Below are positions 1 through 64,000 of a DNA stretch of 64,000 nucleotides, one piece after another; the first letter of the stretch is position 1, and each line of letters opens with the position of its first letter. The stretch comes from an uncultured Candidatus Saccharibacteria bacterium (GTDB taxonomy: Bacteria; Patescibacteriota; Minisyncoccia; Phycocordibacterales; UBA2100): assembly GCA_964471165.1 (NCBI GenBank), contig CAYYEX010000004.1, forward strand, positions 22,378 to 86,377, given 5' to 3'. Below the pieces are notes generated by a model. It was not told the DNA's origin, searched no databases, and worked only from the letters and a program-made list of their open reading frames with translations. The translations under genes and the position numbers were made by a program.

Positions 1-541
1 GCCGTTGTCGAGCACAATACCGAGATCGTTACAAAACTCTCGGAAAAACTCAAAATCGTCTTTCGTATACACTCTGCCCGACTTTGCATATCCGAGCGAT
101 AGTGCCCCGAGCGCTTTACCGCGGGCGAAAATTGGAATAATCATGAGCGACTGCAGTCCGAGCCGTTGCATCGCTTCAAGATGTTCCGGCGAGCGAGCCC
201 CCTGACGAATTGTTTCATCAGTCACAACAGGCACGAGCTGCGCCTCCCCTGTTCGGATTACGGCATATAAGTCACTGGAGTTTTTCTCGGTTGTCGGAAA
301 GCGCTTTTCGAACTCAAACAAGTAATCGGTCATCACCTGGTCGTGGTGAATAACCGCAATGCGCTCAAGTTCACCGTGTGCGTTGAGCACATCTATGGCA
401 CACCAATCCGCAAGTGTGGGCACCGTCAGCTTTGCTTTCTCAAGGAGCCATGTACGAAAATCGACTTTCATCGAAAGTATCTTGGTTGAGGCAAGCATGA
501 ACCGGAGCTTGTCGTTTCCGGACGAACTCATAGGAACCTCG
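1..541 (-). CDS. GAF domain-containing protein (3' end runs off the window start; partial)
   Basis: Manual minus-strand translation from the ATG at 541: MSSSGNDKLRFMLASTKILS...DLYAVIRTGEAQLVPVVTDE...LQSLMIIPIFARGKALGALSLGYA. This is a GAF-like fold signature. A GAGG sits 6 nt upstream of the ATG. The ORF is open to position 1, which is probably why the ORF track does not list it. Confidence 0.5.
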
Positions 542-739
542 CTGTGCGCGAGGGTTGCGACTTTGTTTGAATAGGGGGGTTTTTCATATCGCGGTTCGGT
601 CTGGACTGGATTGTCTGGACCACCGCGGATTAAGGTGAGTAAGCACAGGAGCTACCGACTTAACTGGTGCAGTATGCAACTCCCAACATGAAGGAGAGAT
701 GAATATCACCGATTCTGTCTATGATATCCTAGATTTTCT

Positions 740-1093
740 ATGGCACGCGACCCCAAACTCCCAACACAAGTACCCGAAGCGGGATACTACTACCACTACA
801 AGCACAAAGCGGATGGTGCCGTAAACAACTACGCCTACTATATATACGGCATCGGCCTCCACACCGAGGATGACTGCCGACCACAAGACCAGTTCATGCT
901 AGTGTATCGCCCGCTCTACGAGGCGTACGTGTATATGAATGGAAAAATGTTCGACGTGCGCCCGCTCGACATGTTTTACGAGCCAGCAATGCTCGACGGC
1001 GTGTCGGTCCCCCGATTCGTAAAAATCGAGGATGCTTCTGTTATAGCCGAACTGAAAGTTATCCGACAGCGGATGTACCCCTCGGAAAACTAG
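740..1093 (+). CDS. DUF1653-like small protein
   Basis: GYYYHYKHK...YYIYGIGLHTEDD...LVYRPLY...RPLDMFYEP...VPRF resembles the DUF1653 pattern (YRHYKG..Y.V...A.HTE....VVYRPLY...W.RP...F...V.RF). Confidence 0.45.
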   Translation: MARDPKLPTQVPEAGYYYHYKHKADGAVNNYAYYIYGIGLHTEDDCRPQDQFMLVYRPLYEAYVYMNGKMFDVRPLDMFYEPAMLDGVSVPRFVKIEDASVIAELKVIRQRMYPSEN

Positions 1094-1173
1094 GGGCTAT
1101 ACTCAAAGAAGACACCTCCTCCCAGACTTAGTAGCGCTCGCCTTGAGCGCTACGATTTTTTGTATGCAGCACA

Positions 1174-2898
1174 TTACTGATTGCTGCCAAATCGCTGCGT
1201 CCACGCATCGACTTCTTCACGAAGTTGTTTACGCTCTTCGCTTGTATCCTCTTTTCGTATCATAACCGCGCACCACATGAGTATCCGTTCCTCTCCAATG
1301 GGTACCTGAGATTTCTTTTCGATAGTAAAGTAACGTCGCAAGAACGGTGACTCAAGCGTAGCCTCATCAACGGGAAAAATACGTGCTTTCCCGCCGGGCT
1401 TCAGCACGCGAGCAACCTCTCGATATGCTTGATACTCGCCGTCAGTCGAGCGATTAAACTTATCGAACACCCAACTCGAGAGCACTTGGTCAAATGACCT
1501 ATCTTTGTACGGCAGCATCTGCGCTGCCGCGCCCACAAGATTAAGCTTCGCCGTCCATTCTTTATCCAGATTGTGCCATCCCTTAAAACGGTCAATTGCT
1601 GAGGCGGACTCCCCTGTATAGAGCAAGTCGGTGCCAATCAATGTTATGTCGTCGTTAATGTCCCCTATTGTATTGAGAAGTGAGTCCGGTTGTTTATAGG
1701 TGTTGCCTGGGCCGATTTCAAGCCACGTCTCTTTGTCACGCTCGGCAATATCAACGATGAAATCGATAAAGCTTTCCTTGTCCGGATACAGCAAGTGATA
1801 GTAGTCTGCGAGAGTTCTATCAGTTGTCGATATCACATTGTCGGCCTCCGCTGTTCTATAGGTGTCTTTCAGATGACTCTGTTTGAACAAGTCATCAAGA
1901 ATACTCATCATATTTTTAAAATCTCCTTTCTCCTGCATGGGACTGTACCCGCTCGAGTCTGTGATTCCTCGCTGATATCGCGTAAGTTTCGGAAACATCT
2001 TAAGCACTTCTCCACGTTTATCTTCCGAAATATGCACCATTGAAAGCGCGAGGTACGCGGGCTGTAATTCGTGGCGAGTCAACATATCATTAATGAACCT
2101 GCGTCTGAGCTCTCTGTTCGAAGCAAGAAAACGGGATACTCCTCGGAACCCGTTTCTGATACCTTCCAAGTCCTCGGGACTGAGGTCGCGGCGATTTTTT
2201 GATAGCGCTTCCGACCGCTTTACAAAGGCCTCAAGGACCCGCTCGTATTCCGAATCCGTGCGTTCCACGCGGCGCGCTTTGACCTCGGCACGTGTCGGCT
2301 TTTTTCTGCGTGGCCGTCGGGGTCCTTTTATTTTCTTCTCTACAACGAACTCCGGGAGAGCTTCTGTCTCAATCGCCGGCACCTCGGCAGAGGCGGGAAA
2401 CTCTGTTTCCGTCGCTATTTCTGCCTCCCCCATCGTTTCGGCTTCATCGCCTTCCTCATACCGAAAAATATCAAACGTTGCTGAATACGAGGAACACCGC
2501 TTGTTCTTGAGCCATTGTTCAATGGGCATCGTTTGTCCGCGCGGACGGAATCCCGAACGCGACCTGCCCGCCGGTGGACGCGGCATCCCGAAAAGCGAGA
2601 CGGTTACGCCTTCGTTATCTTCCATGGTTGTGCGACCAGCGCTGTCGCTTACGACAAAGTGACCCACCTGTCGCTCAGTGCCCCCCTCATACGCATACAC
2701 AACTATTTTCTCGAGTCTCCAGCGCCGCATCCATGGGACAAGGTTCTTCTTTAAATCACCGACAGATTCAAATGAAATACCGCTCTCAGCATTCGGAATG
2801 GCTTCCTTGTCCGAACCGTTTTCACCGCCATGCGGAGCGCGGGGTATAAATTTCTCTGCGGCCATTGCCGTATATTCTATACTGCGCGGGCGACGCAA
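1174..2898 (-). CDS. hypothetical protein with a C-terminal class I SAM-dependent methyltransferase domain and a basic, K/R-rich N-terminal region
   Basis: The C-terminal third has LEIGPGNT (motif I) and VLKPGGKARIF (post-II motif). A basic low-complexity stretch KKIKGPRRPRRKKPTRAEVKARR lies upstream of it. Confidence 0.55.
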   Translation of the reverse strand: MRRPRSIEYTAMAAEKFIPRAPHGGENGSDKEAIPNAESGISFESVGDLKKNLVPWMRRWRLEKIVVYAYEGGTERQVGHFVVSDSAGRTTMEDNEGVTVSLFGMPRPPAGRSRSGFRPRGQTMPIEQWLKNKRCSSYSATFDIFRYEEGDEAETMGEAEIATETEFPASAEVPAIETEALPEFVVEKKIKGPRRPRRKKPTRAEVKARRVERTDSEYERVLEAFVKRSEALSKNRRDLSPEDLEGIRNGFRGVSRFLASNRELRRRFINDMLTRHELQPAYLALSMVHISEDKRGEVLKMFPKLTRYQRGITDSSGYSPMQEKGDFKNMMSILDDLFKQSHLKDTYRTAEADNVISTTDRTLADYYHLLYPDKESFIDFIVDIAERDKETWLEIGPGNTYKQPDSLLNTIGDINDDITLIGTDLLYTGESASAIDRFKGWHNLDKEWTAKLNLVGAAAQMLPYKDRSFDQVLSSWVFDKFNRSTDGEYQAYREVARVLKPGGKARIFPVDEATLESPFLRRYFTIEKKSQVPIGEERILMWCAVMIRKEDTSEERKQLREEVDAWTQRFGSNQ

Positions 2899-2901
2899 TG
2901 T

Positions 2902-3765
2902 TTACACGTGCGTCGGCACCACCTCTGGTTTAGGAACTTGGGAATCATTCACGATTACGAGAATCATAAGGAGAAGCGTATACACGAGCGGCGGAAGTCC
3001 GGGCCCCAACAAATCGAACGCAGCGGAAAGAATGGTGACCGGAATACTCGCAAAGAGCGCAACCGTGTACGCGCTACGATACGACTCGTCTTTGGAGCGC
3101 ATTTTGAAATACACGAACACGAGAGCTGCGGCTATCAGTATGTAGATGAGGTGGAACACAAGCATGCCAAGGCCTCCGAAAAAGACGACGAGCGAAAACA
3201 GGATAGCTCCGCCGGCTATCGTAACAGGACGAACGTATGGTTTAACTTTTTCGGCGAAGGCCAGCACGTCTGCTTTTGCGAGCGTGCTCGTTGCCGTAGA
3301 GGTGCCGTAGTCGTACACACGAATATCGCCTCGCTGCATTTGTCCGTCGCGGTAATTGGCAGAATTGGCCCCGACAGCGAACTTTTGTTTAAAAAGAGCA
3401 ACTGTTTCGTACGAAGTAAACTCTTCGTTTGAAAACTGGTCACTCTTTGTGTCGAACACCGCGAGATTTTTTCCGAGTTCGGGGTAGAACGTGTTGGGTA
3501 TGAAATATGGCTCCTCTTGATTCGTGCTCATTACACCGTTTGCAACAGTGATTACGAGGCTCTCCGGATACACTGCAGCGACAGTATCGATGGTCTGCGG
3601 GCTGACCGTAAGCAGCAGCGCCCAAATTGGCGCCACAAAGGCAAACACAACTACGAACGAGACGACCGCATAGTACTTTGCCCCCTCTGTCCATGTGCGC
3701 TCACGCAGCCCGGTGTAGAACGCGGGGTCGTACACTGCCGATCGTATTACCTGAAAGATGCCCAT
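2902..3765 (-). CDS. DUF1189-like integral membrane protein
   Basis: Several predicted TM helices and overall similarity to the DUF1189/YpdA-like family. Confidence 0.45.
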   Translation of the reverse strand: MGIFQVIRSAVYDPAFYTGLRERTWTEGAKYYAVVSFVVVFAFVAPIWALLLTVSPQTIDTVAAVYPESLVITVANGVMSTNQEEPYFIPNTFYPELGKNLAVFDTKSDQFSNEEFTSYETVALFKQKFAVGANSANYRDGQMQRGDIRVYDYGTSTATSTLAKADVLAFAEKVKPYVRPVTIAGGAILFSLVVFFGGLGMLVFHLIYILIAAALVFVYFKMRSKDESYRSAYTVALFASIPVTILSAAFDLLGPGLPPLVYTLLLMILVIVNDSQVPKPEVVPTHV

Positions 3766-3768
3766 ATT

Positions 3769-4464
3769 TTATTTGCGATTGAACTTTACCTCCGGCATGC
3801 CAGCAGCATATGAAACAACTTGATACGCTTGGAAGATGAACGTTACATTCTGTGGGGTTACGATAAAGGTAGAGTAGTTTTCCACTTTCGGGCCGGCCCC
3901 CTCGGGCGCAATGATTGAATCACCGTATCCCTGTTTCAACTGTGCGAGCGACTGCGTTGCCACCTCTGCAAGCGAGAGTCCGGTAAGCGAGAGCGCGCGC
4001 TCGAGCGTTATGGTCTCCCCTGTTTTTGCGTCGTAGTTGAGCGAAAGCACAATCGGCATTCCGTGTGCACCACCCATATCTTGATACAGATTGATTCGCT
4101 CGCTCACAATCGTGCCGCCGCTGTAGTAATCGGCGATGTCTCCCGAAAGGGTGTATGGCCGTGATTCTACGGTCGGGTCGAAGTTCGCGGCATCTTTTTT
4201 GAATGCGTCTACCGCTTTTTGTATTTCTGCTTCAACGTGCGCGTCTACCACAGGAATGCCAAATAGCTTGTAATCAACATCGATGGTGTAATTCGGCGCC
4301 TCTTCTTTAATCGTTTTTGTCTCGCTTGGGGTTGGGGTGGTCGCCCCTGATGTTTCAGGAACGCTATCCGGCATCGCTACCATCACCGGTTTCTGAGTGA
4401 GTGCAAAATAAATTACCCCACCGAGCGCTGCGAGGAAAATGACCGCAACAAGCAATTTGCTCAT
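3769..4464 (-). CDS. DUF3298/DUF4163 (RsiV-like) domain protein with an N-terminal signal anchor
   Basis: N-terminal TM/signal segment. YTIDVDYKLFGIPVVD...SGGTIVSERINLYQDMGGAH...FIFQAYQVVSYAAG is typical of DUF4163 + DUF3298. Confidence 0.45.
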   Translation of the reverse strand: MSKLLVAVIFLAALGGVIYFALTQKPVMVAMPDSVPETSGATTPTPSETKTIKEEAPNYTIDVDYKLFGIPVVDAHVEAEIQKAVDAFKKDAANFDPTVESRPYTLSGDIADYYSGGTIVSERINLYQDMGGAHGMPIVLSLNYDAKTGETITLERALSLTGLSLAEVATQSLAQLKQGYGDSIIAPEGAGPKVENYSTFIVTPQNVTFIFQAYQVVSYAAGMPEVKFNRK

Positions 4465-4481
4465 ACGTTTACACTATCACA

Positions 4482-5534
4482 TCACCGAAAAACAGAGCCC
4501 GTATGCTGCCAGAGGACTTCAAGGATATGCCGCAGACGACCGCCGAACGTCAGCCGACGTTGGTCGTTCGAGCTCGTCGAAAAAACAATCGTTTGGTTGG
4601 TTTGCTGATTGAACGTGGTTGTCTGTATCTCAGGCGCAGGAACCGGAACAGAGGCGGTGGTCGGCTGGTTATAGACCTGCACGGCCGGTTGATAGATTTG
4701 TGCGGTATTGCCAGGGTTTGGAATCATAGTGTTGCTGTTGAATTGCTGTGATGCCCCCGCACTGTAGCTCGCTGGTGATGTGGCTGGTGTAACCGAGGGT
4801 GCGCTTTGCTGTTGCTGCATCATAATCTGACGAAGTGCCCCGAGTGGGTCTTGCGACGTAACCTGCGTGATTGGTGGCACATATGTGCTCGGCGAGCCAC
4901 CAGGCTGGGTCAACGGCGATAGCAGCGGATTATCGGGAAGCGGTGTGCCTGGAGTCGCTGATGGAACCGTTACCGCAGGCTGCCCCAAGCCGGCGCGCGC
5001 GAGCGCCGCAATCGCGTCCCCCGTACCGGAGGCGCCCGGTAAGTTCGAGTGATTCGTGCCGAACTGTGTACTGCTGTAACTCTTCACTTCAACGTTCGGA
5101 TTAACCGACTTGATGCGCTGCACCGCCTGATTAAACCCTGCATAGCTCGCCTCAAGCGATACGACACTCTTAATATTCTTAAGCTGTGTCTCACTCATGG
5201 CATTCACGAGTTGTAGGAACCCTTGGTGTCCTGCACTGTATGCGACAAGTACCGTGCGCTGTGACCCAATCTGGCCTATGACCTGCTGCACACCTGCCTG
5301 ATTCTCGAATTTTCCAGAAACAACGGGTGCGTTGATGAGCTGTGCGTCTTTCGGAAGTTTCGGTGCAATCGAAGCGCTCGCCTGCTCTTGTGCCCGGCAC
5401 GCCTGCGGCGAGTTACAGAGTCCGCTAAAAAAAACGACAATCAAACGCTCCGCAGCATATGCATTCGAAAAGCTCATCAGGAGGATACCGACAACCAGTA
5501 ATGAAAAAAGAGGGTTGGCACGAAGCCGGTACAT
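4482..5534 (-). CDS. secreted hypothetical protein (possible esterase-like AYSAG motif) with a Q/P/T-rich low-complexity C-terminus
   Basis: Signal peptide; VLVAYSAGHQG (GxSxG-like); a long Q/P/S/T-rich tail. Confidence 0.4.
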   Translation of the reverse strand: MYRLRANPLFSLLVVGILLMSFSNAYAAERLIVVFFSGLCNSPQACRAQEQASASIAPKLPKDAQLINAPVVSGKFENQAGVQQVIGQIGSQRTVLVAYSAGHQGFLQLVNAMSETQLKNIKSVVSLEASYAGFNQAVQRIKSVNPNVEVKSYSSTQFGTNHSNLPGASGTGDAIAALARAGLGQPAVTVPSATPGTPLPDNPLLSPLTQPGGSPSTYVPPITQVTSQDPLGALRQIMMQQQQSAPSVTPATSPASYSAGASQQFNSNTMIPNPGNTAQIYQPAVQVYNQPTTASVPVPAPEIQTTTFNQQTNQTIVFSTSSNDQRRLTFGGRLRHILEVLWQHTGSVFR

Positions 5535-5571
5535 GAAAAAATCGTAGCATGGAAAGCATTGGGTAAACGTG

Positions 5572-6879
5572 TCAGTTCACCTCGCCAAGCGTGGGCACGT
5601 TCAGTCGCCTTCGAACAGTTTCACCCCTGAAGAGCACCTCGACTCGGGTGGGGGTCTCACCACGTTCCCCCATGTGCGCACTGTGCGTCATCGCGTGGAA
5701 ACTCGACGCGAGAAAGATTGAATGCTTGCCGTACTTTGCAGAAATCTCATCGACGCTTTCATACACACTTTTCATCGCTTCAGTTTTCAAAACAGAGCCA
5801 AACAAATCGAGCTGAGTTTTATTGGCGTCCTGTAATTGCATGAGGGCGATACCCGTTGCTCGGTAAAGCGTTCCCCGCTTGAACACACGGGGAAACTGCA
5901 CGCGCACGGCGGCAAGAATGTCTTCGGGGACGCAAGTTGCATGCGAGAGTTTTATTTCGCAGCCGTGGTATTTAAATTCCTGTGTTTTCAAAAAGAAGAA
6001 AACGACCGGTGAGGCGAGGCCCCACCGCCGCGCCTTAATGCAGGCGTTCTCTATGTTTTTTGAAAGCTGCGAGGCAATGAACTTGGGGTCGCGCGAGGGT
6101 GGTGTAAATGTTTTGGTTTTACTGATTGACTGATACGTTTCGCGCCCTGCCACATCGAGCTCAAATGCGACTTCCCCGTTGAGCTCTTTCCATATCTCGA
6201 ATATCGGCTTGGTAACGGTCTGCTTTACCCACGCCTCGTCGCGAACGGCAAAGTCGTAGGCGGTACGCACACCAAATTTTTGTAGATATGCGCTCGTGTT
6301 GGGCCCGATGCCCCACACACTCCCTGCGGGGGTCTTTTGCAAAAAGTCTCGGGCGTCCTTGAGTGGTATCGGTGTGAACCCATCGGGCTTTTTCCACTTT
6401 GAGCCGATTTTTGAGAGCACCTTGGTGGCGGAGAGTCCGATGGAGAACGTCATACCGAGTTCACGCTCCAAATCACGCCGTATCGTTTCGGCCATTGTTT
6501 CGTACGACATGCGTAGCGACCGGCGCAAGCCCGTTAAGTCGGCAAAGCATTCGTCGATTGAATATTCTTCGACAGCCGGTGTGTAGCGACGCACGATTTC
6601 GTACATGCGATTCGAAAACAAACTATATGTTTCGTAGTCCGACGGGAGCACAATCGCGTCCGGGCAGGCTTTGAGTGCCTCGGGAATCGATACACCGCGT
6701 TTTACGCCGCGAGCCTTTGCTTCGTATGTGCACGCGGAAACAATGCCCCGCTCCTTACCTGTGATTACCGGCTTACCCCGCAATGATGGATTCTTTGCCA
6801 CTTCGCATGCCGCAAAAAAAGAGTCCCCGTCGATGTGGAGTATGGCGCGCGGATAACTTCTCGGAGAACCCCATGTCAT
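5572..6879 (-). CDS. dinB: Y-family DNA polymerase (DinB / Pol IV-like)
   Basis: ILHIDGDSFFAACE...SIDECFADLTG...SIGLSATKVLSKIGS is the IMS/UmuC signature. ATG at 6879. Confidence 0.85.
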   Translation of the reverse strand: MTWGSPRSYPRAILHIDGDSFFAACEVAKNPSLRGKPVITGKERGIVSACTYEAKARGVKRGVSIPEALKACPDAIVLPSDYETYSLFSNRMYEIVRRYTPAVEEYSIDECFADLTGLRRSLRMSYETMAETIRRDLERELGMTFSIGLSATKVLSKIGSKWKKPDGFTPIPLKDARDFLQKTPAGSVWGIGPNTSAYLQKFGVRTAYDFAVRDEAWVKQTVTKPIFEIWKELNGEVAFELDVAGRETYQSISKTKTFTPPSRDPKFIASQLSKNIENACIKARRWGLASPVVFFFLKTQEFKYHGCEIKLSHATCVPEDILAAVRVQFPRVFKRGTLYRATGIALMQLQDANKTQLDLFGSVLKTEAMKSVYESVDEISAKYGKHSIFLASSFHAMTHSAHMGERGETPTRVEVLFRGETVRRRLNVPTLGEVN

Positions 6880-6974
6880 AAATGCAGGTTATAGGGAGCA
6901 GGTGATAGGGATGAGTAAATGCGGGTGCAGAAGATTGAGTCTACTGTTCCCTACAACCTATAACCTATTCCCTT

Positions 6975-7604
6975 TTATCTAATTACCCGGTCACCTTCTG
7001 AATATTCCGGTTTGCGTGCTCGAAAGTATTCTTGGGTCCGGTCTGTGTGTAGTAACTTGTCGATCGCACGAGGCAGTTCTTTGCGTTTCCTGCGTGCGCC
7101 CCACTGCATGAACTGCCAGAGTGCATGAGCGTCATCAAACGCCCGGTGACGCGACTCACAGGTGAGCTTGTGGCGCCGAATGACTGCGGAGAGATTGTGG
7201 TGCCGAGCGCGCGGACTAAGCAATCGCGACAACCGCACAGTGCACAGGCACGAGGCTTCGAAAAAACGATCAACACTGGCAAACTCGTTTTTGATAAACG
7301 CGTAGTCAAACGCCACATTGTGCGCCACGAAAATCGCACCTTGGAGTAACCTATGCACCTGCTCGGCTACGTCGGCAAAAAGTGGAGCGTGCTCCAAGTC
7401 GCTGTCCGTGATGCCGGTGAGCTTGGTAATCCATGGCGAGAGTTCGCGCTCGGGATTGAGAAATGTTTTATACGTTTCGACGCACTGTCCGTTCTCAATG
7501 CGGAGGATTCCGATTTCGATAACACGGTCACTTCGTCCGGTGCCCGATGTTTCCACGTCGACAATGGCAAACGTTTTTCCTTTTAAACTATCTACACGTT
7601 CCAT
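6975..7604 (-). CDS. DnaQ-like 3'-5' exonuclease (DEDDh, Pol III epsilon-like)
   Basis: FAIVDVETSG...FVAHNVAFDYAFI...HRAFDDAHA: Exo I/II/III motifs. ATG at 7604. Confidence 0.8.
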   Translation of the reverse strand: MERVDSLKGKTFAIVDVETSGTGRSDRVIEIGILRIENGQCVETYKTFLNPERELSPWITKLTGITDSDLEHAPLFADVAEQVHRLLQGAIFVAHNVAFDYAFIKNEFASVDRFFEASCLCTVRLSRLLSPRARHHNLSAVIRRHKLTCESRHRAFDDAHALWQFMQWGARRKRKELPRAIDKLLHTDRTQEYFRARKPEYSEGDRVIR

Positions 7605-7955
7605 ACCTCGTAGCGCGTCGGCACGTAGAGATGTGCGCGGAAGAGGCGGCGGATAAAGACGGCAAATCGCGGCGTGAGTGTGATTGAGATTCTCATGGTG
7701 GTTGAATTAAATAATTAAATTAAATAATTGTAATGCGAGGCACAAGGAATCGACGACTTGCACTGCGAAGCTTTCGCGAAGCAGTGGCTTTGCGGCTTGA
7801 GTGGTTCGACCTCACTCTCCCCCAGACTTCTACATTCCCTTCGGTGTTGGTAACGGTGGATAACGGTGTAAGCGATGCTTCTATAACGTATCTTTGGATT
7901 GAGAGCCAGTTGTCTATTTTTTTCATATCGATGTTGGTTGTTGGTTGCTGGTTGT

Positions 7956-8531
7956 TCAATATTTTCTGACGACTGCCGTTACCACCGCCTCTATCCGAAA
8001 GCTCTCTTTCGGATAGATGGGTTTGTATCGTTCGTTGGCTGGCTCTAAATACACCTTGTCTCCGTTTTTGCGGTAGTACTTCATGGTGTATTCGCCATCA
8101 ACGCTCGCGATGACGATTTGCCCCACCTTGTACGACGCGCGGCGCTCCACGATAACCATGTCGCCCTCCCGGATACCGGCGTCAATCATGGAATCTCCTT
8201 TCACTTTTAGTATGTAACTCGATTCTTTGTTGGGGGTGAGATATTCGTCGAAACTCAGCACATCAAGCAGCTCTTCTTCGGCCGGAGATGGGAAGCCTGC
8301 TTCGATGAGCCCGAGGAGCTTGAGCCCCTCTTCTTCGAGCTTGTGCGGGAGGAGCCGCCCTGTTTTGTCTTTGCGCACCAATCCCGCGTCTATCATCTGC
8401 TCGAGCTTGTAGTTGACCGCACTCTTGGTTTTGTAGCCCCACAACTTCTGGAGTTCAGAAAACGAAGGCATACGCTTGTGCTCGCGGTAGAACCTGGCCA
8501 TTTCGTCTCGGTACTGAGCAAAGTCGTCCAT
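7956..8531 (-). CDS. lexA: LexA repressor (S24 peptidase)
   Basis: Winged-HTH N-terminus, then VKGDSMIDAGIREGDMVIVERR...KYYRKNGDKVYLEPANE (Ser-Lys dyad region). Confidence 0.9.
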   Translation of the reverse strand: MDDFAQYRDEMARFYREHKRMPSFSELQKLWGYKTKSAVNYKLEQMIDAGLVRKDKTGRLLPHKLEEEGLKLLGLIEAGFPSPAEEELLDVLSFDEYLTPNKESSYILKVKGDSMIDAGIREGDMVIVERRASYKVGQIVIASVDGEYTMKYYRKNGDKVYLEPANERYKPIYPKESFRIEAVVTAVVRKY

Positions 8532-8545
8532 ATCAGAAGTATATT

Positions 8546-8559
8546 AGAACGAACGTTCT
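8546..8559. promoter_or_regulatory. Putative LexA (Cheo-type) operator AGAACGAACGTTCT (GAAC-N4-GTTC) in the lexA / thermonuclease divergent intergenic region
   Basis: Perfect inverted repeat GAAC-gaac-GTTC, 15-28 nt upstream of the lexA ATG (8531) and 45 nt upstream of the divergent nuclease ATG (8604). Confidence 0.6.
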
Positions 8560-8603
8560 GTGGCAAGTCTTTGGGTGTGGATAGCCCGTTGAGGTGCAAT
8601 ACT

Positions 8604-9197
8604 ATGGCTATGCCAAAGGGAATAAATAGACAGGTACGCCTCGTAATTGCGTTTCTGCTCGTGGTCGCTGCCGCATACATTGCAGGTGTTCCCCTGCCGT
8701 CACCATTTTCCGATGCAACCAAGGAAGCCCCTGCCAGCATCGATTCAAATATGTGGTATCCGTTGGTCCGTGTTTCCGATGGCGACACAATCGTCATTAA
8801 TATAGACGGTGCCAATGTGCCAGTGCGACTCATCGGCATCGACTCTCCGGAACTTGATTCGTCGTATACAAAAGAACAATGCTTCGGCAAAGAATCCTCT
8901 GCGGAGGCTAAAAAGATTCTGGGAGTCGGACAGGTTCGACTTGAAACTGATTCGTCGCAAGATATGTACGATCAATATGACCGTCTCCTCACATACGTAT
9001 ACGTGCCGGCAAACGTGCAGCCGGAAGGCATCATGCTGAACGCATATATGGTGAGCGAAGGATTTGCACGCGAGTACACGTACAAAAAACCGTACGCACA
9101 CCAGGCATCGTTCAAAGCACACGAAGAACAGGCGCGCGAACAAAAGAAAGGATTATGGGGTACGTGTCTGCCTGCGCAGGCAGGTTCATCTCAATAG
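8604..9197 (+). CDS. secreted thermonuclease (SNase / micrococcal nuclease family)
   Basis: From the ATG at 8604 (GAGGTG 8 nt upstream): signal anchor, then VSDGDTIVI...VRLIGIDSPE...YDRLLTYVY...NAYMVSEGFARE. The 8343 start in the ORF track is an extension that overlaps lexA. Confidence 0.75.
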   Translation: MAMPKGINRQVRLVIAFLLVVAAAYIAGVPLPSPFSDATKEAPASIDSNMWYPLVRVSDGDTIVINIDGANVPVRLIGIDSPELDSSYTKEQCFGKESSAEAKKILGVGQVRLETDSSQDMYDQYDRLLTYVYVPANVQPEGIMLNAYMVSEGFAREYTYKKPYAHQASFKAHEEQAREQKKGLWGTCLPAQAGSSQ

Positions 9198-9249
9198 TCT
9201 CCACAGGAGTCAAACACACAATCAATGTTCCTCTGTATACTGAGGTGAT

Positions 9250-10605
9250 ATGCAGCGTCTTCGTGCGGGTATCACTTTTGTATTACTCGCCGCATCAATC
9301 ACTTCCCCTTTTATTGCAAACGCCCAAGTAGGTGCTCAGACGAGTCTCAGTCAGTTTGGGAGCGGGTGTCACCCGATAACCGCGGAGGAAACTGCCGGAC
9401 TCAAAGCAATGGGCGCAACGATTCCGGCCAACGGTCAGTTCTGCGATAAAGACAAACCACTCCTCAACGGTGGCTGCGACGAAAACCCGTACCCGTATCT
9501 GCAGACAAAAAATAAAACCGGTCGTCCGGATGCTGTGAGCGGCCTCAACTCGGACTTCGCGTGCCGCATGTCCAAATTCTTCAAGGCAGCTACGGCCGAA
9601 GGGATGAATATCTCAATCGGTTCCGGTTATCGATCTATCGCACATCAAACAAGTCTCTATAATGCATATATTGCGTGCGGAAAGTGCGGTGCCCCCGTTG
9701 CACCACCTGGCCGCTCGAAGCACAACTTCGGACTCGCTATTGACCTGAGTTTTAACGGCAGACCGCTTCCTCGCACGTTAGCTATTTGTTCTGGTATTCC
9801 GGAGTGTAAATGGGCTCATTCGAATGAGGCAAAGTTTGGTCTCCGCTATCCGATGGACTACGAGCCGTGGCACATAGAACCAAGTGGTACCGTCAATGGG
9901 AAACAGCAACCCCTTCCTGAAGGCGGTTGGAATGGAGACCAGAATCAGACGCCGTACACAAACAACGGTACGCCCTACAACCCGAATATGTGGCAGCCAC
10001 AAACTCCTCCGCCACAGCCACAGCAATTCTCTCCACTCGGTGGTAGTGGAAACACTGGAGCTTCGACTCCCACACAAACGACCTCTGGAAACCAATATCT
10101 CCCAACGAACTACGACGGAACTCCTGTGCCCATCGACACATATGTTCCAACCTCAAGCGGAACGTCCACGGCGACTTCTACAGTTACTACAAAAATAAAC
10201 AATGGTCCGTCTGCCGCAGAACAAATTGATTTAATGACCGGGGGCTCAAACTCGTACAATGGTTCACAAAGCTCCCCTACATCGACTTCGGCACCAACTC
10301 GACTCAACGACGATTTGAACGACATCGGCAGCACAAACACCGGCGGTGCAAATATTTCAGATGACTTGGTGGACGGTAGGCTCGCGGAGAACTCTGTGGC
10401 CTTGAATCCGATTCATGTAACCCAAACATTCTCCGGTAATGAACCTACGGTCGTGCAGGCTACATCGGGGGCAAATGCCGCAGCCAACAAATCACTTATT
10501 GTAGCGCTGCTTACGACTCTGCGAGACCTCCTTGTGTCGTTTGTGAATGTATTGAAGTCCCAGAACTCTTACGGCTTTGAAGGAGCGTGGCGGGCTCACC
10601 GCTAA
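9250..10605 (+). CDS. secreted M15-family peptidase (VanY / D-Ala-D-Ala carboxypeptidase-like) with a long P/T/S/Q-rich tail
   Basis: Signal peptide; SGYRSIAHQTSLY...SKHNFGLAIDL...YEPWHIE zinc-peptidase M15 motifs; low-complexity C-terminal half. Confidence 0.7.
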   Translation: MQRLRAGITFVLLAASITSPFIANAQVGAQTSLSQFGSGCHPITAEETAGLKAMGATIPANGQFCDKDKPLLNGGCDENPYPYLQTKNKTGRPDAVSGLNSDFACRMSKFFKAATAEGMNISIGSGYRSIAHQTSLYNAYIACGKCGAPVAPPGRSKHNFGLAIDLSFNGRPLPRTLAICSGIPECKWAHSNEAKFGLRYPMDYEPWHIEPSGTVNGKQQPLPEGGWNGDQNQTPYTNNGTPYNPNMWQPQTPPPQPQQFSPLGGSGNTGASTPTQTTSGNQYLPTNYDGTPVPIDTYVPTSSGTSTATSTVTTKINNGPSAAEQIDLMTGGSNSYNGSQSSPTSTSAPTRLNDDLNDIGSTNTGGANISDDLVDGRLAENSVALNPIHVTQTFSGNEPTVVQATSGANAAANKSLIVALLTTLRDLLVSFVNVLKSQNSYGFEGAWRAHR

Positions 10606-10729
10606 TCGACTGCTGGAGCTACGATTTACCCCATCTCACTGATTGCCGCCCTTGCTGTTTCTTGATATAGTCCTGCGACCAATGGGCTTTACGAAATACA
10701 CATCACAGGCGGAGAAAGAGCGCGTTCGA

Positions 10730-11317
10730 ATGAACGAAGGCATCCGCGCTAAAGAGGTTCGCGTACTCGGACCCGAAGGTGAAAACTTCGGAGTCCTCTC
10801 CATTGCTGATGCGCTGGCTAAAGCCAAGGAACTCGGGCTTGATTTGATTGAGGTATCCCCCAACGCCAATCCGCCAGTGTGCAAAGTGACCGATTACGGC
10901 AAGCACAAGTACGACCAGAAGAAGAAAGACAAAGATATTAAGTCTAAAGCCAAGGTAACTGAGACCAAGGAGGCTCAGGTGAAGATTGGCACCTCGACCA
11001 ACGACATGAATATCAAGGCCTCAAAAATCGGGGCCTGGCTACGGGAAGGCCACCGCGTCAAGGTGGACCTGTTCCTCTGGGGTCGCTACAAATACATGGA
11101 ATTCGACTTCCTAAAGGACCGTTTAGAGCGCTTTCTTGCAATAATCCCAGAATCGTATAAAATCGCAGACGAGATCAAGAAGAGCCCCAAAGGCCTCTCG
11201 GTCGTGCTGGAGCGAGACGTCTCAGGCAAAAAGCCCCCTAAAACACCGTCTGGAGCTGTAAAATCCAAGGATTTGGATGCAGTTCAAGGCGCGGAGGAAG
11301 TGGATTCGGAGACGTAG
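10730..11317 (+). CDS. infC: translation initiation factor IF-3 (true start may be an upstream non-ATG codon), with a C-terminal basic extension
   Basis: NEGIRAKEVRVLGPEGENFGVLSIADALAKAKELGLDLIEVSPNANPPVCKVTDYGK. IF-3 genes often start at AUU/AUA. The ORF track's 10643 start is a TTG. Confidence 0.85.
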   Translation: MNEGIRAKEVRVLGPEGENFGVLSIADALAKAKELGLDLIEVSPNANPPVCKVTDYGKHKYDQKKKDKDIKSKAKVTETKEAQVKIGTSTNDMNIKASKIGAWLREGHRVKVDLFLWGRYKYMEFDFLKDRLERFLAIIPESYKIADEIKKSPKGLSVVLERDVSGKKPPKTPSGAVKSKDLDAVQGAEEVDSET

Positions 11318-11387
11318 TTAGACCTACGACGACGAATACACGGAGGCTCCGCAACGAATAAATGCGCCAAATCCTTGGATTTCAAAC

Positions 11388-11582
11388 ATGAAAACAAACA
11401 AATCATTCTCAAAGCGCCTACGCGTAACCCGCAAGGGTAAAATTGTTGCCCGAGCCCCGGGTAATAACCATTTCAATGCAAAGCGCTCAAGCAATATCCG
11501 CCTCCAGAAGGGCCGTCCAGTGGACATGCAGATGACCAACGTGCTCCGCTCTCGCTTCCTCCCTGGCACACCCAACACATAA
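11388..11582 (+). CDS. rpmI: 50S ribosomal protein L35
   Basis: MKTNKSFSKRLRVTRKGKIVARAPG...H. Confidence 0.9.
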   Translation: MKTNKSFSKRLRVTRKGKIVARAPGNNHFNAKRSSNIRLQKGRPVDMQMTNVLRSRFLPGTPNT

Positions 11583-11585
11583 TTT

Positions 11586-11936
11586 ATGGCACGCGTAAAA
11601 CGAGGAGTAACGGCTAACAAGCGCCGTAAAAATACACTTAAGATGGTCAAGGGCTATCGCTTTGGACGCTCCACAAAGGAGCGTATGGCGAAAGACGCTA
11701 TCTTCCACGCCGGTACCCACGCATTCCGCGACCGACGCACCAAGAAGCGCGTATACCGCAACCTCTTTACGCTCCGCATCAATGCAGCAGCTCGCGAGGC
11801 AGGCTGGTCGTACTCAAAGTTCATCGGTGCCATCAAGGCAGCCGGAATTACGCTCGACCGCAAGTCGCTCGCAGGACTCGCCAAGGACCACCCCGAAGCA
11901 TTCACCCGCTTCGCAGCTACCCTCAAAAAGGACTAA
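11586..11936 (+). CDS. rplT: 50S ribosomal protein L20
   Basis: MARVKRGVTANKRRKNTLKMVKGYRFGRS...RDRRTKKR. Confidence 0.95.
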   Translation: MARVKRGVTANKRRKNTLKMVKGYRFGRSTKERMAKDAIFHAGTHAFRDRRTKKRVYRNLFTLRINAAAREAGWSYSKFIGAIKAAGITLDRKSLAGLAKDHPEAFTRFAATLKKD

Positions 11937-11941
11937 CAAAA

Positions 11942-11967
11942 ACGACTCCGAAAGGGGTCGTTTTTTG
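11942..11967 (+). terminator. Rho-independent terminator after rplT
   Basis: ACGACTCC-GAAA-GGGGTCGT hairpin followed by TTTTTT, 6 nt after the rplT stop. Confidence 0.6.
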
Positions 11968-11981
11968 TTGAGGTCTATGAT

Positions 11982-12698
11982 TTAGAGAATGACGTCGGCG
12001 TTCTTGCCGGTAGCAGACCAGCCGTCATGATTGTTGAACACCAGGTTTGTCCCCTCTTTCATCTTCATCACTTTCTCAATCAGTTTTTCCACGAGCGCCT
12101 TCGGGTCAGAATCAAACACGATATTGGTATTTGGGCGGTGTGCAGCATCAATAATGAGTTCCAAAAGTTCGTCGGTATCAGACGCACTACGAAGCACGCC
12201 TATCGGGCGGTGGTCTTCAAACGCGACGGCAAACTCATTGATGGTTCCAATACGGCCTGGGCCGATAATCATTGCATCGGACGAGCGCACAAACAACAAG
12301 TCGCGGCCGGAATAGCCGAAACCGGTGTACATAACCACGTCCATGTAGTCGAGCGGGAGCTGGTAGGTTTCCACGTGCTCACGCTCGGTGGCTGCTGGGG
12401 AAAATCCGATTGAAAACCCGCACTCATCTTTTGCCCCCATTGCCGCATAGAGTGGAAAGCCTGTTGTTGCTCCCGTGGTAATGATTGCGCCGTGTCGCGC
12501 AATCTCGCGACCGATTTCCTTTGCCTTCTCAAATGCATCGAGTCCGGCATACGTGGTGTCGGCCGCGCCAGAGACACCTATTTTCACAACACCATAACCG
12601 TCAGGAAGCCGACAGAAGTTCTGCGGTACTGCAGTGTGATTCGGATGGAGTAACTTCTTCATCATCGTCAAAATAGTATACCACTTCTGCGTATACAA
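11982..12698 (-). CDS. TIGR00725 / SLOG-LOG-like Rossmann-fold nucleotide-binding protein
   Basis: IGVSGAADTTYAGLD...AIITTGATTGFPLYAAMGAKD...MIIGPGRIGTINEF fits the LOG/TIGR00725 pattern. Confidence 0.55.
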   Translation of the reverse strand: MYTQKWYTILTMMKKLLHPNHTAVPQNFCRLPDGYGVVKIGVSGAADTTYAGLDAFEKAKEIGREIARHGAIITTGATTGFPLYAAMGAKDECGFSIGFSPAATEREHVETYQLPLDYMDVVMYTGFGYSGRDLLFVRSSDAMIIGPGRIGTINEFAVAFEDHRPIGVLRSASDTDELLELIIDAAHRPNTNIVFDSDPKALVEKLIEKVMKMKEGTNLVFNNHDGWSATGKNADVIL

Positions 12699-12699
12699 A

Positions 12700-14079
12700 T
12701 CAGAAATTAATTTCTTGAACCTCTGCTTTCTTTGGCACGACCGCCTCTACACCAAGAAAATCCTTGATTCTTTGCCCAAGAAACAGCGAGGCCTTTGTTT
12801 CCCCCATCGTTACAAATACTTTTTCGAGCGATTCACCCGCATTTTCTACGAAGTTCATCAGCTGGTCGCGGTCGGCGTGTCCGGAATAACCGGTAAGGCT
12901 CCCAATTTGGGCGTGAACGCGAATGTGCTCGCCGTCGACGGAAACGTTCGGCGCGCCATCCTGCAATCTTCTACCCAATGTTCCAGGTGCCTGGTAACCC
13001 ACAAAAAGCACGCTCGCCTTTTTATCGCCAAGATAGTACTGCTCGTGCGAACGAATGCGACCGCCCGCCGACATTCCTGCTCCCGCAATAATTACTTTTG
13101 GATTTTCTTCTTTATGAATTGCTTCGGAGTCGTGCTTATTTTTAGTGATACTGAGCCCTTTGAACGTAAACAAATCATCCCCAGCCTGAATGCGCGCAGA
13201 TGCCTCTTTGTTAAACCACTCTGCATAGGCCCGAAACACCGGCGTAATTCGATTTGCGAGCGGCGAATCAAGATAGATAGGGATTGGACGCATGGAACCA
13301 TCCTCAACCATGTTGTTTATCTCATAGAGCAGCACTTGGGTGCGCTCAACGGAAAACGATGGAATCAGCAGCACACCGTTCTTGGCACGCGTCTCCTCAA
13401 TTGCGCTGCGTAGGCTTTCGGTGCGCGCCGCACGCTCTTCGTGCAGCCGGTCTCCGTATACGCTCTCCATCACGAGATAGTTTGCACCTGCTGGCGACTC
13501 GGTATCGCGCAGAAGCGGTTCCGGTGTGTTGCCGAGGTCGCCGGTAAAAATTATAGTTCGTCCGTCGCGAGTAAGGCGCACGAGCGCAGAGCCCAGGATG
13601 TGCCCAGCGTCTTGAAACTCCACACCGACATCTTTGATGGTAAATGGCTCGTGATATCCGCGTGATTGCCACTGCGTAATTGCTTGTTCCGCATCTCGCT
13701 GCTCGTAGAGCACGTCGCAGCCGTGTTTCTCGGCCTCCACCTGCATAATCCCGAGGGCATCCCGAAACATAATTTCTGCAATATCACGCGTAGCTCCCGT
13801 GGAGTAAATGGGCCCACGGAATCCTTCGCGAACAAGACGCGGAATGCGTCCGATGTGGTCGGCATGCGCGTGCGTGATTATGAGCGCGTCTGCATGAATA
13901 ACATTCTGGGCGAATGTTTCAAAGTTGACGGTATCGCACACCATTTCCTGCGCGACAGTTCCGCAGTCGACGACAATCTTTGCACCGGCTTGCCCTGAGC
14001 TTGTCGAAAGAGTGTCCAGTAAAAAGTTAGCGCCCGTCACCGAGCCTGCTCCCCCATAAAAAGTGATGGTCGATTTCAT
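12700..14079 (-). CDS. MBL-fold beta-CASP ribonuclease (RNase J / CPSF-like)
   Basis: ITFYGGAGSVTG...ALIITHAHADHIG...FQDAGHILGSA; a C-terminal RMMBL-like region. I chose the MKSTITFYGG start to avoid overlap with the next gene; the ORF-track start is 14112. Confidence 0.75.
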   Translation of the reverse strand: MKSTITFYGGAGSVTGANFLLDTLSTSSGQAGAKIVVDCGTVAQEMVCDTVNFETFAQNVIHADALIITHAHADHIGRIPRLVREGFRGPIYSTGATRDIAEIMFRDALGIMQVEAEKHGCDVLYEQRDAEQAITQWQSRGYHEPFTIKDVGVEFQDAGHILGSALVRLTRDGRTIIFTGDLGNTPEPLLRDTESPAGANYLVMESVYGDRLHEERAARTESLRSAIEETRAKNGVLLIPSFSVERTQVLLYEINNMVEDGSMRPIPIYLDSPLANRITPVFRAYAEWFNKEASARIQAGDDLFTFKGLSITKNKHDSEAIHKEENPKVIIAGAGMSAGGRIRSHEQYYLGDKKASVLFVGYQAPGTLGRRLQDGAPNVSVDGEHIRVHAQIGSLTGYSGHADRDQLMNFVENAGESLEKVFVTMGETKASLFLGQRIKDFLGVEAVVPKKAEVQEINF

Positions 14080-14438
14080 ATCGATTTTCTTGCCATGCGC
14101 CATGCAACCCATCCGCCGATTGCATCAACAACCATGTCTTTCGTTGTATCGAGCGTGCGACTCATGTGTGAGGAAATACCCCACCCGAGGGCATATTCAA
14201 CTACCTCAACGAGTGCCCCGAGAATCAGCGCCCCGAGAATCGCATGCACGAGCGAAGCACGATGTATCAGTGCAAGCGCCCACCACAAACCGATTAATCC
14301 GGCGAGCACCCCACCGAGAAGATGATCCACATTGTCGGTCCACCAGAATTGCGTCGACAGCCCATACCAGATGTCGATGAACAGGATTCCAGCAGTGAGG
14401 ATAAAAACGTACACACCCCACATAAATATTCTTCGCAT
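14076..14438 (-). CDS. small integral membrane protein (3-4 TM), family unknown
   Basis: Hydrophobic throughout, with W-rich helices. A hairpin with a U-tract sits 22 nt upstream (see 14461-14486). Confidence 0.4.
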   Translation of the reverse strand: MRRIFMWGVYVFILTAGILFIDIWYGLSTQFWWTDNVDHLLGGVLAGLIGLWWALALIHRASLVHAILGALILGALVEVVEYALGWGISSHMSRTLDTTKDMVVDAIGGWVAWRMARKSI

Positions 14439-14460
14439 AGTGCGCGCATTTTACCACTCA

Positions 14461-14486
14461 AAAACCCGCCTTTCGGCGGGATTTTA
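14461..14486. terminator. Symmetric hairpin AAAACCCGCC-TTTC-GGCGGGATTTT. On the minus strand it is followed by a U-tract, so it is either a terminator for the ndk / hypothetical pair or an attenuator-like element just upstream of the membrane-protein gene
   Basis: Perfect 6-bp GC stem with a TTTC loop, flanked by A4 and T4. Confidence 0.4.
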
Positions 14487-14681
14487 AGTTGCGACAGATA
14501 CAGTAAAGCCCGGCTCTGAAGTCCAGGTGGGAACCCGCACCGATTTCGTTTGAAATTCCCTATCATAGGACTGGGACTCTCAGTGGAATATCGAGTATAG
14601 AAGGCTACCCTAATCTTTACTAAGCAGGTTTTAGTACCTGCCGCTGTGTGGAGTATACTCCTGCAAAAGTTTTTGCAAACT

Positions 14682-15035
14682 CTACAATCGTTGTTTCAGT
14701 TCGAAAATTTTGCTGTGGGATGGATGGTTTATGGTTGTTTCTATCTTGTCACCCTTCACATGGAACATTGCGTGCGGGGATGAGCCATCTGGATGATGGT
14801 CGGTTGAATACGCCTTTCCCCCGCGAATCGCGAATATCGGCTTGGTAGTGTCTACCTTGCCGTCCTTAATGTCATAAATGTGCCCCTTGCTCCTATCCAT
14901 AGCCATAATCGGTTTTGCCGTGTGGAAACCGCCGGCGTGTCCGTAGGTGGACTGGTGTAGATATTCCATGCCGATATTGTACACCCGCATTTCTGTATGC
15001 AAACGGCGTGCCCCAGGCACGCCGTTTGTACACAC
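14682..15035 (-). CDS. hypothetical protein (start uncertain)
   Basis: ORF only. It lies downstream of ndk on the same strand. I see no recognisable motifs. Confidence 0.3.
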   Translation of the reverse strand: MCTNGVPGARRLHTEMRVYNIGMEYLHQSTYGHAGGFHTAKPIMAMDRSKGHIYDIKDGKVDTTKPIFAIRGGKAYSTDHHPDGSSPHAMFHVKGDKIETTINHPSHSKIFELKQRL

Positions 15036-15045
15036 ATCCCCGAGC

Positions 15046-15666
15046 TTATTCGAAAATGTTTTCGAGCTCTTTGGCGTAGATGATTTCTTCGTGACTCACC
15101 TTGTAGTCGATGAGTTCCTCCTTGGAGAACCAGTGCGGAATTTCCATGTTTGCTTCTGCAACGGAACCAGAGCCATGAATGAGGTTTCGTACCGCCCGGT
15201 CGTCGTTGTCAGACATAACATATGAGTCAACAACGAAGTCTCCGCGGATGGTGCCTACCTGCGCTCCGCGCGGCTCGGTGCCGCCCGTTACTTTGCGCAC
15301 CAACTCAACAGCGTGAGCACCCTGCCACACCATAGCAATTACCGGTCCTGCAGTGAGGTACTTCTTGAGATTTTTGAGGATTTTTGCAGTAATTTCAAGC
15401 GGGTCTTCAGACGGTGGCGTGAGACCACGGTCTTTGTAACCCTTAATCGTCTTTTCCCCGGTAACACGGCGCCACTCCGGATCGAGTGTGTAGTGCCCTT
15501 CTACCTGTTCCTGGGTCGGGACCATGAGCTTCATGCCCACGAGCTTGAGGCCAAGGCGTTCGTAGCGACTGAGGATTTCTCCTACGAGTGCGCGCTGAAT
15601 GCCGTCTGGCTTGATAATAACGAGCGTGCGCTCGCGAGAAGGATGCGATGAATCTGTTTTTGTCAT
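15046..15666 (-). CDS. ndk: nucleoside diphosphate kinase (longer than usual, with an insertion)
   Basis: TLVIIKPDGIQRALVGEILSRYERLGLKLVGMK...NLIHGSGSVAEANMEIPHWF; catalytic His context NxxHGSD. Confidence 0.9.
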   Translation of the reverse strand: MTKTDSSHPSRERTLVIIKPDGIQRALVGEILSRYERLGLKLVGMKLMVPTQEQVEGHYTLDPEWRRVTGEKTIKGYKDRGLTPPSEDPLEITAKILKNLKKYLTAGPVIAMVWQGAHAVELVRKVTGGTEPRGAQVGTIRGDFVVDSYVMSDNDDRAVRNLIHGSGSVAEANMEIPHWFSKEELIDYKVSHEEIIYAKELENIFE

Positions 15667-15739
15667 GGGCGGAAATATAACACAAAGCAGCCGTCCTTTC
15701 TAGGACGGCTGCCGAGACTGATTCAAACTACGTTTCGTA

Positions 15740-17071
15740 TCAACCTTTTCCCTGCCCCGGATCGACGGTAAAGAGTACTGTCCCCTGCGCAGTGTTTATC
15801 GAAGTCACGTCGATGATTAAGCTCCCTGTCGAAGAGAGTGCGTCCGAAATACCGCCTCCTTGTGTGAGCGGCATGCCTGCGCGCGCATTGTAGTAGCTTG
15901 GCGCATACCCCGCAGGCGAAAGCATCACACTCGCTGTCGTATATCCAAGCGAGTCCATAGCGATTGCCTGGAGAGTAAGTCGAATGCCATTTGCTCCGTC
16001 AGTCGCTGTTTGTCCCTCCACGAGGGTAAAGGTGGTGTGCGAATTCGGCGCAAAAGAAACATCTTGCGGTATCGCAGGTCGTACGTTTACGTACAACGTC
16101 TTACTCGCAGCCGGGCCATCTTTACCATTTCCAGGCTCATTTACGCACCAAAGTATGTAGCTGGTCGTTTCAGTTGGATGCACAACCTGCGTTCCTTGTG
16201 CAGGCATCCCACCGATTTCGGTTGTACCGAACTTAAGTACGCATCGGTTTGCATATACAGCATTCCACGAAAGCGTGACACCCTGTCCGGCATGAATATC
16301 CATCGGCGAGGTGGAAAAGCTGATTACGGGAGTTTGTTGCGGGGCAACGTACGTTGGTGTTTTCGTTACACCACTAATGAGTTCCTGAAGTGTATAGAGG
16401 CCGTCGGAGAACTGAAAGAGTTCGACGCTCACGATTGTATCGGTGTCGGCACGACACGCTACCGTATCGCGGAGTGTTAGTGAACCATTTACATTCCGAG
16501 TCGCGACAAAGTCGGAGCGCTTCCCGGTGTACGAGAGCGTGTCAGTTCCATCCCCGCCGTCGTAGTAATCATTGCCATTTCCGCAGGAAATGCTCACAGG
16601 CGCAGTGTGAGTCGTCGGTTCGAAAAATGCACCGCATGCACGGGTGATTGCTACACGCGTGAGAGAACCAACTATCCCGAGTGCAGGGAGACCATTTTCG
16701 CTTTGGAACTGCACAACGTAACGTTGCGTTGTTTTGCCAAAGAATCCGGAAACTGCCACGTCTTCATCGAGGTCATAGCGGTCGGCCAGAAACCGTTGGA
16801 GTTCGGTGACTTGCCCTCCAGTGCGAGCGTCTGTGGCACCGCGCTGGAAGGTGGTTCGGAGGCTTGGGCAGTAGTAGCTCACCCCCTCTCCAGTACCGTA
16901 GTCGTCCGGAAGCGCAGAAGCGGCACCGGCGGTAAGCGCGGCTTTTGTGGCAGTAATCTGAACAAGGAGGGCTTCGATATTCGCTTTTAGTTCTGCTGTT
17001 GTGAGCGCGGACGAGAACGATGGAGCGAGCAAGAGTGTGGAGAGTGCGATTGATATGGCAATTTTGCGCAT
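15740..17071 (-). CDS. secreted protein with a peptidoglycan-binding (PG_binding_1-like) domain
   Basis: Signal peptide. GATDARTGGQVTELQRFLADRY...SGFFGKTTQRYVVQFQSENGLP is typical of the PGBD; the C-terminal half is uncharacterised. Confidence 0.55.
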   Translation of the reverse strand: MRKIAISIALSTLLLAPSFSSALTTAELKANIEALLVQITATKAALTAGAASALPDDYGTGEGVSYYCPSLRTTFQRGATDARTGGQVTELQRFLADRYDLDEDVAVSGFFGKTTQRYVVQFQSENGLPALGIVGSLTRVAITRACGAFFEPTTHTAPVSISCGNGNDYYDGGDGTDTLSYTGKRSDFVATRNVNGSLTLRDTVACRADTDTIVSVELFQFSDGLYTLQELISGVTKTPTYVAPQQTPVISFSTSPMDIHAGQGVTLSWNAVYANRCVLKFGTTEIGGMPAQGTQVVHPTETTSYILWCVNEPGNGKDGPAASKTLYVNVRPAIPQDVSFAPNSHTTFTLVEGQTATDGANGIRLTLQAIAMDSLGYTTASVMLSPAGYAPSYYNARAGMPLTQGGGISDALSSTGSLIIDVTSINTAQGTVLFTVDPGQGKG

Positions 17072-17114
17072 AAAAAGTACGTATGATTAATACGTACACG
17101 ATAGCATGTGCGCT

Positions 17115-17504
17115 CTATTGGCGCGGGAGCACGATGATTGTTTGGTCGCAGGTTACTTTTGTGCCGTTCGGGCCAAAAAACGTGAAATGGTACACGCGCG
17201 CCTCTGGTGTGTTAAGCAGCATCTGCTGCTCACCGTTTTGAGAATAGGCATTTTGCGGGTCGGTGGAATACGATGGTTCTGCACCAAATGAGCCCCATGC
17301 AATCGTAAATGGCTCTCCTGCCATCACCGTGCTCTTTGTGGCCGTAACGGCACAGTTGATGGTTTTGTGAGCGAGAATCGCTTCGAGCGCCGCTATGCGC
17401 GAGAGCAGCTGCCCGAGTGTAGGTTGAATACCAAACGAATCCGCTGATGCGAGCGTCGGGGCGAGAAGTGCGACAAGGACTATGGACGCAAGGATTCTTT
17501 TCAT
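17115..17504 (-). CDS. small secreted protein (signal peptide), hypothetical
   Basis: MKRILASIVLVALLAPTLASA signal peptide, then a 100-aa domain with 2 Cys. Confidence 0.4.
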   Translation of the reverse strand: MKRILASIVLVALLAPTLASADSFGIQPTLGQLLSRIAALEAILAHKTINCAVTATKSTVMAGEPFTIAWGSFGAEPSYSTDPQNAYSQNGEQQMLLNTPEARVYHFTFFGPNGTKVTCDQTIIVLPRQ

Positions 17505-17550
17505 TCGGGCAGTATACCTCGCTGCAAAAGAAATCCCATGAAGCTGGTGG

Positions 17551-20355
17551 CTATTTCATTATGGAAGAGAGCGGACTTTTCACTGGTGTGCCGGCATCTC
17601 CCAGACCAAACTTACGTCGAATCATCGACTCCACTTCTTCTCTCGGCGTGCCGTAGCGTTTGTACGAGGCTTGTTTTATCGCCTCGGTCCTACTATGGTC
17701 AAAGTTTGGCAGGTTCTCTGTTTCAACAGTGAAGGGTCGTGCGGGGACGCCGTTTACCAGGAGCGATACGATACCGGTTCTGTTGGGCAAGTTCTCAATG
17801 TCTTTGGCAGTGAACTCCGGTGAGAATTGTTTCTCCAAAAACTCTGCGTCCGTCGTACCAATACGCATCGCAATTTTTGTTCCGACGTTACCGATAACCG
17901 CATCTCGGATGTCGTCCTCGAGCTGTGCCATAAACTGGTGCGCAACAGTGAGCGAGAGTTTGTATTTACGCGCCTCAGAGAGAATGGTGGAAATGGATGG
18001 TGTGGCAAAGTTCTGAAACTCGTCGATATACATATAGAACGGTGGCAAGACCGCGCGCGTGTCCGCGCGCGAAAACGCAGCCTGTAGGAACTTTGAAACC
18101 AACACTAGACCGAGCAGAGATGCGTTTCTGTCTCCCAGGCGACCTTTTGAGAGGTTGGCCAAGAATATTTTCTTATTGTCGAGAATGTCGCGGAAATTGA
18201 ATGCAGATTGCTCCTGCGCAACAATCGGACGCATGATGTCGTTGGCAAGAAAGACGTCGAACTTACTCGTAATGTACGGCGCGATGCTTTCGAGGCCAGC
18301 GTCACCCTCTGCCGCTTCTGCTATTTTGCGCCAAAACTGCACGACTATCGGATTGTTGCAGCGAGAGATTTTGAGGTCACGAAACGCTTTGTCTGCAAAA
18401 ACTCGCGGCAGTTCCAGGAATGTGTTGCCGGTTGCTGGGTCCTCGACCACAAGCTGCACAGCATTTCGGTAGTACTGTTCAAACATCGGACCGAACGCTT
18501 CCGGCACATCCGAATAGAGTTTGCGAAAGATTTCGTAGACCTCGTCGATGACGAAGGTCTTCATCTCGGGTTTGTTGTGGTCGTATTCGAGCATGTTGAG
18601 ACCCATCGGCATCGCGGTGTATGCGGGGTCAAAATAAATCACGTCATCGAGACGGTGCTCCGGTATTGCAGCCAAAATGTCTTCGATATCGTTGCCGTGT
18701 GGATCAATAAACGCGACCCCCTCCCCGTTTTCGATATCCTGCAGAATCATGTTCTTGATGAAGCCTGTTTTTCCGGTACCAGTCTGGCCGATGATGTAGC
18801 AGTGACGCAAGCGGTCCGCGACGGCGAAACGCACCTTTGTTTCGTCGGCTCCATAGCGGTTGATACCAAGGGAGATACCTTCGGTCGAAATTTCAACTGG
18901 CGCAGGAGCCTGTTTGCCCTGCGATTTTTTCAATTCACGCGATGTGGTCACACGCTCCGCAGTGAAGTGGAATATGGCGTTGATTTCGGCAAGTGAGAGC
19001 GGCATCGCTATCGAGGAGTCGAATGAGCGGTAGGTAAATTCATGCAGGAATCCCGTGAGACTCCAGCTCGACACCCGCTCAAATACAAAGTGATTTCCGT
19101 TGGGATTGTCGTATTGATGCAGAGCCGAGATTAGATTTGAAACCATCTCCTCGGCACGAGGCGCAACGTGGGCCGAAGCCACAAGCCGAATCGAAACCGG
19201 AGCGATTCTCGTGCGCACCTTGCGCGACATTTCATCGAGAGCAATCTTATCAACGGCATGCTTGTCCTCCGGCTTATTGCTTGAGCCCGAGAAAATGTGC
19301 TTTGAAACATCGCGAAATATTTCTCCCACTTCAGTTTCTGGGGCCTTGAGGGCTTGGTTTATCGGAACACCGTTTTCTACTTCTCGAATCATCTTCTGAT
19401 AGTGTTTGTTGTAACGATCACCTTCGGAGCCTACAGTGAGTTGGAGTGCGGCGCCTTCACCATGTTTGGCGATTTTCGAAAAAGCAGCCAGGAGAATGTT
19501 CATCGGGTCATGCTCAAATGCATCAGGCGTCTTTATCGGGAACGCCGGATGCTTTGCGAGCTTGCCGTAGGCCGCAGCATGCGAGCCTTCATAATCAAAA
19601 ATGTTGTAGTCGCCACGGCTCTCGGAGATTGTTGCGTTCGGGAAGACCGACGATATGAGGCGCTCCGCAAGAGTTTTCTTTGCTCGTGGTACCGCGAGAT
19701 AGAGGGTTGCGCTCTCGGAGCCCTGCGGCACGGCGATTTCAAGAGAAAATCCTTCGTCGTGGTCAATCAAGGACAAGAGCCCGGCATAGAGCTGCTCAGA
19801 TGGCGCGAGCATCTGCTCAAGCTTCACTGCACCCTGTTCTTTTGCCCCACTTTCAGCATGAGCCTGCGGGCGCACCTCGAAGAGCACGAGATGAAGCGCT
19901 CGTTTGACCTTTTCGGCAACAGAGGAACCTTTATCGGGCAAACCCTCGGCAATATAGCGCACGAGCACGCGGTGAAAGTCGTCTTCGAGATGCGGATTCT
20001 TGAGCCGCGCTGCGACCGAAAGCGCATTCCTGATTCCCTGTGTCTCGATAATACTCAGTAGTCCGTCGAGCTGTTTATCATGCGCCTCTGGTTCAAGCTT
20101 CATAATCTGCCGCATTGTTTCGTGCTCAGGCATCACAACTGTTTCGTGCAGGATTGTTGCTGTGGGAATATCGGAGTATTCAACAATTTCGCGCTTAGCG
20201 ATACGCTCTGATTCAAACTTTCCTGGCTGCAGCGATAGTTCGCGCTCTTTCTGCGCGACCTGCTCACGTAGGTATGCGAGTTCTTCCTCGGCGGATTTTA
20301 ACTTTTCAGAATTGGCACGCGGCGTAATACGCTCGCTCAATATGCGCGGCTCCAT
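17551..20355 (-). CDS. 934-aa P-loop ATPase with a C-terminal TraD/TraG/VirD4-like (type IV coupling protein-like, FtsK-HerA superfamily) domain
   Basis: Walker A IIGQTGTGKTGF, Walker B MYIDEFQNF, and a TraG-family HQ..QL motif (AHQFMAQL). The N-terminal ~470 aa are uncharacterised. Confidence 0.6.
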   Translation of the reverse strand: MEPRILSERITPRANSEKLKSAEEELAYLREQVAQKERELSLQPGKFESERIAKREIVEYSDIPTATILHETVVMPEHETMRQIMKLEPEAHDKQLDGLLSIIETQGIRNALSVAARLKNPHLEDDFHRVLVRYIAEGLPDKGSSVAEKVKRALHLVLFEVRPQAHAESGAKEQGAVKLEQMLAPSEQLYAGLLSLIDHDEGFSLEIAVPQGSESATLYLAVPRAKKTLAERLISSVFPNATISESRGDYNIFDYEGSHAAAYGKLAKHPAFPIKTPDAFEHDPMNILLAAFSKIAKHGEGAALQLTVGSEGDRYNKHYQKMIREVENGVPINQALKAPETEVGEIFRDVSKHIFSGSSNKPEDKHAVDKIALDEMSRKVRTRIAPVSIRLVASAHVAPRAEEMVSNLISALHQYDNPNGNHFVFERVSSWSLTGFLHEFTYRSFDSSIAMPLSLAEINAIFHFTAERVTTSRELKKSQGKQAPAPVEISTEGISLGINRYGADETKVRFAVADRLRHCYIIGQTGTGKTGFIKNMILQDIENGEGVAFIDPHGNDIEDILAAIPEHRLDDVIYFDPAYTAMPMGLNMLEYDHNKPEMKTFVIDEVYEIFRKLYSDVPEAFGPMFEQYYRNAVQLVVEDPATGNTFLELPRVFADKAFRDLKISRCNNPIVVQFWRKIAEAAEGDAGLESIAPYITSKFDVFLANDIMRPIVAQEQSAFNFRDILDNKKIFLANLSKGRLGDRNASLLGLVLVSKFLQAAFSRADTRAVLPPFYMYIDEFQNFATPSISTILSEARKYKLSLTVAHQFMAQLEDDIRDAVIGNVGTKIAMRIGTTDAEFLEKQFSPEFTAKDIENLPNRTGIVSLLVNGVPARPFTVETENLPNFDHSRTEAIKQASYKRYGTPREEVESMIRRKFGLGDAGTPVKSPLSSIMK

Positions 20356-20470
20356 ATCAAAAGTATACCTCGTGAGATATGCAGTCTGATTTGCATGGCG
20401 CGGTATAGCGGGGGTATCTCATGGGGTATAACCTACCCCAAATCGAGGAGTGCGCGGGCGCGGGTATACG

Positions 20471-21772
20471 TTACTTCCGCAAAGGAGACGGTAGTATCGA
20501 CTTACTGCCAATGTCGCGTCGGAAATACTTACCTTCGAACGCAATTTTTTCTACTGCCTGATAAGCAAGGTCGCGCGCTCGCTCTATCGGCGAGCCAATA
20601 GCGGAAACACTGAGCACGCGCCCACCGTTGGTGCGCAGCGCATCAGTGCGCTTTGTGCCCCCGTGAAATACAACCACGTTGTCCACCTTCCCCGCCTCGA
20701 TAAGGCCTCCGATGGTGTAACCAACGGTGTAATCGTCTGGATAACCCTTGGATGTCAGCACGATGTTAATTGCACCTTCGGTACCCCAGAGTGGCACATG
20801 CGTCCCAATTCCACCGTCTACACATTCGTTGAGCAGGTCGAGGAGGTCGCTCTCGAGCAATCGCATATACACCTGAGTTTCTGGGTCTCCGAAACAAACA
20901 TTCCACTCAATAACCTTCGGCCCTGTTGGGGTCAACATAATCGCGGGAAACAACATGCCCTGAAATGGGGTTCCCTTTTCTCCAAGAACGCGAATCATCG
21001 GTTTGATAACCATGTTTTCTACATCCAACATCATTTGCGACGTGACCCAGGGCACCGCAGCTATCGTGCCCATACCCCCAGTATTTTTTCCGGTGTCACC
21101 CTCGCCAACGCGTTTATGGTCTTGCGAAGATGGACAGAGGGCGTAGTTCACACCATCGGTAAACGCATGTACCGAGATTTCATCCCCCGTTATAAACTCT
21201 TCAATTACAACTGTTGTACCAGCCTCACCCAGAGTCTTTTTGACCATCAGGTCATCGATTGCAGAGTGTGCAGCCTCCTTGGTTTCGCAGATGCATACGC
21301 CTTTACCGTCGGCGAGTCCGCTTGCTTTCACCACGAGTGGCAACGTACTGGCCTCGGCATACACGTGTGCCTCTGCCACCTCAGTGAACGAGCGATATAC
21401 GGCGGTCGGTATCCCCGCCTCTTCCATGAGTTTTTTTGCGAACGCTTTTGATGTTTCGATTTTTGCTGCGGCTTTTGTTGGGCCGAAAATTCGCAGGCCC
21501 GCGTGTTTGAACTGGTCGACGATTCCCGAAGCAATCGCATCTTCTGGCCCAACAACCGTGAGCCCGACATGGGCAGAGAGAGCAAACTTGAGAAGCTCTG
21601 TTACATTGTCTGCTTTGATTTCGACGTTTTTGCAAAACGACTCTGTTCCACCATTTCCCGGCGCAACGTAGATGGTGCCCACGCGCGACGACTGCGACAG
21701 CTTCCACGCAAGCGCATGCTCGCGCGAGCCACTTCCAATTATCAAAATATCGGTCTTTTCAGCATCGGGCAT
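20471..21772 (-). CDS. purD: phosphoribosylamine-glycine ligase
   Basis: ILIIGSGSREHALAWKL...ATP-grasp body...VFHGGTK. Confidence 0.9.
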   Translation of the reverse strand: MPDAEKTDILIIGSGSREHALAWKLSQSSRVGTIYVAPGNGGTESFCKNVEIKADNVTELLKFALSAHVGLTVVGPEDAIASGIVDQFKHAGLRIFGPTKAAAKIETSKAFAKKLMEEAGIPTAVYRSFTEVAEAHVYAEASTLPLVVKASGLADGKGVCICETKEAAHSAIDDLMVKKTLGEAGTTVVIEEFITGDEISVHAFTDGVNYALCPSSQDHKRVGEGDTGKNTGGMGTIAAVPWVTSQMMLDVENMVIKPMIRVLGEKGTPFQGMLFPAIMLTPTGPKVIEWNVCFGDPETQVYMRLLESDLLDLLNECVDGGIGTHVPLWGTEGAINIVLTSKGYPDDYTVGYTIGGLIEAGKVDNVVVFHGGTKRTDALRTNGGRVLSVSAIGSPIERARDLAYQAVEKIAFEGKYFRRDIGSKSILPSPLRK

Positions 21773-21798
21773 TATGACCTACTATACACCGCTCTTGT

Positions 21799-22569
21799 TT
21801 ACTCTTTCGTCAGAATTTCGGGACCGTCTGCGGTAATCATGACCGTGTGTTCTGAATGTGCGGCACGCGAGCCATCTTTTGTGCGATAGGAGTGACCATC
21901 ATCGTCGACAAACAAATCGCCCTTACCGAGCGTAAACATTGGCTCAATGGCAATCACCAAGCCCTCCACGAGCTTGTCTCCGGAACCAGGCGCGCCGAAA
22001 TTCGGAACATACGGCTCCTCGTGCACCTTGGTGCCTACCCCGTGCCCAGAAAGATTCTTTGGGTATCCAAACTTGTTTGCTTTGGCAAAGCGTTCCACCG
22101 CATAGCCAATGTCTCCTGTCATCTTTCCCAGCTGCGCTTCAGCAATGCCGAGCAGCAGCGCCTCGTGGGTTCCGCGCACCAAGCGAAGGTCTTCGGGATT
22201 GTGTTTCTTTCCTGCAATTACAGTATGCGCATGGTCGGTAAAAAGGCCGCGGTGTTTGATACCAAAGTCGATACACACCACGTCACCCTCTTCGATAAGC
22301 ATGTTGTTCACTGCCGCAGGGCTATGCACAATCACGTCGTTGACTGACACACAAAGTGCCGATGGGTATGGATGCTCGTCTTTCTTCCCCTTGTAGCCTA
22401 AAAATGCAGGCGTGTCTCCATCCTTCTCCACCATTGCGCGAGCTTTTTCTTCGAGCTCTGCCGAGGTAATGCCGGGTACAACCATTTCTGAGAGGATTCG
22501 TACGTGTCGGGCCAACCGACGCCCGCCTTCGCGCAAAATCTCTATCTCTTCTTTAGTCTTGGCAATCAT
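21799..22569 (-). CDS. map: methionine aminopeptidase type I
   Basis: MIAKTKEEIEILREGGRRLA...pita-bread fold metal ligands (D..D..H..E..E). Confidence 0.9.
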   Translation of the reverse strand: MIAKTKEEIEILREGGRRLARHVRILSEMVVPGITSAELEEKARAMVEKDGDTPAFLGYKGKKDEHPYPSALCVSVNDVIVHSPAAVNNMLIEEGDVVCIDFGIKHRGLFTDHAHTVIAGKKHNPEDLRLVRGTHEALLLGIAEAQLGKMTGDIGYAVERFAKANKFGYPKNLSGHGVGTKVHEEPYVPNFGAPGSGDKLVEGLVIAIEPMFTLGKGDLFVDDDGHSYRTKDGSRAAHSEHTVMITADGPEILTKE

Positions 22570-23156
22570 GAAAGTCTGAGGGCTGCGAGGATGTTTTTGT
22601 GAATGGTATCGGTATCTGGCTCGCCGTCAATCTCGTGAATGACACGTCCCCGTTTCTGCAGGAGCTCGAGTTGCGGCATCACATCGGTCTTCGTCCAGGC
22701 AAGACGGCGGCGAATAGCTTCTTCGGTGTCGTCGTTGCGACCACGCGCAAGTAAGCGCTTTACCGCCGTGTCGTCGTTGATAACAAGATTGATGACCTGA
22801 AAGTTTGTGTCGCGGCCATAGAACTGCATCATGTCGTCGAACCCTCGAGTCTGATCTTCTCCACGAGCAAGACCGTCTGCGATGATGTGCTCCTGCCCGG
22901 TAAAGTTGTCGGCTACCTTTTTCGTTTGCAGGTAAATTGCCATGAAGTCGAAAATGCGGATGCCATTGTCGATAATGTTGCCGGTGAGCTTGCCGGTGTG
23001 CGTGCCGGTGTCACGCAGATTGCGCAACTCCTGACCCATGTCGATGCGGATAATGCCCCGCTCAGATCCCTTTGCGAGGTGGTCAATAAGCATCTGCACT
23101 TGCGTGCCTTTGCCGGCTCCCTGTGAGCCGAAGAATAGTACGGTAACTGGTTCCAT
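22566..23156 (-). CDS. adk: adenylate kinase (short form)
   Basis: FFGSQGAGKGTQ P-loop; gene order secY...adk-map. Confidence 0.9.
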   Translation of the reverse strand: MEPVTVLFFGSQGAGKGTQVQMLIDHLAKGSERGIIRIDMGQELRNLRDTGTHTGKLTGNIIDNGIRIFDFMAIYLQTKKVADNFTGQEHIIADGLARGEDQTRGFDDMMQFYGRDTNFQVINLVINDDTAVKRLLARGRNDDTEEAIRRRLAWTKTDVMPQLELLQKRGRVIHEIDGEPDTDTIHKNILAALRLS

Positions 23157-23158
23157 AA

Positions 23159-23734
23159 TTATTCGAGAGTATAGCCCTCTTTCTTCAAAATCTCCACGAT
23201 TTCAACTATTGCCTCATCGAGCTTCCCTTGGCGATTCACAACCTTGTAGTCGTAGATGTCTTCGTGTTTGAGCCACTCTTTTGTGTACTCCATGCGCTCT
23301 TGAATGTATTCCTCGGATACCCCATCGCGAGAACGAATGCGCTGTGCAAGAACCTCAAGCGAATCGGCCATAATAAAAATTGAGCGAATCTCTGGAAACA
23401 ACTTCTTTGCAGTTATCACACCCTGATACTCAATTTTCCACGTGCCAATGCCAGGAAGTGCATTTACTCGCTCGAGCTCTGCCTTTGTTACGCCGTAGAG
23501 ATTTCCGTTGTACTGCTTGGCCCACTCAATCATGTCGCCATTTGCAATCTTTTCCTCGAATGCCTCCTTGGATATGTAGTAGTACGAGGCGCCCTCGACT
23601 TCTCCTGGCCGCATTGCCCGGGTCGTTGATGTGACAGCGCGGTTCACAGTCGTGTACTTGCGCAGTCCCTCGATAATCGAGTCCTCGCCTGCTCCTGACG
23701 GGCCGGAGATAATAACAACGTTATCCAACTTCAT
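23159..23734 (-). CDS. gmk: guanylate kinase
   Basis: IISGPSGAGEDS...TTRAMRPGEVEGASYYYISKE. Confidence 0.85.
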   Translation of the reverse strand: MKLDNVVIISGPSGAGEDSIIEGLRKYTTVNRAVTSTTRAMRPGEVEGASYYYISKEAFEEKIANGDMIEWAKQYNGNLYGVTKAELERVNALPGIGTWKIEYQGVITAKKLFPEIRSIFIMADSLEVLAQRIRSRDGVSEEYIQERMEYTKEWLKHEDIYDYKVVNRQGKLDEAIVEIVEILKKEGYTLE

Positions 23735-23801
23735 GTCGAGAGATTAGCACAAAACAACCAAAAAACCCCACCTTTCAGCAGGATTTTTTGCATCTGCATA
23801 T

Positions 23802-24941
23802 TTATGCAGCTTTCTTTTCTTCACCCTCCGGCAGCATCATGCGCGCCGTCTCGAGTGTCTCCTCATTCAGTTCCATTAGGCCCACCTTACGACCGTCCGG
23901 GAGTGTGACCGAGGCATTCTGCACAACCTCCAAGAAATTACCTCCCCACGTGTTGCCGTGAATCTTGCCGCCGATTTCCGATATCGCTTTTTTCGCCGTC
24001 GACTCAGATATCGGAAACTCCTGTCCCTTTATAGTTATTGTGACAGTGACCGGTGCGCGCTCTTTCTCCAATTCCGTGAGCTTAATCAGCTCGACTTTCG
24101 GGGAAATATGCATGTATCCGGCCTCATTGCGGTTGTAAATTGAATCGCCGTAGTTGTCGCTCTGACGGAAGAGAAATGGCGCCCGCACAATATCATCGCT
24201 ACCACGCATGAGCTCGGCGAATTCCGGGCTCACGACCGTATAGTTATATTCAGGCTTTTTGATGTATTCTAATCCCCCATCCTCTTCCTTGAAATGAATC
24301 TCTGAGCGCATCAAATACTCGGCGCCTTTCGCTTGCGCCTCCGCCACTGCAGCATCACGCGCCATGCCGGGTCGGCTGCGGTAAAAAGTCTTTTTGGTCT
24401 CGATGGGCGCCGCGCCAGGACCAAAACCGATTCTTGTTCCTGCAGGTACCAGCACCGCCGCAATTTCTGATTCAATTTGGCTTTGGATTGAGCGTTCCCT
24501 GCCGTTCTCACGAGACGCATAGAACGAGTACTCCGGTAACAAGTCCCCGCCATCAATCGCATCCTCAAGACGTTCGACATCTTTGATGAAAGTTTCGATT
24601 GGGCAGGGGGCCGCTTCTATCCCTTGCGCCGCGGCAACAACTTTCAACTTTTCCGTGTATTCATTGTATGCGGCTGCAATATATTCCGCTTCAGAAATAA
24701 TGTCCTCTCGAAATTTGCCGTATACCGCATCAAGATTCAGTGCGTTACTCTCGGCTGTCATCTGTCGCTCTGTCTGCCCACGGAACCCGATACGCTGGAT
24801 AAGCACCTTCTCTATGGCCTCTTTGTCAGCAGCGGCAGTTTCTAACTTTGACTCGGCCATTGCCGCCGTGAGGTCCTCCGAGGTTCTTTTGTTCTTAAAA
24901 GCATCAAATTTTTCCATATATGAGAACGGTAGCACACGCAA
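23802..24941 (-). CDS. hypothetical protein inserted between secY and gmk (the track start is TTG; an internal ATG at 24917 is also possible)
   Basis: ORF only; acidic, probably alpha-helical, no recognisable motif. Confidence 0.35.
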   Translation of the reverse strand: MRVLPFSYMEKFDAFKNKRTSEDLTAAMAESKLETAAADKEAIEKVLIQRIGFRGQTERQMTAESNALNLDAVYGKFREDIISEAEYIAAAYNEYTEKLKVVAAAQGIEAAPCPIETFIKDVERLEDAIDGGDLLPEYSFYASRENGRERSIQSQIESEIAAVLVPAGTRIGFGPGAAPIETKKTFYRSRPGMARDAAVAEAQAKGAEYLMRSEIHFKEEDGGLEYIKKPEYNYTVVSPEFAELMRGSDDIVRAPFLFRQSDNYGDSIYNRNEAGYMHISPKVELIKLTELEKERAPVTVTITIKGQEFPISESTAKKAISEIGGKIHGNTWGGNFLEVVQNASVTLPDGRKVGLMELNEETLETARMMLPEGEEKKAA

Positions 24942-24943
24942 AA

Positions 24944-24964
24944 CCCCACCTTTGTGGGGTGGGG
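24944..24964 (-). terminator. hairpin CCCCACC...GGTGGGG followed by a T-tract on the minus strand, downstream of secY
   Basis: 7-bp GC-rich stem with TTTTG following in the minus-strand reading. Confidence 0.45.
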
Positions 24965-24991
24965 ATAAGCGATTCTAGGCTCAGTTGAGCG

Positions 24992-26266
24992 CTAGTACTC
25001 TCTAATCGACGTTTGAGCGTCAATCTTTTTGACGAGATCAAGTACTACGGATACGGCGATGAGGAGCGCTGTACCGCCAATGGTAACTGCGGTGATGCCC
25101 GTGATTCCCTGGAGGATGATTGGAAGCACTGCGAGCGAGCCCAAGAAGAGTGCCCCCACGAGCGTAATGCGCGTGATGATGTTGCCGAGGTAATCCGCAG
25201 TGGTGTTGCCCGGACGAACGCCTGGGATGAACGCGCCGTTCTTCTGCAAGTTCTTCGCAATCTGGTGCGGTTCAAACGTGATTGCCGTATAGAAGTACGT
25301 GAACATAACAACGAAGAAGAAGTAGAGTCCGCCGTATACCCACTGATTCGCAAGACCGGTAACCACTGCGTGCGCGCCTGCTGCAATCCACGAAATGGAT
25401 ACTCGCTCGAGGAACGTAGCAATCATCTGCGGAAACAACAGGAACGAGAGTGCGAAGATTATCGGAATCACGCCCGCCTGGTTCACGCGAAGCGGCAAGT
25501 ATGTGGAGACACCGCCGAGCACCTTTGCGCCACGCACGCGTCGTGCGTAGGTAACCGGAATTGGTCGCTCTGCTTCGGTGATGTACACCACCCCAGCCAT
25601 GATGGCGATACCAGCGGCGATGAAGCCGAGGTACGCAGGGAGCTGTGATGGGTCAAAGGCAAAGAGCGTCTGAGCCACCGCGCTCGGTACCGATGAAACG
25701 ATACCCGCGAAGATGATGAGCGACACACCGTTACCTACCCCAAACTCAGAGATGAGTTCTCCAATCCACATGAGGAAGATTGAACCTGCTGCGATAACAA
25801 TTACGTTGGTGGCAAGTCCGATGGCGGAGAGCGCTGGAACAATGCCGTTCTGCTGCAACAGGAGTAGGAACGCGAATGCCTGGAGGAATGCGAGCGGGAT
25901 AGAGAGGTAGCGCGAGTACTGCGAGAAGCGCTGACGACCCGCATCTCCTTCTTCCTGATACATCTCCTTGAGGCGCGGCACGAGGATGGTCATCAGCTGC
26001 ATTACGATAGAGGCCGTGATGTACGGACCAACACCAAGCATGACGATGGAAAGGTTTGAAAATCCACCTCCCGAGAAGATGTTGAGGAGTCCGAAGAACT
26101 GATTGTTCGAAAGGAATGCCTCGAGCTGTATTGCATCGATACCTGGTACCGGAATAGCCGCCAAAAAGCGGAATACCACGAGTGCCCCGAGAACGAAGAG
26201 GATGCGGCTGCGCAACCCCTCGTCTTCGAACACAAGCTTTGTCTTTCGAAGGAAGGATTCAAACAT
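24992..26266 (-). CDS. secY: preprotein translocase subunit SecY
   Basis: 10-TM protein with a conserved SecY signature; it follows rplO. Confidence 0.95.
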   Translation of the reverse strand: MFESFLRKTKLVFEDEGLRSRILFVLGALVVFRFLAAIPVPGIDAIQLEAFLSNNQFFGLLNIFSGGGFSNLSIVMLGVGPYITASIVMQLMTILVPRLKEMYQEEGDAGRQRFSQYSRYLSIPLAFLQAFAFLLLLQQNGIVPALSAIGLATNVIVIAAGSIFLMWIGELISEFGVGNGVSLIIFAGIVSSVPSAVAQTLFAFDPSQLPAYLGFIAAGIAIMAGVVYITEAERPIPVTYARRVRGAKVLGGVSTYLPLRVNQAGVIPIIFALSFLLFPQMIATFLERVSISWIAAGAHAVVTGLANQWVYGGLYFFFVVMFTYFYTAITFEPHQIAKNLQKNGAFIPGVRPGNTTADYLGNIITRITLVGALFLGSLAVLPIILQGITGITAVTIGGTALLIAVSVVLDLVKKIDAQTSIREY

Positions 26267-26272
26267 ATTGCT

Positions 26273-26710
26273 TTATTTAGTTGCTACCGAGCCACCTGCT
26301 TTTTCAACTGTTGCTCGGGCAGGGCCCGTAACACGGACACCCTTGAACGAGTACTTCTTTGAGGTTTCGCCGGCAACGATGGTGATTGGCTGACTCTTTC
26401 GTGCGAGGTTCAAATCGAGAATCATCTGGCGTGTTACCTCTCCTGCTGCAAAGATTGCATCAATCTTGGTGAGCGAGATAGCGCGCGCACCCTGCCCAGG
26501 GATAACAGTTCGGCCTCGGTTTTTACCGTAGCCACGGCGCTTTGGAAGCTTCTTGATGATGTCGCGCATTTCTGGGCGCACCTTGTGGCCCGCACGTGCG
26601 GTCTGGCCCTTACCTCCTCGTCCTGACTGCTTACCGCGGGTAGAACCCTGACCGCGTCCGACGCGACGATATGGTCGCTTTCCTGTGCGTGTGAGTGTGT
26701 TGAGTTCCAT
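26273..26710 (-). CDS. rplO: 50S ribosomal protein L15
   Basis: MELNTLTRTGKRPYRRVGRGQGS... Confidence 0.95.
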   Translation of the reverse strand: MELNTLTRTGKRPYRRVGRGQGSTRGKQSGRGGKGQTARAGHKVRPEMRDIIKKLPKRRGYGKNRGRTVIPGQGARAISLTKIDAIFAAGEVTRQMILDLNLARKSQPITIVAGETSKKYSFKGVRVTGPARATVEKAGGSVATK

Positions 26711-26711
26711 A

Positions 26712-27317
26712 TTATTTCATTGAGACCGATGCGAGTGCCTGAAGCGCTGCGCGTGCGTTGTTGATTGGGTTCTTTGAGCGTGAGAGCAACTTTGCAGTTA
26801 CATCGGAAACACCTGCCATTTCGAGCACAGAGCGAACCGATGAACCAGCTACGAGACCGCGTCCCGGAGATGGTCGGATTTCAACAACCGATGCGCAGAA
26901 CTTTGCCTCGACGTTGTGCTTGATTGAGCGATTCTTGGTGAGGTTGAGCGTAATCATGTGACGCTTTGCGTGGCGTGTAGCCTTTTCGATTGCGAGCTGT
27001 GTGTCTGCAGCCTTGCCAACACCCACACCGACGCGACCCTTCTTGTCACCGATAACGATTGCGACAGAGAAATTGAAGCGACGACCGCCTGCCATAACAC
27101 GGGCAACACGACGGATGCCAATCATTTTCTGAGCGAACTCGGAGCGTTCACGTTCCGGGCGGTTTCCCCCACGGCGTGGACCACGAGCTCCTGGGCCACC
27201 ACGACGGTCACGGTTGTCGTTGCGACCACCGGTTCGAGCTGGGCGTTCAGCAACCGCTGCTGGAGCAGCCGCGTTTGTCTGAGTTGCCTCCGTGTTCTGT
27301 TGTGTTTCGTCAGCCAT
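26712..27317 (-). CDS. rpsE: 30S ribosomal protein S5 with an R/G-rich N-terminal extension
   Basis: IGIRRVARVMAGGRRFNFSVAIVIGDKKGRVGVGVGKA. It directly abuts rplO, with no rpmD between them. Confidence 0.95.
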   Translation of the reverse strand: MADETQQNTEATQTNAAAPAAVAERPARTGGRNDNRDRRGGPGARGPRRGGNRPERERSEFAQKMIGIRRVARVMAGGRRFNFSVAIVIGDKKGRVGVGVGKAADTQLAIEKATRHAKRHMITLNLTKNRSIKHNVEAKFCASVVEIRPSPGRGLVAGSSVRSVLEMAGVSDVTAKLLSRSKNPINNARAALQALASVSMK

Positions 27318-27326
27318 AATAATTGT

Positions 27327-27671
27327 TTAAAATTCTAATCCTGCACCTCGTGCTGCATCTGCAAAAGCTTTGATAGTACCGACATACTGGAAGCCGCCGC
27401 GGTCAAATACAACTGCCTTGATTCCCTTTGCAACAGCTGCCTTGGCAATCGTTGCCGCTGCCTGTTCCGCACGTTCCTTTGGAGTCTTACCCTTTTCATC
27501 AGCCGAAGATACAGCTGCGAGCGTAACACCCTTGGTGTCGTCGATGATTTGTGCGGTAAGGCGCGTGTTCGACTTGTAAATCGAAAGACGCGGTCGTGAT
27601 TCCGTTCCAGAAACACCTGCGCGTACGCGTCGGTGTCGTCGTTCTCGTTGTTCTCGTTTTGTGAGTGCCAT
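27327..27671 (-). CDS. rplR: 50S ribosomal protein L18
   Basis: [25 protein letters not shown]...[21 protein letters not shown]. Confidence 0.95.
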
Positions 27672-27682
27672 ATATAGATTTA

Positions 27683-28219
27683 TTAGCCAGCAACCTTCTT
27701 ACCCTGCTTCTGGCGTACAACTTCACCCTCGTATCGAATGCCCTTGCCCTTGTATGGCTCTGGCTTCTTGATTGCGCGGACGGTTGCTGCGAACTCGCCT
27801 ACAACTTCTTTGTCTGCGCCTGATACTGAGATGATGTTCTTTTCTACTACAACGGTAAGTCCCTGCGGAATTGCCTTGATTACCGGGTGCGAAAAGCCAA
27901 GCGCCATTTTGAGATTGGTTCCCTGCATTTCTGCCTTGTAACCAATACCTTCGAGCTGCAATTTTTTGATGAACGGTGTGTTGACGCCGGAAATCATGTT
28001 GCGAACGTGCGCAGCATAGGTTCCCCACAATGCCTTTGCGAGGCGTGAGTTGTTGGCAGGATTAACCGTAACGTTCTGACCGTCGACTTTGATTTCGATT
28101 GCAGGGTGCACCATTTTCTTGAGGGTGCCGCCCTTACCTTTTACAATCAATTCCATCGAAACAACCGAGACTTCGGTGCCTGCGGGGATGATTATTTCTT
28201 TTTTACCTACTCGTGACAT
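27683..28219 (-). CDS. rplF: 50S ribosomal protein L6
   Basis: [19 protein letters not shown]... Confidence 0.95.
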
Positions 28220-28232
28220 ATATCAATTGAAA

Positions 28233-28628
28233 TTACCAAATCTCGAACAGAGCTTCGCCGCCGATTTTCTCTTTGCGCGCTTCTTTGTCGGTCTTGATTC
28301 CCTGTGGAGTTGAGAGGATGAGTGCACCGTGTCCGTAACGAACGCGAACGATTTCTCCTGCGCGCTTGTACATGCGGCGTCCTGGCTTGGAAATGCGCTT
28401 AACACCCTGGATGATGTGCTTGCCTTCGGAATCGTACTTGAGGGTAACGTCGAGGGTCTTCTTGACCTTCTTGCCCTTCTTTTCGATTGCTGCGATGAAA
28501 CCAGCCTCCTTGAGCTTCTCAGCGATTGCTGCCTTGAAGTTCGAGTATGGCAAAGAAACAACAGCGTGCTTAACAGCACCGGCGTTGGTGAGTCGTGTGA
28601 TGAAATCTGCTACAGGATCGGTGACCAT
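28233..28628 (-). CDS. rpsH: 30S ribosomal protein S8
   Basis: MVTDPVADFITRLTNAG from the ATG at 28628. The longer 28796 ORF is an upstream extension overlapping rpsN. Confidence 0.9.
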   Translation of the reverse strand: MVTDPVADFITRLTNAGAVKHAVVSLPYSNFKAAIAEKLKEAGFIAAIEKKGKKVKKTLDVTLKYDSEGKHIIQGVKRISKPGRRMYKRAGEIVRVRYGHGALILSTPQGIKTDKEARKEKIGGEALFEIW

Positions 28629-28629
28629 A

Positions 28630-28815
28630 TTACCAAGATGACTTCTTAACGCCTGGGATATTACCTTCGAGGGCCTCTTCACGGAAGCAGATGCGGCAGA
28701 GGTTGAAATCACGCATAAAACCGCGTGGGCGACCACACTTGAAACAGCGGCGTACCGTGCGCGAAGAGAACTTCGGAACGCGGTTTGCCTTAACAATCAT
28801 TGATTTCTTTGCCAT
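28630..28815 (-). CDS. rpsZ: 30S ribosomal protein S14 type Z (zinc-binding)
   Basis: 61 aa with [20 protein letters not shown]. Confidence 0.9.
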
Positions 28816-28988
28816 GTAGTTTGTTTAGCCCGCTAAGTGCGGGATGCTCGTGAAGGAAAGCTTGGGAGGCCTGCACCCTGCCTTTCGGCCTGGGTTATGG
28901 ACACTCCGCGGCGTAGGTCCTAGATTCTTGCGATATCCCTGGAACCCAGGAATCAGGCCAAAAAACGGACCTCCTGCGAGGCCTGAGA

Positions 28989-29017
28989 AATATACTCGAA
29001 AGGTACCGTGAAGTCAA
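28989..29017 (-). promoter_or_regulatory. Candidate sigma70-like promoter (TTGACT-17-TATATT) driving rpsZ-rpsH-rplF... downstream of the island insertion
   Basis: Minus-strand reading: TTGACTtcacggtacctttcgagTATATT. The ~170-nt leader to the rpsZ ATG contains several GC hairpins. Confidence 0.4.
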
Positions 29018-29038
29018 ACAATCGCTCCCGCCAGGCCA

Positions 29039-29602
29039 TTGACGCGACTCTGGAAGCACTGCATTGTGCTTGCAGTCAGGCGAGCGATGGAGATTGCAAT
29101 GTCGAACGGCACAAAGACGAAGTACCCCATTACGCGACGCGTTGCGTACACCGGTCTGCGCCCGAAGAGTGGCGGATACGTCAACCTAATTGTCGCGCTC
29201 ACGCGACGGGAGCAGGGCGACGATTCCGGCGAAGCGGACAAAAGGCCGCTTCTCGAGATCTTCTTCGAGGTCGGCTCAAAGGATTCGGATCCGGTTCGCG
29301 TATCGACCGATACCGTCCTCGAGTGGAGTGAATTGCCGCCCGTGCATCGCTTCCCCCTACGGTGGCGAAACATTCGCAAGTACATCGACCAAGGTATTAT
29401 GCCGGACGATGCGTATCTGCAGTCTGCCGTTGAGTTCCTCGTAACTTCAGGGACCTGGCGATTCAGTGCAAATCACAATGGTGACAGCGACGAGGTTGAG
29501 TTCACTGTGATCCGCCTCACCCCGCAGGTCGCCGTTACAGGCAAGGAATTGCTCTCGAAGCTGCCTGAATCCGCCGTCGAAATGGTCGATGAGGAGGAGT
29601 AA
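29039..29602 (+). CDS. hypothetical protein (start uncertain), convergent with the ribosomal protein genes
   Basis: ORF followed by a strong terminator hairpin; no motifs. Confidence 0.4.
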   Translation: MTRLWKHCIVLAVRRAMEIAMSNGTKTKYPITRRVAYTGLRPKSGGYVNLIVALTRREQGDDSGEADKRPLLEIFFEVGSKDSDPVRVSTDTVLEWSELPPVHRFPLRWRNIRKYIDQGIMPDDAYLQSAVEFLVTSGTWRFSANHNGDSDEVEFTVIRLTPQVAVTGKELLSKLPESAVEMVDEEE

Positions 29603-29619
29603 TCACCCTCATCGGGGCA

Positions 29620-29650
29620 CATCTTGCAACCGCGCGGACATCCGCGCGGC
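29620..29650 (+). terminator. Rho-independent terminator (CCGCGCGG-ACAT-CCGCGCGG then CTTTTGTTT)
   Basis: Self-complementary 8-bp GC stem plus a T-tract, 18 nt after the stop of 29039..29602. Confidence 0.5.
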
Positions 29651-29692
29651 TTTTGTTTACGCAGCATTTCTAAAAGAATAGGAAGATGGAAA

Positions 29693-29714
29693 ATATACCG
29701 ATATATCGGTATAT
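29693..29714 (-). terminator. Perfect palindrome ATACCGATAT|ATATCGGTAT followed by a T-rich run on the minus strand (terminator for the methyltransferase gene, or an operator)
   Basis: 10/10 inverted repeat, 35 nt downstream of the 29749 stop. Confidence 0.4.
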
Positions 29715-29748
29715 GTACGGTCTTGCTCAACATTTCCAACACTTGACC

Positions 29749-30531
29749 CTAGCTGAGTTTTTGCAGGTACATCGAGAAGGTGCGTCGTTTCCAGGCGCGT
29801 TCTTCCCCTATTTTGCCGCGGTTGATGTGCTTGTGAGATTTTACGACTTTGTGAATCTGGAAATACGGAGCAAAGAACTCTTTGGCGTCGTCTTCGGTCC
29901 ACACGTGTTCGTGTACGCCGATTTTCGGGTGTATGTATGCGCCGGGCTCGTCCGATGGATTTTCCTTGAGCAGGCGCTTGCTGTGCAAATCCTCGTCGGC
30001 AAGGAATGATTTGAAAAACAACCAGCCGTCGGGGCGCAGCACCCGCACGATTTCTTCGAGCAGCTTCTCGCGCTCTTCTTTGTGCAAGAAGTGCGAGGTC
30101 ATCATGTCGAGCGCGAGCGTTACCGAGCCGTCTTTTGCTGGGAGCGGGTCAGACATAGATTGCACCGAGAACTTAATCGGCAGGTCTTCTTTGTTGCGGT
30201 CGGCTTCCAAAATGGCCACTTCGGAGATATCAAAACCCTCTCCATGCATCCCGAAGTTGTTTGAAAGGTAGATGATATTGCGGCCGTTGCCGGTACCAAT
30301 GTCGAGCACTTTTGCGACCGGATTGAGGTACTTGCGGCCATGCTCGCGTTCAAGCCAGGTAATAAACTTTTCCAAGTCTTCGGACACATTCATAGAAAGC
30401 GCGAGGTGTTCGCTCGATTTGTACTCCTTGTTCCAGAAATCCTTGTGCTTTCCACCCCCCTGCTGCAGGCGAGTGGTCTGGCTTGGTTTTATCTTTTTTA
30501 CTTTTCTTCCCATATATTCAGATAGTAGCAA
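29749..30531 (-). CDS. class I SAM-dependent methyltransferase inserted between rplE and rpsZ
   Basis: VLDIGTGNGRN (motif I)...VLRPDGWLFF (post-II). Confidence 0.7.
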   Translation of the reverse strand: MLLSEYMGRKVKKIKPSQTTRLQQGGGKHKDFWNKEYKSSEHLALSMNVSEDLEKFITWLEREHGRKYLNPVAKVLDIGTGNGRNIIYLSNNFGMHGEGFDISEVAILEADRNKEDLPIKFSVQSMSDPLPAKDGSVTLALDMMTSHFLHKEEREKLLEEIVRVLRPDGWLFFKSFLADEDLHSKRLLKENPSDEPGAYIHPKIGVHEHVWTEDDAKEFFAPYFQIHKVVKSHKHINRGKIGEERAWKRRTFSMYLQKLS

Positions 30532-30567
30532 ACGAGCGCCTTTCGGCGCTCGTTTGTTTGCTTTTGT

Positions 30568-31098
30568 TTATTTCTGCAATGGCACTCCCAAATGTCGCAA
30601 GAACGCTTCTGCCTCTTTCTTGTTCTTGGCAGTGGTCGTAACTGTAACTGCAAGACCGAACACATCCTTTGCGTCTTCGTCGGAAGTTTCCGGGAAAACC
30701 GTGTGTTCCTTGAGACCGATGGTGATGTTGCCCATCTCGTCGATGGCGCTCACCTTGATACCACGGAAGTCTTTTACACGAGGGAGAACGATGTTCACAA
30801 GCTTGTCGAAAAACGACACCATGCGTGCGCCGCGAAGTGTTACCTGGAAACCAGAGAGGTCGCCGACACGTGTCTTGAAGTTCGCAATCGACTTCTTTGT
30901 GTTGCGCTTTACCGGAGCCTGGCCCGTGATTGTGGTGAGGCGGTCAAGAATAACTTCGAGCTTCTTCTTGTCTTTGATAGAACCAACACCAGTCGAGACG
31001 ATAAGCTTCTCGAGCTTTGGCGTCTGCATGATGTTCTTGTAGCCGAACTCACCCTTGAGGGCTGCGTGAGTATTTTTCTGAATAGTGTGTGCGTCCAT
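30568..31098 (-). CDS. rplE: 50S ribosomal protein L5
   Basis: YKNIMQTPKLEKLIVSTGVG... Confidence 0.95.
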   Translation of the reverse strand: MDAHTIQKNTHAALKGEFGYKNIMQTPKLEKLIVSTGVGSIKDKKKLEVILDRLTTITGQAPVKRNTKKSIANFKTRVGDLSGFQVTLRGARMVSFFDKLVNIVLPRVKDFRGIKVSAIDEMGNITIGLKEHTVFPETSDEDAKDVFGLAVTVTTTAKNKKEAEAFLRHLGVPLQK

Positions 31099-31102
31099 AT
31101 AT

Positions 31103-31414
31103 TTATTTGATGGCCTGGCCGCTCTTTACTGCGATTCGGCTGCGAACTCCCTTTTCGTCTCGCTTGATAGAAATACGAGATGGCTTGCCGGTCTTCGAGT
31201 CCACAATCATCACGTTTGATACGTGAATCGGCATCGGCTTGTCGATAATCTGGCCCGAGCGTGCCTGCTGTGTTGGCTTGCGGTGGCGCTTGCCCATGTT
31301 GACCCCGTCGATAATTACCTTATCGATTTTGGTGAACACCTGGGAAATCGCTCCGCTCTGACCCTTGGCCTTGCCGGCGATTACCATTACTTTGTCTCCT
31401 TTCTTGAGTTTCAT
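31103..31414 (-). CDS. rplX: 50S ribosomal protein L24
   Basis: MKLKKGDKVMVIAGKAKGQSG (KOW) from the ATG at 31414. The longer track ORF is an upstream extension. Confidence 0.9.
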   Translation of the reverse strand: MKLKKGDKVMVIAGKAKGQSGAISQVFTKIDKVIIDGVNMGKRHRKPTQQARSGQIIDKPMPIHVSNVMIVDSKTGKPSRISIKRDEKGVRSRIAVKSGQAIK

Positions 31415-31418
31415 ACAA

Positions 31419-31790
31419 TTACAGGATTTCTGGCGCGAGTGAGCCGATTTTCTGGTAGCCTCGTTCAATCACTTCGCGTGGGATTGGTCCGAATACGCGG
31501 TTTGCCTTTGGCTCCTTCTTGTCCTTTTCCACGAGCACAACTGCGTTTTCGTCGAAACGGATATACGAACCATCCTTGCGGCGGAATGCCTTCTTCTGGC
31601 GCACAACAACAGCGCGGTGAACGTCCTTCTTCTTTACAGCCTTACGAGGCTGTGCGCTCTGGATAGAAAGCACGACTTCGTCCCCGATTTCGGCATAGCG
31701 CTTCTTTGAGCCGCCGAGAATCTTGAACACACGTCCGATTTGTCCACCGGAGTTGTCTGCAATTTTTACGAGTGATCGGTCCTGCAACAT
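31419..31790 (-). CDS. rplN: 50S ribosomal protein L14
   Basis: MLQDRSLVKIADNSGGQ... Confidence 0.95.
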   Translation of the reverse strand: MLQDRSLVKIADNSGGQIGRVFKILGGSKKRYAEIGDEVVLSIQSAQPRKAVKKKDVHRAVVVRQKKAFRRKDGSYIRFDENAVVLVEKDKKEPKANRVFGPIPREVIERGYQKIGSLAPEIL

Positions 31791-31795
31791 ATAGC

Positions 31796-32053
31796 TTATT
31801 TAGTTTCGCCAGCACTTACGATGATGAAGCGCTTGAGCTTAGAAATCGGTCGAGTCTCCTTGATGGTTACCTTTGCACCCACCTCTACGGTGTTGCCTGG
31901 GTTGTGCACGAGGAACTTCTTGGAAAGGCGCATGTACTTCTTGTACTTCGGGTGCTTCACGTAGCGTTCAACCTGCACGGTTACCGTGTCTTTCATCGCC
32001 GCCTTTACGACAACGCCATCAAATGTCTTTCCTGTTGTGATTTTTGTTTCCAT
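31796..32053 (-). CDS. rpsQ: 30S ribosomal protein S17
   Basis: GKTFDGVVVKAAMKDTVTVQVERYVKHPKYKKY. Confidence 0.95.
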   Translation of the reverse strand: METKITTGKTFDGVVVKAAMKDTVTVQVERYVKHPKYKKYMRLSKKFLVHNPGNTVEVGAKVTIKETRPISKLKRFIIVSAGETK

Positions 32054-32057
32054 ACGC

Positions 32058-32258
32058 TTATTTGGTTTCGGTCTGGGCTACCTTACGTGAATTCATCTCT
32101 GTGAGCAACCGTGCGATTTCTTTTCGAAGTCCGCGGCCTTCGCGCACATTGCGTGTGCGAGTTCCAGCTTCACCGAAGCGGAACGTGCGAAGTGCCTCGC
32201 GCTTTGCTGCGATTTCCTTCTGCAAGTCTTCTATGCTCCATGATTTAAGTTCTGCCAT
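32058..32258 (-). CDS. rpmC: 50S ribosomal protein L29
   Basis: 66 aa; MAELKSWSIEDLQKEIAAKREAL. Confidence 0.9.
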   Translation of the reverse strand: MAELKSWSIEDLQKEIAAKREALRTFRFGEAGTRTRNVREGRGLRKEIARLLTEMNSRKVAQTETK

Positions 32259-32275
32259 ATATCTTTCCTATATTT

Positions 32276-32701
32276 TTACTGGGCTCGTGCAACGATTCGT
32301 ACCTTGAGCGGAAGTTTTGTGCCTGCCTTGCGGAGTGCCTCACGTGCCATTGCCTCTGGTGCACCATCGATTTCAAAAAGCACACGTCCCGGACGAACGT
32401 CGAACACGTATCCTGCCAAATCACCCTTACCAGAACCCATGCGTACTTCTGCTGGCTTCTTGGTGAATGGTCGGTCAGGGAAAATGCGAACCCAAATCTT
32501 GGCACTCTTGCCTGCTGCGCGCGAAAGTGCGCGGCGGGCTGCCTCAATCTGATTGCTCGTTACGCGGTGCTGGCTCATCGCCTTCAAACCGAATGAACCG
32601 AATGCCACGGTGATGCCGCGGGTATCCGGAGCAACACGACGGTCGCCTCGTCGGCGCGCGTTTTGCCACTTTCGGTGTTTAACTTTTTTAGGTGCCAACA
32701 T
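32276..32701 (-). CDS. rplP: 50S ribosomal protein L16
   Basis: MLAPKKVKHRKWQNARRRGDRR... Confidence 0.95.
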   Translation of the reverse strand: MLAPKKVKHRKWQNARRRGDRRVAPDTRGITVAFGSFGLKAMSQHRVTSNQIEAARRALSRAAGKSAKIWVRIFPDRPFTKKPAEVRMGSGKGDLAGYVFDVRPGRVLFEIDGAPEAMAREALRKAGTKLPLKVRIVARAQ

Positions 32702-32707
32702 ACAAAT

Positions 32708-33382
32708 TTATTGATCCTTCTTGTCGAAGATGTCGCCGCGGTAAATCCATACCTTGACCCCGATGACGCCGTATGGGAGATATGCCTTTTCCTTCGCAAA
32801 GTCGATGTCTGCGCGCAATGTCTGCAACGGTACACGACCGCGCTTAATTTCCTCTGAACGAGACATTTCTGCTCCCCCCAAGCGGCCAGAGATACCGATG
32901 CGCACACCCTGTACGTCGCGGTTTGCCATTACCTTTTCTACCGTCTGCTTGAGCACGCGGCGGAACGTCTGGCGCTTCTCCAAGCCCTCGGCAACCATGT
33001 ATGCAACAACCGGTGCCTGTGACTCTGGTGAGCGAACTTCCTCGATGTCGATACGTACGAGCGACTTGCCCTTTGGTGCACCCTTTACGGTTCCAACAAC
33101 TTTTTCGACTTCTTTGACGAGCTTCTGGCTCCCCTCTCCTCCACGACCGATAACGAGACCCGGGCGAGATGTCTTGATGAGAATGCGGATGGTGTTCTGT
33201 GCGCGTTCGATTTCAACAGACGTTACGAACATGCCGCGAAGACGCTTCGTGAGGAAGCGGCGGATGGTCGTGTCAATCATCACGTTGGTGCGGTATTCGA
33301 GCGGCGACTTAGCAAACCAGCGCGACTTCCAGTCACGAATGATGCCGAGGCGATGTGCGTATGGATGTACTGTGTGTGTCAT
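32708..33382 (-). CDS. rpsC: 30S ribosomal protein S3
   Basis: MTHTVHPYAHRLGIIRDWKSRWFA...KH domain. Confidence 0.95.
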   Translation of the reverse strand: MTHTVHPYAHRLGIIRDWKSRWFAKSPLEYRTNVMIDTTIRRFLTKRLRGMFVTSVEIERAQNTIRILIKTSRPGLVIGRGGEGSQKLVKEVEKVVGTVKGAPKGKSLVRIDIEEVRSPESQAPVVAYMVAEGLEKRQTFRRVLKQTVEKVMANRDVQGVRIGISGRLGGAEMSRSEEIKRGRVPLQTLRADIDFAKEKAYLPYGVIGVKVWIYRGDIFDKKDQ

Positions 33383-33388
33383 AAAAAA

Positions 33389-33844
33389 TTATTCGCTCTT
33401 TGCTGCTGCTTTCTTTGCTACCTTCTTTGCTGCACTCTTCTTTGCTGCCTTCGGCTTTTCCTCACCAGTTACTTCAGCAACCTTTTTTGCCTTCTTCGCA
33501 GGTACAGCAGGCGCTGCATTGTGTGAACCAAGCTCGAGGGTGACGATAGAAAAGGTCTTTGCGTAGCGTGCTGCGCGACCACGTGCCTTTGGCATAAAGC
33601 GGCGCATTACCTGACCCTTATTGACTGCGATTGCCTTCACAAAAAGACTCTCAACCTCCTGACCGTTGTTCTGTACTGCGTTTGAAACGGCAGAGTTGAG
33701 GAGCTTCAACATAGTTGGTGAAGACTTCTTTGGGAGATATGCGAGCGCCTGACGAGCTGCATCAATAGACTTACCGCGAATCAAGTCCGCAACGAGGCGC
33801 ACTTTGCGCGGTGATTGATTGTAGTTTTTAAGAAGCGCTTTCAT
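33389..33844 (-). CDS. rplV: 50S ribosomal protein L22 with a K/A-rich C-terminal extension
   Basis: MKALLKNYNQSPRKVRLVADLIRGK... Confidence 0.95.
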   Translation of the reverse strand: MKALLKNYNQSPRKVRLVADLIRGKSIDAARQALAYLPKKSSPTMLKLLNSAVSNAVQNNGQEVESLFVKAIAVNKGQVMRRFMPKARGRAARYAKTFSIVTLELGSHNAAPAVPAKKAKKVAEVTGEEKPKAAKKSAAKKVAKKAAAKSE

Positions 33845-33853
33845 ACGAGAGTT

Positions 33854-34192
33854 TTATTTCTTTGCTGCACCTGTTGCGGCCTTTGCAGCCTGTGCAGTAG
33901 CGATTTCCTGCTGTTTAGCAGCCTGTTCTGCCTCCTTCTGCATCTTGCCTCCGTGTCGTACGAATCGGGTCGTCGGAGCAAATTCACCGAGCTTGTGGCC
34001 AACCATGTCTTCGGAAACGAATACGGAATCGAAGTTCTTCCCCGTGTGCACCAAGAAGGTATAGCCCACAAATTCAGGAGCAATGGAGCTTGCGCGCGCC
34101 CACGTCTTAATACCACCGTCATTCGGCTTGCGAGCAGACACCTTTTTGAGGAGTTTCTCGTCTACGTATGGGCCCTTTTTTGCGCTTCGCAT
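33854..34192 (-). CDS. rpsS: 30S ribosomal protein S19 with an A/K/Q-rich C-terminal extension
   Basis: [18 protein letters not shown]...[13 protein letters not shown]. Confidence 0.95.
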
Positions 34193-34234
34193 ATACTTTT
34201 TATTTGGTCAATTGAAAACCCGCGTCTTGCGGGA

Positions 34235-34271
34235 GTCCGTGCAATTTATACGAAGTACTCTCTAATGTCAA
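34235..34271 (-). promoter_or_regulatory. Candidate promoter for rpsS and downstream genes (TTGACA-15/16-TATAAAT), created by or retained at the island junction
   Basis: Minus-strand reading: cagTTGACAttagagagtacttcgTATAAAttg. A small hairpin CCCGC-GTCTT-GCGGG lies in the leader at 34209-34224. Confidence 0.45.
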
Positions 34272-34290
34272 CTGTTTTCGGCCTAAAACG

Positions 34291-34327
34291 GAGGTCCTGT
34301 TGCAGAGTTATATATTTGTGGTATAAT
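34291..34327 (+). promoter_or_regulatory. Candidate divergent promoter (TTGCAG-16-TGgTATAAT, extended -10) for the island genes
   Basis: TTGCAGagttatatatttgtggTATAAT about 30 nt upstream of the ATG at 34358. Confidence 0.45.
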
Positions 34328-34357
34328 GGAACCCGTTTAACCCCAACGAGGCACCCC

Positions 34358-34780
34358 ATGCGCATCGGTATTCTAGGGCTTTTTCTGGTCCTTTTAGGTC
34401 TCTCGCCAGTTCAGGCGCAGCAGGCCTATATGCACAACGGCAGCACGATGACGGTCACCGTATCGGGCAAGTCCGTCGAAATCAGCTACCTCTCCCCTCG
34501 GGCCGGTTTGCCTGTTCAATCAGGCACCCGCTTGTTCGAGGGAGGAGTCAACGAATACAGCCGCAAAATCGAAGGCACGGCGTGGATTTTCCACAGCCGA
34601 TGCAACCGGGCCTACTCGTACTGGGTGGTCGGCGACTTCGAAAACGGCGACGCACAGCTCCACCTGGTAGGTGCAGCACCGGTCGTAGACCCGCGCACCT
34701 GTCTCGTCGTCGGACACTCGCGGGAAAGCGCGAATGCGCATCTCTTGTTCCACAACGACTGCGAAACCATCGTCGAATAA
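34358..34780 (+). CDS. small secreted protein (signal peptide), hypothetical
   Basis: MRIGILGLFLVLLGLSPVQAQQ signal peptide, supported by the promoter upstream. The 33815 track start is an antisense extension over rpsS. Confidence 0.5.
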   Translation: MRIGILGLFLVLLGLSPVQAQQAYMHNGSTMTVTVSGKSVEISYLSPRAGLPVQSGTRLFEGGVNEYSRKIEGTAWIFHSRCNRAYSYWVVGDFENGDAQLHLVGAAPVVDPRTCLVVGHSRESANAHLLFHNDCETIVE

Positions 34781-34954
34781 TCGATGCAGGGGTTCGCTCA
34801 GAAACTCAAAAGCCTCGGTACGTCCCGGGGTTTTTTGTTTTAAACAAATGCCCGGCACGAGTGCCGAGGGCTTTTGTTCATTGCTTCTGTCTTTTTTGCG
34901 TCCTCGTGTTAGATTCACGAATAGCTGATGGCAGCTTGTGAGGGAGACGAAACA

Positions 34955-35305
34955 ATGCCGAGCTCTGCTTTGGATGTGGCACTTCTGAACGCCGACGGAC
35001 TCACGGCACGAATCCACCGTTACGTTCTGTTCTGCGTGAAGGACGGCAACGGAAGTGTTCGGTACATCGTACGTACCGCACCGCGCGAAGAGCCCTGTGG
35101 CGCGATTATTCAGCGCCTTGGTGACGAGATTCCCTGCATGGACATTACGCCGCTTGGCGGCGGCGAGTTCTCCTACCGCCCACATGATTGCAATATCATT
35201 CTGTTCGGCGGGACAAGCCCCGACATTGAGCGCGAGGACGACCGGGCCGCATCCGCCGCCATTTTCCAGCGCGCGCTCGGATTCCACACCTGCACCCTGC
35301 CGTAA
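34955..35305 (+). CDS. hypothetical protein (116 aa)
   Basis: GAGGGAG 9 nt upstream of the ATG at 34955; followed by a terminator hairpin. Confidence 0.4.
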   Translation: MPSSALDVALLNADGLTARIHRYVLFCVKDGNGSVRYIVRTAPREEPCGAIIQRLGDEIPCMDITPLGGGEFSYRPHDCNIILFGGTSPDIEREDDRAASAAIFQRALGFHTCTLP

Positions 35306-35337
35306 CCTGCTCCCCTCGCACTCGCGAGCGCACGAAC

Positions 35338-35372
35338 ATGAAGACCCGCTTGCACGGGTCTTCACGCTTTTA
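35338..35372 (+). terminator. Rho-independent terminator (GAAGACCCG-CTTGCA-CGGGTCTTC then ACGCTTTT)
   Basis: Perfect 9-bp stem followed by a T-tract. Confidence 0.5.
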
Positions 35373-35489
35373 TGAATTGTACCTGCCGCTTCCGGTACGT
35401 ACCGGGACTTGTGGCGTCCCTGGAATGATGGTGCTATGGTCTCGTAAGGGGAAATATAGAGAAACGGGGCTACAGAAAGGGTCCGAACC

Positions 35490-36533
35490 ATGCGTTTCAA
35501 TCACGCAGCATCATTTTTCGCCGCGGTCCTGGGTGCACAACTCTACAGCCGCAAAGCGAACAAGCGCCTCTCGGACAAGCTCTCGCTTGAGTTAGACCGA
35601 CGTCAGGCGCGCGACGAACTGCCACCGCGCGAGGTGGACCTCCAGCTCTTGCACAACAAGTTCATGCGGTTCAGGCCGCGACTCATCGGTGCAGTGGGAG
35701 CGTACTGCCTCCTGAGCGGACAACATCATCCAGATGTCGTTCAAAACGGGGGGTTGGATTTGTTCCGCACCATGTGGTACCTCGGTGCAACACAGGACGA
35801 CCTTATCGACGAAATTCCCTCGCAAAACGGCATCGAGCGCAGGCACGTCGAGCTCAGAATCCGCGACGCGATGTTTGGTACGGACCGTACCATCTATCGC
35901 GCGGCGTTGCGCGTGTTCTCGGACGACCTGTCACGGAGTGACTTCCCGCCCGAAGCCCAGCAGTATCTGCGACGCAAAGTGCGTGACTGGTACCGGTTCC
36001 TCGTCGAGCAGGAGGCAAAGGTACTCACGATGCACTCGTCGGAACTCGGTTACTGGGAGTGTCGCCGATACCGCGAGGAGCAGAACATGCGCGTGGCGAA
36101 ATTGCTCACCGCATGCCTCAATGGCCGGCGTTGTCACGAACCGGAGATGCAGGTGCTCGAGACGCTGGTACCTATGCTCTCGTTCCGGACGCAAATCATC
36201 GACGACGTCGCCGACGTCTTCGAAGACCTCGCAATGGGTCGCCCGAGTTTTTGCATGGGCGCACTCAACGACAATCCGCACGAACTGCACAACGTTCGGG
36301 AGTTCGCACGAAAGAATCCGCGCGTGAAGAAGATGCAGGTGCAGCTTTTTCGAAAGCTCGCACCAAAAAGTGCATCCCTCATCGAGTCGACCTACGACCA
36401 GTACGGCGCGGATCTGCGGACACGCAGCGAACCGTTTGTGCTGCTCGCGACAGTCGGCGACATGTTGTACCGCTGGTTCCCGACGTTTCGAGATGCCATC
36501 TACCGTCTCCAGCCGCGTTGGGCAAACTTCTAG
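35490..36533 (+). CDS. isoprenoid synthase-fold protein, squalene/phytoene synthase-like
   Basis: Two Asp-rich motifs about 130 aa apart: YLGATQDDLIDE and IIDDVADVFEDLAMGRPSF. Compare CrtB/SQS DDxxD and DV.ED...GR.Y.P. GC-rich gene. Confidence 0.5.
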   Translation: MRFNHAASFFAAVLGAQLYSRKANKRLSDKLSLELDRRQARDELPPREVDLQLLHNKFMRFRPRLIGAVGAYCLLSGQHHPDVVQNGGLDLFRTMWYLGATQDDLIDEIPSQNGIERRHVELRIRDAMFGTDRTIYRAALRVFSDDLSRSDFPPEAQQYLRRKVRDWYRFLVEQEAKVLTMHSSELGYWECRRYREEQNMRVAKLLTACLNGRRCHEPEMQVLETLVPMLSFRTQIIDDVADVFEDLAMGRPSFCMGALNDNPHELHNVREFARKNPRVKKMQVQLFRKLAPKSASLIESTYDQYGADLRTRSEPFVLLATVGDMLYRWFPTFRDAIYRLQPRWANF

Positions 36534-37324
36534 CCTCGCAGAAATGCGAGTATGGGGGCAAGGAACGCTGACGGCTGCTCTATGTGCACAAGATGACCCG
36601 CATCCGGTATGACAACGAGTGTCGAGCCGGCAATGCGCAACTGAATACGCGACCCGATACTCACTGCAGTAATCGGGTCGCTTTTTCCATATATGAGTAG
36701 TGTTTTTGCCTTCACTCTCGAGAAAATGGTGTCATCGCCTTTCTGGTGCGTGCGCATGTATACGGCCAGCATTCGCTTTCCGTGTTCACGTTCGACTCGT
36801 GCGTTATCGGCAAACTCCCGCGGGGTGAGAAATGTTTTATGCATATAGAAAAGAAATCCTGGCATAAGCCTGCCTACCGTGTGAATGATTGCCGTATTGA
36901 GTTTTCGAAACCAACCGACTCGATTCCAGTCACCCATTGATACAAGAAGAAGTTTTGGAGCGCCAAATGTAGCAGCATACGAGAGCGCCACGCGCGCACC
37001 AAACGAGTGTCCGAGTACCGCGTAGGGAGACAGCGAGAGCGCTTCACAAAACGAATGTACGAACTGCGCGTATTCTTCAATCGACCAGGCACTCGGCGGT
37101 GCTTCGCTCATCCCGAAGCCTGGCATATCAAGCGCATATACCGTGTATTCTTGCGCAAGATTGGATATCACCCCGCGCCATGTCACTGCACTCTGTGCCC
37201 ACCCATGCACGAGGATGAGCGCCGGACCTGTGCCAACAGAAAGGTACCTGGTAGTGAGTCCCCCTATGACGACTGTTCGGTATGAAGGGGTCTCTTGCAT
37301 GTATATCAAAATATGATGCCTCAA
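36530..37324 (-). CDS. alpha/beta-fold hydrolase
   Basis: ILVHGWAQS...AVLGHSFGARVAL (GxSxG nucleophile elbow)...PDAGHLVHIEQP. Confidence 0.75.
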   Translation of the reverse strand: MRHHILIYMQETPSYRTVVIGGLTTRYLSVGTGPALILVHGWAQSAVTWRGVISNLAQEYTVYALDMPGFGMSEAPPSAWSIEEYAQFVHSFCEALSLSPYAVLGHSFGARVALSYAATFGAPKLLLVSMGDWNRVGWFRKLNTAIIHTVGRLMPGFLFYMHKTFLTPREFADNARVEREHGKRMLAVYMRTHQKGDDTIFSRVKAKTLLIYGKSDPITAVSIGSRIQLRIAGSTLVVIPDAGHLVHIEQPSAFLAPILAFLRG

Positions 37325-37340
37325 GGACTTTATGTCGAGG

Positions 37341-37378
37341 CCAAAAAGAACGGTCCGCCTGTGGCGGACCGTTCTTTT
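37341..37378 (-). terminator. Strong bidirectional terminator immediately downstream of rplB (AAGAACGGTCCGCC-TGT-GGCGGACCGTTCTT flanked by A5/T5)
   Basis: 14-bp perfect stem, 7 nt after the rplB stop. It separates rplB from rpsS, which are normally co-transcribed. Confidence 0.6.
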
Positions 37379-37384
37379 TGTTGA

Positions 37385-38227
37385 TTATTTTCGTTTGCCG
37401 ACTTTTCGACGAGTGACAACGAAGACGTTTGAGTACTTCTTTGGTCGGCGAGTCTTTTGACCCTTGCCGGACGGCTTACCCCACATCGTTCGCTGTCGTC
37501 GGTGACCGCGACCCTGCTTACCTTCACCTCCACCGTGTGGGTGGTCAACTGGGTTCATAACCGTTCCTCGAACTGTCGGGCGAATGCCCATCCAGCGAGA
37601 GCGACCTGCTTTTCCGATTACCACGAGGCGATGTTCGTCGTTGGATACTTCGCCCACACATGCCCATGCGGTTGAGATAACACGGCGCACTTCGGTGCTT
37701 GGCATTTTGAGGTGCGTGTAACCTGCGTCTTGCGCAACAACTTCTGCGTAGTTACCTGCAGAACGTGCAATTGATGCCTTAACTCCTGGCTGGATTGATA
37801 CGTTGTAAACAAATGTACCAACCGGCATGTTGCCGAGTGGAAGACGGTTTGCTGTCTTCATTGGTGCAGTTTCAGAAACGATGAATGTATCGCCGACTTT
37901 CACTTTCTTTGGGAGCACAACGTAGCGCTTTTCACCGTCCTTGTAGACTGCAAGACCGATGAATGCAGAGCGGTTCGGGTCGTACTCGATGGTCGCAATT
38001 TTTGCCTCGATGTTCTTCTTGTCGAACACAAAGTCAACATTTCGGTATTTGCGCTTGTGTCCACCGCCATGATGACGGGTCGTGATGCGACCGAATGAGT
38101 TGCGGCCTCCTGTTGAGCGCTTGCCCTTCAAGAGCGACTTCGTTGGCTTATCGCCGGAGAGAAGCTTGCTATATTCGATGCGCGTCATGCCGCGCGTACC
38201 TGGTGTGACTGGTTTAAGGTGTTTCAT
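37385..38227 (-). CDS. rplB: 50S ribosomal protein L2
   Basis: MKHLKPVTPGTRGM...GGGHKRKYR...HPHGGGEGK. Confidence 0.95.
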   Translation of the reverse strand: MKHLKPVTPGTRGMTRIEYSKLLSGDKPTKSLLKGKRSTGGRNSFGRITTRHHGGGHKRKYRNVDFVFDKKNIEAKIATIEYDPNRSAFIGLAVYKDGEKRYVVLPKKVKVGDTFIVSETAPMKTANRLPLGNMPVGTFVYNVSIQPGVKASIARSAGNYAEVVAQDAGYTHLKMPSTEVRRVISTAWACVGEVSNDEHRLVVIGKAGRSRWMGIRPTVRGTVMNPVDHPHGGGEGKQGRGHRRQRTMWGKPSGKGQKTRRPKKYSNVFVVTRRKVGKRK

Positions 38228-38228
38228 A

Positions 38229-38594
38229 TTATGAGATGGTGATGCTGTCTCCGCTCTTGAGGTAGACGTATGCCTTCTTGCCGCCGCCCTTCATGCCGGT
38301 CTTTCCAGTGCGCGCGTGACGAACGGACTTCATCGGGATGGTAACCGTGCGAATCATTCGCGGCGTTACCTTGTAGAGCTGGTGAACCGCACGAATGATG
38401 TCGCGCTTGGTTGCACGCTCAGAGATGTTGAAAGTGTAGACCTTTGCATCTGAGTGCATCGTTGCCTTCTCTGTGATGCGTGCGTGAGAGAGGATGTGCG
38501 AGAGGTCGCGCTGAGCACCAGATACTTTTTCAGTCGTCGCGACTGCATCCGCTTTCTTGGTCGTCTTTTTTGTTTTGCTTGAGAAGAGTGCCAT
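38229..38594 (-). CDS. rplW: 50S ribosomal protein L23 (N-terminal basic extension; start uncertain)
   Basis: ILSHARITEKATMHSDAKVYTFNISERATKRDIIRAVHQLYKV. Confidence 0.9.
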   Translation of the reverse strand: MALFSSKTKKTTKKADAVATTEKVSGAQRDLSHILSHARITEKATMHSDAKVYTFNISERATKRDIIRAVHQLYKVTPRMIRTVTIPMKSVRHARTGKTGMKGGGKKAYVYLKSGDSITIS

Positions 38595-38606
38595 ATAGAT
38601 TTCGGT

Positions 38607-39305
38607 TTATTTCGCCTGGGTTGCCTTTTCGAGCTTTGCCTTTGATGCGCGCTTTGAAATTGCACTCACTGATTCAGTTGGGTTTTCAATCACGATGTAC
38701 TTGTATTTGAGCACGTTTACCGGGTTGAGGTTTGAGACGTTCTCGAATGTTACAGAGCCGATGTTGCGGAAGCTCTTCACCGATGCGTCTGACTTATCCG
38801 TAGATGCAATGAGTGCAAGATTCTGTTTCTTTGTTCCCGAGAGCTTCTCGAAACCCTTCACGCTCGAGAGTGCGATGAGTGCCTTCTTTGCTTCTGCTGT
38901 CTTTGGAGCCTTGAAGCCGAACGAATCGACGAACAAGAGTTCACCGTCGCGCATTTTCTGAGAGAGTGCAACAAAGAGAGCCTTTGCGCGCATCTTCTTC
39001 GGGATTTCGCGACCGAAAACCTTTTCGTTGCGAGGGCCGTGCGTTACACCGCCTCCCTTCCAAATCGGAGAACGAGATGAGCCGTGACGAGCGCGGCCGG
39101 TTCCCTTCTGCTGCCATGGCTTCTTACCGCCTCCGCGAACTTCGCCGCGACCCTTGGTGTGAGCAACATTGGTGCGGGCATTTGCCTGCATCGATACAAC
39201 TACCTGGTGAATGAGTGCTGCATTCCACGGAAGGTCGAATACGTTCTCAGGGAGCGTCACTTCGCCTGCCTTTTTACCCTTGATGTCGAAAATATCTGTT
39301 TTCAT
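38607..39305 (-). CDS. rplD: 50S ribosomal protein L4
   Basis: PWNAALIHQVVVSMQANAR...GGGKKPWQQKGTGRARHGS. Confidence 0.95.
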   Translation of the reverse strand: MKTDIFDIKGKKAGEVTLPENVFDLPWNAALIHQVVVSMQANARTNVAHTKGRGEVRGGGKKPWQQKGTGRARHGSSRSPIWKGGGVTHGPRNEKVFGREIPKKMRAKALFVALSQKMRDGELLFVDSFGFKAPKTAEAKKALIALSSVKGFEKLSGTKKQNLALIASTDKSDASVKSFRNIGSVTFENVSNLNPVNVLKYKYIVIENPTESVSAISKRASKAKLEKATQAK

Positions 39306-39314
39306 AGTATTGAA

Positions 39315-39932
39315 TTAGCCGCGAATCTCGATGAGTGTACCAGGGCGACCTGGCAATGCACCTGAAATGAGAATCTGATTGTTTGCGGCATCTACCTGGA
39401 GTACACGAAGGTTCGTGACCGTAACACGGTCGTTACCCATGCGTCCTGCCATGCGCATCCCCTTTACCACGCGGCCACCTGCGCGACCACCGCCACCGAT
39501 GCTTCCTGGAGCGCGCTCCTTGTTTTTCTGACCGTGTGAGCGAGGACCGCCGGAAAATCCGTGTCGCTTTACGACACCCTGGAAGCCCTTACCCTTGGAG
39601 ATTGCAGAAACCTGCACAACATCTCCAGGAACAAAAATTGAAATATCGATGGTATCTCCGCGCTTGAGTTCTCCTGCTTCCTGTCGGTTTTCGCGGATGA
39701 ATCGTGCGCTTGGGAGGTCCTTTAGGTGGCCCATAACGGCCTTACCGAGATTCTTTGCGGCGCGGGTGCCCATGCCGAGTTGCACTGCATCGTAGCCGTC
39801 CTTTTCCTTACCCTTTACCTGGGTAACGGTGAGCGGACCAGCAGAAACGATAGTTGCAGCAGAAACAACACCCTTCTCGTCGAAGACCTGTGTCATTTTG
39901 CCCTTGGTTCCGAGCATGAATTTGCCTGCCAT
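39315..39932 (-). CDS. rplC: 50S ribosomal protein L3
   Basis: MAGKFMLGTKGKMTQVFDEKG from the ATG at 39932. There is no rpsJ upstream within this window. Confidence 0.9.
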   Translation of the reverse strand: MAGKFMLGTKGKMTQVFDEKGVVSAATIVSAGPLTVTQVKGKEKDGYDAVQLGMGTRAAKNLGKAVMGHLKDLPSARFIRENRQEAGELKRGDTIDISIFVPGDVVQVSAISKGKGFQGVVKRHGFSGGPRSHGQKNKERAPGSIGGGGRAGGRVVKGMRMAGRMGNDRVTVTNLRVLQVDAANNQILISGALPGRPGTLIEIRG

Positions 39933-40104
39933 AATATCTATTGTTTGTTTTGCAAAAAAATTGACCCGCATAGCGAGCCGTGCCTTCGAGGATTCGAAGA
40001 TAAGTTCGCCAGTGGTCCCCGACCGGTATGCCGGAGGGACTTGGGTTGAGGCAGTATACGGAACTATGAGAAATATGCAAATCCGGCCTTAGTTGGGCGG
40101 TAGC

Positions 40105-40563
40105 TCAGGAGTGCGTATGAATAGACTCAATAGTCGGGGGAACGATACCGTGTTTATGGTGGCGGTGCAGCATGGCGCTGATGAACAATATAAGGAGTGC
40201 CGAAGTCACTCCGAGCCCTACAGGAATCGTGTAGTCATTGCCCCCGAAGCCAAATATAGCGTTTATCGAACAAAGAAACCCACACTCCCCGGAGCTCGAG
40301 CCAGTCGTTGCCTCGGCAGGTTGCCAAGTGATGTCGGATGCGGTTACCCCCTGCTGTGATGCCGCCTGTGCGAGGGATGCAACCATCGCATCCACCTGTG
40401 CGCTCGGGATACTGGCGGAGCGTGGGTCTTTCATTATTTCGGCGCGGATTGCCTCGGAGAGACCTGCGGACTGCGCACCCACAAGCAGTGGGAGTGAAAG
40501 AATAGCGGCTGCACACAATGCCCCGAACTTAAATGTGTCTTTCATAAAAATATTAGTTACCAA
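40105..40563 (-). CDS. small secreted / membrane-anchored protein (signal peptide, C-terminal TM, His-rich end)
   Basis: FKFGALCAAAILSLPLLVGAQSA signal; C-terminal hydrophobic helix, then HRHHKHG. Confidence 0.4.
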   Translation of the reverse strand: MVTNIFMKDTFKFGALCAAAILSLPLLVGAQSAGLSEAIRAEIMKDPRSASIPSAQVDAMVASLAQAASQQGVTASDITWQPAEATTGSSSGECGFLCSINAIFGFGGNDYTIPVGLGVTSALLILFISAMLHRHHKHGIVPPTIESIHTHS

Positions 40564-41434
40564 ACTGACCCGCTGGCTGGTACCACGTCGGAATTACGTT
40601 CACGCTCTTTGTTTCAGTGATTGTGCTTGGAGTGCCTCCGACAAGTGCGCGACAGAAGAGGGTGTAATCGGTTCGGCTTGTAATTGGGCTGGTGGTCATT
40701 CCAGTAGCACCTGAACCGAGCATGTTCCACTCCCCAGTAATACTCCCGGCTGCTCCGTCGCCGTTGGAACCGCGAACGGTGCAATCGCGTACATTTGATA
40801 CGTTCCAGAACACATAAGTCACGTCGCCCGCGCGAACGATTCCCGGCTGCACCTGCAAATGTCCGGATGCGTTGAATCCTCTTGTAGTCGCGAATCCTAT
40901 GAAATGCGGATTACCGTCAGGTGGAACGCATGTGTTACCCACTTTTGTGTATCCAGTAGGACAAGCCGGACAATTACCCGTAGTTGGATTTGGGGTAGAA
41001 CCATCCCAACACGAGTTCGGGGCATATGTTCCAGTGTATGAACCAGTGCCCGGGGTGTATGAGCCGGTGCCTGTCGGATACGAGCCGGTGCCCGGAGTGT
41101 ATGAGCCGGTGCCCGGAGTGTATGAGCCGGTGGTTGGGTCGTATGAACCCGTGGTTGGGTCGTATGAACCCGTGGTTGGGTCGTATGAACCGGTAACAGG
41201 AACGTATGAACCGGTAACAGGAACGTATGAAGCAGTGACTGTGCCGCCAGAGGCGGGAACCATTTGAAGTCCCGACGGGCTTTCGTCGGAAAACTGTGTT
41301 TCGACCGACAGCTCAACAGTGCGAGCAGACGAGTAGTTGAATAAGAGATATGCTGCGGCAAAAATCGCAAAGGCACTCACAATAAATCGACTATAGTCGC
41401 TGATGCGTAACGACTTCTTCGCATGTCGGGACAT
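40553..41434 (-). CDS. membrane-anchored protein with tandem heptapeptide (TGSYxP-type) repeats and a Cys-containing C-terminal domain
   Basis: TGSYVPV x2, TGSYDPT x3, TGSYTPG x3 and further variants; N-terminal TM anchor. Confidence 0.55.
   Translation of the reverse strand: MSRHAKKSLRISDYSRFIVSAFAIFAAAYLLFNYSSARTVELSVETQFSDESPSGLQMVPASGGTVTASYVPVTGSYVPVTGSYDPTTGSYDPTTGSYDPTTGSYTPGTGSYTPGTGSYPTGTGSYTPGTGSYTGTYAPNSCWDGSTPNPTTGNCPACPTGYTKVGNTCVPPDGNPHFIGFATTRGFNASGHLQVQPGIVRAGDVTYVFWNVSNVRDCTVRGSNGDGAAGSITGEWNMLGSGATGMTTSPITSRTDYTLFCRALVGGTPSTITETKSVNVIPTWYQPAGQFGN
41029..41240. repeat. About ten 21-bp tandem repeats encoding the heptapeptide array
   Basis: Directly visible: ccggtgcccggagtgtatgag x2, cccgtggttgggtcgtatgaa x3, ccggtaacaggaacgtatgaa x2 and further units. 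Confidence 0.8.
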
Positions 41435-41495
41435 ATTTATCTATTATTGTACTTCATCTCTACTCGAATTGATTCCGCACTGTGTATAGCTGAGC

Positions 41496-42740
41496 TTACG
41501 ATTCCCCCTCTAGACAAAGCGAGCGATATTGTTCGGGAATCAACGCGCAACGCTCAGAGCGCGATTGACCCCTCGGGATATACCTCGATATGCTTACCGC
41601 AAGATCATGGAAACAGAAATCTTGAGATTTTGAGTCGCGTAAGAGCGAACAGAAACGTGCAGAAACGGAAGGTTCGGCATCACCCCCCCAGAAAAATGTA
41701 GATAGTGCATACGATTTGCATACAAGCGCGTCCGCTTCGTCACTCGCGTGGTTGCAAAGATTTTCCACTGCACGAAGCTGCTCATCTGTATACAATCCCT
41801 CGTCGAGCTTTCTTACATCATGGCCACCGACATTGTGTGGAAAGTCCTTTCCGAAGGCACCAGCGCACGCGCTTCGGTTTGCGCCGTGTGGCAAGAGTGC
41901 ACAAACAGCCATCCCCCGACTCAACTGTGTGTCGGTGAATGTTTGCATATTCGCACCAGCATATTCCATAAAGTGCGGACTCATGTATACGTAGCAGCTC
42001 GCTTTTGCGCTTTCAGGAATGAGTGCAGTGTCGCAAGGGGCAAGAGGGTTTTTAGGGTCAAAGTATTTTCTATTGGCTTTCACCCACAGCTCGACATCGT
42101 GCCCTCCGCCGCCGACAAGCTCCATCACTGCCCCACCAATACACTCCTTCGACTGAACGAAATCGTACTCCTTGGTACCGGTTTTTTCGCAGAATGCGAC
42201 GGTTTGCGGGAAACTGAAACCATAGTATGCGAAAACCCCATGACCGAGTCCGTGGTAACACATTGAATACGCACTGCCTCCACCGGGCGCAGAATGACAC
42301 GCATCGTCTATGAGTTTGCGCACACTATCCCCGTCGCCCAGTTCTTGCATCGTCTCTATTACAATCGAATGCGAACATCCATTGCGAAATTCCTGTGTAC
42401 ACACAGACATACCCTCGATTCCCTGTTGCGCATAGAGCTCGTGTCCGATTGCATGCGCAATGAGATGAATGTCGGTATCCAGTGGCAATATCGCTTCTCG
42501 CAGTACCGCAAAAGAATATTCGGCACCTTTTACTTGTGCAAGTTCACCAAATCGTTTTGAAAGTTCATTAAGCGACGGCGTGCCACTTCCAATTGTTGCG
42601 ACCTCAGGATAGTTGGCTACCGTGCTCACCTTTGACTCCCGCACCATTACGAGTCCTGCACACACCGTGAGCACAGCAAGTGCTGCAAGAAGTTTTTTTG
42701 TTGAAATGCCCGACACCATCGAAATAAGTATAGCCGACAC
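41496..42740 (-). CDS. Cys/His-rich secreted protein, paralog family member 1 of 3
   Basis: Signal anchor. Shares ordered motifs with 53186..54412 and 62558..63622: H.IGH ... C....C..GC.H(S/G)(I/V) ... C(Y/V)HG(L/V)GH ... C..G.(F/V)ME. Confidence 0.55.
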   Translation of the reverse strand: MSAILISMVSGISTKKLLAALAVLTVCAGLVMVRESKVSTVANYPEVATIGSGTPSLNELSKRFGELAQVKGAEYSFAVLREAILPLDTDIHLIAHAIGHELYAQQGIEGMSVCTQEFRNGCSHSIVIETMQELGDGDSVRKLIDDACHSAPGGGSAYSMCYHGLGHGVFAYYGFSFPQTVAFCEKTGTKEYDFVQSKECIGGAVMELVGGGGHDVELWVKANRKYFDPKNPLAPCDTALIPESAKASCYVYMSPHFMEYAGANMQTFTDTQLSRGMAVCALLPHGANRSACAGAFGKDFPHNVGGHDVRKLDEGLYTDEQLRAVENLCNHASDEADALVCKSYALSTFFWGGDAEPSVSARFCSLLRDSKSQDFCFHDLAVSISRYIPRGQSRSERCALIPEQYRSLCLEGES

Positions 42741-42753
42741 GATGTCTCATTGT

Positions 42754-43560
42754 TTAATGTGGACGCGCTTCAAGCGCGGCATCAATCTTCTGACGGTTCT
42801 CATAAATCGCGTTGCGCAGCGTCTCGAGTCCGACTTTGGCCGCGCGTGGCGCGTTACCCGGATAGGCATTGTGCCAATCTTGTTCACTGAGTGCGTCAAC
42901 ACCGAGAGATGCCAATCGCGCTGCCTCCGCCGCCTCACGAAGACGTCCCAGTTCGTAGAGTGTGGTTGCACGCACACTCAGGAGCCAAGGATTTTCCGGA
43001 TGCAGGACAAGTCCGGAATCGATATTGAGCAGCGCCTCGTCAAAGCGACGCACTTTTACCAATGCCCACGCGTAGTCGGTGCGGCCCTCCCACCCTTCTG
43101 GATGCATTGATACATATATACCGTAATCGCGCGCTGATTCCTCGGACATGCCGAGATACCCCTCAATCAAACCTCGCAGGTAGTATGGCGCGGACTGTTC
43201 TGCTTGTGCTTGTTGCTGTATTTCCACATTCACCTCTGCAAGCGCCTGTTCGTAATCACCATTCAAGAAATGAATGCGCGCAAGCTGATGGTGCGCCATC
43301 GGGTAGTTCGGTTCGAGGCGCAGTGCCGTTTTAAAGTAGCTCTCGGCTCTCGCAAGGTCGTACGCCCGCCCCGGAACATTAATGTGGCCAATGCCATATG
43401 AGTACGCCCGCTCAGCAGAAGGAAAGAGCGCAAATGTAATGCGCTGAAAATTGAGCACGAAAAGTGCCACGACGACGCAAATAACTACAACTCCTGCACG
43501 CATGTACGAGAAACTTTGCATCTCAGCTATTGTACCGTGACGACCATTTTTGGCTCTCAT
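42754..43560 (-). CDS. membrane-anchored TPR-repeat protein (tandem paralog A)
   Basis: N-terminal TM, then TPR-like helices. It aligns throughout with 43557..44366 (e.g. YYLRGLIEGYLGMS vs YYVKGLIEGFMGSY; HPENPWLLS vs HPKNPWLLN). Confidence 0.6.
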   Translation of the reverse strand: MRAKNGRHGTIAEMQSFSYMRAGVVVICVVVALFVLNFQRITFALFPSAERAYSYGIGHINVPGRAYDLARAESYFKTALRLEPNYPMAHHQLARIHFLNGDYEQALAEVNVEIQQQAQAEQSAPYYLRGLIEGYLGMSEESARDYGIYVSMHPEGWEGRTDYAWALVKVRRFDEALLNIDSGLVLHPENPWLLSVRATTLYELGRLREAAEAARLASLGVDALSEQDWHNAYPGNAPRAAKVGLETLRNAIYENRQKIDAALEARPH

Positions 43561-44366
43561 TCGTGTGAACTCGACGCGATGTAGATTTCGATTTTTTCAA
43601 AGTTAAATCTCGCAGCGTTTTGAAGTGTCAGAATTCCTGCCGCAGTAGTGTTTGGGTCGTTACCGGGATACGCCGCCCACCACGTTTCCTCATTCATCTT
43701 GAGCGACTCCTCTTTTGCAAGCGCAGCAACCTCAAGTGCCTCGGGGTAACGCTTCAGCTCAAACAACGCCGTTGTCTTACTGTTGAGAAGCCAAGGGTTC
43801 TTAGGATGCGTTTCAAGTGCGCGATTCAATACAGTGAGTGCCTCGTGCGGACGGTTTCCTCGAAGGAGGACCCAAGCATAGTCGTTCAAGCCCGCCCAAT
43901 TATTAGGATCGGATTTCAGAAACTGCTCGTAACTCAACGCCGCGTTCTGATACGAGCCCATAAACCCCTCTATCAACCCTTTTACATAGTACGAAGACGG
44001 CATTGGTTCCGCTGTTATGAGGAGTTCGGTATTGATGTGCGAGAGCGCCTGTTCGAATTGTCCGCGCAAGAAATAGAGACGGGCGAGATGGTGGTGTATG
44101 TGCGGATACACAGTATCAATTTGCTGCGTCTTATCGAGATACTTCCCCGCCCGACGTATGTCGTATTCCTCTGGAGAGCGAGCATCAAGGTGCTTGATTG
44201 CGATTGTGTACGCGTGTTCTGCTGTGGGATTTACAGCAAAACGAATATCCTCGTACGCATATCCTGCATATCGTGGGATGCTATTTATGCCCACAGCAAA
44301 AAGCGTAAGAACAAAAACTCCGGTCAGGATCCACTCTCGTTTTATTCCAGACGTTCTGCGCGTCAT
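43557..44366 (-). CDS. membrane-anchored TPR-repeat protein (tandem paralog B)
   Basis: See the previous entry; 4-nt overlap (translational coupling). Confidence 0.6.
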   Translation of the reverse strand: MTRRTSGIKREWILTGVFVLTLFAVGINSIPRYAGYAYEDIRFAVNPTAEHAYTIAIKHLDARSPEEYDIRRAGKYLDKTQQIDTVYPHIHHHLARLYFLRGQFEQALSHINTELLITAEPMPSSYYVKGLIEGFMGSYQNAALSYEQFLKSDPNNWAGLNDYAWVLLRGNRPHEALTVLNRALETHPKNPWLLNSKTTALFELKRYPEALEVAALAKEESLKMNEETWWAAYPGNDPNTTAAGILTLQNAARFNFEKIEIYIASSSHE

Positions 44367-44378
44367 GTGACGAACAGT

Positions 44379-45545
44379 TTACTGCGTCTTCAGGTCGGGA
44401 ATCGCAAGTGCGAGCTCAATCGCTGCCTTAAAATCAGGAGAAACATTCATGACTTTCGTAAACGTTTTCCATGTCCCCTTCGTAGGGGCATTCTTTTCTT
44501 CGTTCCGGGCAACACGTATAAATGAAGATGTAAGCGGATTCTTTAGCGCACCCAACTCCTTTGCAAGCTGATCCGCCTGCTTCTTTGCAGCTACTGTGTC
44601 TTTATCGTACTTCAACAAATAGTGTGCATAGTACAATCGATCGAAGAATACATTGTTCATCGTTGATTCCGTGTTGGCCTCGAGTGCAATACGAATAGCC
44701 TCTTCGTGTGCCTCCTTGTAACGGGAGAGGTACTCCTTGTCCCCGCGAGCAGCGAGCCATGCAATCGCATGCGCATTCCAAAAATGATACTCGCTGTACA
44801 TTGGATCTTTCTTATAGTCACCTACCGCATTCTGTATCTCCTTCTCCATAAGGCTCTCGCCGAGCGCTACGTACTTACGCGCTGTAGCTCCATACTCCTC
44901 TCGACGTTCTGCGGAAAGTGAGTTATCGATTGCGTATTGCTGAGCATACCAACGCGCCACTCGCACCGCTGCAAAAGCCGTCGGCTTGACACTATATGAC
45001 CACTCGGCGAGATTTCGAGCGGACGCATCCGGATCACCGGGAGCTAGGTAGCTCGAAAAAGGCGCATCTTTATAGAGTTCAGCAAAAGCAAGTGGATCAC
45101 GGCCGGATGAACAATATGCGAACGCGAGCTTATTGAGTGCAAGTACACGCACAGTAAGATCAAGATTCGGGTCCAAAAAGACCTTCTTGAGCTCCTGTAT
45201 TGAAACAAGGATATCTTTCACGTCACCGCTCAACTTGAAGTTGACCTTAGTAGACCCGATGATTGCTAGTGCTTTCTCATTTGGAACGGCGTTCTCGTCG
45301 TTGAGAATCAAATCACGCTGCTCTCGTGCGGCCTGCCAGTCATTTTTGTTTTGGCTTTCGTAGAGCGCCAATGGCGCAAGATCACTAATGCCGCCCTTGG
45401 AGAGCGACTGGTTCAATCCAGTGTATACGGCATATAACGCCGCCAGAGCGATAAGTATTGCGACAGCTGTGCCAATATAGACCAGCTTCATGGGATGAGC
45501 TTCCTTCTGCGGAGTAGGATTTATAGGTGTAGTTTTATTTTCCAT
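44379..45545 (-). CDS. membrane-anchored hypothetical protein (388 aa)
   Basis: N-terminal TM (LVYIGTAVAILIALAALYAVY), then a large helical extracytoplasmic domain; no motif. Confidence 0.4.
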   Translation of the reverse strand: MENKTTPINPTPQKEAHPMKLVYIGTAVAILIALAALYAVYTGLNQSLSKGGISDLAPLALYESQNKNDWQAAREQRDLILNDENAVPNEKALAIIGSTKVNFKLSGDVKDILVSIQELKKVFLDPNLDLTVRVLALNKLAFAYCSSGRDPLAFAELYKDAPFSSYLAPGDPDASARNLAEWSYSVKPTAFAAVRVARWYAQQYAIDNSLSAERREEYGATARKYVALGESLMEKEIQNAVGDYKKDPMYSEYHFWNAHAIAWLAARGDKEYLSRYKEAHEEAIRIALEANTESTMNNVFFDRLYYAHYLLKYDKDTVAAKKQADQLAKELGALKNPLTSSFIRVARNEEKNAPTKGTWKTFTKVMNVSPDFKAAIELALAIPDLKTQ

Positions 45546-45557
45546 AGGAAAAATGTT

Positions 45558-45785
45558 TCAGCAACCGCCGTCGTCACCACAGCCGCAGGCTTCGGCGGAT
45601 GTGCTGTCACCAGCGCACGCCGGAGCATCCGCATGTGCAACACCGTCCAGCGGTGTTGCGCTCGATTGAGGATTTCCTTTCGAATTAATTCGAGAAGCGC
45701 CAAGCAATACTATTGCCATACCACCAACGATTAGCGCTGCATTTCTAATCTTCGCAAGCAGACTGTTCCGGCCAGATGAATCCAT
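45558..45785 (-). CDS. small protein with a Cys/Gly/Ser-rich C-terminus (PACAGDSTSAEACGCGDDGGC); candidate RiPP precursor divergent from the YcaO gene
   Basis: 75-aa ORF 36 nt from the YcaO start on the opposite strand. The C-terminal 25 aa are rich in azole-forming residues (5 Cys, Ser, Thr, Gly). However, an N-terminal hydrophobic helix and the lack of an SD sequence reduce confidence. Confidence 0.3.
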   Translation of the reverse strand: MDSSGRNSLLAKIRNAALIVGGMAIVLLGASRINSKGNPQSSATPLDGVAHADAPACAGDSTSAEACGCGDDGGC

Positions 45786-45821
45786 TTCGTTTATAGTAAC
45801 GCGGGTCTGGAAAAATCCACA

Positions 45822-47333
45822 ATGGTACGTGTGGATACGGGCAAAAACAACGGCCCCGAGCGCGTGACCCTGTGTGATATTATCGCGAACATGATAATAG
45901 ACGGTGAGCTGCTCTCGGATTCCGCCAGAAAGACCATGTCCCCGGGAGAATCCGCAGTGAGCGCCTTCATTTCATTCATTGAGAGAAGGCTAAACGTCAC
46001 GGTCGTACGCGAGCTGCGCAAATACACTTGGGGAAATCCGCGTCTAGCCTCGGCAGCCGAACTCGCAGTTCTTTTGCAAGATAGACACATCGCACAGTCA
46101 TTTCAAAGAATGTCCCAGCGCGCAGATGAACCACGCCTTCTGCGCTGGAATGCGGTAGGCTTTGGAGAGTCGGAACATCGTTCAGGCGGGGCTTCATTTT
46201 CCATCGAAGAGAACGCACTCTATGCATGCGTTGCAGAGTCTCTCGAACGGTATCTCTGGTCGGAGAAGTCCGATTATTTCCGAAAGCCGATGCACGGAAC
46301 CGAGCGTGAGGTGGGTTCACGCACCCCTATCATTCCAGTCGCACGATTCGCAGGATTTTCCTGCGAACAACGTGCACAAAACCCGAAACTCTTTATCTCA
46401 CCAGAGACATCTTTCCTGTGGATTGAGGCGGTCTCGGTTATAACCGGACAGAATGTCCACGTGCCAGCCCAAGTAGTCAGCGGCTACAACGATGCGCAGC
46501 GCACAGGTGTGCCTGCCGAGCCGAGCATCCGACCGCGGATAACAACAGGCCTCGCCACTTGGCGAGATGTTTTGGGAGCACGTCTGCGCGGTGCGCTCGA
46601 GGTGATTGAGCGCGACGCATACATGATTATGTGGCTCAATCAGCTCGTACTTCCGCGCATCAATCTCAAAGATATCTCGGCGAGAAATGCGGAAGTACTT
46701 CGCCAAATACAAAGTTGTGAACGCTATGGATTACGTGTTCATGCGATTCGTATGATTACCGACGCCCCCACATATGCAATATGTGTTGTTGTCGAAGATA
46801 CATATACTTCTTCGCCAAAATATTCGGTGGGTCTGAAAACTGGGCACTCAATCGCCGATGCTATTCTCGGGGCATTGTCCGAGGCACTTCGCGCACGTTG
46901 GAGCACTCGCCACAAAGTAGAACAAGGAACCTTGTGGGATGAAGCGCGCCCCGTTTCCGAAATTGGCCACACGGAGCGACTCGTGTTCTGGGCAGATGCC
47001 GGGCGTTCCCACAAACTTGATTTTTTGATTGCTGGACAAGAGACACGTTTTACTCCTGAGGAGTGGGAGTCTGACAGCGACGCGACTCATCTGAAACGCC
47101 TTGTCTCGTGGTGTAAAAAGACGGGCTACGAAATGATTTCTGTGGGACTCGACACTCCCAGCAACAATCCGCTGCCATGGCACGTGGAAATGACCATCAT
47201 TCCCGAATTACAGCCCATGTATTTGCACGAATCGAAACATGTTCTCGGAGGAACTCGAATCTCGACTATCCCGAGTATGTTCGGATACCCCGCGCGAGCT
47301 CCTTACCTCGATACCCCGCATCCATTCGCCTAA
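45822..47333 (+). CDS. YcaO-domain protein (azoline-forming cyclodehydratase family)
   Basis: SFSIEENALYACVAESLERY and ALEVIERDAYMIMWLNQ match the YcaO ATP-binding signatures (S...E..ERY, E.IERD). ATG at 45822. Confidence 0.7.
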   Translation: MVRVDTGKNNGPERVTLCDIIANMIIDGELLSDSARKTMSPGESAVSAFISFIERRLNVTVVRELRKYTWGNPRLASAAELAVLLQDRHIAQSFQRMSQRADEPRLLRWNAVGFGESEHRSGGASFSIEENALYACVAESLERYLWSEKSDYFRKPMHGTEREVGSRTPIIPVARFAGFSCEQRAQNPKLFISPETSFLWIEAVSVITGQNVHVPAQVVSGYNDAQRTGVPAEPSIRPRITTGLATWRDVLGARLRGALEVIERDAYMIMWLNQLVLPRINLKDISARNAEVLRQIQSCERYGLRVHAIRMITDAPTYAICVVVEDTYTSSPKYSVGLKTGHSIADAILGALSEALRARWSTRHKVEQGTLWDEARPVSEIGHTERLVFWADAGRSHKLDFLIAGQETRFTPEEWESDSDATHLKRLVSWCKKTGYEMISVGLDTPSNNPLPWHVEMTIIPELQPMYLHESKHVLGGTRISTIPSMFGYPARAPYLDTPHPFA

Positions 47334-47337
47334 ACAT

Positions 47338-48066
47338 ATGACTCGCTTCATTTCTCATCTTCACTCTGACTTGCGTCACGCACGCACCACGCGGCGAGGT
47401 GCTACAAAGGCTGCGTCAGAGGTGCCGCTTGGACTTCATAAAAAGTATCCGCGCATGAAGCGCATACCGCTGCCAGATGTGACACTTCCTGACGCAACAA
47501 TCACTGAGGTCCTCCGTACTCGTCGTTGCGCCGAGTACGGTGAAATTGCGTTCGATATTACATTCAAAGATTATGCCGCACTCTTCAGCATGACGCTCAA
47601 GCAGCATGAAAATACAAACCACCGTCCCTACCCTTCCGGAGGTGGACTCTATCCCATTGAGACATATCTGCTGACTCCTGTATTTGATAGCCAACCGGGT
47701 GGCGTATTCCACTACAATCCAAGCGAACACGCACTTGAATACCTGTGGCCACTAAAGGACAGTGCCGGTTTTAGGAAGCTTTTGCCTCGTGCAGAACCTC
47801 TTGAATTCAGCGCGCTGCTCGTTTTCACTTCGGTCTGGGACCGCTCCTCTGCCAAGTACGGCGATTATACTTATCCGTTCGGACTTCTCGAGGCCGGGCA
47901 CATGTCGCAAAATATTTTGCTCGCAGCCACAGCGCTCGGAATCGCAGCTCGGCCAATGGCCGGCTTCAACGATGGGGCGCTCATCGATAATCTAGATGTC
48001 GACCCCGACTACGAACAGCCTATTCATACCGTTACCCTATCGAAAACGCGCGAAAAACGCTCGTAA
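47338..48066 (+). CDS. SagB-type dehydrogenase (nitroreductase superfamily; azoline oxidase-like)
   Basis: RPYPSGGGLYPIETYL is the TIGR03605 hallmark (R.YPSAG..YP.E.Y). The ATG lies 4 nt after the YcaO stop. Confidence 0.65.
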   Translation: MTRFISHLHSDLRHARTTRRGATKAASEVPLGLHKKYPRMKRIPLPDVTLPDATITEVLRTRRCAEYGEIAFDITFKDYAALFSMTLKQHENTNHRPYPSGGGLYPIETYLLTPVFDSQPGGVFHYNPSEHALEYLWPLKDSAGFRKLLPRAEPLEFSALLVFTSVWDRSSAKYGDYTYPFGLLEAGHMSQNILLAATALGIAARPMAGFNDGALIDNLDVDPDYEQPIHTVTLSKTREKRS

Positions 48067-48101
48067 TTGAATATACGTGGCGACAGAGTATCCTGTCTCT
48101 C

Positions 48102-49490
48102 ATGCCGCTACTTTCGAAGAACTTTCCTCACCTCTCTCGTATCGTCTTCGAGATGCGTCGCGTCTATCGAAAACTGTTTTCCGTCCAGGAGATTGAGTCC
48201 TCTTCACAGCTCCAATGGATGCTCGGAGCATCACTCCTCTACCTATTTTTCACTTTCAACAACTGGGCGGGCAACACAAGTGTAACGGTCGAGGCGGCAC
48301 AACAGGGGCGAGCCGTCTGTTGGCCGTATTTTCAACATTGTTCGGATTACTTCTTCCTTCACATGTTGCCGTACGGGTATTCGCAGACAATTTTTTACAT
48401 GGTGCTCTACGGCGTGATGATGCTCATCGTCTGGGCCATGTGGCGACAGAAATGGACCACTGCACATGCACTGTACGCACTTTTGATTCTATGGGAGATG
48501 GCGGTCGTGTACGTCTTTTCTTTTCAGTCGGCAGCACCATACCACTACTATCACATCATTCTCGGATTGATGTTGATATTCGCGTCACACAAAGAGTTTT
48601 TCCTGAAACTTTCGTTCGTGCTAATGTACTTCCTTTCCGCCACAACGAAGATTGATTCCACTTGGATACTCGGTTCGTACTTTACGTCGCTCGAAAATGG
48701 ACTGCCGATTTTTCCCGGATGGTCTACACCGCTGCTTACCAACGCGGTGATGTTTATGCAGATGATAGGTAGCTGGTTTTTGATTTCAAAACGGGCTGCG
48801 CTGCGTCATATCGCGTTCGTGTACTTCATGTTCTTCCACTTCTATTCAGGTGTATTTGTGTTGTATGAATATCCAACGGTAACACTCCCGACCCTCGCAG
48901 TACTTTTTGGCCCCATGTATCGCTATACGCCGATTCCCTTTGGGAGAAAAACAATTGTCGGCTGGGTAATACTCGTGATTGTGTGTGCCGTGCAAGCATT
49001 GGGATTCATAGCACCCGGAGACAGACGCATTACGATGGAGGGAAACAAGTTCGGCATGTTTATGTTTGAGGCAAATCATCAGTGCGCCGTAACGATAACA
49101 AGCTACACGGACACAAAAGTTTCTTCATCGACTCCTGGATTTGCACCGGACGGTTGTTCGGGGCAATACTGCCACACGCGATCAACTTCAAAACGAACAG
49201 CTGGGATTCTCGCTCGAACTGATGTCTACGAAAGTGGCAGCTCATGGAACCGCTGCTATCCGTATATCTGGTGGTCGAAACTTCATCTACAGTGTGGGCT
49301 GCGCCCCGGTCTCACGCGCGTCGCATTGCGCATCGACCACTCAATCAACGGCGGCCCCTTCTACAGAATTGTCGATGAGCCCGACGTATGCTCCCTTTCG
49401 TATCTCCCATTCGGACCAAATTCTTGGATTAAAAGTCCACCAGAAGCCCCCGCGATAGGCTTACCGGTACGCAATGCGTATCACTACTAA
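48102..49490 (+). CDS. polytopic integral membrane protein (8 or more TM); possibly HTTM/VKGC-like, a family often seen next to RiPP clusters
   Basis: The N-terminal 300 aa are very hydrophobic and W/F/Y-rich; the C-terminal ~150 aa are soluble and Cys-containing. I cannot verify the HTTM assignment by eye. Confidence 0.5.
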   Translation: MPLLSKNFPHLSRIVFEMRRVYRKLFSVQEIESSSQLQWMLGASLLYLFFTFNNWAGNTSVTVEAAQQGRAVCWPYFQHCSDYFFLHMLPYGYSQTIFYMVLYGVMMLIVWAMWRQKWTTAHALYALLILWEMAVVYVFSFQSAAPYHYYHIILGLMLIFASHKEFFLKLSFVLMYFLSATTKIDSTWILGSYFTSLENGLPIFPGWSTPLLTNAVMFMQMIGSWFLISKRAALRHIAFVYFMFFHFYSGVFVLYEYPTVTLPTLAVLFGPMYRYTPIPFGRKTIVGWVILVIVCAVQALGFIAPGDRRITMEGNKFGMFMFEANHQCAVTITSYTDTKVSSSTPGFAPDGCSGQYCHTRSTSKRTAGILARTDVYESGSSWNRCYPYIWWSKLHLQCGLRPGLTRVALRIDHSINGGPFYRIVDEPDVCSLSYLPFGPNSWIKSPPEAPAIGLPVRNAYHY

Positions 49491-49688
49491 ATATGGAAGC
49501 AACTACTACGTATATTGTTCTGCGCGAGCTCGCCGGTAATTCGCCCAACTCGCTCAATGCCGTGCAGATGTTACTCGAGCCGCATATCGACCTCTTGGTG
49601 ATGCTCTGGCGTGTGGCATGGATATGCACCGCAGTGACCGTAATCGCAATTTACGCGCAGGCATATCGCAGACATCGAATGAATCGAT

Positions 49689-51326
49689 ATGAGTGACCGC
49701 GCCCGACTGCGCGAGGCGATTGCAGGAGCGTTTAAGTACCGCGACCGGGATGGCGCAGTTATCATCGATCAATCGGGGTCCCAATCGAGGTGGATTGCTG
49801 ACTTCCGCTCGATTGTTCTTCGTTCAGAATGGCTCAACCTATATGCAAAACTTTTTTGGGAGACTTACGGAAATCGCTATCCATTTCAGGTTGCTGGTAT
49901 GGAAACCGTTGGTATCGCGCTCGTCGCAGCAATTGTGATGAAAGGGGCTGAGATTGGGAAACCGGTCAATGGTTTCTTTATCCGAAAGTCTCGAAAAAAA
50001 GATGGTCTCATGAGAGCTATCGAAGGAACCTTAACCAAGGAGCCCGTGATTCTTGTCGACGACCTCATCAACTCCGGAAACACATTCGACAAACAACTCT
50101 TACTGCTCGACGGAATGGGTTTGAGCGTGACTGATATCTTTGCAGCCCTCCGATTCCGCCCAACTGAAGCATATACATTCGCTCAAGAGCGCAACATCGC
50201 GGTCACGGCACTTTTTAGTCTCAAGGACTTCGGTCTGCCGCTACGACCTGTGAGTGAGCCCGTGGTTCCACATTCCTCATTTTCGAAACTGTGGCACTAT
50301 CAGGCACCACATCCGTCACTCCAAGTTGTTGCAGAAAAATCCGCTCCTACCCTTTTTGAGAATCTAGTCCTCTTTGGATGTGATGACGGTGTTCTTCGCG
50401 CACTTGATACTGAAAGTGGCACCCTCGTCTGGGAGTTTACAATCGGACGACATCGCGGTGGTAAAGGGATTCTTTCGAGTCCTGCCGTACACGATGATGT
50501 TGTCTACTTCGGTGGATACGATGGAAACGTTTATGCGCTTGATGCGCGTACAGGGAAGAAAAAATGGTCCTATGAAGAGGCAGATTGGGTGGGCTCGTCG
50601 CCGGCAATCGACATAGCACGAGGGCGCCTCTATATCGGTCTGGAATTTGGCCTCTTCGGGAAAAAGGGCGGTATCGTTGCACTCAAACTCGCAGACGGCA
50701 GCGAGATTTGGCGCGACACAACCGTCGCATTCACACACGGCTCCCCCCTCTACATTCCCGAAGAGGATATGGTGGTTATCGGTAGCAATGACCATATCGT
50801 GTACGCCTACGACGCTGGGAACGGTGCTCGTTTGTGGACATTTGCAACAGACGGAGACATCAAATCCAAACCCGCATACGACACAAAACGCCGCCATATC
50901 GTGGTGAACTCCATGGATGGTTCCTGCTATGTATTGAGAGCGCGCGATGGAGAACCGCTGTTTGCAAAAGAAGCCGAGTTTGGATTTTACTCATCTCCGC
51001 TCATACACGGTGACACTATATATTCAGCATCGCTCGACAAGACACTCTACGCGTTCAATGCAGAAACATATGCAGACGAGTGGGTGTTTGAAACGCAGGG
51101 TCGAATATTTTCCTCTCCTACTCTATTCGATGACTCACTGTGGGTGGGTTCAAATGATGGTCGGCTCTACGAGCTGAATCCGCAGACAGGTGCACTTAAA
51201 AACTTCTTTCAAGCAACTGAGCGGATTGTGAATGCGCCCGTGTATGAAGTCTCGTCACAACGCATTTTCGTGCCAACACAGGCAAACGAAATCTACTGCA
51301 TCAAAAAAGAGTTCGTTCAACATTAA
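49689..51326 (+). CDS. fusion protein: N-terminal type-I phosphoribosyltransferase (OPRT-like) domain plus a C-terminal PQQ-repeat beta-propeller
   Basis: PVILVDDLINSGNT (PRPP-binding loop) in the first 200 aa; then 6-8 repeats of the ..DG.(L/V)YALDA.TG...W.. type. Confidence 0.6.
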   Translation: MSDRARLREAIAGAFKYRDRDGAVIIDQSGSQSRWIADFRSIVLRSEWLNLYAKLFWETYGNRYPFQVAGMETVGIALVAAIVMKGAEIGKPVNGFFIRKSRKKDGLMRAIEGTLTKEPVILVDDLINSGNTFDKQLLLLDGMGLSVTDIFAALRFRPTEAYTFAQERNIAVTALFSLKDFGLPLRPVSEPVVPHSSFSKLWHYQAPHPSLQVVAEKSAPTLFENLVLFGCDDGVLRALDTESGTLVWEFTIGRHRGGKGILSSPAVHDDVVYFGGYDGNVYALDARTGKKKWSYEEADWVGSSPAIDIARGRLYIGLEFGLFGKKGGIVALKLADGSEIWRDTTVAFTHGSPLYIPEEDMVVIGSNDHIVYAYDAGNGARLWTFATDGDIKSKPAYDTKRRHIVVNSMDGSCYVLRARDGEPLFAKEAEFGFYSSPLIHGDTIYSASLDKTLYAFNAETYADEWVFETQGRIFSSPTLFDDSLWVGSNDGRLYELNPQTGALKNFFQATERIVNAPVYEVSSQRIFVPTQANEIYCIKKEFVQH

Positions 51327-51330
51327 GAAA

Positions 51331-51362
51331 ATCCGGATGACGTGGCCATCCGGACTTTTTCT
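51331..51362. terminator. bidirectional terminator hairpin (TCCGGATG-ACGTGGC-CATCCGGA flanked by AAAA/CTTTTTC)
   Basis: Lies between the convergent genes ending at 51326 (+) and 51391 (-). Confidence 0.5.
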
Positions 51363-51390
51363 TGATGACAGGTACAGTCCCGTCAGATAT

Positions 51391-51636
51391 TCAGCCGGCG
51401 CGACGCGGCTTGCCGCTCACCGGGGTTGCAGCGGGCTGCTTGTTCAGCTTCGCGTTCTCGCACGATGCGTTGGCGCGACTGGGCGAGAGGCGCGGATTCT
51501 TGTTCATCTTGCACTGCGAGCACTGCATCATCGGCATCTTCGCGCACTGCGCGAAGGCGACGGTGGGCGCGCCGATTGATGACGCTGCGTAGACAACTGC
51601 TCCAGCGAGCAGGCCGAGGAACGATTTTCTCATAGT
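51391..51636 (-). CDS. small secreted Cys-containing peptide (81 aa precursor, about 50 aa mature)
   Basis: GGGAGGA 8 nt upstream of the ATG at 51636. Signal peptide MRKSFLGLLAGAVVYAASSIGAPTVAFA, then QCAKMPMMQCSQCKMNKNPRLSPSRANASCENAK... The track start at 51750 is an extension. Confidence 0.45.
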   Translation of the reverse strand, partial: TMRKSFLGLLAGAVVYAASSIGAPTVAFAQCAKMPMMQCSQCKMNKNPRLSPSRANASCENAKLNKQPAATPVSGKPRRAG

Positions 51637-51777
51637 GGAATCCTCCCTGGTCGGACGCGATGGATATCCATCGACACATCTCCGATACCGATTTACACGG
51701 TACCCCGCTTGACGATATGTGTCAAGAGCGTCCAAGCACCGATTTGGCATTGGGGCGTATCATGCGAAGATTGCCCC

Positions 51778-52557
51778 ATGAACGTTTTTGAATCTGTACC
51801 TGAGTTTGTAAATCTTGATAATCGCGTGTCACGCACATTCAGTCCCATTTCAGCCGAGCAAATGCTACACAAGCACGAAAGCCTGCTCCCCCGCGAGCTC
51901 GTCGAAGGAAAAACAGTGCTCGATCTCGGATGTGGCATCGGTGCGACCGGCCATTGGTGCCTCAGCAACGGTGCGGCGCACTACACCGGCGTCGAGCCGC
52001 AGCAAACGTACATGGAAACGGCCGATTCGTTGTTGAAAAAATATTATCCCGGTCGTGCTGATATCGTTCACACTTCGCTTGAACAGTACCTACGTGAGCA
52101 CAACACCCAATTTGACGTTGTCACCGTACTGGCCGTATTGCATGCATCGGTCGATATATGTAGTCGGCTCGAACAGATTACGACTCGTACCCGCGAAGTC
52201 GTGGCAATCGAAGAACTGCTTCCCCGTCTCAATGCAAAGGACCCATCGTTCAATGGTGTCGAGTTTTCACAAACCGAAGGAATAAACTTGGCTGACACGA
52301 ACGCATCGCTCTCGGGGCGGGGCGCTCGCATTTCACCCCTCGGCCTCGCATTTCTTATGGAGGGTTTCGGTTTCGAATCATCGGGGGTACTCCCGATACG
52401 CCCTATTTCTGATACTGTTGACAACTTCAACGCCCCTCAGAAGCCCAGTAATGCTCGCTACGTAATGAGATTTCGCCGAACCGGTACTATGCGCGGGAGC
52501 GTCTCGGAAAATATGCTCACCGGAAACAGGAGCGCCATTAAACCATGGCTGGTATGA
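51778..52557 (+). CDS. class I SAM-dependent methyltransferase, CmoB-like (carboxymethyl-transferase-like)
   Basis: [28 protein letters not shown] vs E. coli CmoB [40 protein letters not shown] vs FDTVFSMGVLYH. Confidence 0.5.
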   Translation: [259 protein letters not shown]

Positions 52558-53198
52558 CAGATCGTTGGGAGTTCGACGAGTCAGTTGCGAAACGCTTCGA
52601 CGAAGAGGCCCGCAAGCACATCCCTCATTACGAGGAAGTCATCCAAGCGTCGCTCTCGATTGCACTCGATGTTTTTCCAGACAAAAAGGCACGGGTACTC
52701 GATGTCGGTTCCGCTCTCGGGCACACACTCGAAGTATTTCGGGCGGCGGGATTTGAAGATGTGCATGGCGTCGATAACTCAGCGGCGATGCTCGCTCACT
52801 CGCGAGTCCGCGATAACCTGATACTTTCTGACTCGTTTCCAAGCGATGCCGGGATGTTCGATGTTGTAACTGCAAACTGGACACTCCACTTTATTCGTGA
52901 CGCATCCCTGCGCGCACTCTACATCCACGACATTTCTAAAAGTTTATCCGCGGAAGGTGTGTTCATACTGACCGACAAGATGGAAGCAACGCAAGACGAA
53001 TACGATGGCTATCACAACTTCAAACGCACGATGGGTCTCTCTGATACTGAGATTAATGAAAAGGCTCGTGCTCTTGAGGGAGTGCTGATTCCCTTCCCGG
53101 TGCAATGGTACGAAGAGATTCTCAGTCAGACAGGTTTCCGGTCAGTTGAAGTAATCGATTCGCAATGGTGTTTCAATACCTTCGTATGTCGAAGATAA
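52545..53198 (+). CDS. CmoA-like methyltransferase-fold protein (carboxy-S-adenosyl-L-methionine synthase-like)
   Basis: WEFDESVAKRF / IPHY / DVGSALG / VDNSAAMLAHSR / VVTANWTLHF / HNFKRTMGLSDTEI / SQWCFNTFVC line up with CmoA WTFDERVAEVF / VPGY / DLGCSLG / IDNSPAMIERCR / VVLNFTLQF / HDFKRANGYSELEI / FQCFNFGSLVA. It overlaps the CmoB-like gene by 13 nt. Confidence 0.6.
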   Translation: MAGMTDRWEFDESVAKRFDEEARKHIPHYEEVIQASLSIALDVFPDKKARVLDVGSALGHTLEVFRAAGFEDVHGVDNSAAMLAHSRVRDNLILSDSFPSDAGMFDVVTANWTLHFIRDASLRALYIHDISKSLSAEGVFILTDKMEATQDEYDGYHNFKRTMGLSDTEINEKARALEGVLIPFPVQWYEEILSQTGFRSVEVIDSQWCFNTFVCRR

Positions 53199-54412
53199 AT
53201 ACACTGTTAGTCGCCGCAGGAATCATAGCCGTGTTTTCAGTATTTTTGGGATACATATTCACTCAAACCAATGTACGAGGAACGCAGAGTGTGGAACACG
53301 CTCTGGATTCTCTTTCCCCCTGCTTCACTGCGCGCAACCCCGAAGATAAAGCTGACCTTGCGTGTCTCGAGCGCGAAGTGAACGAACTCCTCTCCAAGTT
53401 CCCGACCCACGCTGTAATGAGCAAGATTAGTGCGAGCACATCTCCACTGGTGGTAGTGAGAAATTGTCATCTTATCGGGCACATGATTGGGCACAAAACA
53501 TTTCAGAGGACACCCTCGCTCGAGGATGCATACGAGCAGTGCACCGCGAGTTGCAAAAACTCGTGTGTTCACGGCGTCACAACCGAAGCAATATCTCAAG
53601 AATTGGGCGAGTCGTACGTGGCAGAGGATTTGTCACACGCTGACGGCGAGACCCTCGCAACGATTGGTAAACGGTACTGTGACCGACAAAAGGTGCTCTG
53701 TCACTCAGTGGGTCATCTATTACGCATTGCGCTCAAGTCGTATCAAGCCGCGCTTCCTATATGCGAACAGATGGGTACTAATAAAATCGATTGTTATAAG
53801 GGAGTATTCATGGAAGATGCGGCGTCTATCGAGCTCACAACGCGAGGACTGCCCGATCAAACAATTGCTCAAGAAAATTACGTGTCCCCATGCGCATCGG
53901 TACCAACGAAGTATGGACGGCAATGTTTCTGGTACCTCCATCTTTATCAGTCGAGCCTGTTCGAAAAGAACGGCATCTCCACAACGGCAGAACAATTGCG
54001 GATATTCCGCAATGCATGTGATTCTTTACCCGATCAACAGCGTGCATGGTGTTACTACGGCATGGGAGGAAATGCATACCGAGATCGTGACGAAGACGGA
54101 TCTCCTGTCGACATAGTGACATTTTGCGACCCGATTATTCGCTCAGTAGATAGGACACAGTGTACGGTGGGCATTGTGCGCTCGTATTTTACAACGGTCC
54201 TCCCGCGCCCTGACAGGGCACGGACATTTTGCGAGCAGCAGGCAAACGTTCAGTTGAAAAACACATGCTATGAGACAGTATTTACCCTCGAGAGTGAAAG
54301 TCTCGCAACGTCGTCGATAGAAGCTTTGTGTGGACCTGTTCCCTCGATAGCATGCACTGCCGCATTCAACACATACACACCCCCCCGCAACCCAATCGAG
54401 TCCGACGACTAA
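53186..54412 (+). CDS. Cys/His-rich secreted protein, paralog family member 2 of 3
   Basis: Signal anchor MSKINTLLVAAGIIAVFSVFLG; motifs as for 41496..42740. Confidence 0.55.
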   Translation: MSKINTLLVAAGIIAVFSVFLGYIFTQTNVRGTQSVEHALDSLSPCFTARNPEDKADLACLEREVNELLSKFPTHAVMSKISASTSPLVVVRNCHLIGHMIGHKTFQRTPSLEDAYEQCTASCKNSCVHGVTTEAISQELGESYVAEDLSHADGETLATIGKRYCDRQKVLCHSVGHLLRIALKSYQAALPICEQMGTNKIDCYKGVFMEDAASIELTTRGLPDQTIAQENYVSPCASVPTKYGRQCFWYLHLYQSSLFEKNGISTTAEQLRIFRNACDSLPDQQRAWCYYGMGGNAYRDRDEDGSPVDIVTFCDPIIRSVDRTQCTVGIVRSYFTTVLPRPDRARTFCEQQANVQLKNTCYETVFTLESESLATSSIEALCGPVPSIACTAAFNTYTPPRNPIESDD

Positions 54413-55521
54413 TGCATATGAATCGACTTATTTACTACAAATCCGGCGCTGTAACAACACCGGAGGCACGTCTTCTCCCCGGAATGGACCGTTTCGCATC
54501 GTTTTTTGAAATTACAAACGACACAGCAATGCCAGTCGATCGCACAGGAACCATACGTTTTCCCATTCGAACCCATTCTCTTTTTTCAATGCCGACACTG
54601 CGTCCCTATACAAAATCATATTCAGAAACATGTGACGAGCGGGCTGTCGAGATTCTCAAGCGCGCTACTGCATTGAATGTCGATGTGCGAGTAATGTGGT
54701 CTGGTGGAATTGATAGCACGGTTGCACTTGTCGCACTGCTTAAAAACGCAACAACCAAAGAGGAGCTGCAGCGCATCGTTGTATTACTCTCCGAGGAATC
54801 AATATCGGAAAATCCCCGCTTCTTTGAAGCACATATCCACGGAAAGATCCGGTACGACTCTGCAATCATGTTTCCATACCTTCTTGGCACGAAGCACATC
54901 CTTGTAAGCGGAACGCATAACGACCTGCTTTTTGGAAAAGATATTGTAGGATCGATCGTGAGTCGGTTCGGCATGTCGAAAGTTCTCAGTTTAATAGACC
55001 GAGATATTCTCCGTACTTTTTTAGCAGAAAAGACAGGTGCTGCCGATACTGCTGAATTTTATATTGAATTATTTGAAAAACTGCGCGCGATTGCTCCTCT
55101 GCCAATTGACTCAATCTACAATCTGTTCTGGTGGTTCGACTTCTGTACAAACTGGCAAAAAGTGTACACGTCAATTCTTCCGTTCACTGCAGAGCGAAAC
55201 ATACCACTTATTACGAGTGAATATGTGGATACGTACTACATGCCTTTTTTCAATACGGAAGATTTTCAACTGTGGAGCATGAACAATCTTGATAAACGAA
55301 TAAAGGACACGTGGGAGTCCCATAAGTGGCCGGCAAAAGACATGATTTACGATTTCACAAAAGACGCTGAGTATCGTGACACAAAGATAAAACGAAGTTC
55401 ACTCTACTTCCTCATCGTGCAACAAAAGTCTGTGAACTTTATTGATGAGTCGTTTCGATTTTTTGACGAAGCGACCAGTACCGATTACTACGACCCAAAG
55501 AACGATTTCAGAGACGAGTAA
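54412..55521 (+). CDS. PP-loop (SGGxDS) ATP-pyrophosphatase superfamily protein, paralog 1 of 3 (asparagine-synthetase-C-domain-like / adenine nucleotide alpha hydrolase)
   Basis: VRVMWSGGIDSTVALVALL at about residue 115. The start overlaps the previous stop (TAATG). C-terminal block FNTEDFQLWSMNN...KWPAKD..Y.FT.D..YR..K.KR.SL is conserved in all three copies. Confidence 0.6.
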   Translation: MHMNRLIYYKSGAVTTPEARLLPGMDRFASFFEITNDTAMPVDRTGTIRFPIRTHSLFSMPTLRPYTKSYSETCDERAVEILKRATALNVDVRVMWSGGIDSTVALVALLKNATTKEELQRIVVLLSEESISENPRFFEAHIHGKIRYDSAIMFPYLLGTKHILVSGTHNDLLFGKDIVGSIVSRFGMSKVLSLIDRDILRTFLAEKTGAADTAEFYIELFEKLRAIAPLPIDSIYNLFWWFDFCTNWQKVYTSILPFTAERNIPLITSEYVDTYYMPFFNTEDFQLWSMNNLDKRIKDTWESHKWPAKDMIYDFTKDAEYRDTKIKRSSLYFLIVQQKSVNFIDESFRFFDEATSTDYYDPKNDFRDE

Positions 55522-55559
55522 GTAGCGACGGACATGCGTTTGTACTAAGATATACCGAC

Positions 55560-56234
55560 ATGGACACGTGGTATGCATTGCTCGATATCGGAACAAAAGC
55601 GGTGCTGACGATAAGCCAACGACAAAGCGCCATGGTTTTTTTACGCGAGTGCACCATTGATACAGCACTTTCAAATGGCGTTAACACACCCCGGTATACT
55701 CACTCGTGGATACACAAGGAGCCTTTTTTTCTTGCTCGGTTGCGCCCGGAATTCTATCCTGAATGGACATGGGATGTACAATCGCGTTCATTCCGTAAAA
55801 CACTCCCTGAGCTGGTAACCCCCGCTCTGAGGGCGCGCTCCCGCCTTGCCACGGTAAAGGTCCGCACAATATCTCAGATGATGTCACAAGTCTCCATGAC
55901 GCGTCAGCATTTCCAATCCGGTGTTGATTTCCAAGAGACTGTCTATTTAACGAAGAAAGCCCAGGCCCAGCAATTCGTGCAAAATGGTTACGACGAATCC
56001 GATATTTTGAACATTCCCTACGTGCTTCAGTATGCCGACTTAAAAGGTCTTTCACTTCGTCAGGCAGCGGAGGATATACTTTTTCGTGCAAAACTCGACG
56101 ACGAACTACTTGCGCGTACCGAACTTCTGCGCCTAACGTATTTCGAAAAGGTGAAACAGGCAACAAACCCCGACGATCTGCCAAGAATACTGAGTGCTTT
56201 CCATACCGCAGCATTCAGATCGAGACCTGTATGA
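55560..56234 (+). CDS. conserved ~225-aa partner protein (paralog 1 of 2) preceding a PP-loop gene
   Basis: Aligns with 60721..61440 (e.g. YLTKKAQAQQF...IPYVLQYADL...AAEDILFRAKL...TELLRLTYFEKVKQ...DDLPRILSAFH.AAF). No known motif. Confidence 0.45.
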   Translation: MDTWYALLDIGTKAVLTISQRQSAMVFLRECTIDTALSNGVNTPRYTHSWIHKEPFFLARLRPEFYPEWTWDVQSRSFRKTLPELVTPALRARSRLATVKVRTISQMMSQVSMTRQHFQSGVDFQETVYLTKKAQAQQFVQNGYDESDILNIPYVLQYADLKGLSLRQAAEDILFRAKLDDELLARTELLRLTYFEKVKQATNPDDLPRILSAFHTAAFRSRPV

Positions 56235-57325
56235 AAAACCTCTTGCTAGCTCACGCGAGAACCGTCGTCTCCCCCGCAAACCAACACGTACCCGGGATAA
56301 AGACTCTCACTGCTTTTTTCGATATCTACCGTACGGGTGTAATCCCGATTGATCGGACAAACACATTTCGCACCCCCGTGCGCAGCACAATGCTTTTCCC
56401 TATGCCCACGTTTCGCATTCACAAAGGTACCTACGAAGATGCCTGCAATGCGCGAGCAACGGAAATCATTCAGCGAGCAGAGACGTTGGATTGTCCAATA
56501 TTTTCGTTCTGGTCGGGTGGAATCGATAGTACGTGCGTACTTGTCTCCCTCTTAAAGAACTCTACACAGCAACAGCGAGAACGCATCACTGTACTCATGT
56601 CAGAGGACTCAATTGCGGAAAACCCGAACTTTTATGCCGAGCATATTCACGGCAAAGTGCGGCATGACTCGGCGGGAATGTTTCCATACATGCTCGGGAG
56701 CGAGCGAATCTTTGTGAACGGTGAACACAATGACCAGTTGTTCGGTTCCGACATTGTCGCCGCCTTCATAAATCGATTCGGTGCCGCCATCATTCACCAG
56801 CCCTTCGCGCGAGACACAATACTCACGTTCTTCACTGAACGCACGAAAGACGTAGCAATGGCGGTCTTTTATCTTGAGCTGTTTGAGCGACTCAAGGCGG
56901 TAGCACCCGTACCAATTGAAACGAACTATGATTTCTTTTGGTGGATTAATTTCGCGACAAAGTGGCAGAGTGTGTACATGCGTACCCTTACATACACGGC
57001 ACCACGCAACCTGCACCTCATCAATAAAACGTATCTTGATAAATATTACGCACCATTCTTTAACACCGAGGAGTTTCAACTCTGGAGCATGAATAACCCG
57101 GACAAGAAAATTAAAGACACATGGAAAACATACAAGTGGGCTGCGAAGGAATTAATCTATGAATACACAAAGGATGCTGAGTATCGTGATAACAAAATAA
57201 AACGCGGCTCCCTCGTGATGCTCACAGACCAGCAAAAACCCTCCCCGTTCATCACCGACACGTTTCAGTTCCCCCAAACCCTTGCACCCGAAGAATATTG
57301 CGACCCGGAGAACGATTTTGTGTAA
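56231..57325 (+). CDS. PP-loop (SGGxDS) ATP-pyrophosphatase superfamily protein, paralog 2 of 3
   Basis: IFSFWSGGIDSTCVLVSLL; ATGA overlap with the partner gene. Confidence 0.6.
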   Translation: MKNLLLAHARTVVSPANQHVPGIKTLTAFFDIYRTGVIPIDRTNTFRTPVRSTMLFPMPTFRIHKGTYEDACNARATEIIQRAETLDCPIFSFWSGGIDSTCVLVSLLKNSTQQQRERITVLMSEDSIAENPNFYAEHIHGKVRHDSAGMFPYMLGSERIFVNGEHNDQLFGSDIVAAFINRFGAAIIHQPFARDTILTFFTERTKDVAMAVFYLELFERLKAVAPVPIETNYDFFWWINFATKWQSVYMRTLTYTAPRNLHLINKTYLDKYYAPFFNTEEFQLWSMNNPDKKIKDTWKTYKWAAKELIYEYTKDAEYRDNKIKRGSLVMLTDQQKPSPFITDTFQFPQTLAPEEYCDPENDFV

Positions 57326-57341
57326 TCTTGAAGTGAAACAA

Positions 57342-57372
57342 AAAACGCGCCGAGCCGCGGCGCGTTTTGTCG
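57342..57372. terminator. bidirectional terminator (CGCGCCG-AGC-CGGCGCG flanked by A6 / TTTTG) between convergent genes
   Basis: Lies between the 57325 (+) end and the 57389 (-) end. Confidence 0.5.
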
Positions 57373-57388
57373 TCTTCGAAAGAGCAGC

Positions 57389-57970
57389 TCAGTGCTCGTG
57401 CTTGTGGCCGTGATGGTGCCCATGCCCGTGGTCGTGACTGTGGTCGCTCGGATGCTTCATCCTGTCCGGCGCGTTCACGTCCTTGTGCGGATGCCCGAAA
57501 GCGATGATGACCAGCGGTTCCCGCGCGGTTTCCGGCGGACCGGTCACCGCATGCGGGTGTTCACCCGGGATGAACATGGTGTCACCTGGCCCGACAACCC
57601 GGTCCTCCCCGCTGATGTGGACAGACCCGACACCCGAGAGAAACAGCAAGACATGGTCGCCGACATGCTCGTGGAGCGCAAAGGCGCTCCCCGGCTGCAT
57701 CTCGATGCAATCCACACCGATGTCGGTTCCATCAACCTTCATGCCGACCGCGCCCATGCGTCCGCGAATGCCCTTGAGCGGCTTGCCGTCCGAATCATAC
57801 ATCTCGGACAAGTCGCCCTTCAATACATTTCGCAGATGCTGACCGTCAATCCACTTGCGTGCTGCTGCACGCATTGCCGCAACTTGAACCGATTCCACCG
57901 GCACCTCCATTGATTCGAAACCCAATCCGGTTTCCGTGCGCAGTATGCACAATATGACCTCATATTTCAA
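57389..57970 (-). CDS. cupin-domain protein with a His-rich C-terminal tail (HDHGHGHHHGHKHEH)
   Basis: Cupin motifs G(X)5HxH...(E)...G...P.G..H (HEHVGDHVLLFLSG...MFIPGEHPHAV); the His tail suggests metal binding. Start uncertain. Confidence 0.55.
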   Translation of the reverse strand: MKYEVILCILRTETGLGFESMEVPVESVQVAAMRAAARKWIDGQHLRNVLKGDLSEMYDSDGKPLKGIRGRMGAVGMKVDGTDIGVDCIEMQPGSAFALHEHVGDHVLLFLSGVGSVHISGEDRVVGPGDTMFIPGEHPHAVTGPPETAREPLVIIAFGHPHKDVNAPDRMKHPSDHSHDHGHGHHHGHKHEH

Positions 57971-57991
57971 TGAAAACAGTTCACGGGTAAT

Positions 57992-59275
57992 CTATCCACG
58001 AGCAGATGTTTCGTCGCTCATATCCAAAACAATTTTTGACTTTCCCCGAGGGGTTTTGGGCAAATCATCGACCGTCTCTACCGAAACTCTTACTGTGGGC
58101 CCAACGAGCTCCTGAATATTCAAAAGAATTTTTGAGCGTGCACCCTCCCCAAACGCGACACCCGGAATCAGGAGGACGGCGACTTCCTCTTCGGATTTTT
58201 TCACAACAAGATATCGCATAATCGCATTCATGAATGTCTCGAGCGCAGCGTCGAACTCCAGATGATTGATGCGTCGATTCTGGAATGTGAGGAACGCAGC
58301 ATAGCGACCCTCGAGCCACACACGCGGAGATTCCCTACCGCAAGAACATCTCGAGTGCGTCATCGTGCCGTGATCTCCCGTGTCATACCTGATGAACGGC
58401 ATCCCCGTGTTATAGAGGTCGGTGACAACGATTCGTCCATCGGTACCGTCGGGCACCGGCAGACCCGACTCGTCTACAATCTCCACAAACAGCGACTCAC
58501 AACTGGTATGCAATCCGTCATGTTTTTCGCATTCCATGCCGACAACCGCAAACTCCTCCATTCCGTAGCGGTTGTAAACTTCGCACCCGAGGACCGATTC
58601 GATATAACGACGTAACGCCGGCGTCATCTGTTCGCCGCCCGATATCACATAGCGCACCTGGAACGGGATATGCTTCTGTTCCACCAGCTGAGCCATCGAG
58701 TGAAGTATGGATGCGAAGGATTCAATAATGTCGGGTCGAAATGCAATGACACGATTGAGAACGTTCTCGGGTTCGAGCAAATAATCCGTGATTGTTACGA
58801 ACAACCGGTTTTTGCGCGGCTTCGCTTTTGTGAATATGCGAGCGATACGCGGCCAGGTGGGCATCTTCCAGGGATTTTCCCAATAGAACATTCTGTACAC
58901 GACCGAGTCTACATAAATATTTTTCTTGAAATGAGCGCGCGTCAGCATGGTGAGCGGCTCTCCACTCGTGCCCGACGTGGTCGCCCATCGTCCCACAAGC
59001 ATTGCGCTGTTATCCGTGTATTCGTCAGCGGGACGACCGAGAAACATCTTCTTGGAAACAATCGGGAGATTGTTCATGTCTGCAAATGACCGAATGTCCG
59101 GAGCAGAATCCCCTGGCTTACCATATAATTCGCCGTACATCGGAACATTTTTTGCCGCATGCGCAACGATTGTGCGCAATCGCCGAAGCTGCCACGCCTC
59201 GATAGCGACGCGCCCGCGCATGTGGAGCGTGTGGAATAGAACAAAATCGATACGATTTTTAAATTTCTTCCACAT
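57992..59275 (-). CDS. phenylacetate-CoA ligase-like (PaaK / coenzyme F390 synthetase family) adenylate-forming enzyme, paralog 1
   Basis: WATTSGTSGEPL (P-loop/A3)...VISGGEQMTP...YNRYGMEEF...IRYDTGDHG...PRGKSKIV. Started at the ATG at 59275 to avoid overlap with the paralog. Confidence 0.65.
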   Translation of the reverse strand: MWKKFKNRIDFVLFHTLHMRGRVAIEAWQLRRLRTIVAHAAKNVPMYGELYGKPGDSAPDIRSFADMNNLPIVSKKMFLGRPADEYTDNSAMLVGRWATTSGTSGEPLTMLTRAHFKKNIYVDSVVYRMFYWENPWKMPTWPRIARIFTKAKPRKNRLFVTITDYLLEPENVLNRVIAFRPDIIESFASILHSMAQLVEQKHIPFQVRYVISGGEQMTPALRRYIESVLGCEVYNRYGMEEFAVVGMECEKHDGLHTSCESLFVEIVDESGLPVPDGTDGRIVVTDLYNTGMPFIRYDTGDHGTMTHSRCSCGRESPRVWLEGRYAAFLTFQNRRINHLEFDAALETFMNAIMRYLVVKKSEEEVAVLLIPGVAFGEGARSKILLNIQELVGPTVRVSVETVDDLPKTPRGKSKIVLDMSDETSARG

Positions 59276-60638
59276 GTTTCGTGCTGGATTGTTTATACCC
59301 CACAAAATACAATGCTTTACCGCTCTTCGACGCCGGAATTTCTTCAACTATTTCCCACGTAATCACTGCCGCAGGGTGCAAAAGACGAATGAGCCGCAAT
59401 TCTAGGTCTTTTTTATCTCGTTCAAATCTTTCCCCAGCCATGACTCGTACAGAAAACGTGTATTGTTCCTGTTGAACAATCTGAAATTGCTTGACGCTCT
59501 CAGAATGCCAGTCGAATACCGACGCGAAGTCGAGCAGCGAAACAGTCCGCCCATCATCAAAATGAATAAATTCGATTTCGCGACCCGTCACCTGAATTGT
59601 GCGGAGTGTTCTACCGCATGCACACGGCTCATCGGATATCTTGCCCTTATCTCCATTGCGATAGCGAATCATAGGCATGATACGGCTATCGAAGACGGTC
59701 GCTACAACAAATCCTTCGGTACCAAATGGCGCAGGGTTTCCCTGCTCGTCCACAATTTCAACATACGCCCATTCCTCATTGAGATGCATAGCGCGCTCTT
59801 CACATTCGAAGCCAAGCCACCCGAGTTCGCGTGTCGCATACGTGGTGAAAAACTTTGTGTGTAAATCTTGTTCAATTGTCTTGCGCTCTGAAGAGCGAAT
59901 ACTCTCACCCGTGGCGATAATTGCACGGATTGGCAACAGCACGTTCGATTCGCGGGCACGTCGAGCCAGTTCAATACATGCCGATGGAAATCCGTAGAAT
60001 ACAACCTCTGATTTGAGTGACTTCACAAACTCCACAAGCGCCGGAAGTCGGAACTTCACGGTGTTGTAGTTCTTCATGAAAAAAAGATGCTGGTTATGAG
60101 TCAAAAAACCGAGCTTCTCACGTGCGCGAAGCGCAATCACGGGTGGGCGGGTGCCCCCTGCTGCAGTTGCCACCATACGTTCACATACTGCAAACGAACG
60201 TAATTCCCATGCACGATCGACATAGAAATCAAACGGGCGACCCGTTGAGCCTGATGTGTGGTCGGAGAAACCAGAGTGGAGCAAATCTGGGTCGGTCCAG
60301 TACGATATATTATCTTTTGGAAAGTTGCGTTTGGATGTAATCGGCATATTGACAAAGTTGCCCTCCAAGACGTGGTCAGGGTCGATATTGTTTTGGGCAT
60401 AGATATCGCGCCACAAAGCGACACGCTTTGCATATCGCATGAGATCGATGATGCGCTCACGCGTGTACGAGTCGAGCGTCTCACGCGACCAGTACTGGCT
60501 CACGAGAAGCGCACGTGTATCTGCCCACAGAGGGATACGGAGTGTCACCTTCCAATTAAGAGGTCCTCTTGTCCAGAGTAAATCGCTCCTCCACCCTCGC
60601 TTTAAAAGAGTATTCATAGCGAAACGCCCAGCTTTCAT
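59259..60638 (-). CDS. phenylacetate-CoA ligase-like adenylate-forming enzyme, paralog 2
   Basis: HTSGSTGRPF...IATGESI...YATRELGWLGFECE...IRYRNGDKG...SKSGKALY. Start taken at the ATG at 60638 (alternative 60617). Confidence 0.65.
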   Translation of the reverse strand: MKAGRFAMNTLLKRGWRSDLLWTRGPLNWKVTLRIPLWADTRALLVSQYWSRETLDSYTRERIIDLMRYAKRVALWRDIYAQNNIDPDHVLEGNFVNMPITSKRNFPKDNISYWTDPDLLHSGFSDHTSGSTGRPFDFYVDRAWELRSFAVCERMVATAAGGTRPPVIALRAREKLGFLTHNQHLFFMKNYNTVKFRLPALVEFVKSLKSEVVFYGFPSACIELARRARESNVLLPIRAIIATGESIRSSERKTIEQDLHTKFFTTYATRELGWLGFECEERAMHLNEEWAYVEIVDEQGNPAPFGTEGFVVATVFDSRIMPMIRYRNGDKGKISDEPCACGRTLRTIQVTGREIEFIHFDDGRTVSLLDFASVFDWHSESVKQFQIVQQEQYTFSVRVMAGERFERDKKDLELRLIRLLHPAAVITWEIVEEIPASKSGKALYFVGYKQSSTKHVEEI

Positions 60639-60720
60639 GGCATGGAGTATAGCAAAAGGCGCCCTGTTTTGAGACACATATCTTCCCGCAAAAAAACCTT
60701 GTGATATCGTTAGTCTGCAT

Positions 60721-61440
60721 ATGAAATTGTTCCTATCGAAGCTCTTCGGCACACACAAAAAAGCGAAGTCCTCCCCTCATGTTCGGCTCTCCGAACACAG
60801 CGCGCTTGTCGATGCTGCCACCCGAGTCGTCATTGCGGTGAGCAATCACCCTGCTGCAATTAGATTTTTGAATGAGTCTATGATGGACACGTACCACATG
60901 CTTAATGTCACCAGACCCAACTACAAATACGGACTTCCCTTTTCATCTCGCGAAGAATCACTCGCTCATTGGACATGGAATGATCGTTCGCGACATTTTG
61001 AGCCGACAAAGGCCGAAGTTCTCACGGAGCGCCTCGATGCGCAATCGCGTCTCGGTATCCGTAAACTCCGTGCGGTCAAAAAGATTATGCGCCGTATCTC
61101 GCTTGCACGCTCACGCACTGCGTTTGGTATCGACTTGCAGGCGAGCGTGTACCTCGCAAAGAAGATACAGGCCCAAGCATTTAAGGATGCGCAATACGAC
61201 GAAGCTCGAATCCTATCATTCCCGTATGTACTGCAATACGCGGAGTTTGCAAACATATCTTTTCGGGCGGCGGCTGACGACATCCTACTCAAAGCGAAGC
61301 TCTATGATGATTTTCTTGCAAAGACTGAACTCCTGCGACTTTCCTATTTCAAGCAACTCAAGGAAATATCGAACGCGGACGATATTCCGAATCTGCTCGA
61401 AGCCTTCCATCGAGAAGCATTCGGTAATGCAATGGTATAG
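60721..61440 (+). CDS. conserved ~239-aa partner protein (paralog 2 of 2) preceding a PP-loop gene
   Basis: See 55560..56234. Confidence 0.45.
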   Translation: MKLFLSKLFGTHKKAKSSPHVRLSEHSALVDAATRVVIAVSNHPAAIRFLNESMMDTYHMLNVTRPNYKYGLPFSSREESLAHWTWNDRSRHFEPTKAEVLTERLDAQSRLGIRKLRAVKKIMRRISLARSRTAFGIDLQASVYLAKKIQAQAFKDAQYDEARILSFPYVLQYAEFANISFRAAADDILLKAKLYDDFLAKTELLRLSYFKQLKEISNADDIPNLLEAFHREAFGNAMV

Positions 61441-61443
61441 CGC

Positions 61444-62556
61444 ATGAAGGAGCTCATCTTCTACAACACAAACGTGGTGACGCACGCTTCTAACGCAAAT
61501 CTCCCTGGAGTATCAGAGTTTAAGAAGTTCTTCGGCATCTATCCACAGAGCTCAGTCTTCATAGACCGTTCGGAAACAATCACGATTCCTGTGAAAGTCC
61601 GCTCATTGTATCCGATTCCCAAACTGCGCGCGCTGACCAATACATACGAGGATATATGCAATGAACGCGCACTGGAGTTACTTTCGCGAGCTCGGACAAT
61701 GGATGTACCGATTTATGTTGCTTGGTCCGGTGGCATAGACTCAACACTCATCCTGGTAACGCTTCTCACGCATGCGTCGGATGCTGATAAAAAACGTATC
61801 ACGGTGCTCCTATCGGAAGAATCGATTGCGGAATATCCGGCCTTCTACCAAGAACATATTCGTGGATCTCTTGCATGCGAATCTATGTCACTCTTTCCGT
61901 ATCTCCTTGGTACGCGCGCACTCATTATCGGTGGTGAAAACAATGACCAGGTCTTCGGGTCTGATGTAATTTCAAAACTAATCAATCATCAAGGGCCCGC
62001 AATAATTCATGAGCGATACCGTCGTGAGATATTCTTTTCGTTCTTTAACTCAACCCTCGCGAACGAAGCGGCAACAGGTTTCTGTCTTGATGTAATCGAA
62101 CGAGTTGCTGCATCCGCTCCGGTATCACTTATGACACATTTCGACTACCTCTGGTGGCTGAACTTCGCTGTTAAGTGGCAATTTGTTGCGACCCGAATGC
62201 TCCCGTATGTTGCCCCGTCGAATGTAGCGAACGTGCGCGAGGGGTACCTTGGCGTTCTCTTCGATCAGTTCTACAACACTGAAAAGTTTCAACTCTGGAG
62301 TATGAACAATATGGATCTGAAAATCAAAGATTCGTGGTCGACATATAAATGGCCGGCGAAAGACGTCATCTATAAATTCACTCGCGATGAGGATTACAGA
62401 CAAAACAAGCAGAAGCGCGGCTCACTCGGTGCCATGCTTCAACAACAACGCTCGTATAATTTTATCGACAGCTCGTTCAACTTTTACCGTACGCTCGATT
62501 CTTCCGAGTATTTTGAACCGAACAACGATTTCCTACCTGCGCGACACCAGGCGTAG
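61444..62556 (+). CDS. PP-loop (SGGxDS) ATP-pyrophosphatase superfamily protein, paralog 3 of 3
   Basis: PIYVAWSGGIDSTLILVTLL; conserved C-terminal block YNTEKFQLWSMNN... Confidence 0.6.
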   Translation: MKELIFYNTNVVTHASNANLPGVSEFKKFFGIYPQSSVFIDRSETITIPVKVRSLYPIPKLRALTNTYEDICNERALELLSRARTMDVPIYVAWSGGIDSTLILVTLLTHASDADKKRITVLLSEESIAEYPAFYQEHIRGSLACESMSLFPYLLGTRALIIGGENNDQVFGSDVISKLINHQGPAIIHERYRREIFFSFFNSTLANEAATGFCLDVIERVAASAPVSLMTHFDYLWWLNFAVKWQFVATRMLPYVAPSNVANVREGYLGVLFDQFYNTEKFQLWSMNNMDLKIKDSWSTYKWPAKDVIYKFTRDEDYRQNKQKRGSLGAMLQQQRSYNFIDSSFNFYRTLDSSEYFEPNNDFLPARHQA

Positions 62557-62557
62557 C

Positions 62558-63622
62558 CTACTCAACTGAAAGAGCCCGGTTTTCGTCGACCATATTGCGA
62601 CAACGAGTCCGGTACTTCTCGGCCATCTCATCGCACGCGACATAGGACCCGTCTCCAATATTGTTCGCCACCTTAAGTAGAGCCCCGTATTCACACCACG
62701 CACGCTGCTGTTGCATGGGAAGGACAGTACAAAGAAAGTCGAGTCCCGTGTCCGTCGCGAGCATAGGGGGCATAGTCATCGCAAATGCGATTCCCGCGAT
62801 GCACGCCCGCTGCTCTCTTTGCTCCAAGACTTCACACGCGTGTATTGCACTACGTGCGCTTCCCCATGCAAAAATAGAATGTTTGGCAATATAGCGATAG
62901 CAGTGCATGGGATAATTTGGATATGTATCGCATAGATGGAGCTCTTTCCTTCGGAGTTCGTCATATTTCGGCTCATAGGTGGAATACTCCATGAACACTC
63001 CGCCGGCGCATACCCTCCGGATATCCTCACGCTCAAACACATCGCAGGATTCGATAGCTTTTGGAAGATTATAGTCACTCACATACGCAAACACGTGGCC
63101 GAGCCCGTGCACGCAAAATGTACTTTGCACGACCGCCTCGACTTCCGGTCGTTGGCAAATCGTTTTTGCTTCGGCGCGCACGTGTGCTATGTATTCATCA
63201 CTATCTTCTTCATTTATGACGCCCCCGAGTGTGTCACTGTCGGTTGAAAACATGCCCATGAAAACACCGTGCACACATCCGTCATTACAGCCTTTGCCGC
63301 ATTGCGCGAGCGCGGCACTAAAGTTAAGTGTTTTTTTGTAGACAGCGCGCCCAACTGGATGGGCTTGTACATGACATTCAGAATTCTTATATTTGCTCTC
63401 GAGTGCCCCGAGCATCGTCGAAAGATCCATGCGCTCCAGATAATGTGTCGCAACTGTTTCTTGCTCGGATGGCTGCGCGTTCGTGTATTCAGTGAGAAAT
63501 TTGGAAACAACCGATTGTGTCTGTATAAAAAACCAGACTGTCGCAACCGTGCAAACGATGGCAATACTCACGCCAATGACCACTTTGAGACGCATCCCAT
63601 TCCCATCCCGGGTGAATCGCAT
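62558..63622 (-). CDS. Cys/His-rich secreted protein, paralog family member 3 of 3
   Basis: TM anchor; motifs CHVQAHPVG...CGKGCNDGCVHGV...CVHGLGHVFAY...CAGGVFME shared with the other two. Confidence 0.5.
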   Translation of the reverse strand: MRFTRDGNGMRLKVVIGVSIAIVCTVATVWFFIQTQSVVSKFLTEYTNAQPSEQETVATHYLERMDLSTMLGALESKYKNSECHVQAHPVGRAVYKKTLNFSAALAQCGKGCNDGCVHGVFMGMFSTDSDTLGGVINEEDSDEYIAHVRAEAKTICQRPEVEAVVQSTFCVHGLGHVFAYVSDYNLPKAIESCDVFEREDIRRVCAGGVFMEYSTYEPKYDELRRKELHLCDTYPNYPMHCYRYIAKHSIFAWGSARSAIHACEVLEQREQRACIAGIAFAMTMPPMLATDTGLDFLCTVLPMQQQRAWCEYGALLKVANNIGDGSYVACDEMAEKYRTRCRNMVDENRALSVE

Positions 63623-63629
63623 ACATCGT

Positions 63630-63977
63630 TTAGTCGGTCAAAAAATGCTTCGAGTGGCCTTCGAGTATCGCGATGGCAGATGCGACACTCATATCAACTA
63701 GTTTATTTTTCCCATTATGATATGCCAACATCCTGTGCTCAGCAGCATTTTTGAGTAGCCGCTCGCGCTCGAAACCATAGAGACTCGGCCTCGACGGGAT
63801 ATCTGGCCAAAATGTCTGATAGACCAGTCTCCTCAGCGCTATGTTATTCGATGAATTATCGAATACATGAGGGGTGCGTAGTGCAGCTTCCACCAAGGGG
63901 GTACGAAGAAACGAAAGTACGACTTCTGGTGTGCTCAGAAAAAAATATGGCTGGTGACGAACACTACCCATCTTCAT
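63630..63977 (-). CDS. hypothetical protein (115 aa)
   Basis: ORF only, near the window end. Confidence 0.3.
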   Translation of the reverse strand: MKMGSVRHQPYFFLSTPEVVLSFLRTPLVEAALRTPHVFDNSSNNIALRRLVYQTFWPDIPSRPSLYGFERERLLKNAAEHRMLAYHNGKNKLVDMSVASAIAILEGHSKHFLTD

Positions 63978-64000
63978 CCATTCAAACGGTGCAGCAAATG

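Follow-up and report, generated by a model that had tools for sequence, protein, structure and literature searches.

The window analysed here is a stretch of DNA of 64,000 nucleotides, the source of which is a Parcubacteria/Kaiserbacteria-like bacterium and so belongs to the CPR, a possibility that an earlier, sequence-only reading had raised. That reading described a YcaO cyclodehydratase, a SagB-type dehydrogenase, a small ORF and a polytopic membrane protein at 45558-49490 as a TOMM/LAP-like core. All four are found where it placed them. The observation is real and its interpretation is supported, the computational tests named beforehand having all come out favourably. The genes inside this span are as described, but the span is too narrow, as it omits a phosphoribosyltransferase-propeller gene and the operon encoding the peptide, w388 and TPR proteins.

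The operon from YcaO to the terminator

The YcaO gene (45822..47333, plus strand) encodes 503 aa as annotated and matches PF02624 (E = 2.3e-37). Its homologues are about 480 aa long and align from M24, therefore the true start is probably 45891 (480 aa), which would widen the divergent intergenic region between YcaO and the small ORF from 36 nt, as measured from the annotated ATG, to 105 nt. The best-scoring family is SagD (TIGR03604), yet the score of 179.5 bits does not reach the cut-off of 219.25, which marks the protein as a divergent branch. The ATP/Mg motifs of the domain are invariant: 27 homologues all keep both E..ER motifs (E139/E142/R143 and E260/E263/R264). The C-terminal PHPF[AS] is likewise invariant in the homologue alignment; it is not a full PxPxP, a point that counts against the reading favoured below. 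The AF2 model (pLDDT 89.5) has as its best PDB match the heterocyclase LynD (4v1v, E = 5e-23), with 7u58, MjYcaO, TruD and McbD among the further top matches. With SagD and LynD as best matches and no match to NF040716, the protein is not of the E. coli or RimO type. An McrA-type identity was rejected (TIGR03266, 44 bits against 365).

Azoline-forming YcaOs normally require an E1-like/ocin-ThiF partner. The earlier remark that a separate partner is absent is upheld: none turned up anywhere in the window, nor did the 30 CPR loci contain one, and a search of the CPR YcaO family found no recognisable leader-binding domain.

The SagB-type FMN dehydrogenase gene (47338..48066, plus strand; 242 aa) starts 4 nt downstream of YcaO. 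The protein matches PF00881, contains RPYPSGGGLYPIETY and scores 100.6 bits against TIGR03605, above the cut-off of 78.4. This score, together with a Lys-Tyr motif (SSAKYGDY) whose K-Y all but two of the distinct CPR homologues preserve (56/58), excludes a generic nitroreductase.

The polytopic membrane protein (48102..49490, plus strand; 462 aa) is predicted to fold like vitamin-K carboxylase (HTTM/GGCX), and its C-terminal domain is rich in Cys. GGCX is the sole match to its predicted fold, and an invariant Lys lies in a YF..K.D..W..G context, the same as that of the catalytic K218 of GGCX. The earlier guess of an HTTM-like protein thus holds at the level of fold but not at that of the PF05090 HMM, which gives no match, and the sequence-level comparison with GGCX/HTTM is non-significant (hhalign E = 0.059). 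The gene is accessory, being found in about one third of loci. It is accompanied by a gene for a conserved 67-aa single-pass membrane protein (49493..49696, plus strand), which is called in the source contig and has homologous ORFs in the same slot of four further loci (L005, L006, L012 and L014).

The next gene (49689..51326, plus strand), which the sequence-only reading overlooked, encodes an OPRT-like type I phosphoribosyltransferase fused to an 8-bladed PQQ/BamB-like beta-propeller, as judged from Pfam/NCBIfam matches. The PRTase domain covers residues ~22-183, across which M. tuberculosis OPRT (5hkf) matches with E = 1e-8. Among 17 homologues the RKSRK loop and the PRPP motif VDDLINSG show no variation, and the protein has no signal peptide. 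This is a core cassette gene and strictly co-conserved: it comes directly after SagB, or after the HTTM-like gene, in 19/29 loci, and it holds this place too in all metagenome relatives with 50% identity or more for which upstream sequence is available. The operon is closed by a bidirectional terminator-like hairpin with a 14-bp stem (51328..51358), and up to this point it contains no transporter or protease gene. The phosphoribosyltransferase-propeller fusion and the membrane protein with a vitamin-K carboxylase fold are unexpected partners for a cassette in which the usual helper protein is absent.

The peptide gene and its neighbours

The small ORF (45558..45785, minus strand), our candidate precursor, encodes 75 aa ending in PACAGDSTSAEACGCGDDGGC. 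Its leader (residues 1-53; nt 45627-45785, minus strand) consists of a basic N-terminus, a hydrophobic helix AALIVGGMAIVLLGA, a linker and a GVAHAD junction; the core (residues 54-75; nt 45561-45626, minus strand) is APACAGDSTSAEACGCGDDGGC. The gene was left uncalled in the source assembly and no Pfam or NCBIfam model matches the peptide. In 22 distinct loci a syntenic homologue occupies the slot flanked by w388 and YcaO, and there are at least 61 distinct syntenic peptides overall. They share the basic N-terminus, the hydrophobic helix and a G-V-A-H-A-D-A/V-P junction, and this conserved leader architecture and junction are followed by a hypervariable Gly/Ser/Cys/Asp tail. Nor is the ORF a product of chance: a motif and composition search of ~30 related loci in all six frames gave matches almost wholly confined to the w388-YcaO slot, with only three spurious matches outside it. 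The precursor assignment, previously called weak, is now strong: the family is conserved and its hypervariable Cys/Ser-rich core tracks the presence of YcaO/SagB.

This relationship can be seen in the core composition (Gly 30%, Ser 18%, Cys 16%, Asp 11%). Where a YcaO is adjacent, the median core contains 4 Cys, and Cys, Ser and Thr make up 32%, whereas no core of a YcaO-less locus exceeds 2 Cys, and Asp and Glu make up 30% there. Four or more Cys occur in 32/50 cores with YcaO/SagB and in 0/6 without YcaO, so that Cys-rich tails are exclusive to loci having these enzymes. The contrast gives a Mann-Whitney p of ~0.01 or lower, for a small and phylogenetically non-independent YcaO-less set of 6 cores, to which 5 with short flanks can be added. 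Some YcaO-adjacent cores have only 0-1 Cys (e.g. L108, L132 and L159). Three loci (L149, L117 and L127) have the peptide, w388 and PRTase without YcaO; their tails are poly-Asp and hence unable to form azoles. A separate peptide accompanies each paralogous cassette outside the ribosomal region, two or three cassettes may occur per genome (L007, L011, L021 and L027), and one locus (L093) has tandem precursor copies.

The junction A-x-A↓D-x-P conforms to the -3/-1 rule of signal peptidase, with A, V or S at position -3 in 53/61 peptides, a variable position -2 and P at +3 in 41/61. The gap between the end of the hydrophobic stretch and the A↓D site has a median of 19 residues, far beyond a normal signal-peptide c-region, which makes cleavage by signal peptidase I doubtful.

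The stop codon of the peptide lies 12 nt ahead of the start of w388 (44379..45545, minus strand). This gene encodes an N-terminally membrane-anchored, all-helical protein with a faint TPR signal, for which Pfam, NCBIfam and PDB sequence searches gave no match. It adjoins the peptide and YcaO in both primary and paralogous cassettes and is a core cassette gene. Further along lie two genes for membrane-anchored proteins with TPR Pfam matches (42754-43560 and 43557-44366, minus strand), a pair of conserved neighbours in 18/29 loci. The earlier account overlooked these TPR-like proteins downstream of the peptide, as well as the fixed position of the cassette beside rplC (39315-39971). The leftward gene string to which the TPR genes belong ends at rplC and also holds w414 (Cys/His-rich), w293 (TGSYxP repeats) and w152 (40105..42740, minus strand), three genes for exported or membrane-anchored proteins; w415, like w414, is a Cys/His-rich exported neighbour. 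The order w152-w293-TPR-w388 beside L3-L4-L23-L2 recurs in 11-12 genome-scan loci and in several metagenome loci, and the site next to rplC is fixed across lineages with YcaOs only ~40% identical.

Related systems

The microcin B17 system consists of the McbA precursor, the E1-like McbB, the McbC dehydrogenase and the YcaO protein McbD. The CPR cassette shares with it a YcaO and a SagB/McbC-type FMN dehydrogenase beside a Gly/Ser/Cys-dominated precursor core, and McbD is among the structural matches of the CPR YcaO (6gri, E = 1e-13). However, the cassette lacks a McbB-like E1/RRE partner and McbEFG export and immunity genes, where McbA has a soluble leader helix it has a hydrophobic, signal-anchor-like one, its core is strongly acidic, and it adds the PRTase-propeller, w388/TPR and HTTM-like genes.

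Canonical TOMM clusters (a TIGR03604 YcaO, a TIGR03882/TIGR03603 docking protein and a TIGR03605 SagB) share the order of YcaO followed by SagB. They include the nearest non-CPR relatives of our YcaO, from Aliinostoc (L031), Ginsengibacter (L037) and Paenibacillus (L045), at 26-28% identity. These canonical YcaOs score 280-326 bits against TIGR03604, compared with ~180 bits for the CPR family, and always have an E1-like leader-binding domain, separate or fused, which the CPR family does not.

Azole RiPP clusters had been thought little described in the CPR, but they were already counted in 2020: Sharrar et al. (mBio; PMC7298704) give 110 YcaO clusters in 93 CPR genomes, including 51 Parcubacteria, with a nitroreductase beside YcaO in 89 of them, and describe one case, from Microgenomates, in which a peptidase and a precursor of 84 aa are present. 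Our cassette almost certainly belongs to this CPR 'LAP' population. Relative to those counts and that one case, the precursor family, the E1 absence, the PRTase-propeller, the GGCX-fold protein and the ribosomal-locus position are additions.

In the substrates of GGCX the stretch acted upon is acidic and lies behind a recognition propeptide, and the CPR peptide can be likened to such a target. The CPR tails are, by contrast, Asp-rich and Glu-poor, and we know of no quinone synthesis in CPR bacteria. SdpB, of the B. subtilis SdpC toxin system, is a further HTTM-domain protein. HTTM genes also occur in linaridin RiPP clusters, a precedent in which their role is not known (PMC9927463).

Candidate functions of the cassette

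The cassette is probably, though by no means certainly, a Parcubacteria/Paceibacteria-specific variant of thiazole/oxazole (TOMM/LAP-type) peptide-maturation systems. We infer from homology that azoles are formed here; the predicted product carries azole rings derived from Cys/Ser of a small, acidic, membrane-targeted peptide. Computation establishes the protein families and folds, the synteny, the peptide family and the tie of core composition to YcaO, whereas the chemistry, membrane topology and cleavage, and what the PRTase, HTTM-like and TPR proteins do, are predictions. The precursor would be synthesised with its signal-anchor-like leader, and in the cytoplasm the ATP-dependent YcaO would cyclodehydrate Cys, probably also Ser/Thr, of the Gly/Ser/Cys/Asp-rich C-terminal segment to azolines, which the FMN-dependent SagB would convert to azoles. 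As the E1-like partner is missing, precursor recognition would have to lie with YcaO itself or another cassette protein. With its hydrophobic helix and the positive charges N-terminal to it, the leader may direct the peptide to the general Sec/YidC route for insertion into the membrane or passage across it, which would account for the lack of a dedicated exporter or protease in the cassette. The acidic, azole-bearing tail would then face outside, freed at the junction or kept anchored, and could meet the membrane-anchored w388 and TPR proteins for tailoring or maturation. In about one third of loci the GGCX-fold protein and its 67-aa partner may tailor or mature the tail further. The PRTase/propeller would act on or with the peptide independently of azole formation, since it is kept in peptide loci without YcaO.

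Could the product instead be an ordinary secreted linear azole peptide antibiotic, in the manner of microcin B17, phazolicin or heterocycloanthracin? After removal of the leader, the peptide would leave the cell to kill competitors or the host, and the neighbouring membrane proteins would serve export or immunity or be unrelated. The McbA-like core and the YcaO and SagB enzymes fit this, hypervariable cores, tandem precursors and multiple cassettes per genome are typical of bacteriocin diversification, and antiSMASH-type surveys already class such CPR clusters as LAP (PMC7298704). We nevertheless consider it unlikely, given the fixed chromosomal site shared by divergent YcaOs, the absence of an ABC exporter, leader protease and immunity gene from the cassette, the signal-anchor-like leader, the YcaO-less loci with poly-Asp tails, and cores that are strongly acidic, in contrast to known LAP antibiotics.

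A role in metal handling concerns the function of the product and is compatible with the maturation system proposed above. The exported tail, rich in Cys/azole and Asp, would serve as a surface chelator of metal ions, in the manner of bufferins or methanobactin, with the TPR, Cys/His-rich (w414, w415) and HTTM-like neighbours as handling factors. The tails are indeed rich in Cys, Asp and Gly. Bufferins, MNIO-modified and Sec-exported metallophores, are a precedent for Sec-signal precursors modified prior to export, with Cys converted to copper-binding heterocycles (PMC11626156). In both systems an N-terminal export signal replaces or overlaps the classical leader, and both, on the CPR side by prediction, form heterocycles from Cys in the cytoplasm without a dedicated exporter (PMC11626156). 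However, the bufferin enzymes (MNIO and DUF2063) are unrelated to YcaO and SagB, and bufferin signal peptides are canonical whereas the CPR A-x-A site lies ~19 residues past the hydrophobic stretch. Genes for metal transport, metal regulation or metal chaperones are absent from the cassette, and we regard this role as distinctly improbable.

McrA thioamidation is an example of a YcaO acting on a protein, and the setting among ribosomal-protein genes, the occurrence of the peptide family without YcaO and the lack of a recognisable leader-binding domain would suit a small ORF that is only a membrane-anchored acidic surface peptide, with a nearby-encoded ribosomal protein or a Cys-rich exported neighbour modified in its place; this is very improbable, as Cys/Ser enrichment of the tail follows YcaO/SagB, all paralogous YcaO cassettes off the ribosomal genes have an adjacent peptide, and the SagB partner implies azoline substrates, which to our knowledge come solely from Cys/Ser/Thr-rich peptides.

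YcaO and SagB enzymes and the absence of an E1-like partner

The gene positions of the sequence-only reading were confirmed in our ORF map: a 75-aa peptide (45558-45785, minus strand), a 503-aa YcaO protein (45822-47333, plus strand), a SagB-type dehydrogenase that begins 4 nt past the end of the YcaO gene (47338-48066, plus) and a 462-aa polytopic membrane protein (48102-49490, plus). A 298-kb assembly contig contains the window sequence without any difference, and the 75-aa ORF is not annotated as a gene in the source assembly. The interpretation of these genes as a TOMM/LAP-like core was upheld in each computational test that had been proposed for it.

As proposed, the 503-aa protein is a YcaO, matching PF02624 with an E-value of 2.3e-37. 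Its best NCBIfam family is TIGR03604 (SagD-type maturase), at 179.5 bits, which is under the curated cut-off of 219.25, and the alignment reaches the final model position. The motif blocks that had been quoted from the protein are real, and across 27 aligned homologues the ATP/Mg2+ residues E139/E142/R143 and E260/E263/R264 do not vary. Because homologues are about 480 aa long and align from Met24, the gene probably starts at 45891 instead of the annotated 45822. For the predicted structure (pLDDT 89.5) the top fold match is LynD (E 5e-23), followed in order by the YcaO peptidase 7u58, MjYcaO, TruD, E. coli YcaO and McbD. The neighbouring dehydrogenase is indeed of the SagB type, with 100.6 bits for TIGR03605 against a cut-off of 78.4. 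It carries both RPYPSGGGLYPIETY and the Lys-Tyr motif SSAKYGDY; the Lys-Tyr pair is conserved in 56 of 58 homologues, and the motif is reportedly essential (Melby et al. 2014).

Other types of YcaO were considered and rejected. There is no match to the E. coli-type (RimO/S12) model NF040716 (YcaO_for_S12) at E <= 0.01, and where JGI calls homologues 'S12 methylthiotransferase accessory factor', the name is a generic one taken from orthology. The thioamide-forming McrA-type model TIGR03266 gives 44.1 bits against a cut-off of 365, and no TfuA-like gene was found among the cassette proteins scanned.

The absence of a separate E1-like/ocin-ThiF partner, which had been held against a TOMM assignment, was borne out by family models and by tblastn. 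No cassette protein matched TIGR03603, TIGR03882 or TIGR03693, and when the window and 30 CPR loci were searched with four such partner domains, no match fell below E 0.8. The nearest YcaOs from outside the CPR (26-28% identity) are found in Nostoc, Rhodobacteraceae, Paenibacillus and Ginsengibacter. These canonical TOMM proteins score 280-326 bits with TIGR03604, compared with 179.5 for the window YcaO, and each has an E1-like/'TOMM leader-binding' domain (TIGR03882, TIGR03603), either fused or as a protein of its own, and then SagB, whereas no such domain turned up in the CPR loci searched. Paralogous CPR YcaOs likewise have no E1-like domain. An RRE in the N-terminus of the window YcaO (about 105 residues) was rejected, as its predicted structure, in which model confidence is low at residues 1-50, runs alpha-beta-alpha-alpha-beta-alpha-beta-beta-beta and not in the beta3-alpha3 topology of an RRE. 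Stand-alone TOMM YcaOs elsewhere also have 63-100 residues ahead of the TIGR03604 start.

One paralogous CPR YcaO has an AMMECR1-like N-terminal domain in place of the E1-like domain. At the related locus L024, a 1074-aa protein (6661-9885, minus) has an AMMECR1-like (AmmeMemoRadiSam protein A-like) N-terminus fused to a SagD-type YcaO, and its gene lies directly upstream of one (6099-6608, minus) for a precursor that is very rich in Cys and has a core of 97 aa.

The genome, taken as CPR-like only conditionally in the sequence-only reading, is indeed CPR: its YcaO has more than 200 homologues (38-53% identity), every one of them from metagenome bins of Parcubacteria, Paceibacterota, Kaiserbacteria and Minisyncoccota. 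The existence of YcaO clusters in the CPR is known at survey level: Sharrar et al. 2020 (PMC7298704) counted 110 YcaO 'LAP' clusters across 93 CPR genomes, 51 Parcubacteria among them, with a nitroreductase adjoining YcaO in 89 of the 110. Our search of the literature on YcaO in Parcubacteria, Patescibacteria and the CPR found survey-level mentions only, and no description of the precursor family, the E1 absence, the companion genes or the site by the ribosomal genes. The window cassette belongs to the population already counted; what is new here is that this predicted TOMM/LAP system is without an E1 partner, has an unusual precursor and is joined by two companion enzymes that were not expected.

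A family of candidate precursor peptides

The 75-aa ORF had been offered as a precursor in an assignment that was itself called weak. It is now strong, given 61 distinct syntenic peptides and a core composition that is correlated with whether YcaO is present. The peptide matched no model in Pfam or NCBIfam, and a homologue search with it returned a single protein (P0241). In the related loci L001 and L003, a similar small ORF lies between the YcaO gene and the divergent gene for w388, a membrane-anchored helical protein (44379-45545, minus, in the window). A six-frame search by motif and composition across about 30 loci gave matches that are almost confined to this slot. The locus search yielded 22 distinct peptides, and a metagenome scan anchored on the phosphoribosyltransferase (PRTase) gene raised this to 61.

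These peptides share a common build: the N-terminus is basic, and after it come a hydrophobic run free of charges and a linker (each with a median of 19 aa), which leads to a junction with the logo G-[VI]-A-x-A/[DE]-[AV]-P across the 61 distinct peptides, the slash marking the junction itself. At position -3 there is A, V or S in 53 of the 61 and at +3 Pro in 41, and position -2 varies. Beyond the junction the tail is hypervariable and 22-97 aa long; Gly makes up 30% of it, Ser 18%, Cys 16%, Asp 11% and Ala 10%. RiPP precursors are classically recognised by just such a pairing of conserved leader and hypervariable core. The w388 gene starts 12 nt past the peptide stop codon, and because of this short gap the two genes are almost certainly co-transcribed. 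Where single genomes host paralogous cassettes (L007, L011, L021 and L027) each has its own peptide, and the locus L093 has two precursor genes in tandem.

The metagenome scan also revealed modules of peptide, w388 and PRTase that are without YcaO and SagB, e.g. L117, L121, L127, L149 and L156. Tails at the YcaO-less loci are Asp/Gly-rich, up to poly-Asp, and have at most two Cys. For the 50 cores within 4.5 kb of a YcaO the median Cys count is 4, C+S+T makes up 32% and D+E 13.5%, and 32 of the 50 have at least four Cys. For the six cores that have 3 kb or more without a YcaO to either side the corresponding values are 1.5, 17.5% and 30%, and none has four or more Cys. Mann-Whitney tests of the 50 cores against the six, the latter a small and phylogenetically non-independent set, give p-values of 0.011 (%Cys), 0.006 (%C+S+T) and 0.0007 (%D+E). 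The direction of this difference is what one would expect if YcaO and SagB modify Cys and Ser in the tail.

Examples of YcaO-less peptides are those of L149 (5910-6299, minus), L117 (4919-5209, plus) and L127 (7683-7925, minus), where the PRTase-propeller gene is kept. These have the same leader and poly-Asp or poly-Gly/Asp tails, including a run of 17 Asp in L149. The HTTM-like membrane protein gene is also kept in L149 and L117.

Two further small ORFs were rejected as precursors. The ORF at 49493-49696 is conserved, yet it is the membrane partner of the HTTM-like gene and is not Cys/Ser-rich. The one at 51391-51636 has no homologue at any related locus, where other small secreted proteins are found. 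It encodes 81 aa on the minus strand, with a signal peptide and five Cys, and is convergent with the PRTase gene, with which it shares a terminator; in L001 and L003 its slot is occupied by unrelated small secreted proteins.

Two companion proteins

The gene at 49689-51326 encodes a protein without a signal peptide, in which an OPRT-like type I phosphoribosyltransferase domain is fused to a PQQ/BamB-like propeller of eight blades. Residues 22-183 match the M. tuberculosis OPRT 5hkf (E 1e-8), and both the RKSRK loop and the PRPP motif VILVDDLINSGNT are invariant in 17 sequences. Because TIGR00336 (pyrE) gives 53.9 bits, under its cut-off of 106.8, the domain is best labelled PRTase-like and not a demonstrated orotate PRTase. 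In 19 of the 29 genome-scan loci the gene comes next after SagB or after the membrane protein, and the same order is found in all metagenome relatives that are at least 50% identical and have upstream sequence. It is retained at YcaO-less loci, and is therefore not merely a helper of YcaO.

Relatives of the 462-aa membrane protein number more than 600, with 641 cluster representatives found at E <= 1e-3. The earlier guess that it is HTTM-like stood at the level of fold, where a fold search matched it to the three-dimensional structure of GGCX, the vitamin-K-dependent gamma-carboxylase, but not at the level of sequence. Neither PF05090 (HTTM) nor any other Pfam or NCBIfam model matched the protein, 27 homologues or 10 distant members, and its profile found nothing among PDB sequences. 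An hhalign comparison with GGCX, using a sequence verified against the PDB, was not significant (E 0.059, probability 0.9%). In a Smith-Waterman alignment the invariant K183 falls on GGCX K218 within a shared YFxxxxxKxDxxWxxG; this segment, which was picked post hoc, scores 49 against 25.4 +/- 4.6 for shuffles, and the whole-protein score was equalled in 8 of 200 shuffles. K218 is said to be the catalytic base of GGCX, following Rishavy et al. 2006.

The HTTM-like gene occurs in 9 of the 29 genome-scan loci and is always followed by a 60-67-aa single-pass membrane ORF, the window copy of which is 49493-49696. At the YcaO-less loci L149 and L156 it directly adjoins the peptide gene, so its association is with the peptide and not with YcaO. 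HTTM genes with no assigned role are also contained in linaridin RiPP clusters (PMC9927463). Since putative active-site motifs are conserved in both companions, their sequences suggest that the PRTase-propeller and the HTTM-like protein are enzymes and not scaffolds.

Proposed maturation, chromosomal position and neighbouring genes

The best-supported model is that azoles are installed without an E1 protein and the product then takes the general secretion route. YcaO and SagB would form azoles on tail Cys and Ser in the cytoplasm with no E1-like partner, and the signal-anchor-like leader would carry the peptide into or across the membrane via the general secretion machinery. Such a route would explain the absence of a dedicated exporter or protease. 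Bufferins are a precedent for a precursor with a Sec signal that is modified before export (PMC11626156). The A-x-A/D-x-P junction fits the -3/-1 rule of signal peptidase, and it lies about 19 residues past the hydrophobic run, which makes cleavage at this point uncertain. Once outside the cell, the acidic, modified tail would be either displayed or released, in the company of TPR-type binding proteins and, in some lineages, of the GGCX-fold protein.

If this model is right, there is a branch of azole-forming YcaOs that works without the E1-like partner thought necessary for azoline synthesis, and a RiPP precursor family that has a signal-anchor-like leader and a general secretion route. Furthermore, a PRPP-dependent transferase-propeller and a bacterial vitamin-K-carboxylase-fold protein, neither of which has to our knowledge a part in peptide maturation, would be tied to one testable peptide substrate. 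It would also open a way into the surface biology of episymbiotic CPR cells.

The genomes of CPR bacteria are tiny, and hardly any secondary metabolism has been recognised in them. Despite this, the cassette is kept at a fixed site next to core ribosomal genes, and some genomes have it in duplicate. The leftward string consists of the peptide, w388, two TPR proteins and the proteins w414, w293 and w152, all of them exported or N-terminally anchored, and rplC-rplD-rplW-rplB lies directly beyond it. The cassette occupies the whole rpsJ-rplC gap in L001 and L003, and the position is the same in the YcaO-less loci L142 and L149. S10, MurL and EF-Tu, which flank the cassette in L001 and L003, are absent within the window. 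This fixed position, which looks vertically inherited, is unusual for an antibiotic cluster.

A tentative alternative is that the locus is not an antibiotic cluster and is instead part of a conserved envelope system of Paceibacteria, built by rplC around a membrane-anchored, polyanionic Asp/Gly-rich peptide, in which azoles would be one optional step and the partners would bring chemistry that is new for ribosomal peptides. The same tentative proposal takes the cytoplasmic OPRT-like PRTase/propeller as the universal partner, joined in many lineages by a GGCX-fold enzyme that would retain the catalytic Lys. As candidate reactions, the peptide might be phosphoribosylated, and its acidic tail might undergo a carboxylase-like modification, directed by the propeptide, on the outer side of the membrane. 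An ordinary secreted LAP antibiotic, with the YcaO and SagB pair speaking for it and the ribosomal position against it, seems to us unlikely. That the Cys- and Asp-containing product serves to bind metal is improbable. A YcaO substrate other than the peptide is very hard to credit beside the difference in core composition. We continue to prefer E1-free azole formation followed by general secretion.

The rightward operon ends at a 14-bp bidirectional hairpin (51328-51358). A promoter scan did no better than chance, tRNA and Rfam scans found nothing within the window, and w388 and w414 have no match among PDB sequences. Between the TPR genes and rplC there is a conserved neighbour (40553-41434, minus), an exported 293-aa protein with TGSY[VDT]P[VTG] tandem repeats and then a Cys-containing C-terminal domain. 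Two paralogous membrane-anchored proteins of about 415 aa (41496-42740, minus, and 53165-54412, plus) are Cys-rich and have H-x-I-G-H-like motifs; relatives adjoin YcaO cassettes in L008, L015 and L027, with no family or PDB-sequence match. In L001, a related groundwater Parcubacteria contig, a RelB/YafQ-type toxin-antitoxin pair (16339-16884) lies in the rpsJ-tuf gap.

Downstream, and separated from the YcaO operon by a terminator, a CmoB-like methyltransferase gene (51709-52557, plus) overlaps that of a CmoA-like carboxy-SAM synthase (52545-53198, plus; TIGR00740 82 bits, below cut-off). This pair, which is also found just past the PRTase-propeller gene in L088, L094, L096, L101 and L105, with CmoA alone in L017, could be ordinary tRNA cmo5U machinery or a tailoring pair. 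The proteins w397 (54328-55521, plus), with a PP-loop SGGIDS motif, w224 (55560-56234, plus) and w364 (56231-57325, plus) belong to no Pfam family and recur past the cassette in about 16 related loci. Finally, a cupin (57389-57970) and two neighbouring AMP-binding/CapK-like adenylate-forming enzymes of 451 and 499 aa (57992-60758, minus) are encoded; the CapK-like pair is also near the cassette in L003, L006, L023, L026 and L114-L119.

Follow-up and report, generated by a model that had tools for sequence, protein, structure and literature searches.

An orotate phosphoribosyltransferase-like domain fused to a PQQ-type beta-propeller and its putative role in a peptide-maturation system of Patescibacteria

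A gene that begins like an orotate phosphoribosyltransferase (OPRT) and continues as a beta-propeller raises the question of what such a protein might do, the more so as it lies beside genes of the kind found in azole-peptide synthetases. The gene was found in a 64,000-nucleotide stretch of DNA from an uncultured bacterium (this whole stretch is called the window here), and an earlier note, made from the sequence of the window, had pointed to the unusual joining of the two domains and proposed that the protein works in one system with its neighbours. The comparisons presented below suggest that the fusion could represent a novel type of enzyme for peptide maturation.

The fusion gene and its two domains

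The reading frame runs unbroken over 545 codons of the plus strand with no internal stop, the opposite strand being rich in stops; at its start it shares 8 nt with the end of the preceding 67-aa gene. Over 88–100% of its length the protein can be aligned with more than 120 homologues (50–65% identity), and therefore it results neither from a frameshift nor from an artefactual merging of genes. In addition, two or more contigs that were assembled independently, among them an ENA and a Logan contig, encode the identical protein, and the AlphaFold2 model of the full-length protein (pLDDT 87.8, pTM 0.81) is confident and contains both domains. The unbroken frame, the separate contigs, the architecture common to the homologues and the model together refute the idea that adjacent genes were joined through a sequencing error or frameshift, the chance of which is practically negligible. 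A stand-alone homologue of the phosphoribosyltransferase (PRT) domain (190–240 aa class) sits on contigs of about 2 kb and represents a split gene or a fragment.

Full-length relatives number in the hundreds, and all named ones belong to the Patescibacteria (Paceibacterota). The distribution is patchy: within a collection that covers 185,579 species, only 219 stretches match the fusion. As a whole, the protein has no family in Pfam or NCBIfam, and literature searches on YcaO, CPR/Patescibacteria, PRT, PQQ, OPRT and RiPP topics yielded no paper on it, in line with the remark in the earlier note that no such fusion was known as a named family. It represents a large, uncharacterised family of these ultra-small bacteria. 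Judged by the lack of a signal peptide, the protein is predicted to be cytoplasmic.

The N-terminal domain is related to OPRT at a distance. The NCBIfam pyrE domain model (TIGR00336) matches residues 28–181 (1.8e-14), but its 53.9 bits are half of the family threshold of 106.8, and the Pfam search gave no PF00156 match to the fusion sequence at E<0.01. The earlier note had proposed PF00156 for a domain search together with the propeller families PF13360 and PF01011, both of which were found. A phmmer search against the PDB leads to the OPRT of M. tuberculosis (5hkf, 2.8e-9, residues 22–183), and the best 10 PDB matches of the family profile are all OPRTs; PurR (1o57, 1e-3) is among the weak ones. 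Similarly, the best 38 Foldseek matches of the N-domain model (pLDDT 87.8) are OPRTs, headed by the M. tuberculosis structure 5hki (TM 0.86, rmsd 2.5 Å). The closest known enzymes are the short actinobacterial type (5hkf/5hki) and the OPRT domain of human UMPS (2wns). Profiles and structure comparison agree on both domains as first described, although the end of the PRT domain falls close to residue 185 and not after some 220 aa.

Like OPRT (PyrE), the domain has the type-I PRT fold, a PRPP loop after the OPRT pattern of four hydrophobic residues, Asp-Asp and T/S-x-G-x-T/S, the R99-K100-x-x-K103 motif and an arginine equivalent to R156; it differs from OPRT by the low identity (about 20%), the score below the family cutoff, the attached propeller and the location of the gene in a peptide-maturation operon instead of a pyrimidine operon. 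In an alignment with E. coli PyrE, residues R99, K100, K103, D124 and D125 occupy the corresponding positions. The catalytic loop has low pLDDT in the full-length model, as expected of a mobile loop. Among 84 copies from species-level genomes, with identities down to 39%, the residues R99, K100, R102 and E112 are kept in 81, 80, 83 and 84 copies, and D124, D125, N128 and G130 in 81, 80, 80 and 80, so that both the PRPP loop and the flexible loop are conserved in at least 95% of the set. The PRPP-binding and catalytic motifs are intact: each of the 80 primary copies has its PRPP loop, its ribose-binding Asp pair and its RK-x-RK catalytic loop. The four copies with decayed sites are second paralogs; three of them share the locus with an intact copy, and the fourth lies in locus L042, where the primary copy is cut by the contig end. 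The retention of the site in primary copies and its loss in second paralogs only argue that the site is functional, beyond a structural role. The constraint on the two domains is about equal (mean pairwise identity of 44% for the PRT domain and 47% for the propeller). Residues W35, D38, R40, Q67, E72 and N128 are invariant and specific to the family. Glu72 belongs to the loop with which other PRTs bind pyrophosphate and could mean weaker PRPP binding. As for the RKSRKR loop, which is very basic, its role might instead be to bind a polyanionic peptide core directly.

The C-terminal part (residues ~224–539) is matched by PF13570 (9.6e-54), PF13360 (9.9e-38) and PF01011 (8.4e-17). In the Foldseek comparison the domain resembles the eight-bladed Cake8 (TM 0.94) and the BamB structures (TM 0.73–0.84), and it shares the eight-bladed PQQ-repeat fold with BamB and the PQQ-like propellers. 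It is, however, neither a BamB nor a PQQ-dependent dehydrogenase. With the BamB family model TIGR03300 it reaches 131.2 bits where 285.2 are required, there is no lipobox, and the N-terminus is the PRT domain; the dehydrogenase model TIGR03075 stays far under its cutoff (75 against 480 bits). Unlike BamB, the fusion would be cytoplasmic and carries no lipoprotein signal, its host lineage is monoderm, and nothing hints at PQQ binding. In AfsK kinases and in ACSF4/AASDH, too, a PQQ-like propeller follows an enzyme domain.

The surrounding cluster and the candidate precursor

The features of the cluster are collected in Table 1. The YcaO protein is well above the Pfam cutoff (PF02624, 2.3e-37, 129.5 bits against 25.7) and under the cutoff of TIGR03604 (9.3e-53, 179.5 bits against 219), and its family consensus ends in PHPF. 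The SagB gene passes TIGR03605 with 100.6 bits against 78.4. With a YcaO, a neighbouring SagB and an adjacent candidate precursor that has a Cys/Ser/Thr-rich core, the cluster has features of TOMM/LAP synthetases such as microcin B17 McbBCD and streptolysin SagBCD, which have the same YcaO with Pro-rich C-terminus and SagB-type dehydrogenase; the candidate precursor resembles McbA in being rich in Gly, Ser and Cys. In contrast to these synthetases, no E1-like or Ocin-ThiF-like partner is present and the PRT-propeller takes that slot, the leader combines an AHADAP box with a hydrophobic helix of membrane type, the cluster is lodged between rpsJ and rplC in many relatives, and the fusion also accompanies Cys-poor precursors lacking YcaO. 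Indeed, Pfam and NCBIfam found no E1-like, Ocin-ThiF-like or RRE partner in any cluster protein, and the profile of the cluster YcaO matches just the YcaO domain of MusD/TruD/LynD; a short RRE may reside within its first ~100 residues. 'LAP' clusters in CPR genomes and the pairing of YcaO with nitroreductase in Parcubacteria have already been reported, and the searched passages of that paper make no mention of the PRT-propeller fusion (Sharrar et al., 2020; PMC7298704).

Table 1. Positions of the fusion gene, its domains and motifs, and the cluster features in the window
Feature	Position	Strand	Remarks
Pair of TPR proteins with membrane anchor (269 aa; 268 aa)	42754..44366	-	TPR genes conserved in the vicinity of the fusion (52-57 of ~83 loci)
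Membrane-anchored helical protein, 388 aa	44379..45545	-	no known family; directly downstream of the precursor
Candidate precursor, 75 aa	45558..45785	-	basic N-terminus, hydrophobic helix, GVAHADAP box, core ACAGDSTSAEACGCGDDGGC
YcaO cyclodehydratase, 503 aa	45822..47333	+	PF02624; YcaO domain only, no E1-like/RRE part; C-terminus ...PHPFA
SagB-type FMN dehydrogenase, 242 aa as called	47338..48066	+	TIGR03605; ORF opens at 47239
Polytopic membrane protein, 462 aa	48102..49490	+	no known family; between SagB and fusion; adjoins the fusion in 25 related loci
Single-helix membrane protein, 67 aa	49493..49696	+	accompanies the 462-aa gene in 13 loci
PRT-propeller fusion gene	49689..51326	+	545 aa; ATG start; no signal peptide
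OPRT-like type-I PRT domain	49689..50243	+	aa 1-185; TIGR00336, PDB, Foldseek
Flexible catalytic-loop equivalent FIRKSRKKDGL	49977..50009	+	aa 97-107; R99, K100, R102, K103 near-invariant
PRPP-binding loop VILVDDLINSGNT	50046..50084	+	aa 120-132; D124, D125 conserved; N128 for the OPRT Thr
Eight-bladed PQQ/BamB-like beta-propeller	50280..51308	+	aa 198-540; PF13570, PF13360; Foldseek
Bidirectional terminator-like hairpin	51328..51358		strong; stem up to 14 bp, then T-run; starts 6 nt past the fusion stop

As the terminator follows directly, the fusion is the last cistron of the YcaO operon. Counted with crude in-house ORF calling and with kinship ignored, as are the precursor statistics below, YcaO and SagB-like genes occur within 10 kb of the fusion in 56 of 83 related loci, and in 29 of the 71 loci with enough flank they immediately precede it on its own strand, where stop and start codons often overlap (the median distance from SagB to the fusion is 41 bp). 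Of the 39 loci where at least 6 kb is available on each side, 28 have YcaO, 29 SagB, 30 TPR genes and 28 the 388-aa gene. The linkage to YcaO/SagB thus recurs in about three quarters of the relatives with full flanks and persists despite shuffled gene order. The remaining quarter or so have no YcaO/SagB inside 10 kb, and therefore any role of the fusion as a YcaO partner would not be universal. In many relatives the cluster is inserted between rpsJ and rplC of the S10 ribosomal-protein operon, and for this reason inherited gene order could explain part of the synteny. The insertion was confirmed in the relatives only, rpsJ being absent from the 64-kb window.

The earlier suggestion of a common system is supported for the link to YcaO and SagB and unsupported for the genes on the other side. 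The small secreted 80-aa peptide (51391–51633, minus strand) and the CmoB-like methyltransferase have no homologue in the 83 related loci and the CmoA-like one is found in two only; being unconserved and located past the terminator, they are not considered parts of the system. The 462-aa membrane protein matches nothing in the PDB and nothing meaningful in Pfam, also when a 17-sequence alignment is used (Wzz comes up for one member, with E 0.67); an HTTM-like identity is unsupported. Of the fusion and five further proteins from the cluster and its vicinity, a single TPR protein had a match in PADLOC, and a negligible one (PDC-M71B, 16.5 bits, E 6.5e-4); a defence-system identity was rejected.

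The candidate precursor was overlooked earlier. Its ORF flanks YcaO on the side away from the fusion, in divergent orientation, and its Cys/Gly/Ser/Asp-rich core follows a hydrophobic leader and the AHADAP box. A conserved precursor ORF divergent from YcaO is present in 24 loci, and the precursor family is recovered in 43 of 82 loci by a regular expression and in ~53 of 82 by an HMM of the leader. In several relatives the precursor is duplicated together with the 388-aa gene. The cores contain more Cys when YcaO/SagB are present (median 4 versus 1, Mann-Whitney p=0.005), and where Cys-poor, Asp/Gly-rich cores occur with no YcaO nearby the fusion is still there. The fusion follows the precursor family even in the absence of YcaO/SagB. 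The ORF probably encodes the precursor.

A possible route of peptide maturation

The fusion probably belongs to a ribosomally made peptide system specific to Patescibacteria. Within it, the reading that we tentatively prefer, at somewhat less than even chances, is that of a cytoplasmic two-domain maturation factor in which the propeller docks the peptide and the PRT domain uses PRPP. The substrate would be a precursor that combines a hydrophobic leader with an A-[HY]-A-D-A-P box and a Gly/Asp/Ser/Cys-rich core, and the membrane-anchored TPR proteins and the 388-aa protein would act as partners. In most lineages YcaO cyclodehydratase and SagB dehydrogenase are predicted to form azoles from Cys, Ser and Thr. 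The eight-bladed propeller is predicted to dock the precursor in place of the E1-like/RRE 'C protein' that recognises it in classical azole-peptide synthetases, a role for which the chances appear evenly balanced. Judging from its motifs, the OPRT-like domain would hold Mg-PRPP by means of the PRPP loop, the Asp pair and the RK-x-RK loop, and the 5-phosphoribose could then be passed to a nucleophile on the bound peptide, an acceptor that we purely infer. Such PRPP-dependent transfer to the peptide is a doubtful step, and that the fusion is the founding peptide phosphoribosyltransferase, placing 5-phosphoribose on a membrane-tethered acidic or azole-bearing peptide, is slightly more doubtful still. 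We know of no PRPP-dependent modification of peptides.

If the PRT domain does act on a peptide, PRPP-dependent phosphoribosylation joins ribosomal-peptide chemistry and an OPRT-fold enzyme has a macromolecular acceptor; peptide phosphoribosylation would then be a post-translational modification, or RiPP tailoring chemistry, with no description known to us. If the fusion is a docking partner only, azole-peptide synthetases can dispense with the canonical E1-like/RRE subunit, which bears on genome-mining rules. In both cases a concrete gene set is defined, consisting of the precursor, the fusion, the TPR and 388-aa proteins and, with or without them, YcaO/SagB. The set is widespread among bacteria that are ultra-small, mostly uncultured and episymbiotic, and few of whose gene systems have been given a function. 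The location inside the S10 operon of many Paceibacterota suggests a housekeeping or cell-surface role, not that of an antibiotic; it hints at a constitutively made surface peptide, which could matter for host attachment.

Alternative functions and distant members

The docking role could be the whole function. The fusion would then be a non-catalytic scaffold in place of the E1-like C protein, recruiting the precursor and activating or organising YcaO, SagB and the tailoring enzymes, its PRT pocket having taken on the binding of the acidic Gly/Asp-rich core, or of a nucleotide, with no transfer. This fits the lack of a detectable C protein or RRE in the cluster, the position of the fusion gene right after SagB, often with overlapping codons, the RKSRKR loop, which is more basic than the loops of OPRT and would face polyanionic cores, and, by analogy with RRE domains, the joining of the PRT-propeller unit to varied tailoring enzymes. 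Classical scaffold C proteins have lost the nucleotide-site residues. Here, however, the motifs contacting ribose-5-phosphate and pyrophosphate are kept in all primary copies and have decayed in extra paralogs only, and the fusion is present also where no YcaO is nearby; a non-catalytic scaffold is somewhat less probable than the maturation factor preferred above.

A true nucleobase phosphoribosyltransferase of pyrimidine synthesis or salvage, with orotate or some other free base as its substrate, with a propeller for oligomerisation or regulation and neighbours that are incidental or only metabolically coupled, is markedly less probable. OPRTs alone provide the best matches in both sequence and fold, the main-chain-based hood segment aligns with the OPRT hood, and 77 of 84 copies retain R157, the equivalent of R156. 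Of the E. coli residues K26, T128 and R156, which contact orotate, T128 is nevertheless replaced by Asn in 80 of 84 copies and the K26 position is variable, the family having no equivalents of K26 and K73. The profile scores given above speak against such an enzyme as well, as do the patchy distribution, the linkage to precursor, YcaO and SagB that survives rearrangements, and the third domains of distant members, which are protein-modifying and not nucleotide enzymes. No pyrimidine-pathway gene was found among the Pfam-annotated neighbours or recurrent families (64-kb window, flanks of up to 10 kb), and Paceibacterota generally lack de novo pyrimidine synthesis, which also counts against this function. 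PRT domains serve as sensors in PurR and PyrR, and the fusion might likewise sense PRPP or nucleotides and gate peptide maturation or export by nucleotide status; the weak PurR match agrees with this. But the fusion has no DNA- or RNA-binding domain, its nearest relatives are enzymes and not regulators, and the invariant catalytic flexible loop would not obviously be needed for sensing PRPP alone, so that a regulator of this kind is less probable still.

Among the distant members, the third domain is an Asp/Asn beta-hydroxylase, an HlyC acyltransferase, a Stf0 sulfotransferase or a formyltransferase. Around one of them, the PRT-propeller-HlyC protein of locus L086 in a non-CPR context, small ORFs are found with no obvious precursor. 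RRE (PqqD-like) domains are known to occur fused to many RiPP enzymes, and the PRT-propeller unit may be compared with them as a functional analogy only; the fold is wholly different from RRE, with no winged helix-turn-helix, and the pocket is apparently catalytic. The distant three-domain members keep the PRT signature.

Architecture of the fusion protein

The fusion of an orotate phosphoribosyltransferase (OPRT)-like domain to a propeller is encoded by a single, uninterrupted open reading frame that begins with ATG and has 545 codons, and many stops are present on the opposite strand. More than 120 homologues cover 88–100% of its length with 50–65% identity, and independently assembled contigs encode an identical protein; therefore an artefact, whether a frameshift or two merged genes, is excluded. 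Pfam searches matched residues ~224–539 to PQQ-type propeller families (PF13570, 9.6e-54; PF13360, 9.9e-38; PF01011, 8.4e-17) and gave no PF00156 match at E<0.01. The N-terminal domain was recognized by the NCBIfam pyrE domain model TIGR00336 (residues 28–181, 1.8e-14), with a score of 53.9 bits, below the curated cutoff of 106.8, and in PDB by the M. tuberculosis OPRT 5hkf (phmmer, residues 22–183, 2.8e-9). The top 10 PDB matches of a profile built from 17 N-domain sequences were OPRTs only (best 2wns, 1.3e-11), as were the first 38 Foldseek matches (best 5hki, TM 0.86, rmsd 2.5 Å) of the domain modelled alone (pLDDT 87.8). The full-length AlphaFold2 model has two confident domains (pLDDT 87.8, pTM 0.81), the second being an eight-bladed propeller (Cake8 TM 0.94, BamB TM ~0.8). 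The two-domain architecture read in the earlier note is thus right. The protein is predicted to be cytoplasmic, since it has no signal peptide and the phosphoribosyltransferase (PRT) domain begins right at the N-terminus.

At source, the homologues carry no annotation beyond "PQQ-binding-like beta-propeller repeat protein" or "BamB/orotate phosphoribosyltransferase". The fusion was matched by no dedicated model of Pfam or NCBIfam and by no PADLOC model, and nothing was found in the literature searched for a PRT-propeller fusion. In a phmmer search of 1.84 billion cluster representatives with the N-domain alone, 354 clusters matched at E<=1e-10, and the stricter threshold of E<=1e-30 left 89; most are 530–580 aa, the length of the fusion.

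Conservation and decay of the PRPP site

In an hhalign alignment with E. coli PyrE, R99, K100, K103, D124, D125 and G130 coincide, and T128 of PyrE is Asn in the fusion. Conservation was counted in 84 copies from one-genome-per-species loci, with identity down to 39%: E112 is invariant, and R102 (83 copies), R99 and D124 (81 each), K100, D125, N128 and G130 (80 each), R157 (77) and K103 (75) are kept nearly throughout. The PRPP-binding residues, the absence of which the earlier note had considered, are thus in place. Family-specific residues are as constant as the site (W35 in 79, D38 in 80, Q67 in 81 and E72 in 80 copies), and mean pairwise identity is 44% in the PRT domain and 47% in the propeller, that is, the constraint is about equal. 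The fusion was rejected as a PyrE orthologue on the sub-cutoff TIGR00336 score, T128N, the lack of equivalents of K26 and K73, and the acidic E72 in the pyrophosphate loop.

Decayed PRPP and catalytic residues were found in four copies, all second paralogs (see table); three share the locus with an intact copy, and in the fourth locus, L042, the contig ends within the primary copy. Such restricted decay is the pattern that would be expected of an enzyme and a pseudo-enzyme paralog. Given this decay and the site conservation, the protein is an OPRT-like PRT whose PRPP site is probably functional. Because OPRTs are dimers, the decayed paralogs may be pseudo-enzyme partners.

Longer relatives retain the PRT signature (W-x-x-D-x-R, PFQ, E72, RK-x-RK, EG, VDD-x-x-N), and the third domain is in every case peptide- or protein-modifying: an Asp/Asn beta-hydroxylase (P0187, P0235, P0232), a HlyC-type acyltransferase (P0210, P0234), a Stf0 sulfotransferase (P0203) or a formyltransferase (P0126). 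The clusters of Patescibacteria (CPR) also contain Asp hydroxylase and sulfotransferase as separate genes. These fusions and separate genes argue that the substrate of the PRT-propeller unit is a peptide or protein, probably acidic. One triple-fusion gene, at locus L086, has two further Asp/Asn hydroxylase genes alongside and no YcaO nearby; its contig looks diderm (YhdP, TldD/PmbA) and non-CPR, and therefore the unit does not look strictly confined to CPR.

The gene cluster and its precursor peptides

The fusion, with a function that we infer, is the hallmark of a variant form of azole-peptide system that is widespread in Patescibacteria and had not been described, and as such is of more interest than a singleton fusion. 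Two peptide patterns retrieved 219 confirmed stretches from the GTDB one-genome-per-species collection. Wherever a lineage is named among the 80 kept loci, all but one are labelled Patescibacteria (Paceibacterota, Kaiser-, Nomura-, Morani-, Giovannoni-, Adler- and Doudnabacteria); the "Saccharibacteria" labels come from one TPA pipeline. The exception, L026 (CAZIKW010000076.1), is a 7-kb contig labelled "Methanosarcinales archaeon" with a typical CPR-type YcaO-SagB-fusion cluster and precursor, and the label is probably due to mis-binning.

Features of the window and of related loci (L-numbers)
Feature	Position	Strand	Remark
rplC	39315-39971	-
Membrane-anchored protein	40553-41434	-	about eleven TGSY(x)P repeats; no family assignment
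Cys-rich secreted/anchored proteins, paralogous	41496-42740; 53165-54412	-; +	~415 aa; no family assignment
Candidate precursor	45558-45785	-	75 aa, MDSSGRNSLLAKIRNAALIVGGMAIVLLGASRINSKGNPQSSATPLDGVAHADAPACAGDSTSAEACGCGDDGGC; conserved family divergent from YcaO
YcaO	45822-47333	+	first gene of operon
SagB-type dehydrogenase	47338-48066	+	second in operon
Polytopic membrane protein	48102-49490	+	462 aa; Cys-rich C-terminal part
One-helix membrane protein	49493-49696	+	67 aa; partner of 462-aa protein
Fusion	49689-51326	+	start overlaps stop of 67-aa gene by 8 nt
Strong bidirectional hairpin and T-run	51328-51358	both	begins 6 nt past fusion stop
Secreted Cys-containing peptide	51391-51633	-	80 aa; convergent with fusion, hairpin common to both
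SGGIDST PP-loop paralogs	54328-55521; 56231-57325; 61444-62556	+	~365-397 aa; ATP pyrophosphatase-type motif
Paralogous partners	55560-56234; 60721-61440	+	~225-240 aa; ahead of two of the three SGGIDST proteins
Cupin and two CapK/phenylacetate-CoA-ligase-like adenylating enzymes	57389-60758	-
Decayed second paralogs of fusion	L080 2346-3998; L059 5479-7392; L029 14766-16412; L042 7986-9791
Cluster between rpsJ and rplC	L003 3116-19094

In tblastn searches of 83 related loci with the window proteins, YcaO and SagB were each matched in 56, TPR proteins in 55–57, the 462-aa protein in 25 and the membrane-anchored helical 388-aa protein in 30 (49/82 by all-against-all clustering). Of the 39 loci flanked by 6 kb or more on each side, 28 have YcaO, 29 SagB, 30 TPR genes and 28 the 388-aa gene. 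The suspected link to YcaO/SagB is thereby borne out; the small peptide and CmoAB-like pair, placed with the same system in the earlier note, were rejected as parts of it (small ORFs downstream of the fusion and CmoB-like methyltransferase, 0/83; CmoA-like, 2/83). In ~55%-identity relatives the fusion directly follows SagB (gap of 2 nt or overlap of 4 nt). Across the loci both order and strand differ, with YcaO/SagB upstream, downstream or inverted, and the association is therefore more than frozen synteny. Some inheritance of the neighbourhood is likely, since in many relatives (L003, L009, L046, L072, L049, L066, L064, L068, L079, L027) the entire cluster lies between rpsJ (S10) and rplC (L3) and so interrupts the S10 ribosomal operon, which is contiguous otherwise. 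The minus-strand genes of the window, from the precursor onwards, lead straight into rplC, and rpsJ is outside the window. YcaO-nitroreductase pairs in CPR have been described as "LAP" clusters (110 in 93 genomes, 51 Parcubacteria; PMC7298704); the fusion does not appear in the passages searched there.

The precursor family was found via small ORFs upstream of YcaO, and its member in the window is missing from the public gene calls of this contig. Divergent from YcaO, the family is present in 24 loci by BLAST, 43/82 by a motif rule and ~53/82 by a leader HMM. In all precursors the N-terminus is basic and is followed by a membrane-type hydrophobic helix, a spacer, the box A-[HYFQ]-A-[DE]-[AV]-P and a Gly/Ser/Cys/Asp-rich tail resembling the microcin B17 core; the window member has a hydrophobic leader helix, the box GVAHADAP and a Cys/Gly/Ser/Asp-rich core. 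Every precursor is followed by the 388-aa gene, which is duplicated along with it where there are several. With kinship ignored, cores accompanied by YcaO/SagB have a median of 4 Cys versus 1 without (Mann-Whitney p=0.005, n=43 vs 7), 23% versus 10% Ser+Thr and 13% versus 29% Asp+Glu. Loci without YcaO (e.g., L072, L049, L036) have Cys-poor, very Asp/Gly-rich cores and still contain the fusion, which suggests that YcaO/SagB track azole-forming residues, and the fusion the precursor family as such.

Proposed role and neighbouring genes

In classical azole-peptide synthetases the leader is held by an indispensable partner protein, E1-like or Ocin-ThiF-like, that carries an RRE. Pfam and NCBIfam detected no E1-like, Ocin-ThiF-like or RRE domain in the cluster proteins, and in MusD, TruD and LynD the profile of the cluster YcaO aligns with the YcaO half alone. 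We consider it likely that the fusion is part of the peptide system. Its propeller would dock the precursor, a role to which genomic context and the fusions give about an even chance, and the OPRT-like domain would use PRPP, most likely passing phosphoribose to the docked peptide. Catalytic-site conservation, including the decay in redundant paralogs, is the evidence for this transfer, which we put forward tentatively. Of the rival readings, the foremost is a non-catalytic scaffold, the basic pocket of which would bind the polyanionic core, followed by a true nucleobase PRT and then by a PRPP sensor.

The 462-aa membrane gene neighbours the fusion in 25 loci and the 67-aa gene in 13; the pair has no PDB match and no meaningful Pfam match, even with a family alignment. 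The 80-aa peptide, for which public calls differ in strand between two assemblies, has no homologue in related loci. The SGGIDST proteins match no Pfam family and recur in 12–14 related loci. CapK-like enzymes recur near the fusion in 14–16 and may represent further tailoring or a separate pathway.

Follow-up and report, generated by a model that had tools for sequence, protein, structure and literature searches.

The DNA analysed here (hereafter the window) is a 64-kb stretch of a 298-kb contig (ENA ERZ27247837 k141_321895), and the gene under study is the minus-strand ORF 51391-51633, which comprises 80 codons beginning with ATG and followed by TGA. The initial annotation had given this ORF as 51391-51636, with a product of 81 aa; the ATG lies at 51633-51631 and the product is 80 aa long, an identical protein being called by the public gene caller on the source contig. 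As was first noted, and as the coordinates and strands confirm, the peptide gene is convergent with the PRTase-propeller gene (49689-51326), and adjoins on its other side the cmoB/cmoA-like gene pair, which is divergent from it and whose first methyltransferase ATG is at 51778. The closest related contig (GCA_020049755.1, hereafter L002) carries an orthologue at the same position, and it is used below for comparison. The features of the peptide gene are as follows.

51720-51725, minus strand: TTGACA, read from the sequence as the -35 hexamer of the gene's own putative promoter; TTGACA and the 17-nt spacer also occur in L002
51697-51702, minus strand: TACCGT (TACCAT in L002), candidate -10 hexamer of this predicted promoter, 17 nt past the -35
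51648-51689, minus strand: hairpin-forming 5'UTR block of 42 nt, which ends 1 nt before the Shine-Dalgarno sequence
51641-51647, minus strand: Shine-Dalgarno sequence GGGAGGA, 7 nt before the ATG (L002 equivalent, AGGGAG)
51550-51633, minus strand: predicted signal peptide, residues 1-28, MRKSFLGLLAGAVVYAASSIGAPTVAFA, with a predicted signal peptidase I cut after AFA
51448-51549, minus strand: cysteine core of the mature peptide, Q29-K62, with Cys 30/38/41/58; pN 0.197 vs pS 0.661 (against L002); AF2 pLDDT ~80
51394-51447, minus strand: basic C-terminal tail, L63-G80, rich in Pro/Ala/Lys/Arg; pN 0.56, close to pS 0.55; pLDDT ~52; apparently unconstrained
51391-51393, minus strand: stop codon TGA
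51328-51358, scored on both strands: predicted bidirectional intrinsic terminator, common to the PRTase-propeller gene

The strong Shine-Dalgarno sequence claimed at the outset is thus present. The promoter pattern TTGACA-17-TACCRT is common to both genomes, and the leader, the Shine-Dalgarno sequence and the terminator are kept in L002 as well, where a hairpin followed by a T-run occupies the equivalent position downstream of the orthologue. A consensus promoter scan made no call for the peptide gene, because the -10 hexamer matches the consensus at only 3/6 positions. With a terminator on one side and a divergent promoter on the other, the gene is monocistronic and, as read from its sequence, is a self-contained expression unit possessing its own predicted promoter, leader, Shine-Dalgarno sequence and terminator. 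A longer version of the ORF, which would start at the ATG at 51750 and comprise 119 aa (101 aa as called in L002), was considered and rejected, as the conserved -35 and -10 hexamers fall inside the extension, the apparent amino-acid conservation of which follows from a nearly invariant nucleotide block. The methyltransferase operon is preceded by a separate promoter, TTGGCA-17-AAGATT-GCCCC-ATG, which is apparently leaderless and is kept in L002. The two promoters stand back-to-back, about 20 nt apart in both genomes, and co-regulation of the peptide gene and the methyltransferase operon is possible. At the start of the first methyltransferase gene (51744-51780), the ATG occurs 5 nt past AAGATT and there is no Shine-Dalgarno sequence, an arrangement conserved in L002.

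The 5'UTR block is identical at 37/42 nt (88%) to positions 4087-4128 of L002, in a pair of sequences with saturated synonymous sites. It can be folded into a hairpin with an outer stem (UCGGA/UCCGA) and an inner stem formed by the palindrome CGATGG-N4-CCATCG (51658-51673), which is unique within the window and was found only at the window and L002 loci. Of the five positions at which the two blocks differ, three belong to the loop and another preserves G.U pairing. Folding predicts the hairpin for both sequences, at an energy no better than that of shuffled sequences (z about 0). This block could be a hairpin that stabilises or regulates the mRNA, or a DNA operator.

The peptide gene also stands out by its GC content at third codon positions (GC3), which reaches 0.80 (0.885 in the mature part) as compared to a mean of 0.55 (sd 0.05) for 46 long ORFs of the window, including the ribosomal protein genes; the GC3 of the L002 orthologue is 0.73, as compared to 0.60 locally. 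Since this bias persists despite saturated synonymous divergence, it is maintained and does not represent the fading trace of a recent transfer.

Conservation and predicted product of the peptide gene

An open frame is in itself weak evidence for a gene at this place, because all six frames are open (across 51383-51750) in a patch of 64% GC, as compared to about 51% for the window. Coding is raised above chance by the following lines of evidence. First, the GC contents at the three codon positions of the peptide frame are 0.54/0.57/0.80. Second, a positional orthologue exists, the 76-aa protein P0123, which is encoded in L002 between the orthologous propeller and methyltransferase genes and is 48-52% identical to the window peptide. 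Third, every gap in the nucleotide alignment of the window and L002 genes is a multiple of three. Fourth, pN is well below pS in the core, where the JC-corrected dN/dS is about 0.14 with saturated pS, the signal peptide is under intermediate constraint and the C-terminal tail is about neutral, all these values coming from a single pairwise comparison in a family of two (window and L002). The residues invariant in the pair read AFAQCAKM...C.QCKM.KN.RLSP..ANASC, and the cysteine spacing C-x7-C-x2-C-x16-C is the same in both copies. From these data, we regard it as very probable that the ORF is a real protein-coding gene with purifying selection acting on its cysteine core. Conservation in a related genome, on which the initial annotation had staked its proposal, therefore exists in the form of the L002 copy, and is limited to this one sister lineage.

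As far as the sequence searches reach, the family is lineage-restricted and consists of the window and L002 copies only. A word-indexed search of 5.8 billion proteins returned the query itself only, and an exhaustive phmmer search of 1.84 billion representatives returned one true homologue (P0123) together with three repeat-rich proteins. Degenerate patterns scanned against GTDB genomes, JGI metagenomes and IMG/VR yielded no homologue, and neither did a tblastn search of phages and plasmids with the mature peptide. A peptide HMM was run against the six-frame translations of 89 related loci, namely 85 loci (80 of which come from a genome scan with 153 propeller loci) and the four loci L086-L089, and it detected the window/L001 and L002 copies only. 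Neither Pfam (no match even at E<=10) nor NCBIfam contains a matching family, the best match in a PDB profile search had E=1, and no paper describing the peptide or the YcaO/SagB/PRTase-propeller cluster was found in the literature.

That the product would be a small secreted Cys-rich peptide, as first proposed, is borne out by its sequence features and by their conservation in P0123. As judged by eye and with a crude heuristic, the N-terminus consists of MRK, a 22-residue hydrophobic stretch, SFLGLLAGAVVYAASSIGAPTV, and AFA↓Q (the arrow indicating the predicted cut), thereby combining the positive n-region, the hydrophobic h-region and the c-region with small residues at -3 and -1 (AxA) of a Sec signal. 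The L002 N-terminus similarly reads MKRH, LMALVGVAAISIIA and SPAFA↓Q, and the region around the cut, AFA↓QCAKM, is invariant in the orthologue. Hence, the peptide is likely to be Sec-exported and cleaved, according to this prediction. The h-region of the window copy is long (~22 residues), so that this copy might, with a lower probability, have a signal anchor instead, while the L002 copy has a canonical signal of 23 residues. There is no lipobox ([LVI][ASTVI][GAS]C) at the predicted cut, as the residues before Cys30 are F-A-Q and the Gln at -1 is disallowed (likewise in L002), and no twin-arginine motif was read in the sequence.

The predicted mature peptide, QCAKMPMMQCSQCKMNKNPRLSPSRANASCENAK..., contains the four Cys and, for the several Met that had been announced, four Met; its length after the AFA↓Q cut is 52 aa, which gives a precise value to the "about 50" of the initial annotation. 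The region that follows AFA↓QC reads QCAKMPMMQCSQCKMNKNPRLSPSRANASCENAKLNKQPAATPVSGKPRRAG. The mature peptide has a mass of 5.6 kDa, a pI of 10.3 and a net charge of +9, with ten Lys and Arg for one Asp or Glu, and is devoid of Phe, Trp, Tyr and His; it has six Ser and two Thr beside the four Cys in 52 residues, and is not strongly enriched in them. The mature part of P0123 comprises 53 aa and also has a net charge of +9. The AF2 model, which was built on the two-sequence alignment and is of moderate confidence (mean pLDDT 64; about 80 for residues 31-60), has helices at 35-45 and 51-64; a Foldseek search of the PDB with this model returned nothing below E=2.3.

Neighbouring enzymes and the slot downstream of the propeller gene

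The cluster beside the peptide gene encodes a SagD-type YcaO protein, a SagB-type dehydrogenase, a 462-aa membrane protein, a 67-aa ORF and the PRTase-propeller protein, a fusion of an orotate-PRTase with a PQQ-propeller. It extends over 45822-51326 in the window, 5779-9638 in L003 and 4255-9710 in L004; it adjoins rplC in the window, and in L003 and L004 it is flanked by rpsJ and rplC. The rplC-rplD-rplW-rplB genes of the window (37385-39971) are a few genes away from the YcaO cluster. The propeller homologues with 50-65% identity all belong to Patescibacteria of the Paceibacteria/Minisyncoccia type (Kaiserbacteria, Nomurabacteria, "Paceibacterota"), and a genome scan found the propeller protein to be encoded at at least 153 Paceibacteria loci, taken from species-level genomes. 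No conserved precursor-like ORF was seen at the YcaO/SagB/PRTase-propeller cluster. The 67-aa ORF (49493-49696), which is flanked by the gene of the 462-aa membrane protein and by the propeller gene, the start of which it overlaps, encodes a C-terminal hydrophobic helix; ORFs of 62-68 aa are called at this position in L002, L004 and L086, with homology confirmed only for L002 (52%). As a separate observation, the ribosomal protein operon is not continuous: an alpha/beta-hydrolase gene and two uncharacterised ORFs (34520-37324) are inserted between its rplB (37385-38227) and rpsS (33854-34192) genes, and one of these two ORFs (35490-36533, plus strand) is rich in GC3 (0.73).

On the other side of the peptide gene, the labels CmoB and CmoA are weak: the 259/282-aa protein scored 31 bits (CmoB cutoff, 209) and the 217-aa protein 81.9 bits (TIGR00740 CmoA cutoff, 193.3). 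By their sequences, the two proteins are predicted class I SAM methyltransferases that are only distantly CmoA/B-like. The CmoB-like methyltransferase family has 18 members, and a metagenome scan with this protein found nothing. The enzyme occurs in four further contexts that are devoid of the peptide (L086-L089), with the CmoA-like partner nearby in three of them. The initial annotation had proposed looking for homologous small ORFs near cmoA-like genes; the peptide HMM found none in the six-frame translations of L086-L089, and L002 is, beside the window/L001 locus, the only one of the 89 loci with such an ORF.

Synteny between the window and L002 continues downstream of the peptide, in a block that comprises the methyltransferase pair and the genes for a Cys-rich protein with a membrane anchor, for one or two proteins with the SGGIDS motif, for a protein of 224 aa and for a cupin. 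The identities range from 40 to 76%; the 48% of the peptide is at the low end of this range. The membrane-anchored protein (53165-54412), which combines an N-terminal anchor with a large Cys-rich extracytoplasmic domain and has no Pfam match, is the least conserved of the block (40% identity). The best conserved (76%) is the cupin-domain protein (57389-57898, minus strand), which ends with a His-rich tail (HSHDHGHGHHHGHKHEH) and the gene of which has a GC3 of 0.73 and a GC content of 61%. The genes 54412-55521 and 56231-57325 encode paralogous proteins of about 365 aa with a WSGGIDST (PP-loop-like) motif and no Pfam match; a homologue stands beside the methyltransferase pair in L002, and a gene of the same length (364 aa) has the same arrangement in L089.

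The peptide gene occupies the slot downstream of the propeller gene, which we compared at other propeller loci. A small signal-peptide ORF was found within 150 nt downstream at 16/82 propeller loci, as compared to 78/618 other long genes (p=0.12). For a narrowed class, defined as a mature part of at most 100 aa with at least 2 Cys and a net charge of at least +3, the counts were 11/82 and 22/618 (OR 4.2, p=7e-4), the class being chosen post hoc and the loci being phylogenetically related. The slot ORFs are as follows.

Window: 51391-51633
L004: 9802-10032
L012: 8665-8880
L032: 8629-8859
L068: 8649-8873
L079: 8683-9027
Others, at further loci

These ORFs share near-consensus sigma-70 promoters, strong Shine-Dalgarno sequences and terminators. 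Their leaders are structured (mean z -1.0 vs -0.17 in 146 control upstream regions, p=0.004) and their GC3 (0.7-0.83) is 4-12 sd above that of the neighbouring genes, independently of the local GC3, which varies from 0.39 to 0.63. The number of Cys is even in 13 of the 16 small secreted slot ORFs. Among the slot peptides of other loci, there was no homology beyond the signal peptides and no Pfam family; a resemblance between the window core and the L012 peptide, seen by eye, failed a shuffle test. These features suggest one of two situations: a convergent intergenic site that is permissive and gathers foreign cassettes, or, rather unlikely in our view, a positional family that evolves fast.

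Alternative readings of the peptide

The slot might be a hotspot at which fast-evolving or repeatedly replaced genes, each monocistronic and strongly promoted, encode small secreted cationic Cys peptides and have in common their architecture and an anomalously high GC3, the window peptide being one member. We regard this as rather unlikely. If it were true, the class would consist of host-interaction or antimicrobial effectors or, with a lower likelihood, of hypervariable substrates of the conserved YcaO machinery; should the slot and GC3 pattern hold across relatives, it would be of wider interest.

Substrates of the neighbouring enzymes were among the possibilities first raised for the peptide. 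It would then be a RiPP precursor or substrate, the Cys and Ser of which are heterocyclised by YcaO and SagB (TOMM-like) or which is alkylated by the CmoB/CmoA-like enzymes, its signal-like N-terminus serving as a leader. Its position between the SagD-type YcaO and SagB-type dehydrogenase genes and those of the two SAM methyltransferases, its small size, the 4 Cys and 6 Ser of its mature part, its own strong promoter (like that of many precursor genes) and the enrichment of small cationic Cys secreted ORFs at the slot (with the above restrictions of a post hoc class and related loci) are all consistent with such a role. Like the linear azol(in)e precursors SagA and McbA, it is a small Cys/Ser peptide encoded at most about 4 kb from a SagD-type YcaO and a SagB-type dehydrogenase. 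Unlike them, it has a predicted Sec signal of canonical form with an AxA site, and we know of no TOMM precursor with such a signal; it is also encoded on the opposite strand behind a terminator, and it is not co-conserved with the enzymes. Indeed, against at least 153 loci with the cluster, a peptide homologue occurs only in the closest relative (only at window/L001 and L002 among the 85 related loci), a small Cys-rich ORF is missing near most cluster loci, and the slot ORFs have no common leader or core beyond generic signal peptides. Because the YcaO cluster and the methyltransferases occur without the peptide (in the case of the latter, at L086-L089), and because the peptide gene has its own expression unit, we reject the substrate as the leading explanation and consider it improbable; judging from these sequence comparisons, the peptide is probably independent of the neighbouring enzymes. 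Consequently, an annotation of the peptide as precursor or substrate should be avoided, for the adjacent YcaO/SagB genes as well as for those of the methyltransferases.

It is equally improbable, in our view, that the peptide is a metal or haem mini-protein, i.e. an exported carrier in which C-x-Q-C-K-M operates as a CXXCK-type haem c site or as a Cys/Met site for Cu or Zn. As regards haem, the phmmer search of 1.84 billion representatives lists the multihaem cytochromes P0122 (E=1e-9) and P0125 (E=2.5e-4), the core aligns to a cytochrome repeat, QCxQCHxNxNxxL[ST]..AN.xC, with CSQCK placed on CxxCH, the PDB yielded a single sequence match, to a multihaem cytochrome at its N-terminus (E=1), and cytochromes c are Sec-exported, as is predicted for the peptide. 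The motif common to the peptide and the cytochrome repeat reads QCxQC-x-x-N-x-N..L-S..AN..C. However, single repeats score at most 11 bits, and the low E-values are sums over 4-10 low-complexity repeats; the mature peptide, devoid of His, has Lys for the His of CXXCH (CSQCK; CAQCK in L002) and no second CXXCH. Furthermore, no Pfam cytochrome or HMA family was matched even at E<=10, and the 30 proteins scanned in the window (64 kb of the 298-kb contig) included no recognisable Ccm/Ccs component. To our knowledge, Patescibacteria are devoid of haem synthesis and respiratory chains, which also speaks against a haem protein. Because there is no His, no cytochrome profile match and a phylum with neither haem synthesis nor respiration, we do not accept the peptide as a cytochrome, and we treat the cytochrome matches, which are all at the sequence level, as a probable motif resemblance and not as membership. 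As regards metals, the window copy has an MxCxxC motif, and M33 and M43 are conserved, but the Met of MxCxxC is missing in L002. Disulfides are favoured over a metal site because the even Cys numbers of 13/16 small secreted slot ORFs suit disulfides.

Finally, a chance open frame in a GC-rich patch, with the conserved part being an RNA or regulatory element or a decaying foreign fragment, would agree with the six open frames, the anomalous GC content (64% vs ~51%), a 5' non-coding block better conserved than the whole CDS and a family of only two members, but it is very improbable in view of the frame-specific substitutions in the core (pN 0.20 vs pS 0.66), the indels in multiples of three, the GC3 periodicity, the conservation of the Shine-Dalgarno sequence, ATG, signal peptide and Cys spacing, and an Rfam search in which nothing attained the gathering threshold, the two sub-threshold matches that appeared with an E-value cutoff (24 bits for a gathering threshold of 49 and 17 bits for 44) being chance matches, and no tRNA was found.

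Proposed role and comparison with known systems

As the best explanation of the whole, we propose that the locus carries a lineage-restricted monocistronic gene for an exported cationic disulfide peptide with a surface-active role, a reading to which we assign a probability of about 0.5. Transcription from its own promoter would produce an mRNA with a structured leader and a strong Shine-Dalgarno sequence, ending at the terminator, from which an 80-aa pre-peptide would be translated. Export of this pre-peptide would proceed through Sec, and signal peptidase I would cleave it behind AFA, thereby releasing a 52-residue peptide of 5.6 kDa. In the latter, the four conserved Cys, most likely paired in two disulfides, would hold together a short core of two helices, behind which the basic tail would be flexible. 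Its charge, in the absence of a hydrophobic or aromatic core, would favour binding to anionic surfaces, i.e. the envelope of a host or a competitor, or the producer's own wall. From this predicted binding, the most likely role would be that of an extracellular cationic peptide (bacteriocin/defensin-like or effector).

Bacteriocin-like or effector peptides, two of the possibilities first raised, are the most plausible class for a product that is predicted to be small, Sec-exported, charged +9 and provided with four Cys, and that is encoded by a monocistronic gene. More specifically, charge, size and lifestyle lead us to put forward tentatively, at less than even odds, that the peptide acts on surfaces as an antimicrobial or effector of an episymbiotic member of the Patescibacteria. 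No bacteriocin family model of Pfam or NCBIfam was matched, no similarity to a characterised bacteriocin or AMP family emerged from Pfam/NCBIfam, the PDB or Foldseek, and there is no adjacent immunity or dedicated transporter gene, the neighbours being the PRTase-propeller and methyltransferase genes. Most Patescibacteria are regarded as obligate episymbionts, and hardly any of the molecules with which they contact, feed on or kill their hosts are known. A peptide that would be strongly expressed, exported, highly cationic and disulfide-bonded is a reasonable candidate for one of these molecules, and it is small enough to be synthesised.

Sec-dependent unmodified class II bacteriocins include enterocin P and lactococcin 972. 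The peptide resembles them in having a Sec signal and not a double-glycine leader, in being cationic and Cys-containing, and in being encoded by a short unit with its own promoter and terminator. It differs from them in having no sequence or profile similarity and no immunity gene, and in belonging to a member of the Patescibacteria and not to a Firmicute. Alpha-hairpinins form a helical hairpin with the spacing CxxxC...CxxxC. With these and defensin-like cationic peptides, the window peptide shares a length of about 50 residues, a high positive charge (+9), four Cys and two predicted short helices, but its spacing is C-x7-C-x2-C-x16-C, and the best Foldseek match has E=2.3.

A single orphan gene of which one orthologue is known is not remarkable in itself; hypothetical proteins that are small and secreted are common in the genomes of Patescibacteria. 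Arrays of hypothetical proteins with Sec signals are a feature of Paceibacterales and have been proposed to act in host interaction (PMC9600506). When compared by description, these genes and the peptide gene belong to the same bacterial group and encode unannotated Sec-signal proteins, whereas the arrays are conserved and multi-gene and the peptide is encoded by a single monocistronic gene with one orthologue. The peptide and its orthologue form a very small new family within an already known class of molecules.
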